Under the pieces are notes generated by a model that saw only the letters and a program-made list of their open reading frames with translations, did no database searches and had not been told where the DNA came from. From contig OX442314.1 in the NCBI GenBank assembly GCA_949358305.1, positions 18,476,001-18,540,000 of the forward strand: 64,000 nucleotides of DNA. The letters run 5' to 3'. The position numbers were made by a program, and so were the translations under genes. This document shows positions 1-64,000 of this stretch, piece after piece. Each line of letters opens with the position of its first letter. The stretch's first letter is position 1. This DNA comes from Strigamia acuminata. Lineage: Eukaryota.

Positions 1-1528
1 TGTGATTGAAATCGTTGTGAAAGAGGAATACAAATAAAATATGAAATGTTTATTGCAATTTTTATATATTTTATGTTGCAGTTCTGAGTTTCTTTTTATT
101 TTTATAGTCTAATACGTTTGACGAAAAACGTCGAATTCTGACAGATACTTATTCTATTATCTGCGAAAAAGTCTTTTTGTATTCATCTTTTTATTTATTT
201 TGTTTCGCTTGAAATTTTTTGATTTGGGGGGAAAAAATTGCGCCATTTTCTTTCTTGGATGAAATCCGTCTATCTTCTTTTTTTGTTGGACAACTGCCAG
301 TTACACTAATCATGTGGCGGTGGTTCCAAGTACTCTTACAAGGGCTGCGCCTCTGTTTACTTTAAAGTGTGCAATGGGGATTCAGTGATTATATGTACAT
401 CTCGAAAGCCTAGCCAGGCGTTTTTAAATTTATAAATCAAATGAAATTAGTAGCTAGCTGCTTGAAAAATAGGTTTTTTTTGTGTGCGCGCATGTGCGGC
501 TTTAAAGTTCTTTTATTTTTTAGAAGGCGAGTTCGAAATAATAATTTAAAAAAATAATAATAATAAGTAAAAACACTAAAACCATTTCCAGTGTTGATTT
601 TTTTTTCTTTTGTAAATGTTAGATGGTTTTAAGCGAGGGAAGTAGGCGAGGCGCAGCATTGAAACATTTGTTGATTTTTTTTTTTTACAGAAGAGAACTT
701 TACATTTAAAGAAACGAACCTCGAGAAACGTGAAAATATTTCTATTTTCGAATGCACCGTGTGTTTTATTGAATTGTAGGCCTACTTCGTAGTTTATTTT
801 CAAAATACAGTATGTGCAAAAAGATAGGAATGGCCAAATCATAAGTCATTTATTTTATGATAAAAGAGTAGTTCTGTTTTAAAAAAATGGAAAAGTATGG
901 TTTTGATAGGTGCTGTTCAATCTGTGTGTCGAAAAAAGGATTCTTTATGTATCTTCCAGCTGACAAAAAGAGTCAAATTGAATTTTTTCTTGTGAGTGAT
1001 AGATTTGTATCAAAATCTCAGAATTGCATTTAATGTTTAAGTGAAACAAAGTATTTTGTTTAGTTTTACATTCGTTTTGTCACTCTAGTTCCCTTTTCGC
1101 ACTCACAACAGGCAATACTTAACGTATCTGTCTGCATTTTAAGCACTGTTACGAGGTAACAAAACGTAATTGCTTAGCTAAGTGGATATTTTATGTTTGG
1201 AAAAGTTTGAATTTACCCTCTTTATTATTCCCATTGGTACATGGAGATGGAGAATAAATTGAAAAATCGAAGAATGCAATAAAGATGTCGGGGATTAGGG
1301 TTGAAGCACAAGTAAAATTTATGAAAGTGTTAGACTTAGGTCGATTGCTGCTTTTTGTCGTGTGGCATGGGCAAATTTTCTCAGCTGCTCGTATATTTTA
1401 TCAAATTTTTGACGTTTCCGGCGTTTCAGTAAACCGCATGATTGAAAATATTCCAGAATAAAGATGACATCTCAGTTTTGAAAGTTGCGTCACAAAGGTT
1501 TGATATAAATATTGTTATATTTTTTTAG

Positions 1529-4500
1529 AACCCTGACATTGTACTTGTACATTACCTCAATGTACCGTACAGCGATGACAATAAACTGGTTATTGCACCT
1601 AGCCTCAGTTTCTGTGGGGACAAGAAAGAGTGGACCAAAGAAGAACTTATTTCTCAACTTAAACCAATGTGTAAGTAAAAGATAAGTACTCAGTAGACAG
1701 TTTAGCACTTTAATATCTAGTGATTTCTTTAGTTTTCAGTGAAAATGAACCTGATCTCAACAACGAACTGGAAATATCGGTAAAGTTTGTACTATATTGT
1801 GTATTGCGTGTTTCGAATTGTACATGTAACGAGTTTGTGTAGACGGCGGAAACTGTAGAGGCAATCGTACAGCAATTGATGGAGAAGCAGCGCGTCCGCA
1901 ACCAGGTGAAAACGCACGAATGTCCTTGCGACAACCAGGGTGCTAAAAACAGCATACAGTGCGACAGCAAAAAGTGCAATCACACGTTGCATCGGATCAT
2001 CTCACCCAAGACCGGCGAAGCTGGTGCGGTGGGCCAACACCAGCATCATCATCCGTCAACGGCAGCAAGTGCCACGGGGCCCACGACGACGCACCGAGTC
2101 GCACCGCGCAAGACAGCGGCAACGTTTTCTACCATCACTGCCGGTTCGAAACCGTGTCGATCGACGATTACTGTCGACACGACGACGACGACGACACGAG
2201 TTTCGCCGTCGCAGGCTTCTGCGCCTCCTGCTTTAACAACTCCCAAATCGACAGACTCGCCTACGACTCCCTCGACACCTGCAGCAGCCGGTTCAGTGCC
2301 CCCTGCCTCGGCGGCTCCTCTCATACTCAACTTGTCACAACTGCAGGGCGGGGGCGGACTCCTCATTCTCAACAGCTCGCCCACGCCTGCGTCCCTCACT
2401 CCGCTCACCCTCGCCTCCTTCGTGTGCAACCAAGGGGCCGTATCGGCCACTCATGTTACGTCCACGGCACGCGGGGGTAGTGCTGATGGAGGAACCGGGG
2501 CGGACGTTGAGTTGGTCAGTTCGTCTGTGGACGGGTCGTTGAAAAGGGAAAGTGACGACGAGTCCAAGTTGGAGCGAACGACGGCGATGGACTCGAGCAC
2601 GTACGAGAGCATGTTGACATCGGACGATAACAAATTAGATAGGACTCTGCTTAGCGCATCGAATCGTACAAATTCTCCTCCGTACGGTGATGAGATGAAG
2701 ACGAAAACAGAAACCATCCATTTGTTCGACAACGAGACGCTCGATTTGTCGCAGGAAGACATCCAGAAGACGCTCTCGGCCAATTTGCCCACCTGTTCGA
2801 CCGGGCGTCTCGGCGGGCATAAAGTAAGCCTAACCTTGTCATTTAAGTTAAAATTAAATTTCTCCAATTTATTCGAATAGGTAAATGAATCCCATCACCA
2901 GCAACATCACAATCATCATCACAACCAATACGAGATGGATGCGACGGATCTGAATCCGATGGATTTCATCGACAATGACGTTTCCACACCTGACGAAGAC
3001 GTGTTTGTCAATCTAGATGCGTTCGACATGCTCACCGATTTCAGCGACTTGGATCCAGTGAATCCTGAGCTTTCGGCCGCATCTTCGGCTCTTTCGTGCT
3101 CTGCGGGCGCCTCTTCGGTGGGCTCGTCCGGAGGGGGCAGCAAGGCCGCCTCATCCCACAACGGGAGTACGTCGCGAATGGACTACCGCGAAGGGACGGC
3201 TAATATTACCGACTTCTCACCGGATTGGTCCTATCCGGAGGGTGGAGTCAAGGTCCTCGTTACAGGACCATGGTACTCTTCTTCCTCGCCTTACAATATT
3301 TTATTCGACGGGGTTGCCATGCCCACTACGCTGGTGCAGAGCGGGGTTCTTCGATGTTTCTGCCCAGGTACATTCGACTGCGCAGTCGTACAAACTTGAC
3401 ATTTTATTTTCATTGTGTTTTCAATAGCTCATGAAGCTGGTTTGGTGACGCTGCAGGTGGCATGCGAAGGGTTTGTCATTTCGAATTCTGTGATATTTGA
3501 GTATAAAACGAGGGAAAAATCACTCTCGGATAAAGCAGACGTTTGGCTCGTTGTTGACGGTGATTAAACTCAAAAGTTTAATTTATTTCATTTCATTTTA
3601 TTTTATTTTATTTTATTTTATTTTATTTTATTTTAGAAAACTTGTTCAAGTTCACATTAATGGAACGATTGGAGCAAATCGAGAGCAAATTATCGTCGTC
3701 GGATGGGAAGAAACAAAAAGATGTGGGTGACACTGGACATGGTCGGCAGCGTTCTTTCGAGGAGCGTCTTGTCGATCTGTGCCAACAAATGGCATCAAGA
3801 CCATGGGTAAAAACGGAGGATACGAGCTTGACGTCTTGCGACGACCGTGGACTCACCTTGCTCCATCTAGCAGCTGCATTGGGCTACATGCGTTTGGTTT
3901 GTGCCCTTCTTCACTGGCGAACAGACTGTCCTTCCCTGCTTCTAGAGTCTGAAGTGGACGCGCTGAGTCGTGATCATAACAACTGCACACCTCTAGTAAT
4001 TCTTGTTACGAATTAAAAGTGAATTTTTGTCTAATCATTTTTGTTTGATTTTCTATCAGATGTGGGCATGCGCATTCGGTCACAAAGACGTAGCGCTTTT
4101 GCTGTATCAGTGGAATCAAACAGCGCTGAACGTGCGAGATGGAGAAGGACGTAACCCTCTAGATGTGGCTCGGTTGCGAGGACACAACGAACTAACACAG
4201 GAAATCGAAGTGCTTGAACAGACTCGGTTTAAAGAAAACAACGACTCCGCCTTACAAACGCCAACCGATGAATTTGTCGTCGGTACTACTTCAGTATCCG
4301 ACCACAGGTAGAAATTGAAAAATTGAAAAATTGAAAAATTGAAAAAAAGAAGAAGAAACTAAACAATTGTTTCTTTTATTTCTCCAGTCCTTCACCAAAT
4401 GAGATGCTCAATTCTCGATTGGTCAAGAGGTCATCGTTTCTGAGCGGGGGTCTCGACCCAACTTTGTCGGATGCTTGCACAAGACCGACCTTATCAAAAA

Positions 4501-6216
4501 TGTCGAAACGAGACCGGGCCTATTCTTTACCCTTGGGTTCAATGCCGTCCGTGGCGTCTATTCTAAGTGCCAGTCACATATTGGGCATTAAGGAAGAGCC
4601 CATTTCGTCTCCGTTGATGTTAATGGACACAGGTGAGAGGAGGAGAAGGAGTAAAAGGAGATGAAATTGTAATTGATTTTGTAATTGTAATTGATAGATG
4701 ATGATGTGGACGTACACAAACAGAGCTTTTCCGGCGTTTCGGGCGGGGGCTTCCTTGGACGCCGGGGAAGTTTTGGCGCTTGCGATCTTGGCGGCTCAGC
4801 GGGCGAGCAGGATTCGCGCGTGCTCACGTTAGCAGAGCAGATTATAGCGGCATTACCAGATCGAATCAAAGTGCCGGCGAGCGAGGCAGAGGAGACGATG
4901 GACGACGTGCAGAAAGACTTGGTGACAAGCACGAGTTCCGATCACGGCCACGAGGACTCGGTAGAAATGAACATTGAAGATTCGTCGTCTTCGCTTGTGC
5001 GGGCGGCGGATGCAGTTTTTGACTTTGAGTTCAGCGATCACACATACCGGTACTGTGACGTGGGAACGCCAGCGTCTTCGTTGAGTCCCACGTCATCCTC
5101 GTGTCTGCAGAGCCCTTGCAGTTTCACTCTCGACTCGCCGTCGCCACCGCCCACCACTGCCGATTTTTGCGAATTCTTTCAAGCTTCTGGAAAAATTATG
5201 GAGCGCGACTTCTCCAATCTTACTCTCTCTGGTATTTTGGCTTTTTACTTCGAGGGAAAAAAACGATGTCTGCGTAATCGAATGTGTTATGTGGTTGCAG
5301 ACAAAGAGCAGCGAGAGTTATACGAGGCAGCTAAAGTCATTCAAAAGGCTTACCGCCATTACAAAGGTCGAAAACGCCAGGAGCAGGACAAAGAACGTGC
5401 GGCCGCCATCATCATACAGAATTACTACCGTCGATATAAACAGGTTCTGCCTTTTTCTTCTACATCATTCCATATCGAATACACTTCGAACCATTATATT
5501 TACTCTTTTCAGTATGCGTACTTCAAACAAATGACTAGAGCTGCTTTAGTGATTCAAAGCCAGTTTCGCAATTATTGCGAGCACAAAAAGAGGTTTAAGA
5601 GGAGTCAGGAAGCCGCTGTTTGCATCCAGAACTACTATCGCAGCTACAAAGAACAACAAGAACGACTGCGACAGAGCCGGGAATCAACCCCGACTAGTTC
5701 AGGACTCAAGTAATTACAATCTTATCAGCAATTTTCATTTCGCTCAAACGTTTTCGATATTTTTAGACGCACCTATTCGCAGAGACGGCAACATCAGGCA
5801 GCTCGTAAAATTCAGCAATTTATGAGGCAGTCTAAGAATAAGTGAGTGATTTTTGTTGCTTTTTAAAAAGCTCTTTATCTAGGTTAAGTTGTAATAACTC
5901 TGTTGGTCTAATTGGATTTTTCTCCTCAATTTTAACGCTAACTTAGCGTGTGGGATTATTTGGATGGGAAAGCGGTGAGTCAGCTTGCGCTTGTCTTTTT
6001 TACTTGCCATTTTTCATTTTTGGTTCGCTTTTTTTCCCCTTTCCTTTCCTTTCCTTTCCTTTCCTTTGCATTGTTTTGTCGTTAGTGTGTTTTCGTTTGT
6101 GGTTTCAAGTTAACGAAACGCTCGATTTTTATAGATTACAGAAAGAGCGTGCTTTGGCTGCCGGAAACGAGACCCTAAGTCATCGGTCACGTCGGGACAG
6201 TCACCAGCCACCATAA
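1529..6216 (+). CDS. CAMTA: Calmodulin-binding transcription activator (5'-partial, multi-exon)
   Basis: The exon starting at 1529 reads [12 protein letters not shown], the end of the CG-1 DNA-binding domain. Also present: IPT/TIG domain ([23 protein letters not shown]...GVLRCFCP), ankyrin repeats ([24 protein letters not shown]) and IQ motifs ([44 protein letters not shown]). Introns are GT-AG. The 5' CG-1 exons lie upstream of the window. Confidence 0.97.
3590..3634. repeat. (TTTTA)n microsatellite in a CAMTA intron
   Basis: Direct tandem TTTTA units. Confidence 0.85.
5947..5974 (+). other. Putative 28-nt alternative microexon of CAMTA
   Basis: gctaacttag|CGTGTGGGATTATTTGGATGGGAAAGCG|gtgagt. 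Inclusion keeps an open frame through the last exon to TGA at 6252-6254. Confidence 0.65.
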
Positions 6217-9200
6217 CCGCCCTCAGCCGATCGGCTACCCCTATTAGCACGTGAATTGGATCAGAATCACTCGTGCGTTTGATTTTTATTTTCAATCCTA
6301 TTTAAAATATGGGAGTTTATATATATATATATTTTTTAATTTAGAAATATGACATTTGAAGAACTAAAGGTAGAAGGAAGCATTTGCACATGATAGAAAG
6401 ACATTAATTTAATTTAATTGATGAAACGAAGAGAAGTGTTGGGAAATATGTCTATTTCCCCCTTTTCATTTTCTTCACGGATTGCGCTGATTTCTGCACC
6501 TGAAACCGTCCCATCTTGGACGCTTTTTATCAAACTAAATACCGTAATGTTTATTTTCATATCCTTAATGTTTTAACATCTCCGGTTTACGAGGTTTCAA
6601 TTTGTTGGGTTTAGTTTAGAAATTTCAAAAAGCAGCAGTTTGAAACTTTTCAAGCTAAGGTCTAAAAAAATAACGATAATAAACATTTTAAGTTGTTTAA
6701 TGAGTAAAAAAAAATAAACAAAAAAACGTAAAAATTACCCAAAAAAGAAGAAAAAAACAAACATAATAACGATAATAATGGTAATGATAATGATAATAAT
6801 AATAATCCAGTGGTTAACTTTAACTAAATTCATTTTTTCTCATCAACTATGCACGTAACTTGGGTTTTTATCGTCTATTCATTCAAGTAATAATAAAAAT
6901 CTTACAAATATGTAAACTAAATAATACTAACCTTAGTACTTCGCCGATAGATAAATCTCTTTTTCTCTCATTCTTTTCCGAAAAATAAGATGAAATCTTT
7001 ATTGTCAGTATCTTCTAGTGACAATTTTAAGAGATCCATTTTTAGAATCGTAAAAATTACACAAGTATAAAAAAAATATTCAATATTTCTTTAATATTTT
7101 TTATTAATTAATTAATTAATTAATTAATCAAACGGGGGTGTCTTAAATAAGAAGACAAACGAGTCTTAATTTCTGTACAAACATTTGCTAGGTTTAAAAT
7201 TGTAATCTCGTGGCAATACGAAGAATTGTAACGAGCGAAGCAAACAAATTGAGACCTAGCAATTCACGTACAAACAACTTTTCTTTGGAAACTAAAAATA
7301 CTATAAATAAATGAATGTCTGCTTGTGCTGCTTACGAAGTGATCTGAATTATCTAAAAAGAAAAATTATTTTTCTGCTCGCAGGCATGATTTTTAATTCA
7401 CTTTTTATTAACATGTAATTGCGAAGAGGTTTTACGAAATGCGGACGTGAGTAGACAATATTTTGTTGTTGTAGCTTTTAATTTAAATAACTGAGAAGGA
7501 AAAAAAAAATTCTCTTTTAAAAAAAAAAATATGCTGTAAATATATATATAAATATACATTATATAAAAAAAATTATAAATATATAAATACGTTTGAAACT
7601 GGGCTAAAGAATTAATCATAACTAGTTATTTGCAGTAACATAATCACTGTACTTAACATCTTTGAAATTGTAGTTTTGGGATTCGAATTTTTTCAGCTTT
7701 GGGAAATTACAGTGTTCATAGTTCGAATTAAACTCATTCAATTAGGCTCACAATTCTGTCACGTGTTACAATGTCGCACTTGTTTGGACATTAAAAAAAA
7801 GTTTTCTTCTTACTACGTTCTATAAATATATATATTCACTTTTCAAGTTTGCAAACTTCTTAAGGCATTACTCTCACTATAATTTTTTCTATCAGTGGAC
7901 ATTTTTACCTGTAATGGTTAAATGAATTCAAGCACATGAAAAATTTTTAAATTGAGAGTAAAATCTTTCCGTTTTCTTTTTTTGTACATACGTCAGTTGT
8001 TTTTTTGGTTTTTGTCGTTTCTTTTTAATTTTTTAAGCTGACTTTTATTTTTATCCTCTGTAAATAGAGCTGTTGATGGTTTTAAAATTCTATTCTACAA
8101 AATTTTAACTGAGAGGGATAAAGTTACGGTATTGTAAATTTTAATAATTATTCTCATGATTTTTATTTTTGAAATGAGAAGAAAAAAAGATTGAATTTTT
8201 TTTTGCTTATACTAGCGGATCATATTTAATATATTTGAGAGTGAGTTTGTTGAGTCATTGGAATGCTCATTCCGGTGAATTTTTAATTAAATCCTATATA
8301 TTTTTATCCACAATTGCATTGGCAGCAAATAGCAAAACTTTGCATAATTAAAAAGAAAAAAGAAGTGGAATTGAAAGAATTGTAATAGTTTTGCGTTCTC
8401 AAATTGATGGAATGGAACGAGATGAAATTGAATGATAAGTGTTGCTCTTGGCTGCCGTTGGAATTGCAACGCTATGATCTGCTTTGATGTGTTCAAAACC
8501 ATTTTCATTTTTAATGAAGTCGTTAAAGTAACTCGAACCATGAAAGACTAGAATATAAATCTATTAGATATGCTAATTTTCTTAAGAAAAAAAGATTCTT
8601 CAAACTTGCGCCAGCAGTGTATCTTGGTTCTCGTTATCTCTGTATATGTAAATTATATATTAGTGCATCAATGTAGAATTGAAGCGAAAACCAAGGCTTC
8701 TGCGATTTTAAAACCGAAAAAAAATAACAATAAAATAACAAAAAAAAATAACAAAAGGAATTGTTCTTCGTCAGGTGTTGTGAATGTTTGGGGCTTAAAT
8801 ATTTCTATCTTAAATGTCAGTGTTTCCAAAATTCATTGCATTGCTAGTCTACATGGCTTGAATTTTTAACTTAAAAACAAAATTGTTTTCATGGCACAAC
8901 AATTCAAGTTTTATTACGTTTTAAACATGTGATTTTGTTTTCATATATTTTGTTTGTTTGTTTTTTCTTTTTCTTTTCTTTTACATCGTTTTAGCTTTTC
9001 TAGTCTGTTGTATTATTACTTAAATGGAAATTTGGTGTTCAGATAAAACTATTGTTTGTTGAGTGGCAATTGTATTCATTTTTGCAGTATTTGGTTTTGG
9101 ACTGTTCTCTGTTAACTGAAACCATTTTAGCCACTCTGGCTGTTTCAACCTGTTTCTTGCTCTTTTTTTATCCAACTAAGTCGTGCCTCAAATGAAAAAT

Positions 9201-9410
9201 AAATCATTCCAAAAATCTTTTGCCTCTACTGTTTTCAACCTTTTATTTTTGCCAATTTGAACGCTCCAATCCACCACATCAATATTTATACACTTCCACA
9301 CAAACAATTGTTATTTCGGAATCACCAACCCAAAGAAAATAAGGAATGTCTTTAGGCTTATCCTATTTGAACATTATCTTTAATCCAAAATGAGAAACAG
9401 AAATTAACAA

Positions 9411-12400
9411 TTAATATTTTCTACTATCATCATCATCAGATTTAATAGTTTTTGATTTAATATCGGGTTCATCATTGCCACTTGCATCTACGTCGAAACT
9501 TCCAATTGTCCTAGACCTAGACGATGCCGACGAAAGCAGCGATGTTTTACTCTGTTTATCAACCTCATTTGTTTCCTCAAATGTAGGCTCTACAAGCGTT
9601 ATTTCACTTTCACTTTCGTCAACTATCGTCATTGCATCTACTACATCAAAAGTCGTATTTGACTTCAGGTTACGGCTGCTAGTTATTGATGCGGCGTATG
9701 GTGCATTGAAGGTGGAGTCAGACTTTTTATATCTGCCACTAGTTCGTGTAACTCTCGTTTCAAAAAGGGACATATTAGGAGTAGCTGGCAATTCACCAGA
9801 AAACCCTTTTTTACCCATTAACCAATAGGTGGAAATTGTACCTATAGACTGAAGAAAAAACATTTTAGTCATTGCCAATATGCAAAAAGTCACTGAACTG
9901 GAATTTCCAATTCCTTTCTGAACATCAAATAATATAAACCGGTTTCATGTAGTAATGCTGCAGTTGTTTCGGATACTTGCACCGCGTAAGCTGAAATATC
10001 GATTTTATTTTTGTTTTTATTTTTGAATTTAAGTTTTAAATTAGAAAATTCTACGTTCTCCTTGAGATTCCATATGCTGCGCAATTGTAACGTCTTCACC
10101 AATTATGCAGTAGTAAGGCATTTTTAAACCAATGACTCCAGTAACGCACGAACCTGCATCAAAGTAAAAGGCTGTTAGTCTTATTGATGCTTAGTGTTTC
10201 ATTTATTTTAGTTTATTTATTTATTTTATTTATTTTGCCAGAGTGAATGCCAATTCGAATTTGAAGTCGTTTATATGGGATGTGTCTTATTGGGAAACAA
10301 GTAACCGCAGATAAAATGTGCAATGCCATTGTAGCAATGTCCTCGTGATGAAATCGATTTGCTGTAGGAATTCCGCCAACAACGCAGTCTAGAACAACAA
10401 AAGAGTGTTTGAAAATTATTAATATTATTATTATTATTATATTATTATTATATTATTTGTTATTAATTATTATACTATATTATTTAACAAGAAATCGCAA
10501 TTTCTAAAACGAGATTCGCAGTTTGATTGAATGTTTCGATCGGGTTTCGATGCAGGTCAAGCCAAGGTAGATGTTTTTTTTCTTCTTTTCTTTCTTTCTT
10601 TCTTTTATGTATCGTACATCGATTTGGTTACTTCATCCCGGGATCATTAGGTTTAATTCAGTACCGGTAGTGTTTATTAAAAAAATAAACTTGCAGCGCC
10701 CGACATATGGTTAGCGATGCCAAATGCATTTAGTGCGCATGTTAATACATAACATGGAATACGCAATTAGTACAATTTATTTTCCAAGATAAGGGAAATG
10801 AATAAGCTTTGATGATAAAACATCGGCACCAATGGCGGTCGTTATTTAAAAAGTGCAGGCAGGATGGCGGGGCGGGGACGGGATTATGCAGCTTATTTTA
10901 GTGAAACGAAAACTTACATACATCTCCAATAGTTTCCACCTTGAAAACACGAAATCTTTCGATAATATTATCAAAACATATGTATAAATCATTGAGTAAT
11001 TCAATAGTTTGCTCGGGTGTGCTCTCCTTTGCAATGTTTGTAAAACCGACAATGTTGCTACAATTTCATACAAAAGAAAGTTTTAACATTATTGGAAAAA
11101 TTGTACCATATATACCATAAACATCACCTATAAAATATAGTTACTTCACTATGCCATTCAGATATTGCATCATTACCCTGCTTAATGTTTTGAGCTACTG
11201 ACGGTGGCAAAATTCGCGAAATTAGTTCTTCGGTTTTACTTTTTTCTGATTGGATCTGAATGGCTTTTTCATTCAGGATATCTTGCAAGTGGTACGAATA
11301 TTTTTCCAACTACAAATCATACCATCAGTGTATCAACAAAATTAGATAACATTTCCTTGTGTAATTAGTTAATAATCGTTTGACCCTCGGTTTGCTCACT
11401 GAAGATGGTAGTTTTGATTTATTGTTTATTGTAGCGCCATTAATTTCATTAAAAGCACTTTATTATAGAGTTATCAGTTATTAGTTAAACTCACCATGTA
11501 AATGAGATTCTCAATTAGTTCTCCTTTTAAGGGGTGAATGACATTCAACTTTGCAGCTATTTCGCTAAAACTAGGTCGGTTTATTGGCTTTTCGGATGTG
11601 GTTTCTGATATAAGCTTGAAAAAAAATTTTAAACATTAAAATTCCATTCAAACTATCCAAAATCCAATCGTACTTTCATCACTCCCTTCTTTTCGGCAAA
11701 ATTATCAGGCATTTTAGGATTTTTTAAAGCGGGACGGATTGGACGTTTTGTGTCATAATCATGTGCTTCAAGAAGCTTCAAAGCAACTTTACAATCTATA
11801 TACATACAGCATAAATCAATTGTATTATTTACCCTTTTTATTTTTATGTTTTCAATATCTTCATGATCTCTCAGAAGTCTTAATAGCTCGTCTATTGATA
11901 AAATTTGTAGCTCGTGGAAGTAAGCAGATTTGTGAGTACAGATTTCAGTGAGAATGATGCCAAAAGAGAATACATCACTAAGTTTAGTTCCATTGTTTAA
12001 GTCATTAGGAGATGTGCAAACTCGCAACAACTCTGGAGATGTCCACAGCATGTATCTAAAAATGGACAAACCATCTTCAGTTTTTAACCAAGAAGAAAAA
12101 GTAGGCTACATTTACCTCTTCGTTTCTTCTACATAAACTTTAGAATTAATTTTTCGTATTCTTTGAATACCAAATCCTGTTAAAAATAATATTAAGTTCT
12201 CAATAGTCGGCTGACTATAACTTAGTCTGTGCCCGCTTGACGTCAAATTCAAACACTAAATTCCATTTTATGCGCACGAAAACACAAAAGAATAATACCA
12301 TTACCTGTTATTATTTCTAAAAATCACGCATTTGTGCGCAGTCAGGGATTTGTCAGTTTGATTTTGGAATCAAGAGTCCGGGCGCGAGACAGTTGTAGTT

Positions 12401-15400
12401 AAGCTCACCCGCTATTTTGCACAACCATTTGTTATCTATGAGACAATTTGAAGATTTTAAACGACCGTGAGACACAAGCTTAGTACTGTGTAGATATTCC
12501 ATTCCACTCGCAATGTCTCTCAAGATGGAAAACTTAAACGGCCATGTTAAATTGAAAACTTCATTCGCTAGAATTTTATCCAAACTTTCCTGAGTTGCAT
12601 GAAAAATATTACTGATTTTATATAACGAGGGAAGTGAAGGGTTCTTATTAGGCATACTTTAGGCATAATCTCCACAAGAATAGCTACGTTTGGAGCGTCG
12701 GGACAAATGCCATAAAAGCGGATCAAATTATCGTGTCTTATAGATTTGAGTAATATTATTTCGTCCCTAATTTCTGGTGAATTTATATTCAACGAATCTC
12801 TATCAAGTTTCTTTGCATATAAATCTTTTCCTTTCCAGACTATTGCGTTTTCAATATATGAAATTATGCTCGGAATGGTTCCACCACGACTTGAGTGCGG
12901 TGTGTCGATTTTTGGGGTTCGAACAACGTATGGCAGTGCAGTTAATGAAGGGCGATTGGAGAGTCCTAATTGGGTTGTTGGCGTAGGCACATCGGTTGGT
13001 GGCATCTTTTCTATAACATCTTTCCAGTTTACAAGCCAGTCAGAATTCCGCAGTTGTTCTCGTCTGATTCGCCTGCAGTCGATACAATTGCACATTAGTC
13101 GAAGGGTCAGCACGTGTCGAACGATAGAATCTAGGACAATTGAAAAGTTAACAGTGGTTTGGCGCCGCAAATATCGTGCGAAAATCAATGCGGAACAGGA
13201 AATGAGGGTGGCTGTATCCAATTAAATTCCAAAATTTGAAAAAATGTGTAGTGATAGCGAGCAATAAGCTCATCTGTCTCACCAATTAAGACAAGCATTA
13301 AATTATTTGTGATTATTGTAATAATTGCGTTAAATATTTTTGAAACGAACCACCGAGTTAACAAGTTAATCGTCCTAGGTAGAATAATCGCCCGATTTTT
13401 AAAAAATCTTATTGTTTTTATAGAATCACTTACATTCTCATATTGCATTTGTAAAAGTTAAAAATAATGGTGATCGCACCCACAATGCAAATCACAATAG
13501 CAATTATAAGAACTCCAGTCATGACCTGACAACTTTCGCCATGGTAGCCGACATAACATTTGCAGTAGTTAGGATGCACACATTCTCCATTTAAGCAGCT
13601 TACACTAAATTATAATTATAAATTAAATTAAGTTATTCTACAATAAATTATACACTTAATTATGGATACTTACGAACATATTGCAATAGCGCAAAACGGT
13701 CCAGACCAACCTTGGTGACAAATACAATTGAATGGTGATTTACACACTCCGTTTTGACAACTTTCACAGATAGCTGTATCGCAATTATCACCGCTGAATG
13801 CAGGTTCCATCGAGTTCTCTACTGTTTCATTGGAGAATACTTCGCCCACCCTATAACACCTGCACTCATTAGGACGCACACAAACACCATTCTTGTATAT
13901 ATGAGCACTTGTAGAGTCTATTCTTCCACCTCCACATCCATTATCGCAGAAAAAAGCTGGTAAAATCATATCAGTTCGGAGACTAAGCTGGCTCAGATTT
14001 TCAGTATATTTTTCGGCTGTCAGAGTTAAGGTTATGAATTTCATATGTCCGCGTGTGGACAAATAGCTGAGTAATTAAAAATAGGCTTAGTAATGTTTTT
14101 AAAATGTGTGAATCGGACTTACAATCTGGGGATAAGTCGAGTTTCGTTAGGTATTCGTAATGGAACATATGGCATGGAGAACGTTTTCATTTCGGCGCTA
14201 GAACTTCCAAGTGGTATTTCGATGATTCGCTCTAAAGTTCCTGAATTGTCCAATTGGACATCTCTCTTTTTCTTTTTGGCGTTTTTAACTATGTTTCCAA
14301 CAAGGTAATCATTTACACTAAACAATCGTGCTATTTTATCAATCTAAAAGTAAGATATTGGTGTCAAATTATTCCAGTTAAAGCTGTACTATGTACACAC
14401 ATACAAACAATGGAGGTTTCTTAACATTTCTTAGGTTTATTACATTTACTACGCCAACAAGTGTACCCCCCCTCCATTTTCCGTTTGGGAATTCTATTTT
14501 ACCAGTTAAGCCTTCAAAACTGATCTAAAAGTAAGGTAATGATTTATTTATCGTAAATCCCGTACTTCAATAGAACAACTTACTTCTTGTATCGTTTTCA
14601 CAGTTGATTCAAGGGTAATAGTTTCATTTTTTCGAATCAGCTCGTCTAAAGCGATGGCATAACACAGAACTACGTCATACCCCAAACCAATTTCTCCAGA
14701 AAGCTAAAATAATAATTTAAATAATAAAAATTTTAGGAGTATTTTGAATTTTGTTTCGTATTTCTTGGCAATATCTAGCATATTCTGAATAAACCCTATA
14801 CTATTATTATAGATTTTCGAACTTTGAAAGAGCGTTTAGCAATCGGTATTCCATTGTACTCGGCAGAATTCATTTCGTAGAAACGACGATTGATGTGGTA
14901 CCACAGATCGGAAGAGTAACCTGATACGTTGTGCACTCCTTGAAATATCAACATTCCTTCAAATGCTTCAGAACAAGTAGGTGTCTTTAAAGAAAGAGAG
15001 AGAAATAAATTGCCTTTGATGCTTATGTGCTTCAGAAACAAACGTGCAAAACATCAAAGCCGTGCTAGAATCATCAAAAACCTGTTGACAATATTCATGG
15101 TTGTCCTTCCAATCGAATTCTTCTTCCCCCAACCATTGGTAGCCGTGCATAGGAGCAAATTTATTACTGAAATTTGATCAGATATGCTCGGTCAATTACA
15201 TCACTGATTTATCTACTCATTTTTATCTACTTAATTGCTTGTCTGAACAGCCAATACTGCTTAGGGGGGTACACATGACTGTAAACTATTTTTGCTCCAG
15301 TTTTCTTTGCGTTTTCTATTTCTGTTGATAAGTCAACAAGATCGTCTACATGAATCTGGATATGGTAATCAATATTAATTAATTAATTATGGAAAAGAAA

Positions 15401-18323
15401 GTACCGAGTGTGCTACCGTGTAAGCATTGACAAAGCCATAAACAAGCAGTGAAGCTGCGAATCCGTAATCGACAGGTAAATCTGCATCTTCAATATTAAT
15501 CTACAAAAAAAAATATTATTTCAATTATTTGCTGATTTTTATGTATTAAAAAAAAATACTATGTAAGTCCACTGACGGTCAACCAAGAAATGACCTAAGA
15601 AAATAGAATATTGCAGCTCATTCCAAGTTAGAGCAAACAGTCCTGCTCCTGGATAGAACTCCTACGTTTGGGGAAAGAAAATAAAAGTTGCTGATCCTGT
15701 TTTGGCATGTATAAAACTCAAAGACTGACTGAACGAATAAAGGATTGCCATATTTCTTTATACGTTAAAATGGGCATATTAATGTCGGAAAGTTGAGGTA
15801 ACATTGCATCAGTTATCACATTATCACCGAATCCGATTATAGCTCTTGTTGTTTCGTGCGATTCACTCTGACAATACCCATGGTAATTAATATTTCTATA
15901 TAACCAGAAAAGGAATTTTAAAAACTTACTGCATTGATTGTTTCCAACATTTCATTGAATAACCTTGCAACATGTGCAATATCGAGTTCAGTGTCGTACA
16001 CCTTTAGTTTAATCGTGTGATCTTCAATGTATAAAGCTATTAATTTTAAAAAAATTACCGGTAAGTGAAACTATTTACTTACTTGAATTTTTAAGAAATT
16101 CAAACTTATTTTTGAATATTGGATCATTATTTGTCACATCGTTTATTGCAAACTGTGCAAATGTCGCTGATACCGCTTCAGAATCAATTTCGTGTCCCGC
16201 TGTATTAAAACGTCCGAACAAGCCGATATTTATGTCCCCTAAAAATATTAATTTATTGAGTAATAGTGAAGAAAGTAATGTTTTACGTGAGAAATTTACC
16301 TACACTCGTGTACGGTCTCGAAAGTTGTGACTCTAGAGTATTAATTCGCCTGAAACCCAAATCAGCTGTAAACTGGAATCGCACATTCGCTCCAGTCTCG
16401 AGAATGGCACCCGTGAATTTTCCGATTCCTCTGAATGTTTTCAATCTTCTATCAGAAATATTTATTGGCGGTACTGTTGTAACTGAAATTGGCTGAAGAG
16501 ACAACAAAGTTTGTGTTCATGATAAATGGTTTAATTTGTATAGACTAAAAATACTAACTAATGCCGAATCCAAACCAGAGAAAATTCGTCTATTGTTTTC
16601 GTCTAGTATCATTATCCATAAATTTGGTATGGCAAAGTGGGTGGAAACGGAAATTAAGGTGTCATTACTTCCACCTGTCATCTCGTTTTTACCTTCAATA
16701 TTATTAATCACTATTAATCTGGAAGCTAATTGTCCTGGTTTAATAAAAATCACATTGATCACTTGATTTAATTAAAATAATAATAATATGCTGATATATT
16801 TACGTGTTACAGTTATAGGTGCACTCAACTTGACAGATTGCAATGCATTGTTTGAGCAGTTCCTATTCAAGCTGTAAAGTTCCGCAATAAATGTTTGTAT
16901 TGGATAGCTTGAAAGACACACAGTATCTGAAGGGTCGCAGAATTGTACGAAGTTATATTGACCGGTACTATGATAATTTACGCAGGAGGAGACAAACTCT
17001 AGATAATCCATCGGTACTCGCGTCCCTGATCGAGGCATTAACAATGTTGCATTGAATAATACACTTCCATGTTTTTTGTTGGTAAAATAAATTTCTTGAA
17101 TGATTACATTATCAAATTGAACTAAGCCATTTACGGCTCGTTTGTGAAGAACTCGATCATAATTTCTGTAAGACGTGATCACTTCATCCCCTGCCAGTAC
17201 AACCTGCAATAATAAAAGAAGAAAATCGAAGAGATTTTTTGTATTTTGTTTAATAATTACTCATACTGAGGTATTGTAGACAAAATCTTGAACCAGAGCT
17301 TCTCGGGTGAACATCTTATCGTGATAAGACACTGTCACTTGCACAATGAGTGTAGAATCTAGACCATTGGTAATTCTTTGGGTTTGGTTGTTTGCATCAA
17401 CAATTTCCAATGATATAGAAAATGGGTTGTTAGCGGCGATTGAAAGCTCAGAACTTGGCTCAATCCATCTTAATTGGGCTGATCCTAAAGAGATGCCAAT
17501 GCTTCATGTTGCTGGCTGAATAATATCCTCAAGATTAATTCACATTTTAAACACTTACGCAAGTGAATTTTAAAGGGGTGTGTGAACGTGCTTATTTTTT
17601 CGAGTGGAGTGAGTTTGATGGTAAATTTGAGTCTTCGTAATAAGTATCCACTCTCTTCGGTTACTACATCGTGAGAAATTCCTTGTGCAATCAACTGATT
17701 GCCTTGTATTTGTATAGAAAGAGGCGTCGATTCAGAAGAACCATCTTTATTCTCGGTGCAGGTTGTTCTTAAAAATGAAATATTATACGATTCCATATTA
17801 ACTGAAATTTAGGATTTAATGAGCGTTACTACTTGAAATAAGGCCCGAGTTGGCTAAATCTTCTGGGATTGCTTAAATCAAAGTCGTTTGCTGCATATTG
17901 GCACAAACTTAATTTAACATTATCTCCGCTTATTAGCTGATCGATATCCTTTTCCGTTACAACTTTTACTGGCAATGTGGTAACATAAAAAAATCTAGGA
18001 TGTGTTGACGTTGAATACATCTCGTCTGTTGGGGTAATGGGTTGGTCGTTACTTTTGCACAAATAAGCCACAATTGGTCTGCTCATTCTTTGTTTATTAG
18101 CAACTGAATAAATTATTTGCGAGTCGTCAGTCGGCTCAGTTTCCGGTGGAAAATAGTTATTAAATACTCCTTTACTTGGGAAGCAAATATTATAAGCTAA
18201 AAGAAAAATTGGGATTATTTCTAATTTACTTCCCATTCCCATCCCAATGTACTCACCTTGAACCTGGATTTTCTCAATAAGTAATTTGTACACGTACATC
18301 AGCAATAAGAACTGATAATTCAT
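9411..18323 (-). CDS. Atypical receptor-type guanylyl cyclase (probable pseudo-cyclase) with N-terminal extension, ANF-receptor domain and EGF-like repeats; many short exons
   Basis: Signal-peptide-like start [15 protein letters not shown]-receptor-like domain from ~16238 (INIGLFGRF...FAINDVTNN). EGF-like repeats ([46 protein letters not shown]). TM helix [18 protein letters not shown]. Kinase-homology domain ([32 protein letters not shown]). Hinge (MEKYSYHL...[18 protein letters not shown]). Cyclase domain ([20 protein letters not shown]). Confidence 0.93.
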
Positions 18324-18437
18324 TTTATTTAGTTAAAACTTTATTGCGTTATTTAGGGTAAATAGGTTTTGACATTTTATTGAATTGTTCAAAAGAAAAT
18401 TGTATTGTTTAGCTAAAATGGGGGATTGTGGTGAAAA

Positions 18438-20104
18438 TCACAATACTAATAGTTTACTTCGGACGATTTTTGCTGCTTGTGTCATAGTTTTAATTGTCTT
18501 TTGTTTGGTTTCTTGCGTATTCTTCTTGTGCTCATTACGATGGGCCTTATACCATTGCTCAACTGGGCAAATGTAATCATTTTCTAAGTCAACTGAGTAT
18601 GTTAAATTTGTTTCGAAATTGACATACTTTGACAGTTAGTGCAAAAATAATATTTATATATTGGCCTCTTCGCATTTCGACATCTGAACAAAATGTTAGA
18701 GCAATAAATTTTTTTGTTTTGTTTTATATATGAGAGATGGAGATTTTTACCTATTACACACTATATATTTCGTTAAAATAGTTCCATTAGTCCCACAATT
18801 GTCACAATTTTTTAATCGCCGCCTATCAACTTTGAATGGTGAAACGTCCGAATATGTGTCTGTAACACTTTTACGCGGCGAGACTGCTATCTTTAGACCA
18901 TTTTTTGTTTTTATTGTTTTTATTGTTTTTTTTTTTTAAATTAGAAGGAGATTTTTATTATTAAATTAAATCCATAATTTACCAGTTTTCCAACTTGGCT
19001 TCTCACTGTCTTCAATTTCTCATCAAATTCGCAAATCATTTTTAGCCTTTCACGCTTTCGTTTTTCAATGACTCTAGTAATTTCTCCAAGGTGTTTAATA
19101 TTCTTTGTCATTTCGCTATCTTCACTCAGTTGAAATATTTTCCCTTCTTTTTTCTCCAACATATTACGTATCCAGCTTACTTGATTACCACCGACACCTA
19201 AAAATGTTACTAGATCTTCTCGCCACCACTTAACCAGGAACCTTTCAAGAGGCCGTGCTTTAAAATTTACATCTAAATAATCGTGAGGAATGGTCCAATA
19301 ACTCAAACTTTGATCTTCCATTTTGTCTGCACTTAACCACTTATAGAACACTTCGCAGAGAGCTGCACCAAAAGATATTTCTGTAAGATTGACGGTTAAT
19401 AACCTAACCTAAACCGTGAAAAACACAAAACAACTATAACATCTGATACTTTCATATGAAATACGACGACTACTTTGTCTGTATTTGTTACGGCTGGTGC
19501 AGAAGGTTCGTCGATACTAGTCGGTAACATTTTCTCTGCAAAATCACGATTGTTAAACGTGAACACAAATGTCAGAACTTTAAGTACTTACTTGGAAGCT
19601 TGCTCATTAATCTAATGACATCTAAACAATATTGACATTTTTCGTTAGTAGTGCCTAAAATTTCGAGTTAAATTCAAATAAATGGGTTTTGGAGGATTAC
19701 TGGTAGTTATACCGTCTAGTAAATGAATGTGAATATATTTATGAGCAGTTGTCATCATTCCTGGCAATTGTTCTTGTATCTAAAAATAATAATCAGTGAA
19801 TAAGTTGTTATAATAGATATTAAAAAAAGGAAATACTCTACCCATTTTAGAAGATAACAGTCGGGATTTAAACAAAATAATAACCAAAAACGAAACCAGA
19901 AAACCAAACCCTAAAATAAAAAACAAATTTTTATTTATTTATATTATATTATTAATTTTTTAAAGAAAATTTCATTACCTGTTCGGTTATCATTTGTTTA
20001 AAGAGAGCGGATCGATTGAGAACGAAGTTAGGCCCGCAACCAAATTTCATAACGTTGTAATAAGTATTAGAGTTTTCTTGTAGATTCAAGGGAACCAATT
20101 TCAT
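18438..20104 (-). CDS. Uncharacterised protein with C-terminal MYND-like zinc finger, paralogue A
   Basis: Hand-spliced GT-AG exons: MKLVPL...FGCGPNFVLNR / GLVFWFRFWLLFCLNPDC / ...KCQYC... / ISFGAALCEVFYKWL... / CDNC..CNR / CRNAKRPIYKYYFCTNCQ / EQWYKAHRNEH...LLVL*. Intron positions match paralogue B. Confidence 0.85.
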
Positions 20105-20353
20105 TTTGATTTTGATTGCAGTTTTTGTAAGTAATAGAAGATAATAAGTCTCTCTCAAATTTCGAAAGTCGAGTTGTGGATTTCAAACAATCAGATTTTT
20201 GTTTGGTTTGTTGACGTACTCGTATTTAGCCATCAATGAACAATTGAAAAACAAACAACAATCTTCAGCATTTGAATTAAACAATTGTTTTTATTGAAAA
20301 CACATACGAATCACAACAAAAAATAGTAAATCAAGGTTTTCTGTTTTTTTTTT

Positions 20354-21959
20354 TCAGTTTAAAGGAAAGAACTTCTTTTCTTCTAGTCTTTTTGTTTTGT
20401 ACCGAAATTCCAACAACTCTTCCATTAATTCACGGTGTTCTTTTTCATGACACTTAAACCAATGTTCAACTACACAAAACAGAATTTTAAATTTAATAAA
20501 ATTAAATAATTAAAATTAAAATTAAGTACCTTCGCAATTAATTTCACAATAATATCTTGGTTGCTGCCATTTTTCATGCCTACATCTGTGAAAACAATAA
20601 TTCGTTAGAAATTTATAATCATTTTCAGATTGTTAACTCACCTTCTGCACATCAAAAACGATTTTGATTTACTTCTAGTAGATTGACAATTAGCGCATAC
20701 ACGGCGTTTATTATTCATTCTTTCTATGTCGTGCATTAAAGTATTTTGTTCATCAGACGCTAAGTGCCTGCTAATCTTCTAATAAATACAAATTTAAAAA
20801 AAAATTGCTTAGTTTCAATGTACAAGTAATTATTTTATTTTTATTTTCACCTCAAATGTTTCGCAGCACTTATTTGTATGCATTTCATCCAGTAAATGGA
20901 TCGACGTTAGCCATCTTTTCGTAGCCATTACTATAGCTTGAACAATTTGGTAGGTGTTCTCATTGTATCGGGTAGTGTTTGTTAATTCTGATTTTAAACT
21001 CTTTAGATGATCGTGTGACAAATCACTCGGCCAACGAATTCTTTCTGCTGGTTCACCAAGCAGGATAACCAGTCTCTCTTCCCACTTTTTGATAAGATAT
21101 CTCTCTAATAGCCTTGGCTCGAATTTCGAATGTAAATATTCTTTGGGGATCTTCCAAACGCACTCCCACTTCTCGTCCGTCGCTGTTGCTGTCAACCATT
21201 TATAAAATACTTCACACAAGGCAGCACCGAATGCTATTTTGACGCAACGAGAAGTCATCTCGACCAAGGAAGGATGCTGTAAAGGAATGAAAATTAATTA
21301 ATTGTAATTGAAAGGTTTTAGAATGCTTTACTAGTGGTTTATAAATATTACTATCCTCTTCTGCTGACAACGGTAACACATCATCTAAAATTTATATTTT
21401 TTTTGTAATTTCATCTCTTGAGCTTTATGTAGTATTTAAATTCATTTTACCTGGGTGATTAGTCATTGTCTTTATTATATTTAAGCAGTTTGTACAAGAT
21501 TCATCTGCGGGCACTAAATTAGAAAGTATTTAGTAATTTACTTGCTACAGTGTATATACCATTTGTGTTTACCCTCTAGAAATGACTTGTGGATGGCAAT
21601 GAACAAACGATGCACCAATTTTGGCGATTGTTCCTCTAGCTGATGGGCAAGAAAGTTTATTTCATTTTAAATGGAATTTTGCTTTGAATTACCGATTTCA
21701 TGTACTGGCAACCGGGTTGGAAGCAAAACGTCAGCCAAAACCGGAACCAAAATGTGGAACCCTCAAAAAGTAATATGTCATTTGATTACAAAAATAAGTT
21801 TATAATTAAAATTATCGTCGGTATTTTAGATACCTGCTCGGCAATCATGTCTCTAAACAGTATTTCTCGGTTTAATACGAAGTTAGGCCCACAGCCAAAC
21901 TTCAAGATTGCTTCGTAAGAAGTTCTGTGGTCTTTTTGAACCAGCGAGATGAATTTCAT
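20354..21959 (-). CDS. Uncharacterised protein with C-terminal MYND-like zinc finger, paralogue B
   Basis: Spliced exons: MKFISL...FGCGPNFVLNR / GSTFWFRFWLTFCFQPGC / ...SCTNC... / IAFGAALCEVFYKWL... / VCANC..MCRR / CRHEKWQQPRYYCEINCE / VEHWFKCHEKEH...FPLN*. AATAAA lies downstream at ~20290. Confidence 0.88.
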
Positions 21960-22148
21960 GATTACAGTAGTTGGAATTAAAAGTGTTTGTTTAAATTTTC
22001 TCTGTAAATTTCGGATTACTAATCAAAAATGGATACCGTATTTATACAAGTGTGTGTACTGAATGTATTTTATAACAATTGAGAGAGGTTCATGACATAC
22101 AGAGATTTTATTGGATAGTTAAATAACAAACAATTTTTGAACATTTAT

Positions 22149-23192
22149 TTATTGTTCATCTGAGAATACTTTATCAGGAGCTGTGGTGTGCTTTAATATC
22201 TTTACAAGTTCTTCCAAATCTTCTCTAAACATTTTAACCAACCATGTGTTCATCGAAAACTAAAAATATATTTTTTTTGTATACATTTTTGTATATGAAA
22301 TTGTTTAATTTTGTATGCGATACCTGTGGTATAGGCAAGTAGTGAGTATTATCTCCTATCGGTGATTTTATTACTAAAAGTAAAATAAAACACATCAAAT
22401 AATAATTTATTTTGTGTGTCTAAAGCTAAACTTTTTATGTTATTGTGATTCAAGATAAGCCTTTTTATTCGGGCATAAGTCGGGGCTTGAAAATTATTTG
22501 AACCGAAACACAATGAAAAAAAAATTGGACGAAAACAAACGACTGGTGGTCATTTAGTGGTTTTGTCCGTATCAGAAGGCTTTTACTGAATTTTTGTACC
22601 AGAGAGTCTTCTTTTTCTTTTCAATAAGCAATGAAAAAAGTGTTTTAAATAATGACGTATTGCATCTCGAGGTTCATCTAATTAAATAAGAATCATCATA
22701 AGACAAGGTTTAAATTAAAAATGTGGAATTTTAAATTACCTTGCTCAAAACACGTATGTACAGTTTTGTAAACAGGACAAATATAATTTAGATCTCTTTC
22801 ATTGGAAACCTTAAAAATATAATTTTATTTGTACATAAACTTCGGATGAGATTGATCTTACTTTATGAATGCTTTTTTGAGTGAGATTAAAACAAAATAT
22901 TAGCCAAAAACGTAACCAAAACTGCCACCCCTAAATATTAGCTCGAATTAATGGGCGAGAAGAGATGGAATAAATTGCATTTTACTTTGTGCTTGATAGG
23001 AGTGTAGGCTTTGAATTCACCATCGCTCTCGCTGGTTTTACTGCATTTACCCGATTTACTCGACCCGGTAATGCATTCTATGACCGAATCGTGTGAAACG
23101 ATTTTGTTCGCAGGAGCATCTTTTTTTAGTAGCTTTCCAAAAAGTGAATCTTTGATGAGAAGTTTCTTTTGCTTAACTTTATCGCCGATCAT
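22149..23192 (-). CDS. Divergent, shorter paralogue C of the same family, lacking the MYND finger
   Basis: Different first exon (MIGDKVKQKK...), then GWQFWLRFWLIFCFN, and a last exon WLVKMFREDL (compare FLVKWWREDL in A). Six phase-compatible exons end at TAA, followed by AATAAA. Confidence 0.65.
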
Positions 23193-24117
23193 TTGAATGT
23201 TAGGGTTAAAACTTCACTAAAAATTTAGCATTTACAACAGTAAGTAGTTTGTGAATATTGTGATAACAGCGATGACGAAATTTAATGTGTTTATAATATT
23301 AAAAGAATTGATTGTTATTTGCAATTCTTTATTGTTATGGTAAAAACCCAAAAACATCCCATGGCTGTAAAATTGACATCTTTTGATTCGATTGGAAAAT
23401 GTACCCAAGTTAAAAAGTTTTGCTCACAAGGGAGTTTATTCATGCACAAAAATGAATGTCTGATGCCATTTTTAGAATGGATATGGATTAGGGCAGTTAG
23501 GTGGGCTGCTCTGCCGTGCTACTTTTGCCTGGCAGCAGTAGACGTTGCCTAACATACTGTAAACATAAATGTTGTTTATTGCTAAGGTCGAATGAGAACT
23601 GTGTACGCTAAAATTCTCGTTCGACTTTGGTTTATTACAGCAAGAATGCTCACACTTTTGCAAGGGGTTAGCCCTTACAAAACTTTCGCCAAACTCGGTC
23701 CATTTACTTATCGGATGTGAAAAATTTCAAATACAGACTTAATAATTAAATGCAATTAAAATCAGTAACAAAATTTCCACACTGAAGACATTTTGACTGA
23801 ATTTTAAAAAAACATTCTGCCGTTAACTGATCAAAATAATTCATTAGGTAACTTATATGGATATTGTAGACTGTAGGTAAAATTCTAGTGTTTGGATCAA
23901 AATGAAACGAGTTATTTTTATAATTCACGTTACATAAATGTTGATTTTTCGCGCGTCCATTCTGGGGCACCGTACTTTTCGAACCCGCCTACGAGTACTA
24001 CAACTTGAATTAAATTATTTCAGGCTCCTTCGCCAACAAATGAATAAAAATGTTCACGTAAGTTGAATGTAGGTTCAATTATTAGTTGAAATTGCTTAAT
24101 CTTTTTTTGTAAAAAGA

Positions 24118-24179
24118 CAACTGGAATTCGTTTACTTAATGGCTTTATTGTAAAGCCATTAAGTAACGAGTTCCAATTG
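24118..24179. repeat. Near-perfect palindrome/hairpin with ~30-bp arms
   Basis: caactggaattcgtttacttaatggcttta-ttg-taaagccattaagtaacgagttccaattg. Confidence 0.85.
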
Positions 24180-24375
24180 ATTCTAGCCTATTATTAGCAT
24201 TCTAAACTTGGCAGCACACACTAAGCAAAGTTCTAGAAAATTGGGCAGTTTTGTTGACTACACAGAGGCTTTATTTCCCTGACCTATTTCAGGTATGATG
24301 TTCCGTAAACACATAAGTCATGCTTGACAAACAAGCAGTGTAATTCTCTTATTTATCAGGACAGTGCTTCGTAAT

Positions 24376-26140
24376 ATGGAAATGGCGCATTCAAGTAGAC
24401 CTGGTAAAAAATCGCCTAAAAGGAATTGTTCGTACGGTGAATTGGAAACGAAAAAGGATGTTGAAGTGAGCATTCCTGGACTGGGAAGACTGACGGATCC
24501 TTCATATGGGAAAAAGAGCAAACTTGTATGGTTGCTAATAGTACTGTGCTGCTCTGTTGCTTGTGTTTATTTGACCGTTGATAGATTAATGCACTACCTT
24601 AGTATTCCTTTGGCCTCGAAAGTTGAAGTAAATCGAATGAACACTGTCACGTTTCCAGCGTTTACAATATGTTCTAGCAATTTACAATTGGACGGTTTCA
24701 AACAGTTGGCTAAATTAAAGACTCGTGAAGAATGCATCGCTCGAAATCGGAGTGATTGTGAATCGGAGGCGGAATATTTAGGTATCTAATTAGTTATTTT
24801 TATTTGGATTTTTTTAGCTGATTTTGTTCCCTATCTTAGTGCAATAACAAGTCTTACTGTGACTATTTACGAACCTGAAATAGACGTTGATTTAAACTTG
24901 GCTTATTATGTATGTGAATAATGATTTGTACAGTTTGATTATATAATACCCAAGTGTTATAAGTTTTAAAAAAAAAATTGTTTTTAGCTAATTCCGCATG
25001 GTGTAGCTGATGAGCACTTGATGGGATTTGAGTTTCTCATCAATGAATTTGAGCTTATTCCAGCTGGCAATCTGTTGAAAGTAAAACTACACGAGGAAAG
25101 AGTAAGAAACTATAAACAATCACGATTACCGGTACATGTTTAATAATATTTTTTTTTATATTTTGGATTTTGCACACAATAGTTTCATTTGAAGAATATT
25201 GGACAATCAAAATGTTATGAAATGAAGGAAGAAGTAGAGCGCATTAAAAAATGTGCTACCGGTACTGAATTACTTCGAGTTGAATTGTGCAGGTTAGAAA
25301 ATCTTAAGTAATTAGTGATGATAGTTGCTTAATTTTGGGCTTTTAGTCTAGTTAATATTCTCTTATTCTTAGTCCAGTCTTACATCTGGTTGATTAAAAA
25401 ATGAGAAATAAGATGTTTTGGGTTGAGGTCATTGTGTTTGAATTATAACATTTGCTACAAATTGAAAAATAGCAAATATTATTTAATTTTTGGTATAAAA
25501 TCAGCAAAACATCCTAGTTTATGGTGATTATCATTGCGTTAACAGATTATAAAAATATAAGATGGAATCGATTATACTCGTAAGCATACATAATATCGTA
25601 TTGAATTTTATCGTGTCCCAAGACAATCAGCACCTGATTAAAATGAAAGTGACAATCGTAGGCGCATGCGCACATATAGTAGATTATAATTATTTCCTGA
25701 AATCAGATTAAATTACTAATATGATTTAAAACGTGTTGAAAAATAGAATGCCTAGCTGTCCAGAGTGTACTCTCCAATGTAAGTCACTGAAGGATATCCC
25801 AGAGCCTGATGAAAGAATGTTCAATACATATTTGGCAGTACTAAAAACATTCTGTCATTCCCGGCCAATATGTATTGAATCGCAATATGCGATTTCAATT
25901 GATACCGCACGAGTTGAGAAGAAGAAGAACGATAAGAAAACAACTATAATAATTCGAATGGCTGATGATACAGTTGATACTGTTGAACAATTTATTTCTT
26001 ATACGTTTCCCAGTCTAATTAGTGACCTGTTTGCTTATTGGAGTTTCTTTTTAAGTTTATCCGCTCTTGTTTTTGCTGAAATTTTTGAATATCTTTTTAA
26101 AACACTTGCAGAATGCATTAAAAGGTGTTGTGCCAAATAA
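24376..26140 (+). CDS. Divergent DEG/ENaC (pickpocket/ASIC-like) subunit 1, internally deleted, possibly a pseudogene
   Basis: TM1 (VWLLIVLCCSVACVYL), hallmark motif VTFPAFTICS, Cys-rich thumb (CHSRPICIESQY) and TM2 region (YTFPSLISDLFAYWSFFLSLSALVFAEIFEY). Lacks ~65 aa present in the paralogue. Confidence 0.8.
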
Positions 26141-26969
26141 TATATCAAAAATAAATTCCTAAGATATTTTTAATTTCTAGTGTCCTACTTTTTTGTTTTT
26201 TTAATAAGCTTATAAATTCTGTTTTGAGAATATTTTGTGAGCATTTTATTTTTGTTTTCTAATTTATTCTCTCGACTTGTTGTAATCGCAATAAAAGATC
26301 ACCAATTAACAAACTACGTAAACTATTTTTCCAAAAGGAAAGCAATATGCTGAAGTTTAGGTTATAAATTATTTCTGGTTTGATATAAAACAGCATCAGC
26401 AAATTGACGTTGGAAAAAGCTGCACCCTGCTGCTTTCAATAATATGATACCAAGTATCAACGCACACGTACTGTATTTTGCAACTCGTAAGGGGAAAATA
26501 TGATGAACAGTTCTTAAATTAACTGAAGGTACAAATTGAAATAATAGTTATTTATGATTTAGCATTATTTTAATATGTATATTGCACCATTTAGAAAACC
26601 ATTCATTTTGTTTGATATTCAATAGGACTGAGTGTTTGACATTTTTGAGGTTTATACAAATATAAAAAGGATGCTCTTTTAATTTAAAGAAGATAACACA
26701 CATGTTATTTCCAGTATTATCAGTAAAACTATATCCGCATCCTGTAAACACTAACAGAATTTCTCGTGCTATTTGAATAGCATCTTTTTCACCACCTTCT
26801 AAAAATATAAGATATTGGAGAAGTGGCGGAAATCTTCAGACCTTGAGCTGCACGGATTGCTTGTCGTGAGCAACTCGGCTACCTATCTGCATTCAAACTT
26901 GCCTACGTAAGTGTGAGAAAACAAGATGGATTGTAATTGTGCTCTGATTAATTGTTAACTTACAGGCAA

Positions 26970-28760
26970 ATGGAGCTAGACAATTTCACCGAAAACAAAG
27001 TGTCAAAACATTGCTCGTGTTGCCAATTGAATAAGAAAAAAAACGTTGATGTGAGCATTCCTGGGCTGGGAAGACTGATGGATCCTTCTTATGGGAAAAA
27101 GAGCAAATTCGTGTGGTTGCTATTAGTACTTTTCTGCACGATTGCTTGTGCTTATTTGACCATTGATAGATTAATGCACTACTTTAATATTCCTCTGACC
27201 ACTAAAATTGAAGTTAGGCGAATGCACAATGTCACTTTTCCTGCGTTTACAATATGCTCTAACAATATTCTATATGGGTTGAAGCCTTTAATGACATCAA
27301 AGGTTCATGAAGAATGCATAGCCCGAAATCGAAGTGATTGCGAATCGCCGTCGGATCTGGAAAATATTCCGTTTCGTGATTTAAATGTTTCTTTGGAAGA
27401 TACATGGTATGAGTACGGTTTTTCTTTCGCTGACATTGAAGTTAGTGTAGTGGTAAGAATATTTTGTATTCAATCAAGACTTAAAAATAGCAGATGTTCA
27501 CTTTTATCAACTTGATAATTGGGTATGGTAATGGTAACGTTTGGATCTTGAACCATTAGTCTTCCAGATGTACCAGCAAAAGTGAATGCTTTCTATTTTT
27601 AATATACAATATTAATATTAATATATTTTAATAATCATCTCTCACCGTTTTCCTTGTTTGGGTTTTTGTAAGGGAATGCCGACTATTAATGTTAAAGAAT
27701 ATTTGCTAAATAACGAGACTTCAGATTCAGACGGATTTGAATTTACCGCACAAGACATCATCATGGGAAGTTGTGTCGTTTTTAGGCACAGTAAGTAAAG
27801 CTTAAACAGACAGTACATTTTTTTTGTTAATTACCGTAGTTATGCTTTCTTTTTTAGCTGGCGTAGTTCCTTATCTTAGTACGGCAACAAGCCTCACAGT
27901 GAATATTCGCGAAACTCCAATAAACCCAGATTCAAAATTGGCTTATACTGTTTGTTCTTGTTCATAATAAATTTTTACGGTTTTGTTATATAGCAAGTGT
28001 TATTTAAAGATTTGTTCTTAGCTAATCCCACACGGCGAACGTGATGACCAGTTGACAACATTCGAGTTTCTCACAAATGAATTTGAGGAATTTCCAGCTG
28101 GTTACGAATATAAAATAAAACTTCATGAAGAAAATGTACGTAAGCAAAAATAATCATAATAATTGTATTTCATATTTTACACTTTTTGTCTAGTTTTTTT
28201 TAAAGAATACTGCATACAAAGCCTGTTACGATCCGACGGAAGAAATTAGACTAATTAAAGAATGTGCCACGGAGTTGCTTCAACCCGAAGTGTGCAGGTT
28301 GGTGAAGTGAAAAAATGATTAAGGTTCTGAAAACAAAAAATTAAATAAACGTTTGAAATATAGGCTGCCCGGTTGTCCCGATAGTTATGCCGAATGTGAA
28401 TCATTAAAGGACGTTCCAGAGGTTGCTGCTGGCGAAAAATATAATTCATTTTGGATGGATCTTAGCAAGTACTGTTTTCCGCGACCCGTATGTATCGACA
28501 CGCAATACATAATTTATATTGACACGTCAATGGTTAATGAAGACAGTGAGAGCACAACAATAACAATTCGAATGTCTGATGATACCATCGATGTTGTTGA
28601 GCAAGTTCTTGAGTACACGTTTCCTGATTTAGTAAGTGACTTATTTGCATATTGGGGTTTCTTTTTAAGTTTAACCGCTCTTGTTTTCGCTGAGATTTTT
28701 GAATATCTCATAAAAACACTTCGAGAATGCATTAAAAAGTGTTGGAGAGGCGCCAAATAA
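26970..28760 (+). CDS. Divergent DEG/ENaC (pickpocket/ASIC-like) subunit 2
   Basis: TM1, VTFPAFTICSNN, MGSCVVF, CFPRPVCIDTQY and YTFPDLVSDLFAYWGFFLSLTALVFAEIFEY. Tandem paralogue of the gene at 24376-26140. Confidence 0.9.
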
Positions 28761-29433
28761 GATAACAGAGATTTGTTTTGCTTGTTATTTATAATTTTCA
28801 GTGTACTGGCTGCTCAGTTTTATAGTCTAACTAAAAGTTTACGTATAGTTTTGAGTCCTCTCTAAAAACATGAATTCATTTTCTATTAAAATCAATTATT
28901 TATGCAACTTGTACAATTTTATGTAGAGTTTGAAAGAAATAAAGACAGATTGCTTTCGAGTTAAAAGTTCTGTTTGATCAGATTGAACGACGATGCGAGC
29001 CTTGTACGATGTTGTATATTGGTGTTATGTCGATTTGAATTTGTTGCCACGAAAGTAATTAAAAAGTAATTCCGAAGTTGGTTTTTCTTTATTTTTGGCT
29101 CAATTGTGATGTCAGTTGATGTTGCCACAGAAATGTAACGCGACCGAGGCGACGTCGGCGGACTTTCCCGGCAACATTTAAGAAGTGACGATGTCTTTAT
29201 TTGTTAACATACCGCTGGGATTGGTTTAGAACCCAACCTAATGGGGGAACGAAGTTTCGAAAAAATTTCCAAGTCCACGCACACGCGCAATGGCGTCGTC
29301 AAGTTCTCGTTAAGTTTTGATATTTCGCTGTTTTATTCATTGCATGCCCGGTTGGAGTTGTTAAATACTTCATTTGTCTAACATTATTATTTATCTTTAT
29401 TCAGCATTTTTTTCTGCATACGATATTTTATTA

Positions 29434-30226
29434 CTCCCTCTGTCCCAAATTATGATATACATTTCTCTAAAAAATTCTTGATTATCGTTGGTTTTGTATA
29501 TTTCTAAGATATTTCAACTGAATATGCTTCAAAATTAAGTGTGTTTGCAAACCAATGGATTGCATTATGGGTAATTAGTTTTATCATTCCGTTATTGCTG
29601 AGTTGCATCTTCTCAAAATGCACTCAAAATTAAGTGACACCTGTTGTGCTTAAAGTAAAGTGAAAATGAATTCGAAAAATGGCTGTTTCCAAAGAAAAAT
29701 GACAAAATAGAATAAATTAACTGATAATCTGCGAAATTGTATACAACAGCTCTAGCTGAAACAAAGCATTGTTAGGAATAAGGCACCATTAATGAAATTT
29801 GCAGGCAAATTAAAATTACTCCACTAACTATTTCACGAATTCGGCGAGAAGTTAAAAAACAATACAATGAAGGACATATTCCTGCCAAAAGATAAACATA
29901 ACAATGTATTTTTGACATTGCAATGTTGTATGGAGTCAGGGATGATAGCAAAGAATGGCAACAATTACAAAATTCACAAATTCAGAGCAATCATTAAAAG
30001 TTATTGTTATGGAGTATTATTTATTGTTATTGTTTACTCTTTATTTTTTATTGTTATTATTTACTCCATATTATTTATTGTTTACTTAATTTATTTATAA
30101 TTTAACTTATTTATATTAATTTTGCATTTTTATAATGATAAAAATCAAATAAAGCTTGAAATGTATACCATAATTTGGGACAAAAATAATAGTAGAAATG
30201 CATACCATAATTTGGGACAGAGGGAG
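29434..30226 (+). mobile_element. Internally deleted Tc1/mariner element of plant-mariner (DD39D-like) type with Stowaway-like TIRs
   Basis: 33-bp TIRs (CTCCCTCTGTCCCAAATTATG..., 31/33 match) flanked by TA on both sides, with an extra subterminal TIR copy at 30158-30182. Transposase remnants: LTDNLRNCI...TISRIRR (HTH-like) and NNVFLTLQCCMES...NGNNYKIH. Confidence 0.9.
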
Positions 30227-30816
30227 TATTTATTTATGTATTCCAGATCCGAACATTGAAGAGCACAGAAATGTTGTTGAAATATTTTTATTTGCGTACT
30301 AAAATTGTTTCATTTATACTTTCTAAGTTTTTTGAATAAATACAAAACATTATCCTGGATCCGTCAAAAGTGGCCAAGCAGCACGTCCCAGAAACAAGAT
30401 TCAGACACTGGTAACTTCAGATTATTTAAAAACTTCAGTTTTATTAAAAATGATAATTTTTCACAGTTTTTTTTAATTTATAAGAATAAAATGTCTTATT
30501 AACAAGAATAGAATTATGGCATCATAAAATAACGATGACAATAACATCTTTTTTTTTAATATTCAAAAGGCACAGAAAATCAAATATAAAAGCGAATAAC
30601 AATACTTTCATCATACAATAAACTAATATCAAAATTACATAGCTAGCATGATCATTGGTTATCATTTAAAATTAAATACTGGTTACAAAAGATTTCAATG
30701 TGATATCAAAAGCTATAAAAAGTATTATTTTTTACATTCACAAAGTGAGTACTAAAGCATTATTTTTCATTTCCCTGAGAAAAAAAAAATTATACCAGAT
30801 CATGAAAATGAAAACA

Positions 30817-33800
30817 TTATAATTTCATTTCCCAAAACAACAAATACGCGTCGTTAACATTTACAGTTGGATTGTTTTTATTTAAGCCTTTTCTAACGTC
30901 TTTATAACCTCTTCCACCCATAATAGTAAGCAGTGTTCTAGGAGCATCTGAACTAACTTCCAATTTACTAGGTGAAGCTACTAATGGCTCCGCAATAGAA
31001 GTTGCTGAAGATGTCCTCGATGAGTCACCATCAGAACTAGACGACATATAAATAGGTGCTGTGGCTGCTAAATTGGTCAAATCTAATGACTTGGGTCTGC
31101 CCGCCTTCACTCTGAGCCTACGATCCAACGTGCTTATTGTTGTTGGTAAAAGCAAATCAGGTTCACTTCGTCGTAGAGATTCGTACAACGACGATTCACC
31201 ACCTTCGTCGAAGTACTCGCGAATGTTCAGCAAGTCACCGTACAAACCGTACACATCATAATCCCCATCAGTGTGGTTAATCCCACTGTCCTCGTCGTCT
31301 TCCCTCGACATTTTCAATGTTGAAGATGTAGAAATACTCGGCTTGATACCTGTGCATTGAACAAAAACAATTTATTTTCGTGTTTAAAGTTAAACTAATC
31401 AAAGTTACAATTTTCACTTCTGAATTATGATCAACAGAAGAAATTGCAATATAATTTTAGTTTATGCTTATGCAATCACGTCATTGAACTCATTATGCAG
31501 TTAAAAAGCATTCGTAAGTGAAAAATCCATGCAACATTTTAACTTGCCTGCGAACAATCCGGGTGTACTAAACTGAGCTCTGAGCGGCACCTTTGGTGTG
31601 ACGGGTGCGGAAGAACAAGACAGTTGTTTAGTCAGTTTTAAATGTATCCCCTTATCATTGTTCATTTTTGGTGGCGTAGACACCGTGCTGGGACTCGTCA
31701 ATGCCAATAAGGTAGTAACTGGGCCAGCTAACGTATGATAAGAAAGCGAGGCTCGACCGCTAATTATTGGAACTCCTTCTAAACGTGGTAGTGGAATGTT
31801 GAGAGCCACGCCCGCATTTGTTCCAACCCACAGAAGTCCTCGACACGCCAACATGGATGTGACAAAAATGCACCGTGGAGATGTTTGGTCGTTTTCTAAA
31901 ATTAAATCAAATAGATCGCATCAAAAATGGTACATTTTCCCAACAAACGTCAGATAACCTACCCGATACTCTGCCGATGTTTGCGGCAATGTTTATGTCT
32001 TGTAAGTGTTTGAATGTTTCCATATGATACAAGCAAACAGTGGCCGTATTGCGCAAATTGATCCATAATCCAATACCGGACTGCGCTAATATGTAAACGT
32101 TGCCTAGTTGTTCGTGGTTGATAGTAAAACTTTTCTGTAATTGAAAGTGTTTACCGTACATTAAATAATTTTATAGCAATTTTAAATGCGTTTAAACTTA
32201 CCGCCACTTGTCCGGTTTGACAATCAATTAGTGATACTTTCCTGCCACACGCGCAATAAATAAAATTTTTGTAAGGCAACAAAGATGTCACTGCATCCGA
32301 TCCCAAATTAACGATCATATTTTCCTTTAAGCACCATCCCTTCTCTAAAATTTTATTAATTTAATTAATAACTATTTAATAAATACAATTTTTTCCATTT
32401 TCTTACCTGACTGACGGAAGATGACGACGTTGCCATTGGCCAATCCAGCGTACATTTTGTCCATGTAGCGCTTTAACTGCAATACTGGAGCTGAAGTGGC
32501 AACATATCCGAGGCTTTCACGCCGTTCTGGATCAAATCCAGAATATACTAAAATTCTACGACTGTCCGTCCCCATCCACACTGTCCATCCTTTAAGTCCA
32601 GTTTCTCTCGGGTCTAAACCTGGTGCTGGTTCCATGCTTGAGATTCTCACTTCAGCGAGTTCAAAAGAACAAATCTTTTTGACATTTACTTGTCGCAGGT
32701 TTAAAATACTGAAATAAGTAATTACAATTAACGGTAAAATAATAAAAATCAATAGAATTCCTTACCTAATATTACTATTAACACCATCGCTGCTGCACAC
32801 CCAGACGTAATTAAAACTTTTACTACTCGCACCCTTCCCACAAGTCGTATAATAACACGCACACTTCACTTCGTTATTATGCGGTGCGCTGTGCACCGAT
32901 GTAGCCCTGACAAACAAAGGCATTTTTGTGCTCGGCCTCAGTTCAGTTTCGGAAATATTCCACGCGGGTGAATTATTAAGATCTGCTTATAAAAATTAAA
33001 CATAATTATTACAATTTTTTTAAAAAAATTAATTGATAGGTTTTAAAAAACAGAACCTAATGCCAGTTGTGCCATTCTTAGATCGGTAATCCACTCTTTG
33101 GTAACTGAAGGTTTATTGGTTTGGAATGTAATCAGTTCTTTCGAACTCCTTTTAAAACAAAAATAAAAAAATGTCAGTTCCTTAGCAATTGGAATTTGTT
33201 GATGTATACTCTTTCCGAACTCAAGAAGAGCCCTGGAAGCTGGGCTCCCATTGGCCGAGCTATCTCACTAGTGTAGCAGTAGTTGCATTGCAGTTCCAAG
33301 TAGGCCAATGAGAGCCCAGCTTCCAGGGCTCTTCTTGAGTTCGGAAACAGTATAGTTCTTACTTATTCTTCGAACAAATATGTAACTGAAGACAACAGTT
33401 ATCGATCCACTTTACTTCTTCATCTTTTTCCTGAATCTCGCGTATAATTTGTTGCGCATAATTTTGCAAATCTGCACCGAGACCCTGTTGGAAACAAAAC
33501 CAGTTACAAGAGTGAAAAATTAAATATAAAACGATTTTTTCTTACATCGTAATTTCGTTTTAAACTCGCTGCTAATGTAGTCATTCGTCCAAATATTTCG
33601 TAATCATGCATCAGATCGCCCATTTCCTGATATAAAGCATGTGCGCTGTCGCTCGCACCTTTGCTATGCCTATTTTTAACTAAACCTTTCACTAATAATC
33701 TATTTAAATTCGGCGATAATTCTTCTTGAATTTCCACATCTGACACTGGAACCGCCCATTTTAATGAATAACGTTCGTTGTTCAAGCTGTGACCAGACCT

Positions 33801-36800
33801 AGAAAATTTTAAAAAAGAAAATTTAATTAAAATATTCCGAAGGTATGAGATTTTCTAACAATTTTCTAAAAATAAACTTACGACTGAGAAACAGACACAC
33901 AGACGAGTAATTCATTAAGAAGATATAATCTCCTTTCTTTACTCTTAGTTATTTGTCCGTCTTGATCGAATTTGAGTTGTGAAAAGTTATCTTGTCGAAG
34001 AAGGTACTGCTGTTTGCTTCCTTCATTGATAGACTTTAGCGAAAACTTCGTTGTTACGTGATGAATGAGTTCTTTCACGGCGTGGTGCTGTTCGCTTTCC
34101 CGTTTCCGTTCATTCAGCATTTCAGCCAGAGATTCGAGTTGTGTGAGAGCTAGCTGCAAATTCATCCTATCGTGATGATCATGGGGAATGTGTTTAAGTA
34201 AATCCTTCAAAAACAAATTCAAATCAAATTTAACGTGCCTGTTCAAATTACTGTAGTAATATAAATAAATACCTGGAGTAAAAGTATAAATTGTGGAAAT
34301 CTTTGTACAGGTTTCACCATCAAACCAAAAAGAGACAACCGGTCATTGCTGCTGATTTGTTTTACTTTTAAAAAATCAGCAAATGCTGATTTCCGTTTCG
34401 ATTCTTGCCTAGCCAACTCCATAGCTGTTGAAAAGTTATTGATAAAATCACTGTACATGTCGAGAACCATGGATTTAGAAAACTACAAAGAAAATAAAAA
34501 TATGAATAACAAAGTCGTTCCATTGTCATCATTTCTCTCTTTTCGTACCGAAGCAATAAACACGTCTCCAATTCTTTCCTCCCTGTCCCACTTTCTAACG
34601 CAGTCAGTCAGAGCAATCCGAAACATAGCGTGACACTGCTGAATCTCTGCCACGCGATCAAATAACACGTCAATCTTCGATTTACTCAAAATGGGCGGAC
34701 TGCTCTCTTCTAACGACTTCTTATAATCCTAAAAACCAAATACCAATTAGAAAAAAATTCAAAAGCGTGACAGATCACTTTATTTAGCTTACGTGAAGTA
34801 TTCTTTCCAACGCAGACACGTAGGCATTCTCACTGTGAACCAAATTGGTGACGATATATCGTCGCTTCACTTGTTCAGTAGTTAATCCGGCAGGCATGGG
34901 TGGCAAAGATGGGGGACGAAGCTGCATTCGAAGCGATTTTCGGCAATCGGTTCCTTCTTCAGCCACCTGTGACAACTTTCTCCGAATAACTTGACTACTC
35001 TTCTCTAAATCATATTCCTTTCGCCAAGGAAACAAATAAGTCTGCCTTTTTTCACTCTGCAATGAATTTAAAAAAAAAAATTAAATTTCAAATAAAATAA
35101 AATAAATTATAAACTTACTGGCATAATGGCTTCTTTATCTCTATCATCTTTACTTTTACTCATTCTTCTCGTAACCACATTCTTCAATGTGTTCTTGATA
35201 CTCGCCAAACTCACTTTTCCAATACTTTTATCACTCTCATTGTCACTTCGATCTTCGTACGCGTCAAACTCGTCTAAATCCTCACCACCGTTATATTCGA
35301 CAGATCTGTGCGTCATGCCAGATCTGTTTGGATGTCTATAAACGACCGAATTCGAATCCAAACTCTTTTCTATATCTTCGTATATGTCGTCGTCTGAGTA
35401 AACACTGCTGCTTCCCTTTTCGCTATTATTCACATCTAAAAAAAGAATAAAAATATTTAACATTTCCTCACACCTACAAATATCCTTTAAACAAGAATGA
35501 ACTCGCATAAAAGAATATTTTATTCAAAAATAGAAACAAAAAAAAAAGAATCAAAAAAGTAATTTACAGTTTGACCTTTCGTGACATTAGAAACATTCAT
35601 TCAACTCACCTTTGAAATACCCATCACACGTTTGTCTGTGAGAATCATCATACAGCATATAAACTGGTTCATCAACGGCAGATTCCCGCACTCTCGAATA
35701 GGATTCCAGGTGAGGCTTATCTGAAAACACAATCAACAAAACTTGCTCACGTCGATTCGAAGAAAGAAAAAAATGAAAGATGAAAAAGAAAGAGCACCAC
35801 CCTCGATTTTAAAAAAACATTTTTCCAACTTTTCTTAAATATAATCCGAATTAAAACGTCCTAGATTTCCCAAGGCTACCAGGTGGCTTAATTCTTGTAA
35901 ATTATTCATCCTACCTAATTTAGAACCAGCACTTAAATCGAACCATTGATCCCAACTTAGAAACGAAATAAAATTCGTACCTCCTTAACATGTCGGGCGA
36001 TATGTAGGCCACATGAACAAAACTCGTACAAACTTTCTTCCAAATCTTTTTTCTCTTTCAAAAATGACTAATTTCCTAGTACAAGTAAATGCCTTCGAGC
36101 AACTGAAATGTCATTAATCCAATCCACATTCATATCCTCACTACTCCAAGTGACTCACATACAGAAAAAAAAATTAACAGCCAATTGCAAAGTTATGCAT
36201 TCAAGATGGTTGAGACCAACAAAAAAATTGGCTCACAGCCAACAACATGTGTCTCATTCTTTACTTCACTTTCTTTTTTATAAAAAATAAAAAAAAAATT
36301 AAAAAATAACAAAAAATTATTTGAACTTTAGACCTTGAACACATCTCCACATTCAAATTGGAATAAATAAATAAAATTAAAAATTAAAAAAAAAAATTAA
36401 AATCAAATTAATTTACAAAAAAAAAAAATTAAAAAAATAAAGAAAAAAAAACACTTTCAAATTCTTAATTTGAAAAGGAAGTTCCAAATCCCATCTGTTC
36501 CCTCAAACAACTTCCTCCATCTGGAGATCAGTTTAAACCACCAGACCCCAACCAAGCAAGGTTTTCAATTCCCCACCGGAAGTTGGACCCCTTGTTGCAA
36601 AACAAGTTTTCTTACCACGAGATAAAGATGGCAGTCTCATCCATCCCTTTCTCTTCGACATCGGCGTGGAAGTTCTCACGGGTTCCATTTTTAACACGGG
36701 CACCGTATCTCTCCTCGCTTTACTTTTCGGCGATGCCAACAAACGCGCCAAATGCGAGCGTCTCTCCGACGGCAGCGATGGCAACTCCCTCTGCGACATC

Positions 36801-37786
36801 GTCCTTCTTCCATTCGACGTCGAAATGTTATTATTAATCACTGCCTCCATGTCCAAACTGAGCTGGCGCAAACCTTGTTCGTGTTGTCTTTCAACTCGCT
36901 GCACCTCGTACAACACATCGTTCATTAACCCCCTCTTGGAATCGCACGTGACTGTGTCAGCGATTGATACCGAAGAGCACGAAACACTTGCGTCGGTGCT
37001 GTTCCCACTTCCCATCGATAACGCAACGAATTCCACTTCTTCGTAATCGGATGAATCTACCTGTTGACACGAGTCGGAGTCAAGTGCCTCGTAGTCGTAT
37101 TCACTTTGCTCGATTGTCTTTTCATCAATCCGCGAGGATTCCTTTGTCTCGTCGACCTCGACCTGCGTTTTCACCTCTTCGTAGGTGGCCGACTCGAGTG
37201 CATCTCTTTGGCATTCGTCATTCGTCTCGAATTTGGCAACATTTGCCAGCTGAGAAATCTTAAAATCCTCTTCAATTTGTTCGCCTTTGCCTTTCTCGCC
37301 CACAGTCACTGCTCTTTCTCCTCCTTCACTTTCTTCGTCTTGTTGTTGTGGACTAACCTCATTCTTGTCTTGGAGGGGAGTTTCTTCTGCAATGGCGATG
37401 GGGTGTGCAGCTTGGTCCACCCTCCCTGCACCAGTTTGGCAGCCCGAGTTCGAGTTAGAGTTCGTGTTCGAGACGCAAGGTTGAACCGTACCTGCAATAA
37501 TCTCGTGTTCGGTGGCAATTACTTCGTCAAATTCGACTCCGACAACTGTATTGTGTTCGCTAGAGTCGACCGTATCATTCGATGATGATGGTGATGATGA
37601 TGACGCAAAAAACACCGGCACCGCTTCAGTCGCTGCTGTTTCATTGGTTTCGTCCGTCCCAGGTGAATGTGGCAACACCTGCTCTAGGGGTGGGCACATG
37701 TGTCCTTTTTCACCTGGTTGGATCATAATAACAAGATGGTTGAAAAGATGTTTGTTATTACGTGAGTCATTCCATCTTAAGGTCAT
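30817..37786 (-). CDS. ARHGEF10: Rho guanine nucleotide exchange factor 10-like (DH-PH plus C-terminal WD40-like propeller)
   Basis: DH domain ([59 protein letters not shown]), PH domain ([15 protein letters not shown]), propeller ([28 protein letters not shown]) and C-terminus GGRGY...YLLFWEMKL. Long acidic first coding exon; the exact start codon is uncertain. Confidence 0.95.
33209..33350. mobile_element. Short palindromic MITE in an ARHGEF10 intron
   Basis: Arms 33205-33256 and 33303-33354 are reverse complements with 2 mismatches. TATA flanks both sides, consistent with a TA target-site duplication. Confidence 0.85.
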
Positions 37787-38289
37787 AAAATAATAGCTTT
37801 CTAAAAGATAAATAAAAAAGATAAAAAATATTTGTAATAAAAATAGTTTGAGCCACGTGCTGTAAAAGAAGCAATTCGTCCATTCTTAAAACACTGACGT
37901 CACGGGTATCACGACCTAAGAAATTATATACGAATTGGGTTAAAAAATTGAAGTTAAGAATAAAACTTCGTGACTATTTTATCTTGGAAAAAATATCCCC
38001 TATCGGGTGAAGAATGTGTCTTTTATTCACTGTTTACCAATGTTTATACTTTATGTAATCAGTAATCACAAACATTAAAATCAAGTTATGTGCTTCACGT
38101 GCTCGCGAAGTAAACAAATGTTTTGGGAAATATTTTTCGACTGAATTCAAATTGACGATCATCGGTTTCGGTTGATTATTGTTCGCGGTTTTAATTCCGG
38201 ATTAATGTTAATCCACCTGTTGTTTTCACAAAGTTTTCATTGAATATTCACAAATATTTTTGAAAAGGATTAAAAACAAAAAGTTGCTC

Positions 38290-38570
38290 GATTTACTTAC
38301 TAATTTAGTCACGTGATGTGCCGTTGCAAGTTCAAAAACTCTTCGGTTGAAGTTGATCAAAGTTGAAAACACCCTCTTGAAATTATCAACTCATGGTAAT
38401 CCGCCATATTGACACAATAAAAATGCGGCTAACAGCTTATAGTTCTCGTTTGATCTCGCGTTTGATTGGGTTATTTGCAGAAAAAGCGACCTCTTCCGTG
38501 ATCATGATGGATTTTGATGAGACTAACTGACAAGACACTATCTAAGGCCGTGGCGCCAGCTAGTGTGAGA
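38290..38570 (-). promoter_or_regulatory. Probable promoter/5' end region of the ARHGEF10-like gene
   Basis: Locally CpG-richer. YY1-like CCGCCATATTG at 38401, ATTGG/CCAAT near 38465, E-box CACGTG at 38310 and a minus-strand donor-like gtaagtaa near 38295. Confidence 0.35.
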
Positions 38571-39416
38571 TTTTCAATCCAAACTAAAATATTTCGTTAA
38601 TTTGAATACAAAAAATAAAATAAAAACTTTAAAAATTGAGATAAATTTCCTTGTTTTTTTTTGCAACAAAATTTTATCGTTTCATTACTTATCAAACTCT
38701 TGACAACTTACCACAAATCTGCTTAAAATTTGATCATGATTGATCACATTCATAAATCAAAAGATTTAGACAAAACTGTTGGTGTCAAACAAAACTCCAT
38801 TTGTATCTTAATTTCGGCTCAGATGAAGGATAAAACAAATCGGGAGTAGCATTTAGAAATTACGACCTATATTTCTTTGCATATTTCTTTGATGAGAATT
38901 TATTTTCATGCAACACAATTTTTCGAGATTATATTTTTATTTCTCCCATTCTCCGCTTTACTCAAATAACCAACGCATGGAGACTTTTTATATCTTCCCA
39001 CACGGCTAAGACGTCTTAAGAGTCGCACAGCTATGATCAAATCAAATTCACACACCCTGATGATAAATCGTTTTTATGTTTCCATAAAATATTTTTATTT
39101 TCAAAACCGGTTAGTATTAACTTCTAGAATTATTAGAAGTTATTTGAAAAAAATATTTATTACATATAAAATATAAACACATGTGCACCCACTCAAACTC
39201 TCCGTCGGGGTCAGAAATGACCCATCACAGCTGTTCATCAAAAGTTACATATATACAACAAATCATAATAGCAAAGAAAACGGATCTTAATAACGGTTTA
39301 CGGTTCAAAATTCAAATCAAGAAAAATAATTAAATAATGTCATCGGCCTTTTTTTTATCATAGAAAGTATATTTACTCGGTGTCTAAGTTCCTCGTTTTT
39401 CATTCCGACATTGAGA

Positions 39417-39687
39417 TGTAGTGTCGTGAGTAATGGATGGACATCGCGTGGTTAGGGAAGAACCACAGAATGGTGGATGCACACACACGATAAGAAAGAC
39501 TTCAAGACACCCAGGATTTAAGTTTTATGTCCTAAAGTGCATTTACCAATGCATGAGCTGTGTAGCAACAGCCCAACCTAATACCAACCACTGACCACGA
39601 GACCGCACGAGCACGATCGGTTTGCTCCGTGCAGTTACGCACGACCCTCTGGACCGTTCAGGTCCCGAAGGTCGACAGACGGTAACA
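39417..39687. other. GC-rich multi-hairpin island: solo LTR or structured ncRNA
   Basis: TGT...ACA termini, at least six local stem-loops and TATATA at 39695-39700. No target-site duplication is visible. Confidence 0.4.
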
Positions 39688-41086
39688 ATGCTGCTATATA
39701 TCGTGGAGAATGTGGGCTGCAGTGTTGATATAAACTTATAAAGGACCACTTAAGTGTTCTTGAAACGGCGTATATGTTCCCATTAAGTTGGCTTACTGTC
39801 CCCCCATTTTTTCATAACTTTCTAGAGATAAATCTTACAGTATATTTTCTAAAACATATTACTCCGTAATTTATTTATATGATAGAAAGTTTTGAGAAAG
39901 AATAAACTTCAAACTAATGCATCCATATCTATTTTACATGCACAACAAACTTTTATTTTTTTTTAGAGCCACTTTCCTATCATTTACCCTTTAGCATTAT
40001 CCTTGCAAAATTCATATCAGATATCACTTATCGGAAAATTTCATTTCAAAGATTTCTAGTCAAATCAATAAATATAAAATGGCAGAATGCCAAAAAACTA
40101 TGCACCTAACTAACATATACCGTAACCAATTGCCAAAGTAACAAAAAAAAACAGTAAAAGAACCTTAGTACTAAGCTTATAACAATTACGGAGTAATTTA
40201 TTTCTTTATTTACTCATTGTTTTTTTTCCCGTTTGAAAATGACTGAAATTAATGGCTTACACTAAATCTGCGTGTTTATACTAAAATGCAATTAATTAGT
40301 TACATTCAAATATGGTATTTCAATTAATCCTTGAGGCCTCACACTTTTTCTACTGGCTGAAATAAACCATCACTTTCCAACACGATAATTCGGCTTAAAA
40401 TTGATGACATGTAAAACGCACTCAGTGTTGCGTAGACACTCAATTTGATGTTTATGACACACCAAACACACCATAAATTTCCTTCTGTCACAAACCAATT
40501 CCTATGATTTAAGATGGTGCATGTCGACTGCCACACGCACCAGGACCAGGCAATTCCTCAGCTTTCCTTTTTATTTATTTAAATACATACCAAAACTTTA
40601 GACTTGAATCTATTGTTTTATTTTAACTTTAAATTGGGATGAGGGAGAAAGGACATTTTCTTTAGTTTATTTCTTTTCAACATCATGAAATATGCATTAT
40701 CACTTCCTTTTTTTTGTTATTACAGAACGGTAACGCCAGATACATCTTTTTTAACAAGACTACATTTTTCATTTTGTTAGAGCACTTTCAAAATCTACAT
40801 CATAAACGAAGCAATTTTTCATGCTTTTTTTTGTTTCCTTTTTTTAAAATTCTCGGCTGAATATAAGCCTAGAGAACAATCTTAGCAAAATCAATTTTGT
40901 AAACTTTAATTAGCCCTTTACCTATCCGCTTTAATCACTTAATAGAAATTGTACACATTTGATTTAGCATCTTGTTAGCACTAACATTATTAAACATAAA
41001 ATTCGATAACAAATTTTCTTCTATCTAATCTTGACTGAGTATGTATAAATGGCCTATGAGCAAATCGATCACTTACTTAAAAATGA

Positions 41087-44000
41087 TTATAGCTGTACAT
41101 CTTCTGGCTGGGGCAAGTTTTTACTATTAAGTGTCTGTGTACTGCTACTGCTGCAACTTGTCACGTTGGTAATAACGTCGTTACTCATGGTCTGAGTGGC
41201 ACTAGTCGACCGACTAATCTGGCTGCTAAATGAGCCTGCTGAGCGAAGTTTCTCTTGCATTTCGAAATCTACAATCAGACATGTGTAAAACCGCTTAATT
41301 CTTAATAAAAATCAATTATGGAAAAAATAGTAATGAAAATGTAAATTCAACGTTGCTTTTCAAATTATTTAAAGCGCTTTATATTCCTGGATAATCGATT
41401 GAAATAGATGGATCAAACCCAAATAAAAACACGAATCGGTGAGAATTTTCTTTTTGATTGCGATTATTAAATGAAATGCAATCAGAAAAACGAAATTATT
41501 TCTCGCTCTCTACGAAATTCAACGTATATAAACGGGAAAAACTTACAGTTTATTTTGCTGTAGGCTAATTAAACTGTTCCCACTTTCATTCAAACAAATG
41601 AGATGCAATCGATTAAAACGAGAATAAACACCAGAGGTACTCGTCTCTCTCCTTATTCCAATATTTAATCCACCACCACCAGATGAGATAAGTGTACGGC
41701 ACGCCTTCGAGAGCGCAATAATTTATTGTGTAATTGACCAATAAATCATTCGTTTAGCCAAAAAAATTGACAAAAACAACCGTAATGACTGGAAACGTGG
41801 TTAAACGAAGTGACAACGTTCCAGAACACACATAATTGGCTAAACAAGCAAGCAGCAAAGTACTTGGTATCGTGCTCACCAAAGGCCATCCTCAAACGAT
41901 CATGTAATCAATACTTTTGAGTTTTGACCACATCTGAACATCCTGACAGATTAAATACAATGAGAATGACTTACCGTCAGATTGAGTTGCAGAATCGACG
42001 CGATGCGAAGAACTAGACAAGGATGAGTTTTTGGTGGCATATTTCTGTTGCATCATCGGTTGACGTACGTTCCTCTCCGGATGTAATATAATAATGTAAA
42101 GTTTCGGAGTGAAGAGGCACGCTAAAGACACGGTGGCACTTAAACTGATCGACACAGACAAAGTAATAATTCTCAGAGGGACGTTGTGGGCAGTGCTGAA
42201 ATAGATTGGTACAAACGCCAACCAGATGATGCATGTTGTGTACATTGTAAAACCGATATGTTTCGATTCGTTGAAAGCTTCCGGGATTTTACGAGTGAGA
42301 ACCGCGTAGACGGTACACACAATTATCAAAATGATGGGATAGGTGAAGGCAATCATGTAGGAAGCGTTAACTGCAGTGGCACAAACTAATTGGTTCGCTT
42401 CTCGATGGGGGTGATGATGAATGGCCTTGGGCGGACAGACAAAAAGCCATGCACAGTTCACTCCGATTTGAATGCCAACCAGACCCGAACAGATGACTAA
42501 TTGTGACCTAGGACTGATGAAACTTGGTCTCCTGGCAGTTCTTCGGCTGGATTTGACAATGCGCAAAATTCGATTAGTCTTTGTGAGCAGCGCGCTGTAG
42601 ACGACAGCGAAACAGAAACCCATACCAAATTTCTGCACTCCGCACACAAAATCAGTTGGTCGCAATACCAAGACAAAGGTCATCGCGTAACAAAGGAAAA
42701 TACCACTTAGAAGAACATAACTCAATTCGCGTCCACATGCTTTGACGACTGGCGTTGAGTTATGACGGATGAATATCGTAAAAATCCATAAAGTGAGCAA
42801 GATTCCTAAAGTAGAAAAGCACATTGCACCAATAGCGATTTCACTGGTCGGTCGAAGGTACGCTTCCGGAATGTCTAAGCAACGGAGGTGATCGTAATCA
42901 GGTAAAGTGCCCAGTGGACAGTCCTGGCACCGCACTTCAGATTGAAGAATCTGCAATTAGATTTAAAAAAAACAATCAATGAATTAGCACAAAATAAATC
43001 AATCGACGCATAATTTGAACAATTTCGACAAATCATTTCAAATTTTCTTTTTGAAATATGTTTTTAATTTTCTAGAAAATAATTAACGCGCACAATCGAA
43101 ATAAAAGCTGGGTGTAATTAAAATTGACGACCAACTTCAAGTATTAAGACAAATCTTTAATTTGCACGAAGACACACAATGCCATACACGAATATTAATG
43201 AAAAATGAAAATTAAACCAAAAAAAATCTCCATTTCTATCTACTATAATTACACAAGCACGTGCAATTTTTAATTTTTTTTTTTAAAAAAAAAATGCAAA
43301 ATGTAAATAATTATCTTGTCACACTTCATTCCAAACAAACTGTCAAAACTGTTTCAAATTTCCCAACTGCTGCCGAATCACAAATTTAAAATCAATACTC
43401 TTATTATACATGCAAACACTACCTGATATTGTGAGCAGTTGAAACAATGCCAACAACAAATCTCTCCTTCCACATATTTCTTTGCCTGTCCCTTCAAACA
43501 AGGCAAACTGCATACGGATTGAGGCACGCCAGGTTCGTTCAAGTTAAACTGAATTGCAGACATATTAAGTAATAGCTGACCGTCATTGTATTCCCCAACG
43601 CGCACCCACTGAAATATCGAGGGGCTTATCTGCTTAAAATGAAGGATATTGTATCTTGCAGGCCCGTCTCCATGCTCTGTAAAATGAAATTCATCCCCGG
43701 ATAAACCTGTAAAAAATAAAAACTCATTAAATATTTACTTCCATTTCAAGTTTCCACTTTAAATCTGCCTACCGGTGAAGTTTACACCTCGCACATAGTT
43801 GTTTAGCTGACTCCCATCGATTTGCCTCATCTTCTCGCAAAGTTCTGGAACTTTGCCACATAATTCTTCATGTAAACGTCTGAACAAGATTACCAATATC
43901 AATTACCTGCGACCTCAAATCCCTTCATTTTGTTTTAAAAATAGAAGAAAAAAGAAGAAAAAACAACAAACTGCGCCACGGAAATGATTATTGCGCTAAA

Positions 44001-47000
44001 AATAATACCTAACTACCGGTAACTTAATTCTATGCAATTTAATTGAAAAACAATTTTGAAGATTATTTTTTCATCTAAATTCATTCCCACGAGTTTTATA
44101 AAATATCATGTACCGTCATTTATATAAAAAAATAAAAATCAATTATTGTTTCGGTTCATAAAAAATAAAATACCAATTAAAATTATTCTTTGTGCTGATA
44201 AAATCCTATTACAATTCGCCGCGCCATGCAGAATTGCAATTGCAGAATCTTCCCCTTTTAACTTTTCCAAATATTAAATTTCAACTCAAAATATGATAAT
44301 TGCTTTGATCCCAAGATTGCGCTCAAGCGCCCACTCATGTCTGACTCTCGAAGAATGAAATGTTTATTCCCGCAGCGTTACTCTGACCCAACCTTACTGT
44401 CAACATGAATTATTTCCTCGTACTTAAGATAATAATTAATTACAGTACAAGTTGCACATGTGGGCCGTAATTCCCTGACAAACACTTAGAGCAGAGTTGA
44501 CTACGTTAACTTCGTGCACTACAGCGATATTTAAAATAAAAAATAAAAATAAAAAAATAAAAATCTTACTTGAACGCATGAGCAAACACCATGACTGCAT
44601 CACTGACAAACTGCAGCTGTCCCTCAGCATGATAACCATTCTCGTAAGTCATAACTTCGTCACCAGTACAGTTTTCGGTGTATTCCTGATTGTACGGAGT
44701 GACTGCACTATTGGGATACTTACAACGGAAATAATCCTCCCAATATTCCACAAACCAAGGATTTCGTTTGTTGGTTTTGACAGACAAACCCAAAAAATAC
44801 TCGTCGAATCCGTCAACGGGATTTGCCCGCGGTTGAAGTGATAAAGTACCTTCGACCTCTCTTTCGTTTCCATCTGACACCAGCGTCCTTGCACTCCACC
44901 CGTCACTTCCGATCCACGAGAACCTTCCAGTAGCGTTGTTTCTTCTTACAGCTCTCATTACGCCAGCAACCTCTTGATCCGATCCAAAAATAATCACTCC
45001 TTTCGCCCTCGATTTCGATAAAAGTTTTTGCACAATGGCGTCGTAAGCGCCTTCACCCGCCACACCGGAATCTTTGACCAGTCTTTCCTTAACGGCAATG
45101 CAAATATTATGCTGCGACAATTGATCTTCGAGAACTTCAAAAGCCTATAATCCACTCAATCAATTGCGAAAATTCCTGTCTTTTGTAGAAAATCCTACCT
45201 TAATTCCATAGTTCGACTCTTCAAAAATGATTGATATGTAAGTCCAATTCATCATCTTCACTATCTCCAACATGGCGCTCACTTGATATGTATCCGATGG
45301 GATTGTCCTACTGAAGTACTCAAATCTATCTTTATTGCTCAATTCCGGACTAGTGGAAAAAAAACTGACCTGGAAATACATAATAAATGTAACGATGAAA
45401 AAGCAATCGCAGCGCCTTTTTTTACGCTGCTTTTCGAATAAAAACACTCAACAAATCAATAATTATCTGCACACCCAAACTGGCTGTAAACCGCAATTGG
45501 AACCGACACCTGTCAATCGATTCTTAGATATATTTGGAAATGTATGCACAAAGACGTTTCCCCTCTTTTTCTCCGTACCATACAGGAAAATCGACTCTAT
45601 TTTCGTTCATGCAGAGCTCCTTATCATATACTGCAGGCAAGTTGACATTCAGGTGGGGCTTTTGACCGTCACAAAGAATTCCAGTTGTGGCTTTATCAGC
45701 GTTCAGGTGTTGAAACAACAAAGGTGGACGGAATAAAAAGATATTAGAAAACGTTTTCGGACTCCTTAATAAAGAAAAGCAACCAACTAAATCATAATAT
45801 TTACACGGGTGATATTTTTTTCAACACTCACAGGCTAAATGCAGATAGAATATTAATGCAAAGCAATTAAGCTACTTTTTTGTGGCGTTTCTCATGAATA
45901 AACTAAAGGTTTAATAAGAAAATAAATCAATTTTTCAGCAATTTTTTTTTTACTCTCACCATTTTCTGATGAAATTTTTAAAAATTGATTTATGCAATTA
46001 TCCAATCAATTTTGTATTGCTTAATTTTTTGTGCATAAATTTTTAAATTTACCCTGGCGGTCTTAATGGAGCGAGCCAAGGGTTGTGATAAAATAATGCC
46101 TCACCCGTCTCTTTTCTTTTCGTGTTGACTCAATGTTCTCCTTGTGTTGGTGGCTTTCTGCCCGACTTGATTCCAAAATCAACATCCAACAACATTCAGA
46201 ATCTCCTTCAGTAATCGATTTTTTTTTCTTTTCTCATCATGTCAAACATTTTCTAAATCTTAAAAGTTGACATGCTTGAATTTTAAATACGGGTGGATGT
46301 CAATATCAAAACAAAACGAAGCGAACAGGAAAAAAAAAACCTGTCTAGAGCTTTAAATACTTGAAAAAGATACTTAAAAAAACTTCAGTAAACCTTTTCC
46401 TAACTTATAATCCTCTTAAAGTTTACCAACAAAATATTTAGAATGAAACTCACCATCGAGACAGTGAAAAGCGGAATGGAAAAAGTTGGAAACGAAAGCA
46501 AATCTAAGTTTAAAGGTATTTAATCGTACTGTAAGTCCACAGCGCACACTATTCGTTGATTAAGAGAGATTTCTCACACGTTTTCGTCAACCGCACATAC
46601 TTGTTGAGCATTTACATTCCCACTTCAGAAAATTTTCCTCTTTTCGATGGAGAAACAACGCAATCTCTAGCATCTTAGGCATGTTTTCATTAATTCCAAC
46701 ACGGAATAAAAATGCGAGTGCACAATTTAATTAAAACCTCAAGCTGTAAAATAAATTGGAAAAAAGAAACGAACATAGCACAACTCCAATTGGTCCATTC
46801 CAATTAAACAAGACTTAATTCCATGCCAATAAAATTCAAAAATGCTCAGTTCAAAGGTCTCATTTTCAACCTAAGAAGATTAAAAAGAAAATGCAATTCA
46901 CATCAAATATTCCACAATAAAAGATGGAAACCTTTTTAAGATTACTGAATAAAAATAGAGTCCAATTCAAATAAAAATCAATACAAAATTATTTTTTTTT

Positions 47001-50000
47001 AAAAAAATAGCGAATAAAAATAAAATTAATTTTTTTTTTACTCTTTCCTGCATTTAAATTCCTGCAGCATAAATTAATTTAACTTCTTTTTTATAGTCTC
47101 TGGCTTTCACAATCATAAAAGTAAATTATAATACCTGTGGTATACTAAAGCTAATGGTTAATGACCACAAACTTTATATATAAACACATAAAAAAGAAGT
47201 CATTCGCTTTAAACAACTTGCGTTCATTGCATGAAAATGGCTTACTTGAGGTATCTTGAATAACCGGAGTAAATTGGCAACTTGTATGGAAGTAACACTG
47301 GATGCCGCCCCAATAACCCCAGAAACAACCTTCGGATGGCCAGTTGGAGAAGATCCATCTGGGCACTTGTACTCGCCATCGTCAATATTACTCAATGATC
47401 CTAAAATAAAAAAATAAAAATAAAATAAAAACAAAATCATTTTAAATCTGCATACAAAAAAAAAAAGAAAAAAGAAATTTAACGTCTCCTTCAACATTTA
47501 AAAAGAAATTACTCAAATTACTATCATTTATTCAAACGAATGAAATTAAAGTAAGAAAAACAAGTGAATTTACAGAAATGTAATCTAATATATTTTTTCC
47601 CTTTCCACTTATTTATTATACGTTGGAATGCAATTTCCTGGTTGAGAAAGTAAGAAAAATAAGAGAGGCAGAGAGTAAAATGGGGAAGAAGGAGAAAGAG
47701 GTAGAGTGGTACCTTAAGTGAGGAGGTGGGGAGAAGAAGAGAAAAAAAAGGAAGAAAGAAAGAGAGCCGAAAACCAATGGCGTTTTCTTCGATGTTGTTG
47801 TCACGAGAATTGAGAACTGAGCCCAAATCATTGTAGCAAACGGTGTCATGTCTCACATGGTAATGTCAGAGGCTTTGCATTCGTTTTTCCTTCCTTGCTG
47901 GCACCCACTTCTGACATGAATTAACTTTTGCAACTTATCACCCGAAACCACCTTTTCTTTTGACAACATTTCCATTCAATTTCACGGAAAATGTCAGACC
48001 GGAAATGTACGAGATTAAAAAACACAAAGTTAGTGCATTATTTTTTTAATTTTTAATTTTTAATTTATTAACGTTCAAACTTCTCAAATAAATGTATTAA
48101 ATTGCAAAATTATCGATAAACAAGAGAGATGTTATTTGTCTGCCAAAATTGATCAACTTTATGTAAATGATGCATAATATTAATTTAAACTTCATGATTT
48201 AGATGCGATATTAATTTTGCCTAGTTATGATATAATTGGAAATTGAATCAAGAATTTGATTCAATTATCTCAATAATGATTCTTTAAATCTCAGTTGCCC
48301 TAAAAATAGCTTACCCGCATAACAATATATTTTTATATATTTTTTTTTATCCCAGAAACTGCAAAATATCGATAAAAACAACTCTAAACCAAGAAATATG
48401 ATATTTGTTAACATTCTAAAAACAGAAAAGACTTGAGGTAGAGCCAAGACGACGAAGGCAGCCACATCCGCCCGCATGCCAAGCAAACAACACAACATAC
48501 AAAACTCAGACCTTGCTTGACCTTTTCCCCCCAAAAAAATCTCAATGGCATTAATAAACCATGCAGTGTGTGCCCACGGTTGTGATTTTTGCATTTGGGA
48601 ATCGTTGTCGGTTCATTGGAGTTGTTTTTCATGCGAGGTGTGGGTGAAGGATTGCATGCGGCAGGGGTATGATTCAGACGTCATAAGGTTATGTATGTGC
48701 GAGCCACTTTTTTGTCACTGCTATTTTTTACTTCGCTGTTTCTGTAATGACACCTAGTGGTTATAACCTCCTTGTTTGGGCTCGTATGCCGTCGTAGACT
48801 GGCTTGCTTGGCTTCCCTGCACGGCTTTGTTATTTTCGGGACGGTCTGTTACTCTGTTTGGCTTTTTTAGTGATCAAAATCTAAAAAAAAATGCTGATTG
48901 CTTTTTATCTTAAAGCAACTTTTGCATTAAAAATTCGGCCTAAGTACTTGTCAACCTTCCTTGCTGATTTTGTTGTTTTACATCTGCTGGAATTACATTT
49001 GACTGTTGCTAAGCAACGAAATCTAACTTGCTATTACTAAAGACAAAATAAATCGAAAACAAATGTATTTTTTCATTTCCTAACACATTGCTACACGAGA
49101 TATTTTAACATTATATCCCCGTAGTTATTTTTTTTTAATCTCCCGAAAAGTGTTTGCGATCCGCCTTGGCAAAGAGCGAAAAAGAGTGTCTTGTTTACCA
49201 TGGCACGCGCAGGTCTTTCCGATAAAAAATGTGGAAAATATATTTTTTAATTTCTCGTGATTTTAAAAACCTCTTCACGCAGCAGATAAAAATATACAGT
49301 AAAGCAAGACGTAGTCAGACAAATACAATTACCACAGTCTAGACTTAAAAGCATGTGCTGGTAGCCAATATAATAATATAATATAATATACTAATAACTA
49401 GTGTAATAGCAAAACGGGCCCCCATATTTCGAGGATTTGCAACAGTTTGCAATTAGTTTTGTTTTAAAAGAAGTAAAAGAATTTTATACTGCGTGATGAC
49501 CTTTATTGTGGCTGGGATTTGCTTGGTTGACATTTAACTTTAAAAGATAAAATTGTGGAAGCGGTTTTTACACGAGGATGCCTTTGCTGGAGTAATCATT
49601 AATGGCGAAATAACATTTGGTTTTGTTGGAGTTCCTTGGTTTAATCTAAATTGTTAAATTTTTGTATTATTGGAAATAAATTTTGTTTGAATTCCCTAGG
49701 TTTCCATAAATTCGATTGATAAAATTGTCTGATGTTGGCTTAGTTCTTTTCAAAAATAATATGAGAAAGTTATGATGTGGGGAAACTTGAAATTTATTAC
49801 ATGTGGCTTATTTTGAGAGTCATTGGGGCATGCTATCACGTTTTGGAATTGTTTAAACATCATTCTGAAGATTTTCTCGACAGTCGTGTTTTCATCACTA
49901 CTGCATTAACCCCATATAACCAAGGGTGTATTTGTGTATTTGTGCAATCACCACTAACAATTAATTCTATTCCACAAAATATAATGTGTTTTGATTTGAT

Positions 50001-53000
50001 GTGCAGCATGTAAGAAAAAAATGTACTCCGTATTTGTTTTGCAACTCAATTACATAAAAATATCATGCAATTCATTTCATCAGCTTGTTTGCTGGCAGTG
50101 TTTGATCACCAAACAAGCAATAAAATATTTCGTATCGTGTAAGATTTTGTGCTCGAAGGCTTTCTGTTAAAATGGCAAATCACATCTCTTGGATTGTTGC
50201 TTTCTGCAACGTTTACACTACAGTATATAAGTTTCATAAATCTGGGAAAAGATCAACATGCAGGGAGTTTGATTCTGATCCAATTCAGTCAATCATTTCG
50301 GCTTTTACATCGTAAGTTATAGTCACAACTTTTTGAAGAAAATGTTTATACACTTTACACGATGAAAATAATGAATAAAGTAAATAAATTAGGTTTTATT
50401 GCAATTCGATATTTGTAAATTGAAAAGAGTTAACTGTAATTCCAGTCATGTGTAACTGTACATTTGACACAACTTACTTGCTAAATATTATTAGATATGG
50501 TGTAAATTACAAATAACAGAATAATAAACAAAGCAAAAATGAAAATAAACTTTTATTACAGCCAACATGCTTAACGTGGGTTAATTGTCAACAAAGGCAA
50601 ATTTCATTAAAACTGACAGCCCAGTAGTAACAAAATAGTAAAAGTTAAAGCTAAATTTCATTAGAGCTAATCGTCAATTGCTGCCAAATAATAAGGAAGC
50701 ACTTGAGTAAAGTTCATATTGTCCATCTTCCCCTTTTTTTTTATTTCTTTTCTTCTAGTGCTCATTTTTCCCTTTCATAAATCATTTTTTATTAATAAAA
50801 ATTGTGTACGTGTGTATTGGAAATACTCAAACTTTGCCCTTAAAGTAAGGATGTTTACTCCCGTGTTCCATCATTGTTACCCAAACAGACAAAGAAACAT
50901 ACAACTCATAAAAAACCAAACTGCGATCTTTATGGACGGTCACAGATGACTTACGAATAGCATCTTAAAGCTCCAAATATAGTTGTTTCTATTTTATTAT
51001 TATTTATTATAAAAACATGTACAGTGCTTCTTTTAAACTAAAAAAAAAATTTGCTTAACTGCACATTCTCTCTGTTTACGGTAAGGCTATTAAAACTTGT
51101 TTCTAATTAAGATTAAGTGGATAGCGACCAGATTTGCAATTCCAAATACGGTATGCGCATTTGATGACAAATTAGTCCAGCCCCAAGTGCTCAAACGCAT
51201 TCTCTTAGCAATTTCCTAGTACACATTTGAAAACTAAATTTTCTAAGTCCCCTCCAGGCTCCATGCGAAAAGGTAGGACGTAGTTTTAATGTCTACTATT
51301 CAACATAAATAACCTCAATATTAAACTTTAGAACAATTAATTCATTACAGAAAATAAAAAATCGTTTTAAAGTTTGAAACATGAATGAAACGATAAAGCT
51401 AAAAATAAAATAGCGAACAGACACTGAGGAATAAATACATTAAACTTTCCGTTTTATTGAAGCGTTAAGTAATGAGAACAAACGAGCGTCGACCAGCTGA
51501 GATCTGATTGTATTTGATTAGAAATCATTGAATAGACACAAACACCTCATTATCAGAGGGGTCTCATTTGGGAATTAACAGATAAAAATCAATCTGATGA
51601 CCGGAACTTAATGTTCATCTCTTTCTATTCAAAACTAAAAAAATCTCATTCAAATCTTCGTGTCAAGTTTCCCCAAAAATTAAATCCTACAAGCACAGAT
51701 CTGTACGACTGTTGTCAAACAATTAACTAAAGTAATCTGTGTATTAAAGTATTAAAACACACAATGTCATGCTCTTTAAAAAATAATAACAATCAAGAAA
51801 AATCGACGCGAAAGTAAGTTCATCAGAATCGAATTTATCCGCAGTACAAATGAGCTCCGAAAGTAGAAAAAAACACGTTCTCATTTCCCAGGGGACCAGT
51901 GAGAAACACAGAAGGTGGTAATTGCAATGTGACCTTAATTCCATTTGTAAGTCCATGAATAAGAAAGAGAAAGTGAACCGATAAACGGAGATATAAATCA
52001 GCATCGATTTAAATCTGTCACGATATTTCCATAAAAAAGAAACGTGATTCAATTCTACACAACTATAGTCCGGTATAACACGATACTACGTTAATTTACA
52101 TACATACATAGGTAATACTTCTTATATAGCGATGGCTTTAAAAGTTTAATTCCGCGTGCACATAATTTGTGACGCAGCAATTTCACTCGCGGTGAACTGG
52201 ATAGAAAAATTTTTTCTGCCGAGAAAGTTTTGCGATTATAGCAGCCTCTATGTAAATGAACACATAGCCCTGAGTGACAAGTAATTGCTTGATTAATTCT
52301 TTACTTGATCGCATGAACGTGTGTGAGTAAGTGGCTCACACATTTAACCAAATTTACAGAAAATTGATTTTATTTACGTGCCTCGATTTTAAATCAAATA
52401 CTTCAATCAATTTAGACTTACCAGGGCAGTATCGAGGCTCCATCTTTAATTTATTTCATCAAATTTCATTTGCATAGCGTCACATAAGGAGCTTGGCATG
52501 ACAGAACCTTCAATTACCTTCCGCACTCTTATCAACAAGGATTTTCAAACCATCTTACGTTTATCTGGCCAGCTAACTTTTTAATTAAACTTTGAAGTTA
52601 ATCTTTAATAATTCCGCACGTCTATGTATTGACCTATTCTTATCGTGCATAAAAAATCCATTCAAATCAACAAACAAATTGAACTTTCTAATTCAATTTT
52701 CGTAAACAAACACATTTTCTCTTCTTTGAAACCCAATCCCCACCAGCTAATGCCAAAAGTAAATAATAAAAATGAATACTTACGGTATGCTAATATGCTC
52801 ATTAGTTTTTACATTTCTAGAAAAATAATTAATCCTATTAAAGGTTAATTACTATGTGAATACGACACAACAAATTATTTTTTCCAATCTTCTTTTCCCC
52901 TTTCACTCAGATGGCGCATGAAATCTAATGCGACAGAAATGATATCTTTTTTGCACGGATCTGTTCAGAGATGTGTCTACTTTCATTCCCAGTTATTCAG

Positions 53001-64000: not shown

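What the first reader, a model, noticed from the sequence alone, without database searches (positions are those of the whole stretch)
10057..11170. Receptor guanylyl cyclase with a dismantled active site (pseudo-cyclase)
Seen in sequence: the spliced cyclase domain reads VTIFYS-N-IVGFT (AAC at 11054-11056) and [22 protein letters not shown]. Established: metazoan rGCs have SDIVGFT (metal-binding Asp) and MPRYCLFGDTVNTASRMES (Arg near the guanine pocket, ribose-binding Asn, transition-state Arg). Four key positions are therefore replaced (D>N, R>Y, N>T, R>H), while ETIGD, the specificity Cys and the reading frame are intact. The kinase-homology DFG-equivalent also reads GFG across the splice at ~12177/12409. 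Inference: a maintained but catalytically dead receptor that may signal without cGMP, or act as a dominant-negative or heterodimer partner.
Basis: partly seen in the sequence, partly recalled or inferred. Interest (0 to 1): 0.85.

Follow-up and report, generated by a model that had tools for sequence, protein, structure and literature searches.

The report
Catalytically dead centipede receptor guanylyl cyclase
An intact, conserved cell-surface receptor gene, likely from a centipede, has lost key residues its enzyme domain needs to make the messenger cGMP; it belongs to a receptor family that appears to have split twice into complementary half-enzymes, and this copy likely acts as a non-catalytic, dampening partner subunit.

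Summary
D>N, R>Y, N>T and R>H are in the sequence and in contigs of three runs from two studies. The gene model has 32 exons, 1936 aa and no stop. Against a second individual it shows purifying selection (intracellular core 11 synonymous / 4 non-synonymous differences), though this is not significant for the cyclase domain alone.

The reading changes. The gene belongs to a family of receptor guanylyl cyclases with an unnamed N-terminal region, an ANF-type domain and EGF repeats (molluscs, centipedes). N>T and R>H are not private decay: all 4 readable members of a five-member centipede clade lack NxxxR, and this gene's motif DVTIAQH nearly matches adenylyl cyclase C1 (DVTLANH). Strigamia and Argonauta also carry paralogues that keep NxxxR but lose two conserved glycines beside the metal ligands; the trees say this split arose twice. 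Only R>Y, and D>N (seen independently in one Strigamia paralogue), go beyond the clade pattern; D>N should impair even a heterodimer site.

GFG in the kinase-homology domain is family-wide and uninformative. Expression, an odd GC splice donor, the partner in this species and all enzymology are untested.

The parts
9411..18323 (-). Whole gene model: 32 exons, 1936 aa, no internal stop; 30 GT-AG introns and 1 GC-AG; median intron 64 nt
   Evidence: collinear with Mytilus P0007 over residues 22-1813 at 30% identity
18257..18323 (-). Exon 1, probable signal peptide (weakly hydrophobic; inferred)
   Evidence: homologues start at the same place
16300..18196 (-). About 520-aa N-terminal region with no Pfam match above noise; in the Mytilus homologue predicted as tandem all-beta, Ig-like sandwiches
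   Evidence: model pLDDT 67.7; Foldseek hits are generic Ig/Fn3/MG arrays, TMq at most 0.20
14405..16238 (-). ANF-receptor-type ligand-binding domain
   Evidence: weak on single exons (E 0.08); clear in aligned homologues P0007, P0029
13520..13960 (-). EGF-like repeats (approximate ends)
   Evidence: Pfam EGF_DL_JAG E 1.4e-8, EGF_PEAR1L E 5e-5
13455..13515 (-). Transmembrane helix, about aa 1176-1194 (approximate ends)
   Evidence: hydropathy peak 3.1
11535..12840 (-). Kinase-homology domain; GFG in place of DFG across the 12409/12176 splice (family-wide)
11160..11530 (-). Coiled coil / signalling helix
   Evidence: HNOBA E 3e-4; 74% identical to Strigamia T1IL80
9805..11160 (-). Guanylyl cyclase-type domain over exons 27-32
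   Evidence: PF00211 on three exons; NPR1 and GC-C best PDB sequence matches
11054..11056 (-). First metal-binding Asp replaced by Asn (aa 1632)
   Evidence: Asp in 168 of 170 homologues
10113..10115 (-). Guanine-pocket Arg replaced by Tyr (aa 1741); seen in no other row
10074..10094 (-). C1/alpha-like motif D-V-T-I-A-Q-H replacing T-V-N-T-A-S-R (NxxxR lost)
10154..10238 (-). 85-nt intron with a GC donor of weak consensus and no GT; splicing unverified
   Evidence: protein junction matches Strigamia T1IL80
9411..9790 (-). Ser/Thr/Asp-rich tail, evolving near neutrally (1 synonymous, 5 non-synonymous, one in-frame 3-nt deletion in X3)

Best explanation
This intact gene encodes a single-pass receptor with a guanylyl-cyclase domain lacking the first metal Asp, the guanine-pocket Arg and NxxxR, so it is predicted to make no cGMP alone and likely works as a non-catalytic, dampening partner subunit. 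Shown: sequence, open frame, selection on the gene, family and clade membership, the clade-wide loss of NxxxR and the complementary paralogues in Strigamia and Argonauta. Inferred: the centipede clade became the alpha/C1-type half of a heterodimer, supplying metal ligands to a paralogue that supplies NxxxR. Inferred: D>N then removed one of the two metal ligands of the only site that could still work. The protein would still dimerise through its conserved coiled coil and cyclase fold, compete with Asp-bearing alpha-type paralogues for the partner or the ligand, and so lower or gate cGMP output.
For: Open 1936-aa model; 8 of 9 X3 indels examined are intronic and one is in frame; pN/pS 0.10 for the intracellular core (11S/4N, p=3e-5). 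Clade of window + Strigamia T1IL80, T1JDE4, T1IT78, T1JDE2 at 100/100; 4 of 4 readable members lack N and R. The motif matches AC5 C1 DVTLANHME and AC8 C1 DVDIANKLE. Strigamia T1IIM5/T1IL48 and Argonauta GAB1605938/9 keep NxxxR but lose both the P-loop Gly and the Gly before the second Asp; this double loss is in 5 of 19 family rows against 0 of 139 others, and Arg loss in 9 of 19 against 4 of 138 (rows are not independent). Single origin of alpha-like, beta-like and D>N sets rejected (AU p 0.001, 0.0004, 7e-30; groups named after seeing the tree). Precedents: NeoR lacks NxxxR, is inactive alone and donates aspartates in a heterodimer (PMC12264004); ODR-1/DAF-11 (PMC5225109); an Asp mutant of Gyc76C is dominant negative (PMC4595086).
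Against: No enzymology, no expression data, and no genome to show that this species has a beta-like or canonical partner. Selection on the cyclase domain alone is not significant (2S/1N, p=0.12), and downstream of the GC donor pN/pS is 0.72, mostly tail. The window lineage has more unique changes than T1IL80 in the cyclase domain (15-16 vs 5, p 0.03-0.04 with two outgroups; 12 vs 7, p 0.36 with Mytilus) and in the KHD (22 vs 9 with one of three outgroups), as partial relaxation would give. The beta-like paralogues keep both aspartates, so their impairment is a weaker inference. The NxxxR segment of the nearest relative T1IL80 is unreadable (broken model). I found no paper measuring a first-Asp-to-Asn change.
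Confidence: 0.5

Rival explanations
1. It is a working alpha/C1-type subunit of an obligate heterodimer: Asn at the first metal position is tolerated, giving a slower or Mn-dependent enzyme with a partner that supplies E, C, R, N and R.
For: Second Asp, IVGFT loop and gamma-phosphate Arg are intact; three Strigamia clade members keep the first Asp; D>N is isosteric and arose twice in five genes; NeoR/RGC2 are active together though each is inactive alone.
Against: First Asp kept in 168 of 170 homologues; both aspartates are described as crucial for metal binding and turnover (PMC6592433 passage).
Confidence: 0.25
2. It signals without cGMP, or acts as an adhesion, decoy or clearance receptor through its large ectodomain, with the cyclase fold kept only as a dimer scaffold.
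For: Ectodomain of about 1170 aa with ANF-type, EGF and predicted Ig-like parts; cyclase-dead NPR-A kept its effect on TRPC3/C6 (as cited in PMC4595086); both halves of the site are damaged.
Against: The complementary paralogue pattern and the C1-like motif are explained by heterodimers, not by this; ectodomain pN/pS 0.41 is not significant (4S/6N, p=0.15).
Confidence: 0.15
3. It is a recently disabled or decaying paralogue: the GC donor is a splice mutation that truncates the cyclase, and D>N and R>Y are neutral drift.
For: Weak GC donor with no GT in the intron; retention would shift the frame; pN/pS 0.72 downstream of it; faster lineage rate; the donor lies in a stretch the read tool flagged as skipped repeat, so it was not checked independently.
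Against: No stop or frameshift in 5811 coding bases; strong selection upstream (14S/10N, p=1e-4); exon 30 keeps the clade motif; 12 of 30 GT donors also lack +5G, so weak donors are usual in this gene.
Confidence: 0.07
4. A-to-I RNA editing restores Asp (AAC read as GAC) and possibly Arg (CAT read as CGT), switching activity on.
For: Both codons are one A-to-G step from the canonical residue (sequence).
Against: Best duplex partners within the gene are no better than shuffles (-23.0 vs median -20.4, min -24.2; -24.2 vs -22.0, min -28.9); Thr and Tyr cannot be edited back.
Confidence: 0.03

Closest known systems
Strigamia maritima T1IL80, T1JDE4, T1IT78, T1JDE2 (automatically named guanylate cyclases)
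   Same: Same clade (100/100), 69% identity to T1IL80 over 503 columns; NxxxR lost in all readable members; same architecture in T1JDE2
   Different: Three keep the first Asp and all keep the guanine-pocket Arg; T1JDE2 has D>N independently; none is characterised in the papers searched
C. elegans ODR-1/DAF-11 obligate heterodimer
   Same: Receptor guanylyl cyclases in which each subunit gives part of the catalytic residues to one site (PMC5225109 passage)
   Different: Different ectodomain family (recalled; not aligned here); there the heterodimer is active, here one metal ligand of the shared site is also lost
Adenylyl cyclase C1 domain, soluble GC alpha, chytrid NeoR
   Same: NxxxR absent; AC5 C1 motif identical at D, V, T, A, H, M, E; NeoR has T and K there (PMC12264004)
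   Different: AC8 C1 and NeoR (PMC12264004) keep both metal aspartates; soluble GC alpha does too (recalled); this protein is a single-pass receptor and keeps the guanine-specifying E and C
Mollusc EGF-containing receptor GCs (Mytilus XP_052083610, Gigantopelta XP_041377423)
   Same: Full-length collinear architecture, about 29% identity, same non-DFG kinase motif
   Different: All 8 catalytic positions canonical; Mytilus keeps 72 of 72 conserved cyclase positions, the window gene 53
NPR1/GC-A, GC-C, Drosophila Gyc76C
   Same: ANF-type domain, TM, KHD, coiled coil, cyclase
   Different: Active homodimers; no EGF repeats or N-terminal beta region; dead forms known from engineered mutants

Membership tests
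Receptor guanylyl cyclase (structural family) | Ectodomain, single TM, kinase-homology domain, coiled coil, class III cyclase with E/C guanine pair | tested here: met
Active homodimeric receptor guanylyl cyclase | Two metal-binding aspartates | tested here: not met
   first is Asn, second intact
Active homodimeric receptor guanylyl cyclase | NxxxR transition-state pair and guanine-pocket Arg | tested here: not met
   T, H and Y
Active homodimeric receptor guanylyl cyclase | cGMP production | not testable with these tools
   needs an assay
Alpha/C1-type half-site subunit | NxxxR absent, C1-like motif | tested here: met
Alpha/C1-type half-site subunit | Both metal aspartates, P-loop and gamma-phosphate Arg kept | tested here: not met
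   second Asp, loop and Arg kept; first Asp is Asn
Alpha/C1-type half-site subunit | A complementary partner in the same genome, co-expressed and binding | not testable with these tools
   no genome held; candidates exist in Strigamia and Argonauta
EGF-containing receptor GC family of molluscs and centipedes | N-terminal region + ANF-type domain + EGF repeats, and clade membership of KHD+cyclase | tested here: met
   (21-row clade, SH-like 99)
Pseudoenzyme (maintained, expressed, inactive) | Purifying selection on an intact frame | tested here: met
   whole gene and intracellular core significant; cyclase domain alone not
Pseudoenzyme (maintained, expressed, inactive) | Expression and measured inactivity | not testable with these tools
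   needs RNA and an assay
Pseudogene | Stops, frameshifts, neutral evolution | tested here: not met
   none in 32 exons; GC donor unverified

The most novel reading that the evidence does not exclude
An undescribed, ancient family of Ig-like/ANF/EGF receptor guanylyl cyclases split independently in centipedes and cephalopods into alpha-type and beta-type subunits, converging on the adenylyl cyclase C1 motif that lines the regulatory pseudo-site; centipedes then twice derived, by the same D>N change, a natural inhibitory pseudo-cyclase subunit, giving a combinatorial on/off receptor code.
Probability: 0.3. Interest if true: 0.75.

Novelty: new variant of a known kind. Interest (0 to 1): 0.52.

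Why it matters
Heterodimeric receptor guanylyl cyclases are documented mainly from nematode ODR-1/DAF-11, and fully dead ones mainly as engineered mutants. This family offers natural, repeated experiments: intact mollusc enzymes, complementary pairs in two lineages, and a doubly damaged member under selection. It makes two questions directly testable with a few constructs: how homodimeric class III cyclases become C1/C2-like heterodimers, and whether animals use a natural dominant-negative receptor cyclase. If the gene is only a slow heterodimer subunit or is decaying, the interest falls to a family annotation.

Tried and rejected
No whole genome is held, so paralogues in this species could not be sought; no second receptor cyclase lies in the window (tblastn). 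No RNA holder listed. Word-seeded protein searches with exon 5 and exon 21 found nothing. Atlas searches gave no hit at 0.9 or above. Foldseek named no specific fold for the N-terminal region. A possible exon at 11398-11323 was rejected: direct joining matches homologues and X3 has a 4-nt deletion there. Read-through of the 57-nt in-frame intron 11832-11776 cannot be excluded. My first model had two wrong boundaries and its variant classes were discarded; the gamma-phosphate Arg column was off by one and was corrected. The first large IQ-TREE run did not finish; FastTree was used (6 short rows dropped and 13 redundant, fragmentary or non-receptor rows excluded by name), then IQ-TREE on 28 and 19 rows. 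Three indels near 13203-13315 seen also in X1/X2 repeat contigs were left out of the indel count. A recalled idea that AC C2 has the same P-loop G>D as the beta-like paralogues was not borne out by AC8 and was dropped. GFG as evidence of decay was rejected. No complex prediction was sent: any two cyclase domains would likely pass by likeness to solved dimers. Three look-ups of earlier findings returned nothing. PMC1461427 was not held.

Full report
Observation. The minus strand at 9411-18323 holds a receptor guanylyl cyclase gene. A model of 32 exons gives 5811 coding bases, 1936 aa and no internal stop; 30 introns are GT-AG and one is GC-AG. E of ETIGD, the second Asp, the gamma-phosphate Arg and the Cys are intact. 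NPR1 and GC-C show the canonical residues at the exon-30 positions, and 168, 161, 153 and 153 of 170 homologues keep the four residues. That set is the best 150 of 41,238 hits among 50%-identity representatives plus the word-seeded hits; it is no census and favours divergent sequences. The roles of these residues are taken from passages of PMC6592433 and PMC12264004; the role of the guanine-pocket Arg and of the K-G-K-G lysine is recalled.

Not an assembly error. Contigs of X1 and X2 cover the codons with no differing letter; these runs may be the source sample. X3, from another study, differs at about 1% of places but at none of these codons in the listed rows (40 of 106 rows shown; one search gave all 20 rows for 13340-18500). 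The GC donor at 10238 lies in a stretch flagged as skipped repeat and is not independently checked.

Selection. Of 31 coding differences listed for X3, 16 are synonymous and 15 not. With simple site counts and no transition correction, pN/pS is 0.18 without the tail (15S/10N, p=4e-5), 0.10 for the intracellular core (11S/4N, p=3e-5), 0.09 for coiled coil plus cyclase (3S/1N, p=0.03), 0.41 for the ectodomain (p=0.15) and 1.4 for the tail. The cyclase domain alone gives 2S/1N (p=0.12), and everything downstream of the GC donor 2S/5N. Of 9 X3 indels examined, 8 are intronic and one is in frame. The gene is maintained; constraint on the cyclase domain itself is likely but not shown by this test. 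A relative-rate count shows more unique changes in this lineage than in T1IL80, significant with some outgroups only.

Family. The nearest protein is Strigamia maritima T1IL80 (56% over 836 columns; 69% over 503 tree columns). Its automatic model reads into introns at three of the places where I cut, which supports those boundaries. The organism is therefore likely a centipede (inference). Mytilus, Gigantopelta and Argonauta proteins align over nearly the whole length: an N-terminal region of about 500 aa without a Pfam match, an ANF-type domain, EGF repeats, TM, KHD, coiled coil and cyclase. A model of the Mytilus N-terminal region is nearly all beta strand (pLDDT 67.7) and matches only generic Ig-like arrays. 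On KHD plus cyclase these proteins form one clade of 21 rows among 154 (SH-like 99).

The pattern of loss. The window gene and four Strigamia paralogues form a clade at 100/100. All four readable members lack both N and R and have Asp before the Val; T1IL80's model breaks just after that Asp. The window motif DVTIAQHME is nearly that of AC5 C1, DVTLANHME, and like AC8 C1. C1 is the half that donates metal ligands and, with C2, forms the degenerate forskolin site (PMC12264004 passage). Two further Strigamia proteins (T1IIM5, T1IL48) keep NxxxR but read SDISDFV and ETVRDE. Argonauta has the same split: GAB1605771 lacks NxxxR, while GAB1605938 and GAB1605939 keep it and lose the same two glycines. 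The double glycine loss is in 5 of 19 family rows and 0 of 139 others; Arg loss in 9 of 19 and 4 of 138; the rows are related, so the Fisher values overstate the case. AU tests reject a single origin for the alpha-like set (p 0.001), the beta-like set (p 0.0004) and the two D>N genes (p 7e-30); groups were named after the tree was seen. One family row (P0099) has lost both sides.

Mechanism. In a class III dimer each site takes two aspartates and a phosphate Arg from one subunit and base, ribose and transition-state residues from the other. A homodimer of this protein lacks one Asp, N, R and the pocket Arg in both sites and is predicted inactive (about 0.9). In a heterodimer with an NxxxR-bearing paralogue, one site would be the non-catalytic C1-like pocket and the other would rest on this protein's Asn/Asp pair. 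I judge that site more likely crippled than working, so the best reading is a non-catalytic partner that competes with Asp-bearing alpha paralogues and lowers or gates cGMP output (0.5). Rivals: a slow but working alpha subunit (0.25), cGMP-independent or decoy function (0.15), recent decay through the GC donor (0.07), RNA editing (0.03; no duplex support). Dimer partner, expression and activity are all untested.

Comparison with what is known. Half-site receptor cyclases are known: ODR-1/DAF-11 (PMC5225109, passages). NeoR lacks NxxxR, is inactive alone and active in heterodimers (PMC12264004, passages and sections 12 and 13). An engineered Asp mutant of Gyc76C is dominant negative, and the like NPR-A mutant kept a cGMP-independent effect (PMC4595086, passages). 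A survey of guanylyl cyclase expansions has no occurrence of 'EGF' in its main text (PMC1435932, term search). Ten library searches (listings only, except the papers named) found no description of this EGF-containing family, of the centipede clade, or of a natural receptor cyclase damaged on both sides. The library lacks most subscription papers, including Morton 2004, which I did not read; supplements were not opened.

Verdict. A real feature, a new variant of a known kind. The single-gene 'dismantled site' is less surprising than first scored, because half of it is a clade-wide heterodimer signature with precedents. The repeated alpha/beta-like split, the convergence on the C1 motif and the twice-derived D>N make it a good test case. 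Interest 0.52; the boldest reading has probability 0.3 and would merit 0.75.

Noticed in passing
window 10238-10154 (-): GC-AG intron with weak consensus and no GT; 12 of the 30 GT donors in this gene also lack +5G, so short-intron donors may be relaxed in this genome.
   Followed up: partly
window 18400-23500 (-): Tandem small-exon genes with Cys-rich CxxC pieces resembling MYND-type zinc fingers by eye, with a shared short motif near 20040 and 21900; no Pfam hit for two exons tested.
   Followed up: no
window 24328-28760 (+): Two tandem DEG/ENaC-type channel genes (Pfam ASC).
   Followed up: no
window 1843-5713 (+): CAMTA-like gene (TIG and IQ matches; name is my inference).
   Followed up: no
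window 30817-37885 (-): RhoGEF with PH_19 and WD40_2 domains, ARHGEF10/17-like (name inferred).
   Followed up: no
window 41892-55672 (-): Class C GPCR, metabotropic glutamate receptor-like (ANF_receptor and 7tm_3).
   Followed up: no
window 12236-12375: High-copy short repeat inside intron 22; summed contig depth 17-25 times the flanks in three runs.
   Followed up: no
P0038 (Pigoraptor chileana), P0073 (Chromosphaera perkinsii): KHD-plus-cyclase proteins in unicellular relatives of animals; P0038 falls near the base of the EGF family in one tree but with the outgroups in another, and P0073 lacks NxxxR.
   Followed up: no
P0034, P0035, P0047 (unnamed): A third subclade of the family that keeps Asn but replaces the transition-state Arg by S, Q or K.
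   Followed up: partly
P0001, P0029 (Strigamia T1IL80, T1JDE2): Public models are mis-spliced in the cyclase domain (one breaks inside the NxxxR segment, one lacks ETIGD) and all are named active guanylate cyclases.
   Followed up: partly

What the first reader, a model, noticed from the sequence alone, without database searches (positions are those of the whole stretch)
13430..18323. Unusual rGC ectodomain: ~550-aa orphan extension + ANF domain + polybasic site + EGF repeats
Seen: about seven exons (18323 to ~16300) encode roughly 550 aa of beta-rich-looking sequence before the ANF-receptor-like domain. After that domain come AKKKKR|DVQ (~14260-14282), a linker and about three EGF-like repeats (13530-13950) next to the membrane. 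Established: typical metazoan rGCs have only the ANF/periplasmic-binding domain outside the cell. Inference: an adhesion- or gamete-recognition-type receptor whose ectodomain may be shed by a furin-type protease, leaving an EGF-TM-pseudoenzyme stub. I do not recognise this architecture.
Basis: partly seen in the sequence, partly recalled or inferred. Interest (0 to 1): 0.8.

Follow-up and report, generated by a model that had tools for sequence, protein, structure and literature searches.

The report
Centipede-type dead receptor guanylyl cyclase
This gene encodes a cell-surface receptor of the guanylyl-cyclase family with an unusually long outer part (two likely Ig-like repeats, a ligand-binding domain, a probable protease cut site and three EGF repeats) and an inner enzyme that has lost key catalytic residues; a centipede protein has the same design, so it likely belongs to a barely studied myriapod receptor family that is predicted to act without making cGMP.

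Summary
The minus strand carries one 32-exon open frame (18323-9411, about 1,930-1,950 aa): seven exons (542 aa) before an ANF domain, KKKKR|DV, a linker, three EGF repeats, one TM helix, a kinase-homology domain and a cyclase domain. The extension is not wholly orphan. The only convincing hit among 1.84 billion representatives, Strigamia maritima T1JDE2, has the same order of domains; 24 of 32 exons match it colinearly. Exons 1-2 stay unmatched. The extension holds two related repeats, which a language-model search links weakly to SMCHD1/Big_1/filamin Ig-like domains. T1JDE2 has a canonical furin motif (RKKR|S) at the aligned place, the only basic run in each ectodomain. The cyclase lacks one metal Asp and both the catalytic Asn and Arg, as does T1JDE2, so it is predicted to be dead and unable to complement a partner. 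The Strigamia genome paper names a 'novel family' of nine receptor cyclases without describing it. Best reading: a convertase-processed, non-catalytic co-receptor that likely damps partner cyclases. No RNA was available and no fold was usable; adhesion or gamete roles have no support. New variant of a known kind.

The parts
18257..18323 (-). Exon 1: ATG and short hydrophobic N-terminus, possible signal peptide (aa 1-22)
   Evidence: In-frame stop 4 codons upstream and strong donor AAG|GTGAGT. Hydropathy peak only 1.7 over 9 aa. No homologue (159 of 200 shuffles score as well) and weak codon score: the least certain exon.
17833..18196 (-). Exon 2: orphan segment with 3 Cys (aa 23-143)
   Evidence: Coding by codon score (0 of 2000 shuffles) and open frame (1 of 5000 shuffles). 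No Pfam or NCBIfam hit. The homologue's model lacks this part.
17559..17767 (-). Exon 3: beta-rich-looking segment (aa 144-213)
   Evidence: 21 of 70 identical to T1JDE2 18-90, z 10
17029..17484 (-). Repeat A, likely Ig-like beta-sandwich (aa 214-345; exon 4 and part of exon 5)
   Evidence: 70 of 124 identical to T1JDE2. Related to repeat B (hhalign prob 84%, E 7.5e-6; 1 of 1000 shuffles). Atlas lead to SMCHD1-Ig6/Big_1/filamin clusters, 0.80-0.86.
16804..17028 (-). Cys-containing spacer between the repeats (aa 346-419)
   Evidence: 17 of 67 identical to T1JDE2
16300..16734 (-). Repeat B, likely Ig-like (aa 420-542; exons 6-7)
   Evidence: 54 of 121 identical to T1JDE2; internal repeat test
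16239..16299 (-). 61-nt phase-1 intron joining the extension to the ANF domain
   Evidence: G|GTAAAT...TTTTTAG|GG; no ATG or leader in the gap; both sides are adjacent in T1JDE2 (360-420, then 425-474)
14405..16238 (-). ANF-receptor (periplasmic-binding-like) domain, exons 8-17 (aa 543 to about 956)
   Evidence: 153 of 391 identical to T1JDE2, whose aa 474-792 match PF01094 at E 1.9e-10
14257..14277 (-). Polybasic site KKKKR|DV (aa 979-985), predicted proprotein-convertase site
   Evidence: Only basic run of 4 or more in the ectodomain; aligns with RKKR|S (843-847), the only such run in the T1JDE2 ectodomain
13952..14256 (-). Linker of about 85 aa, no known family (to aa 1068)
   Evidence: 16 of 67 identical to T1JDE2 over aa 1001-1068; no match to the repeats
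13529..13948 (-). Three EGF-like repeats (aa 1070-1186, 18 Cys)
   Evidence: Pfam EGF_DL_JAG, EGF_2, EGF_PEAR1L; 55 of 119 identical to T1JDE2
13460..13516 (-). Single transmembrane helix (aa 1191-1209)
   Evidence: Only 19-aa window above 1.6 in hydropathy (3.15)
11495..12858 (-). Kinase-homology domain; lacks the HRD Asp (usual in this family) and also the Asp of the DYG motif seen in NPR-A
   Evidence: Pfam PK_Tyr_Ser-Thr; 202 of 286 identical to Strigamia T1IL80; NPR-A alignment
9810..11309 (-). Coiled coil and class III cyclase domain, predicted dead: first metal Asp is Asn1647, Asn/Arg are Thr1765/His1769; Glu1687, Asp1691, Arg1737 and Cys1758 are kept
   Evidence: Pfam HNOBA and Guanylate_cyc; positions; residue roles from PMC2576301
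9411..9809 (-). Ser/Thr- and acid-rich C-terminal tail and stop codon
   Evidence: poorly conserved (24 of 102 to T1JDE2)

Best explanation
This is one gene for a single-pass receptor of the guanylyl-cyclase family, shared with the centipede Strigamia; its long ectodomain is likely cut by a proprotein convertase between the ANF domain and the EGF stalk, and its cyclase, which lacks three of the key catalytic residues, is predicted to be dead, so it likely works as a non-catalytic partner that damps cGMP output. Steps: (1) shown: domain order, conserved basic site, loss of the first metal Asp and of the Asn/Arg pair, and strong conservation of the intracellular part (70-71% to T1IL80). (2) Inferred: cleavage in the secretory path yields an N-terminal Ig-like/ANF piece and an EGF-TM-pseudokinase-pseudocyclase piece. 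(3) Inferred from the two-fold active site of class III cyclases: paired with an intact or half-active paralogue through the coiled coil, it would spoil both sites, since it supplies neither both Asp nor the Asn/Arg. (4) Speculative: ligand binding to, or loss of, the outer piece would change the pairing and so set the partner's cGMP output.
For: phmmer with exon 5 against 1.84 billion representatives gave 2 hits: T1JDE2 (E 2.4e-14) and a Calx-beta repeat protein (E 5.6e-4, judged chance). T1JDE2 has ANF, EGF, kinase and cyclase domains in one model; 24 of 32 window exons match it in order; tblastn agrees independently of my model. The basic run is unique in each ectodomain and lies 40-41 residues after the same aligned Asn, in a stretch otherwise 14-24% identical. 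A [RK]3-R run arises in 49 and 120 of 2000 shuffles of the two ectodomains. Asp-to-Asn and Asn/Arg loss are shared with T1JDE2; residue roles from PMC2576301. An intact 32-exon frame and 155 of 221 identity in the cyclase region to T1IL80 argue for a kept function. Heterodimeric receptor cyclases with missing residues are known in C. elegans.
Against: The window's site has Lys, not Arg, at P4, and furin prefers R-X-K/R-R (PMC6223083). Exon 18, which holds the site, does not match T1JDE2 significantly on its own (10 of 200 shuffles); the site alignment rests on flanking anchors. Only one full-length relative was found, and it is an automatic gene model with visible errors (no start Met, intron-like insertions, a missing piece of the cyclase). 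The closer relative T1IL80 keeps both metal Asp, so the family is not uniformly dead. No partner gene lies in the window. Exon 1 is a weak signal peptide.
Confidence: 0.45

Rival explanations
1. Adhesion or mechanosensing receptor: the Ig-like repeats bind a cell or matrix surface, the cut ectodomain is pulled off or shed, and the stub signals through the pseudokinase as a scaffold, with no link to cGMP.
For: Tandem repeats with an Ig-like lead, conserved basic site above an EGF stalk, doubly dead cyclase.
Against: The Ig-like call is a lead only (named clusters score 0.80-0.86). The coiled coil and cyclase fold are strongly conserved, which fits pairing with cyclases. Nothing here bears on tissue or gametes.
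Confidence: 0.22
2. Atypical but active subunit: with a complementary paralogue it forms one working site, as ODR-1/DAF-11 do, using the kept Glu, Cys, second Asp and Arg.
For: Guanine-reading Glu1687 and Cys1758, Asp1691 and Arg1737 are kept; T1IL80 keeps both Asp; nine family genes are reported in Strigamia.
Against: Each of the two faces lacks an essential residue: one metal Asp on one, Asn and Arg on the other.
Confidence: 0.15
3. The receptor is not cleaved; the basic run is a loop feature (for example it binds sulphated glycans), and the protein acts as a full-length decoy or clearance receptor.
For: Non-canonical P4 in the window's protein; only two sequences support conservation.
Against: Both runs end in KR, and the homologue fits the furin consensus exactly.
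Confidence: 0.12
4. Gene-model artefact: 18323-16300 is a separate gene, or the locus is a decaying pseudogene.
For: No RNA evidence was obtainable; the homologue is also only a predicted model; one GC-AG intron with a weak donor at 10238.
Against: A 61-nt canonical in-phase intron with no start or leader for the ANF part; the same adjacency in Strigamia; an open frame over 32 exons.
Confidence: 0.06

Closest known systems
Strigamia maritima T1JDE2 (UniRef, 'guanylate cyclase', 1836 aa; P0003)
   Same: Whole domain order from aa 144 on; two repeats; basic site at the aligned place; three EGF repeats; Asp-to-Asn and Asn/Arg loss; 25-56% identity in ectodomain parts, 52-54% inside
   Different: Its model lacks a counterpart of exons 1-2; its site is canonical RKKR; it is more distant inside than T1IL80, so likely a paralogue
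Strigamia maritima T1IL80 (773 aa; P0001)
   Same: Last EGF, TM, kinase-homology (71%) and cyclase (70%) regions; closest relative found
   Different: The model starts at the third EGF (probably truncated); it keeps both metal Asp; the model breaks at the Asn/Arg helix, so those residues cannot be read
[quoted passage not shown]
   Same: Same species as both relatives; function stated as unknown
   Different: The paper gives no architecture or gene list in the parts seen, so identity with this family is inferred, not tested
Mammalian NPR-A / GC-A (PDB 9BCV and others)
   Same: ANF-type ectodomain, TM, kinase-homology, coiled coil, cyclase; best solved match to both relatives
   Different: NPR-A is about 1030 aa against about 1950 here; it has no extension or EGF stalk (established knowledge) and keeps all catalytic residues
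C. elegans ODR-1/DAF-11 heterodimeric receptor cyclase
   Same: Subunits that lack catalytic residues and act in pairs
   Different: Each worm subunit supplies residues for one shared site; this protein is defective on both faces

Membership tests
Receptor (transmembrane) guanylyl cyclase family | N-terminal signal peptide | tested here: inconclusive
   Short, moderate hydrophobic stretch in exon 1; no predictor available; no homologue
Receptor (transmembrane) guanylyl cyclase family | ANF-receptor-type extracellular domain | tested here: met
   PF01094 E 1.9e-10 in T1JDE2, 39% identical region in the window; single exon E 0.092
Receptor (transmembrane) guanylyl cyclase family | One TM helix, then kinase-homology domain, coiled coil and class III cyclase domain | tested here: met
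   (HNOBA below its cut-off, E 3e-4)
Receptor (transmembrane) guanylyl cyclase family | Guanine-specifying Glu and Cys | tested here: met
   Glu1687 and Cys1758 against NPR-A (roles)
Catalytically active guanylyl cyclase | Two metal-binding Asp | tested here: not met
   First is Asn1647 (codon AAC at 11056-11054; covering contigs show no difference); second kept
Catalytically active guanylyl cyclase | Ribose-orienting Asn and transition-state Arg | tested here: not met
   Thr1765 and His1769; Leu and Tyr in T1JDE2
ODR-1/DAF-11-type complementary half-enzyme | One face of the active site complete | tested here: not met
   Both faces lack a residue
Furin substrate | R-X-K/R-R motif | tested here: not met
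   Window K-K-K-R; met in T1JDE2 (R-K-K-R) (consensus)
Kexin/convertase substrate | Paired basic K-R on the lumenal side | tested here: met
   K982-R983, conserved in T1JDE2
Kexin/convertase substrate | Site exposed and cleaved | not testable with these tools
   No model of this region; needs a blot
SMCHD1-Ig/Big_1/filamin-type Ig-like domains | Profile match or beta-sandwich fold | tested here: inconclusive
   No Pfam or NCBIfam hit; Atlas named clusters 0.77-0.86; fold model pLDDT 36
Strigamia nine-gene 'novel' receptor cyclase family | Member list or defining sequence | not testable with these tools
   Not given in section 19 or in the 9 of 57 supplementary files searched

The most novel reading that the evidence does not exclude
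Centipedes and their kin have a family of two-chain receptor pseudo-cyclases: Ig-like repeats and an ANF domain are cut from an EGF stalk by a convertase, as in Notch or adhesion GPCRs, and release or pulling of the outer piece switches a doubly dead kinase/cyclase module. This would be a receptor guanylyl cyclase lineage turned into a cleavage-gated, cGMP-free receptor.
Probability: 0.22. Interest if true: 0.78.

Novelty: new variant of a known kind. Interest (0 to 1): 0.55.

Why it matters
Animal receptor guanylyl cyclases usually read ligand with an ANF-type domain alone. This locus gives an anatomy to what is probably the unexplained Strigamia family: extra repeats, an EGF stalk, a conserved convertase site and a cyclase defective on both faces. 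My paper searches found no convertase-processed receptor cyclase and no description of this architecture. If the reading is right, it shows how a cGMP receptor becomes a non-catalytic regulator, and it gives direct tests (cleavage, pairing, activity). It rests on two sequences and no experiment, and seems confined to one arthropod lineage.

Tried and rejected
No RNA holder listed, so splicing is not shown by reads. Word-based homologue searches with exon 5 and exon 21 found none (0 of 161 and 0 of 139 candidates). Pfam and NCBIfam gave nothing for exons 2-7, nor Pfam for the T1JDE2 N-terminus. The second phmmer hit (P0004, Calx-beta repeats, E 5.6e-4) was dropped as chance. The metagenome scan with T1JDE2 gave 3 loci of 81 candidates, all generic kinases at 27-31%. 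AlphaFold of the T1JDE2 extension with a six-row, partly misaligned alignment gave pLDDT 36; its Foldseek search had no match at E 0.001 or better and is uninformative. A PDB profile search with that alignment found nothing. A fold of exon 2 was never run. The complex predictor was not available, so whether the two cleavage pieces stay together has no verdict. Exon 3 and the post-site linker were tested as further repeats and rejected (hhalign probability under 1%). My first count of four EGF repeats was wrong; there are three. Horizontal transfer of the repeats from protists was considered (top Atlas clusters include ciliate and euglenozoan records) but cannot be argued from these rows; PMC9151784 has no 'cyclase' or 'EGF' term. 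Earlier findings of this scan: none relevant. Residue numbering was not recomputed for the 1932-aa variant.
Full report
Gene model. The window is from an intron-rich animal. On the minus strand I built a 32-exon model from ATG 18323 to the stop at 9411: 1951 codons, no internal stop, 30 GT-AG introns and one GC-AG intron (donor 10238), 24 of 31 introns between 46 and 74 nt. Comparison with the homologue favours an acceptor at 16022 and a donor at 15081, which would give 1932 aa (read by hand); numbering here is the 1951-aa model. Contigs of two public runs cover most of the locus and show no differing letter in the long pieces over the gene; they may be the source of the window. No RNA holder was listed.

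Relatives. Two word-based searches failed. A third, with exon 22, gave 2 hits of 11 candidates, the best being Strigamia maritima T1IL80 (77% over 60 aa; EGF, kinase, cyclase). phmmer with exon 5 over 1.84 billion representatives gave 2 hits, the real one being Strigamia T1JDE2 (E 2.4e-14). T1JDE2 carries ANF, EGF, kinase and cyclase domains behind a 420-aa stretch with no Pfam hit. Against it, 24 of 32 exons beat all 200 shuffles, in order; exons 1, 2, 11, 12, 18, 23, 28 and 32 do not. tblastn of T1JDE2 on the raw window agrees. So the architecture is real, shared with a centipede and rare in the library; the library keeps one protein per 50% cluster and only one exon was searched, so more distant bearers may be missed. 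That the host is a myriapod is inferred from these hits only.

One gene or two. The extension joins the ANF domain through a 61-nt, phase-1, canonical intron with no start codon or leader in the gap, and the two sides are adjacent in T1JDE2. T1JDE2 is itself an automatic model with visible errors, so cDNA is still needed.

The extension. It splits into an orphan part (aa 1-143), a conserved beta-rich-looking part (144-213), repeat A (214-345), a Cys spacer and repeat B (420-542). A and B are related (1 of 1000 shuffles; hhalign 84%, E 7.5e-6, over 25 columns), and are the best conserved parts of the ectodomain with the EGFs (56% and 45%). The Atlas feature search with repeat A of T1JDE2 returned unnamed clusters at 0.90-0.91 and named ones at 0.80-0.86, all Ig-like: SMCHD1 Ig 6 (on 25% of members), GEX2 Ig, Big_1, filamin; exon 5 gave the same SMCHD1 cluster at 0.77. 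This is a lead, not a test: the fold model failed (pLDDT 36). Exon 2 looks coding but has no relative. Exon 1 is a weak signal peptide and the least sure exon.

The basic site. KKKKR (979-983) is the only run of four or more basic residues in the ectodomain, and RKKR (843-846) the only one in that of T1JDE2; such a run arises in 49 and 120 of 2000 shuffles. Both lie 40-41 residues after the same aligned Asn near the end of the ANF domain, in a region otherwise 14-24% identical. Against this, exon 18 alone is not a significant match (10 of 200), and the window has Lys at P4, whereas furin prefers R-X-K/R-R (PMC6223083, passages). Convertase cleavage is likely but not shown. Cleavage need not mean shedding: the pieces could stay together, which I could not test.

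The inside. By the residue roles in PMC2576301 (passages) and the NPR-A alignments, the cyclase keeps Glu1687, Asp1691, Arg1737 and Cys1758, but has Asn1647 for the first metal Asp and Thr1765/His1769 for the Asn/Arg pair; the Arg before the specificity Cys is Tyr1756. T1JDE2 shares the Asn and has Leu/Tyr for the pair. T1IL80 keeps both Asp; its model breaks at the Asn/Arg helix. Each site of the dimer takes two Asp from one chain and Asn/Arg from the other, so this chain can complete neither, unlike ODR-1/DAF-11 (PMC5225109 and PMC8045692, passages). The kinase-homology domain also lacks the Asp of NPR-A's DYG motif in all three proteins. Yet the inside is 70-71% identical to T1IL80, which points to a kept non-catalytic job.

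Mechanism. I commit (0.45) to a convertase-processed, non-catalytic co-receptor that pairs with family members and lowers their cGMP output, under control of its ectodomain. Domain order, site conservation and residue loss are shown; cleavage, pairing and inhibition are inferred; the ligand is unknown. An adhesion or force sensor signalling through the pseudokinase is the main rival (0.22). Nothing supports a gamete role.

What is known. [quoted passage not shown] It gives no architecture there, nor in the 9 of 57 supplementary files searched; five files were unreadable and the rest unsearched, so a gene list may exist there. That T1JDE2 and T1IL80 belong to those nine is my inference. Nine paper searches, seen as listings only, showed no account of this architecture or of a convertase-cut receptor cyclase; subscription journals are largely not covered. 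PMC9151784 was term-searched without hits. The comparisons with Notch and adhesion GPCRs, and the labels CAMTA, mGluR and RhoGEF for neighbours, are recalled.

Verdict. Observation confirmed; interpretation partly supported; new variant of a known kind; interest 0.55.

Noticed in passing
window 10238-10154 (-): GC-AG intron with a weak donor (G|GCAAAA) inside the cyclase exons; a covering contig shows the same letters, and the exon end fits both Strigamia relatives.
   Followed up: partly
window 18438-22022 (-): Tandem pair of unknown genes upstream: ORFs 18941-19408 and 20830-21297 share a motif, as do 19952-20182 and 21786-22022; Cys-rich, zinc-finger-like exons at 18602-18935. No Pfam hit. 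The last ORF stops only 114 nt before the receptor's ATG and has a possible phase-1 donor at 18457 that could splice to exon 2.
   Followed up: partly
window 24328-28760 (+): Two tandem DEG/ENaC channel genes (Pfam ASC), 69-81% identical in DNA blocks.
   Followed up: partly
window 4691-5713 (+): IQ-motif gene (Pfam IQ), CAMTA-like by recall; coding GC about 52% against 38% for the receptor gene.
   Followed up: no
window 30817-37885 and 41892-55672 (-): A RhoGEF-like gene and a metabotropic glutamate receptor-like gene, labelled by recall from the ORF translations.
   Followed up: no
window 12236-12400 and 13200-13320: Short multi-copy repeats inside the two longer introns of the kinase region (high depth, many loose ends); a 150-bp imperfect palindrome lies at 33205-33354.
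   Followed up: no
P0001 (T1IL80): The closest relative is annotated as starting at the last EGF repeat, resembling the predicted cleavage stub; most likely a truncated gene model whose upstream exons should be looked for in the Strigamia scaffold.
   Followed up: no

What the first reader, a model, noticed from the sequence alone, without database searches (positions are those of the whole stretch)
18438..23192. Tandem family of three unknown proteins (FWxRFWLxFC motif) largely missed by the ORF track
Seen: three minus-strand genes built from small exons share a second exon G-x2-FW-x-RFWL-x-FC (19841-19911, ~21693-21761, 22862-22930). A and B also share FGCGPNFVLNR, a CxxC, I[SA]FGAALCEVFYKWL and matching intron positions, although the rest is strongly diverged. 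C swaps the N-terminus for a Lys-rich exon and stops before the zinc finger. Inference: a lineage-specific family with an undescribed N-terminal domain. The conserved C, H and CxxC residues could form a second metal site, and C could be a finger-less antagonist.
Basis: partly seen in the sequence, partly recalled or inferred. Interest (0 to 1): 0.75.

Follow-up and report, generated by a model that had tools for sequence, protein, structure and literature searches.

The report
Centipede-specific MYND-finger gene family
Two intact-looking genes and one decayed copy belong to a fast-changing family, so far found only in Strigamia centipedes, that joins an unnamed all-helical domain to a MYND-type zinc finger and likely works as a protein-linking adaptor.

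The parts
18438..20104 (-). Gene A, predicted 377 aa. Exons 20104-19979, 19910-19842, 19779-19713, 19654-19592, 19535-19474, 19408-18983, 18890-18751, 18683-18628, 18562-18438
   Evidence: S. maritima-only profile E 9e-86
19157..20104 (-). Gene A N-terminal helical domain (about aa 1-213)
   Evidence: fold predicted on homologues
18528..18806 (-). Gene A MYND-type Cys6His2 finger (aa 300-348, split over exons 7-9). Tyr/Gln/Trp triad kept; fifth Cys shifted by one residue
20354..21959 (-). Gene B, predicted 370 aa. Exons 21959-21834, 21761-21693, 21639-21573, 21513-21451, 21384-21332, 21276-20851, 20778-20642, 20585-20530, 20469-20354
   Evidence: profile E 2e-79
21019..21959 (-). Gene B N-terminal helical domain (about aa 1-212)
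20435..20697 (-). Gene B MYND-type Cys6His2 finger (aa 296-344); the triad Gln is replaced by Glu
22149..23192 (-). Gene C, degenerate copy. A possible 194-aa model (23192-22986, 22930-22862, 22809-22740, 22677-22600, 22373-22324, 22259-22149) is open, but its last three splice sites were chosen to keep the frame
22862..22930 (-). Exon 2 of C with the G-x2-FWxRFWLxFC motif
22200..22420 (-). Remains of the ancestral big exon in C, in three frames. Blocks start at 22420, 22353 (67 nt on; 66 in A and B) and 22256 (rank 7 of 127,882)

Best explanation
A and B are predicted intact members of a tandemly duplicating, fast-diverging Strigamia family that likely act as intracellular adaptors: a MYND-type Cys6His2 finger would grip a PxLxP-like motif in a partner, while the unnamed helical N-domain would supply self-association or a paralog-specific target; C is likely a decayed copy. 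Shown: the gene models, the family, its divergence, the finger ligand set and the retained Tyr/Gln/Trp triad. Predicted on homologues: the folds. Inferred from known MYND and METAP1 fingers: PxLxP binding. Inferred only: the role of the N-domain, the partner (most likely a chromatin co-repressor), and a genetic-conflict driver (germline or immune) for the fast turnover.
Against: No partner, localisation or function was tested. B has Glu for the triad Gln, and A has a shifted fifth Cys. 8 of 20 S. maritima entries have no finger in their model, so the finger may be dispensable or missed by annotation. The invariant polar residues of the N-domain (C23, R31, Q42, R49; E184 24/25) fit a catalytic or ligand pocket as well as an adaptor surface. 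Folds were predicted for S. maritima homologues, not for spliced A or B. Orthology is unresolved: the tree is star-like, and B+T1IGY3 as a clade was rejected, p-AU 0.02. The low identity may therefore reflect paralogy or missing annotation rather than a fast rate.
Confidence: 0.5

Rival explanations
1. The N-domain core is a diverged CARD-like death fold, so the proteins are homotypically assembling immune or cell-death adaptors coupled to a PxLxP-reading finger.
Confidence: 0.15
2. The N-domain is a thiol- or metal-dependent enzyme or ligand-binding domain built on C23, H82, C97, C147, R31, Q42, R49 and E184. The finger recruits the substrate.
For: C23 is invariant (22/22) and sits just before a short helix. 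R31, Q42 and R49 are invariant; H82, C97, C147 and E184 are 80-96% conserved while overall identity is about 33%.
Against: Residue distances could not be inspected. C147 is Gly in 4 copies and the first CxxC Cys is not conserved. Buried Cys and salt bridges would give the same pattern.
Confidence: 0.17
3. The proteins are DNA- or chromatin-binding repressors like DEAF1 (DNA-binding domain plus MYND), with the end of the N-domain acting as a helix-turn-helix.
For: Profile positions 179-212 align weakly to a homeodomain helix 2-3 (E 0.26 and 0.47). A is basic (61 K+R against 38 D+E) and has a KRKR stretch.
Against: The E-values are at chance level and the spacing is shorter than in homeodomains (recalled). 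B is nearly neutral (56 vs 51).
Confidence: 0.12
4. C is a functional, remodelled finger-less antagonist.
For: A six-exon 194-codon open model exists with phases 0,0,1,1,0 as in A and B. The 69-codon first exon would be open by chance in 0.6% of random sequences of local composition. A poly(A) signal sits at the stop.
Against: C lacks the invariant GCGPNFVxNR block, has Tyr at C97, and loses the FGAALCEVFYKWL helix; its ancestral exon-6 blocks lie in three frames. It could hardly fold as the family domain (inference).
Confidence: 0.15

Closest known systems
MYND finger proteins (Pfam PF01753; BS69/ZMYND11, ETO, DEAF1, SMYD, ZMYND10)
   Same: Cross-brace finger fold on the model, C-terminal position, Tyr/Gln/Trp ligand-binding triad in 10 of 14 fingers, and a long helix upstream of the finger.
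   Different: The last ligand is His in 14 of 14, and the C4-C5 spacer is long (11 residues in most). The partner domain is none of SET, SAND or PHD-bromo-PWWP. The family is a lineage-restricted expansion.
METAP1 N-terminal Cys6His2 finger (Pfam PF15801 zf-C6H2; PDB 7SEK)
   Different: The Pfam match is weak (2 of 11, E 0.053). The finger is C-terminal, and there is no aminopeptidase domain.
CARD domains (ARC, BinCARD, NOD1, NLRC4)
   Same: Six-helix arrangement over most of the CARD length in two models.
S. maritima UniRef entries T1IGY2, T1IGY3, T1IVL7-9, T1ISU7-9, T1J705, T1J707 and others
   Same: Same family, same architecture, and same exon-2 boundaries.
   Different: They are automatic models named 'uncharacterized' or 'MYND-type domain-containing', several fused or truncated. 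I found no description of the family.

Membership tests
MYND finger (PF01753) | C4-C2HC ligand set ending in Cys (PMC3555993 abstract) | tested here: not met
   The eighth ligand is His in 14 of 14 fingers, including A and B
MYND finger (PF01753) | Profile match | tested here: met
   11 of 11 S. maritima fingers match, best E 4.9e-8; P0007 finger 24.4 bits and whole P0016 23.8 bits against cut-off 22.7. The spliced fingers of A and B were not scanned; their exon 7 alone gave no hit
MYND finger (PF01753) | Cross-brace beta-beta-alpha fold | tested here: met
MYND finger (PF01753) | Tyr/Gln/Trp PxLxP-binding triad | tested here: met
   All three in 10 of 14, including A; B has Glu for Gln
MYND finger (PF01753) | Binds two Zn ions and a PxLxP peptide | not testable with these tools
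   Needs a bench assay
METAP1-type zf-C6H2 (PF15801) | Cys6His2 ligand set | tested here: met
   14 of 14; definition from PMC11672702 passages
METAP1-type zf-C6H2 (PF15801) | Profile match | tested here: inconclusive
   2 of 11, best E 0.053
METAP1 protein family | N-terminal finger followed by an aminopeptidase domain | tested here: not met
   The finger is C-terminal with only 26-29 residues after it in A and B; no peptidase family among 18 rows
CARD / death fold | Six-helix Greek-key fold | tested here: inconclusive
CARD / death fold | Pfam CARD, Death, DED or PYRIN match | tested here: inconclusive
   Not among the 13 families listed for 18 rows; HMMER filters drop weak matches
CARD / death fold | Homotypic assembly | not tested
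SMYD, BS69/ZMYND8 or DEAF1 protein families | SET, PHD-bromo-PWWP or SAND domain beside the finger | tested here: not met
   No such Pfam hit in any S. maritima entry; the all-helical N-domain leaves no room for them

The most novel reading that the evidence does not exclude
Geophilomorph centipedes have evolved and rapidly multiplied a new class of signalling adaptor: a diverged CARD-like death fold wired to a METAP1/MYND-type Cys6His2 peptide reader. These would form an arthropod immune or cell-death platform outside the known Dark/Dronc and Imd routes, with finger-less copies as regulators.
Probability: 0.15. Interest if true: 0.75.

Novelty: new variant of a known kind. Interest (0 to 1): 0.45.

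Why it matters
It defines an unnamed ~210-aa domain that folds confidently and has no clear structural relative, which makes it a ready target for a new Pfam family and a structure. It also adds a centipede expansion (20 entries, 24 domain copies by the helix-6 motif in S. maritima) that the genome paper's main text and main supplementary text do not mention under MYND. Paralogues at 37-38% identity beside a 94%-identical neighbour suggest a conflict-driven family. If the CARD-like lead holds, it would be a new arthropod immune adaptor class.

Tried and rejected
RNA: no RNA holder listed. Both runs are contigs with no spliced joint at the predicted introns.

No whole genome was held. Complex prediction of an N-domain homodimer with Zn was not available, so nothing was folded.

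Other libraries: the ESM Atlas gave reverse-transcriptase clusters at 0.78-0.79, chance level, and no usable hit when these were skipped. NCBIfam and PHROGs gave nothing relevant.

Transposon or viral origin: rejected. Introns are conserved, no terminal inverted repeat flanks the cluster, and viral and metagenome scans were blank. A motif scan gave 12 metagenome loci that match only the short motif and no other exon.

Dropped rows: two HMMER hits, P0019 (a bacterial repeat protein) and P0021 (low-complexity, unnamed), were dropped as spurious. The 18-row word-based search added no new protein and recovered only 6 known ones, so its sensitivity is poor. The all-against search used only a two-sequence exon-6 profile, so remote relatives may be missed. 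Few myriapod proteomes seem to be held; one millipede appeared and gave no family hit.

Two 27-nt loose ends in X2 look like proximity-ligation junctions and were ignored. Trees do not resolve orthology (11 rows left out).

Paper searches found no paper on this family (listings only). Most supplements of PMC4244043 were not searched, including its table of the largest expansions. Earlier scan findings: none.

Full report
Observation. The window is eukaryotic, with short AT-rich introns. A (377 aa, 18438-20104) and B (370 aa, 20354-21959) build into nine-exon minus-strand models with GT..AG introns, no internal stops, identical phases and six exons of equal length. They are 33% identical over 366 aa. 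Exons are GC-richer than introns and poly(A) signals follow the stops. Between A and B, third codon positions are least conserved (38% against 50 and 59%) and synonymous sites are saturated. All junctions are predictions.

Relatives. A profile of the big exon of A and B, scored against 1.84 billion representatives, gave 21 hits. Nineteen are Strigamia maritima UniRef entries; two are low-complexity and were dropped. One more entry came as a cluster member. The 20 entries hold 24 copies of the helix-6 motif, and 12 have a finger. Runs of consecutive accessions (T1IVL7-9, T1ISU7-9, T1IGY2-3) suggest tandem clusters (inference). These independent models join the same pieces, and P0022 lacks exactly the 23 residues of exon 2.

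Divergence. The window's mGluR exon is 94% identical to S. maritima T1IGY4, against 60-71% for the other best-scoring taxa. The organism is therefore a close Strigamia relative, and T1IGY2-3 are probably the same locus. A and B reach only 38% and 37% to any S. maritima unit. Trees are star-like: A sits with T1IGY2 at support 73, and B with T1IGY3 is rejected at p-AU 0.02. Fast rate and birth-and-death cannot be told apart.

Gene C. Exons 2-4 match the S. maritima-only profile at E 1e-12, and an open six-exon model can be drawn. However, C lacks the exon-1 block and has Tyr at C97. The three conserved blocks of the ancestral big exon lie in three frames at 22420, 22353 and 22256; the first spacing is 67 nt, against 66 in A and B. 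The first two blocks score weakly (ranks 275 and 207 of about 128,000); the third ranks 7. The Lys-rich first exon may be a degenerate exon 1 (rank 42). C is best read as a decayed or remodelled copy that could not fold as the family domain. An antagonist role is possible but less likely.

Mechanism. Most likely A and B are soluble adaptors (0.5). The finger would bind a PxLxP-like motif, probably in a co-repressor, and the N-domain would oligomerise or select targets. Rivals are a thiol/metal enzyme or ligand pocket (0.17), a CARD-like signalling adaptor (0.15), and a DNA-binding repressor (0.12). Sequence features are shown, folds are predicted on homologues, and binding and biological role are inferred.

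Novelty. Several S. maritima entries already carry an automatic MYND label. Searches listed no paper on the family. 'MYND' does not occur in the main text or supplementary file 57 of the genome paper PMC4244043; most of its other supplements were not searched. Verdict: a real, undescribed, lineage-specific variant of MYND/C6H2-finger proteins with an unnamed domain. Interest 0.45.

Noticed in passing
window 22647-22931: Both DNA runs hold a second version of C's middle: a 121-nt contig with 6 differences (4 intronic, 1 silent, 1 His-to-Arg at the family's conserved His). Its depth is like that of the long flanking contigs, which leans towards a second locus rather than an allele, but depth is no copy number.
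   Followed up: partly
window 21716-21753: Other contigs (about 1 kb) match B's exon-2 motif with 3 differences and carry their own pyrimidine-rich acceptor before a Gly codon, so more family copies likely lie elsewhere in this genome.
   Followed up: no
window ~9400-18330 (-): Receptor guanylyl-cyclase-like gene with a kinase-homology domain and EGF repeats (cyclase domain not scanned); exons at 16775-18332 have no Pfam hit. [quoted passage not shown]
   Followed up: no
window 24328-28760 (+): Two tandem DEG/ENaC (ASC) genes just upstream of gene C.
   Followed up: no
window 30817-37885 (-), 41892-55672 (-), 1843-5713 (+): RhoGEF-PH-WD40 gene (ARHGEF10/17-like), metabotropic glutamate receptor (mangetout-like; 94% to S. 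maritima T1IGY4), and a TIG/IQ gene (CAMTA-like).
   Followed up: partly
S. maritima entries P0001, P0003, P0005, P0006, P0009, P0022: These UniRef models appear to fuse neighbouring tandem copies, and P0003 joins a triple-SAM (liprin-like) gene to a family unit; probably annotation fusions.
   Followed up: partly
window 18891-18982: A's intron 6 is A-rich with a short repeat and ends in a purine-rich AAG acceptor, the weakest junction of the A model.
   Followed up: no
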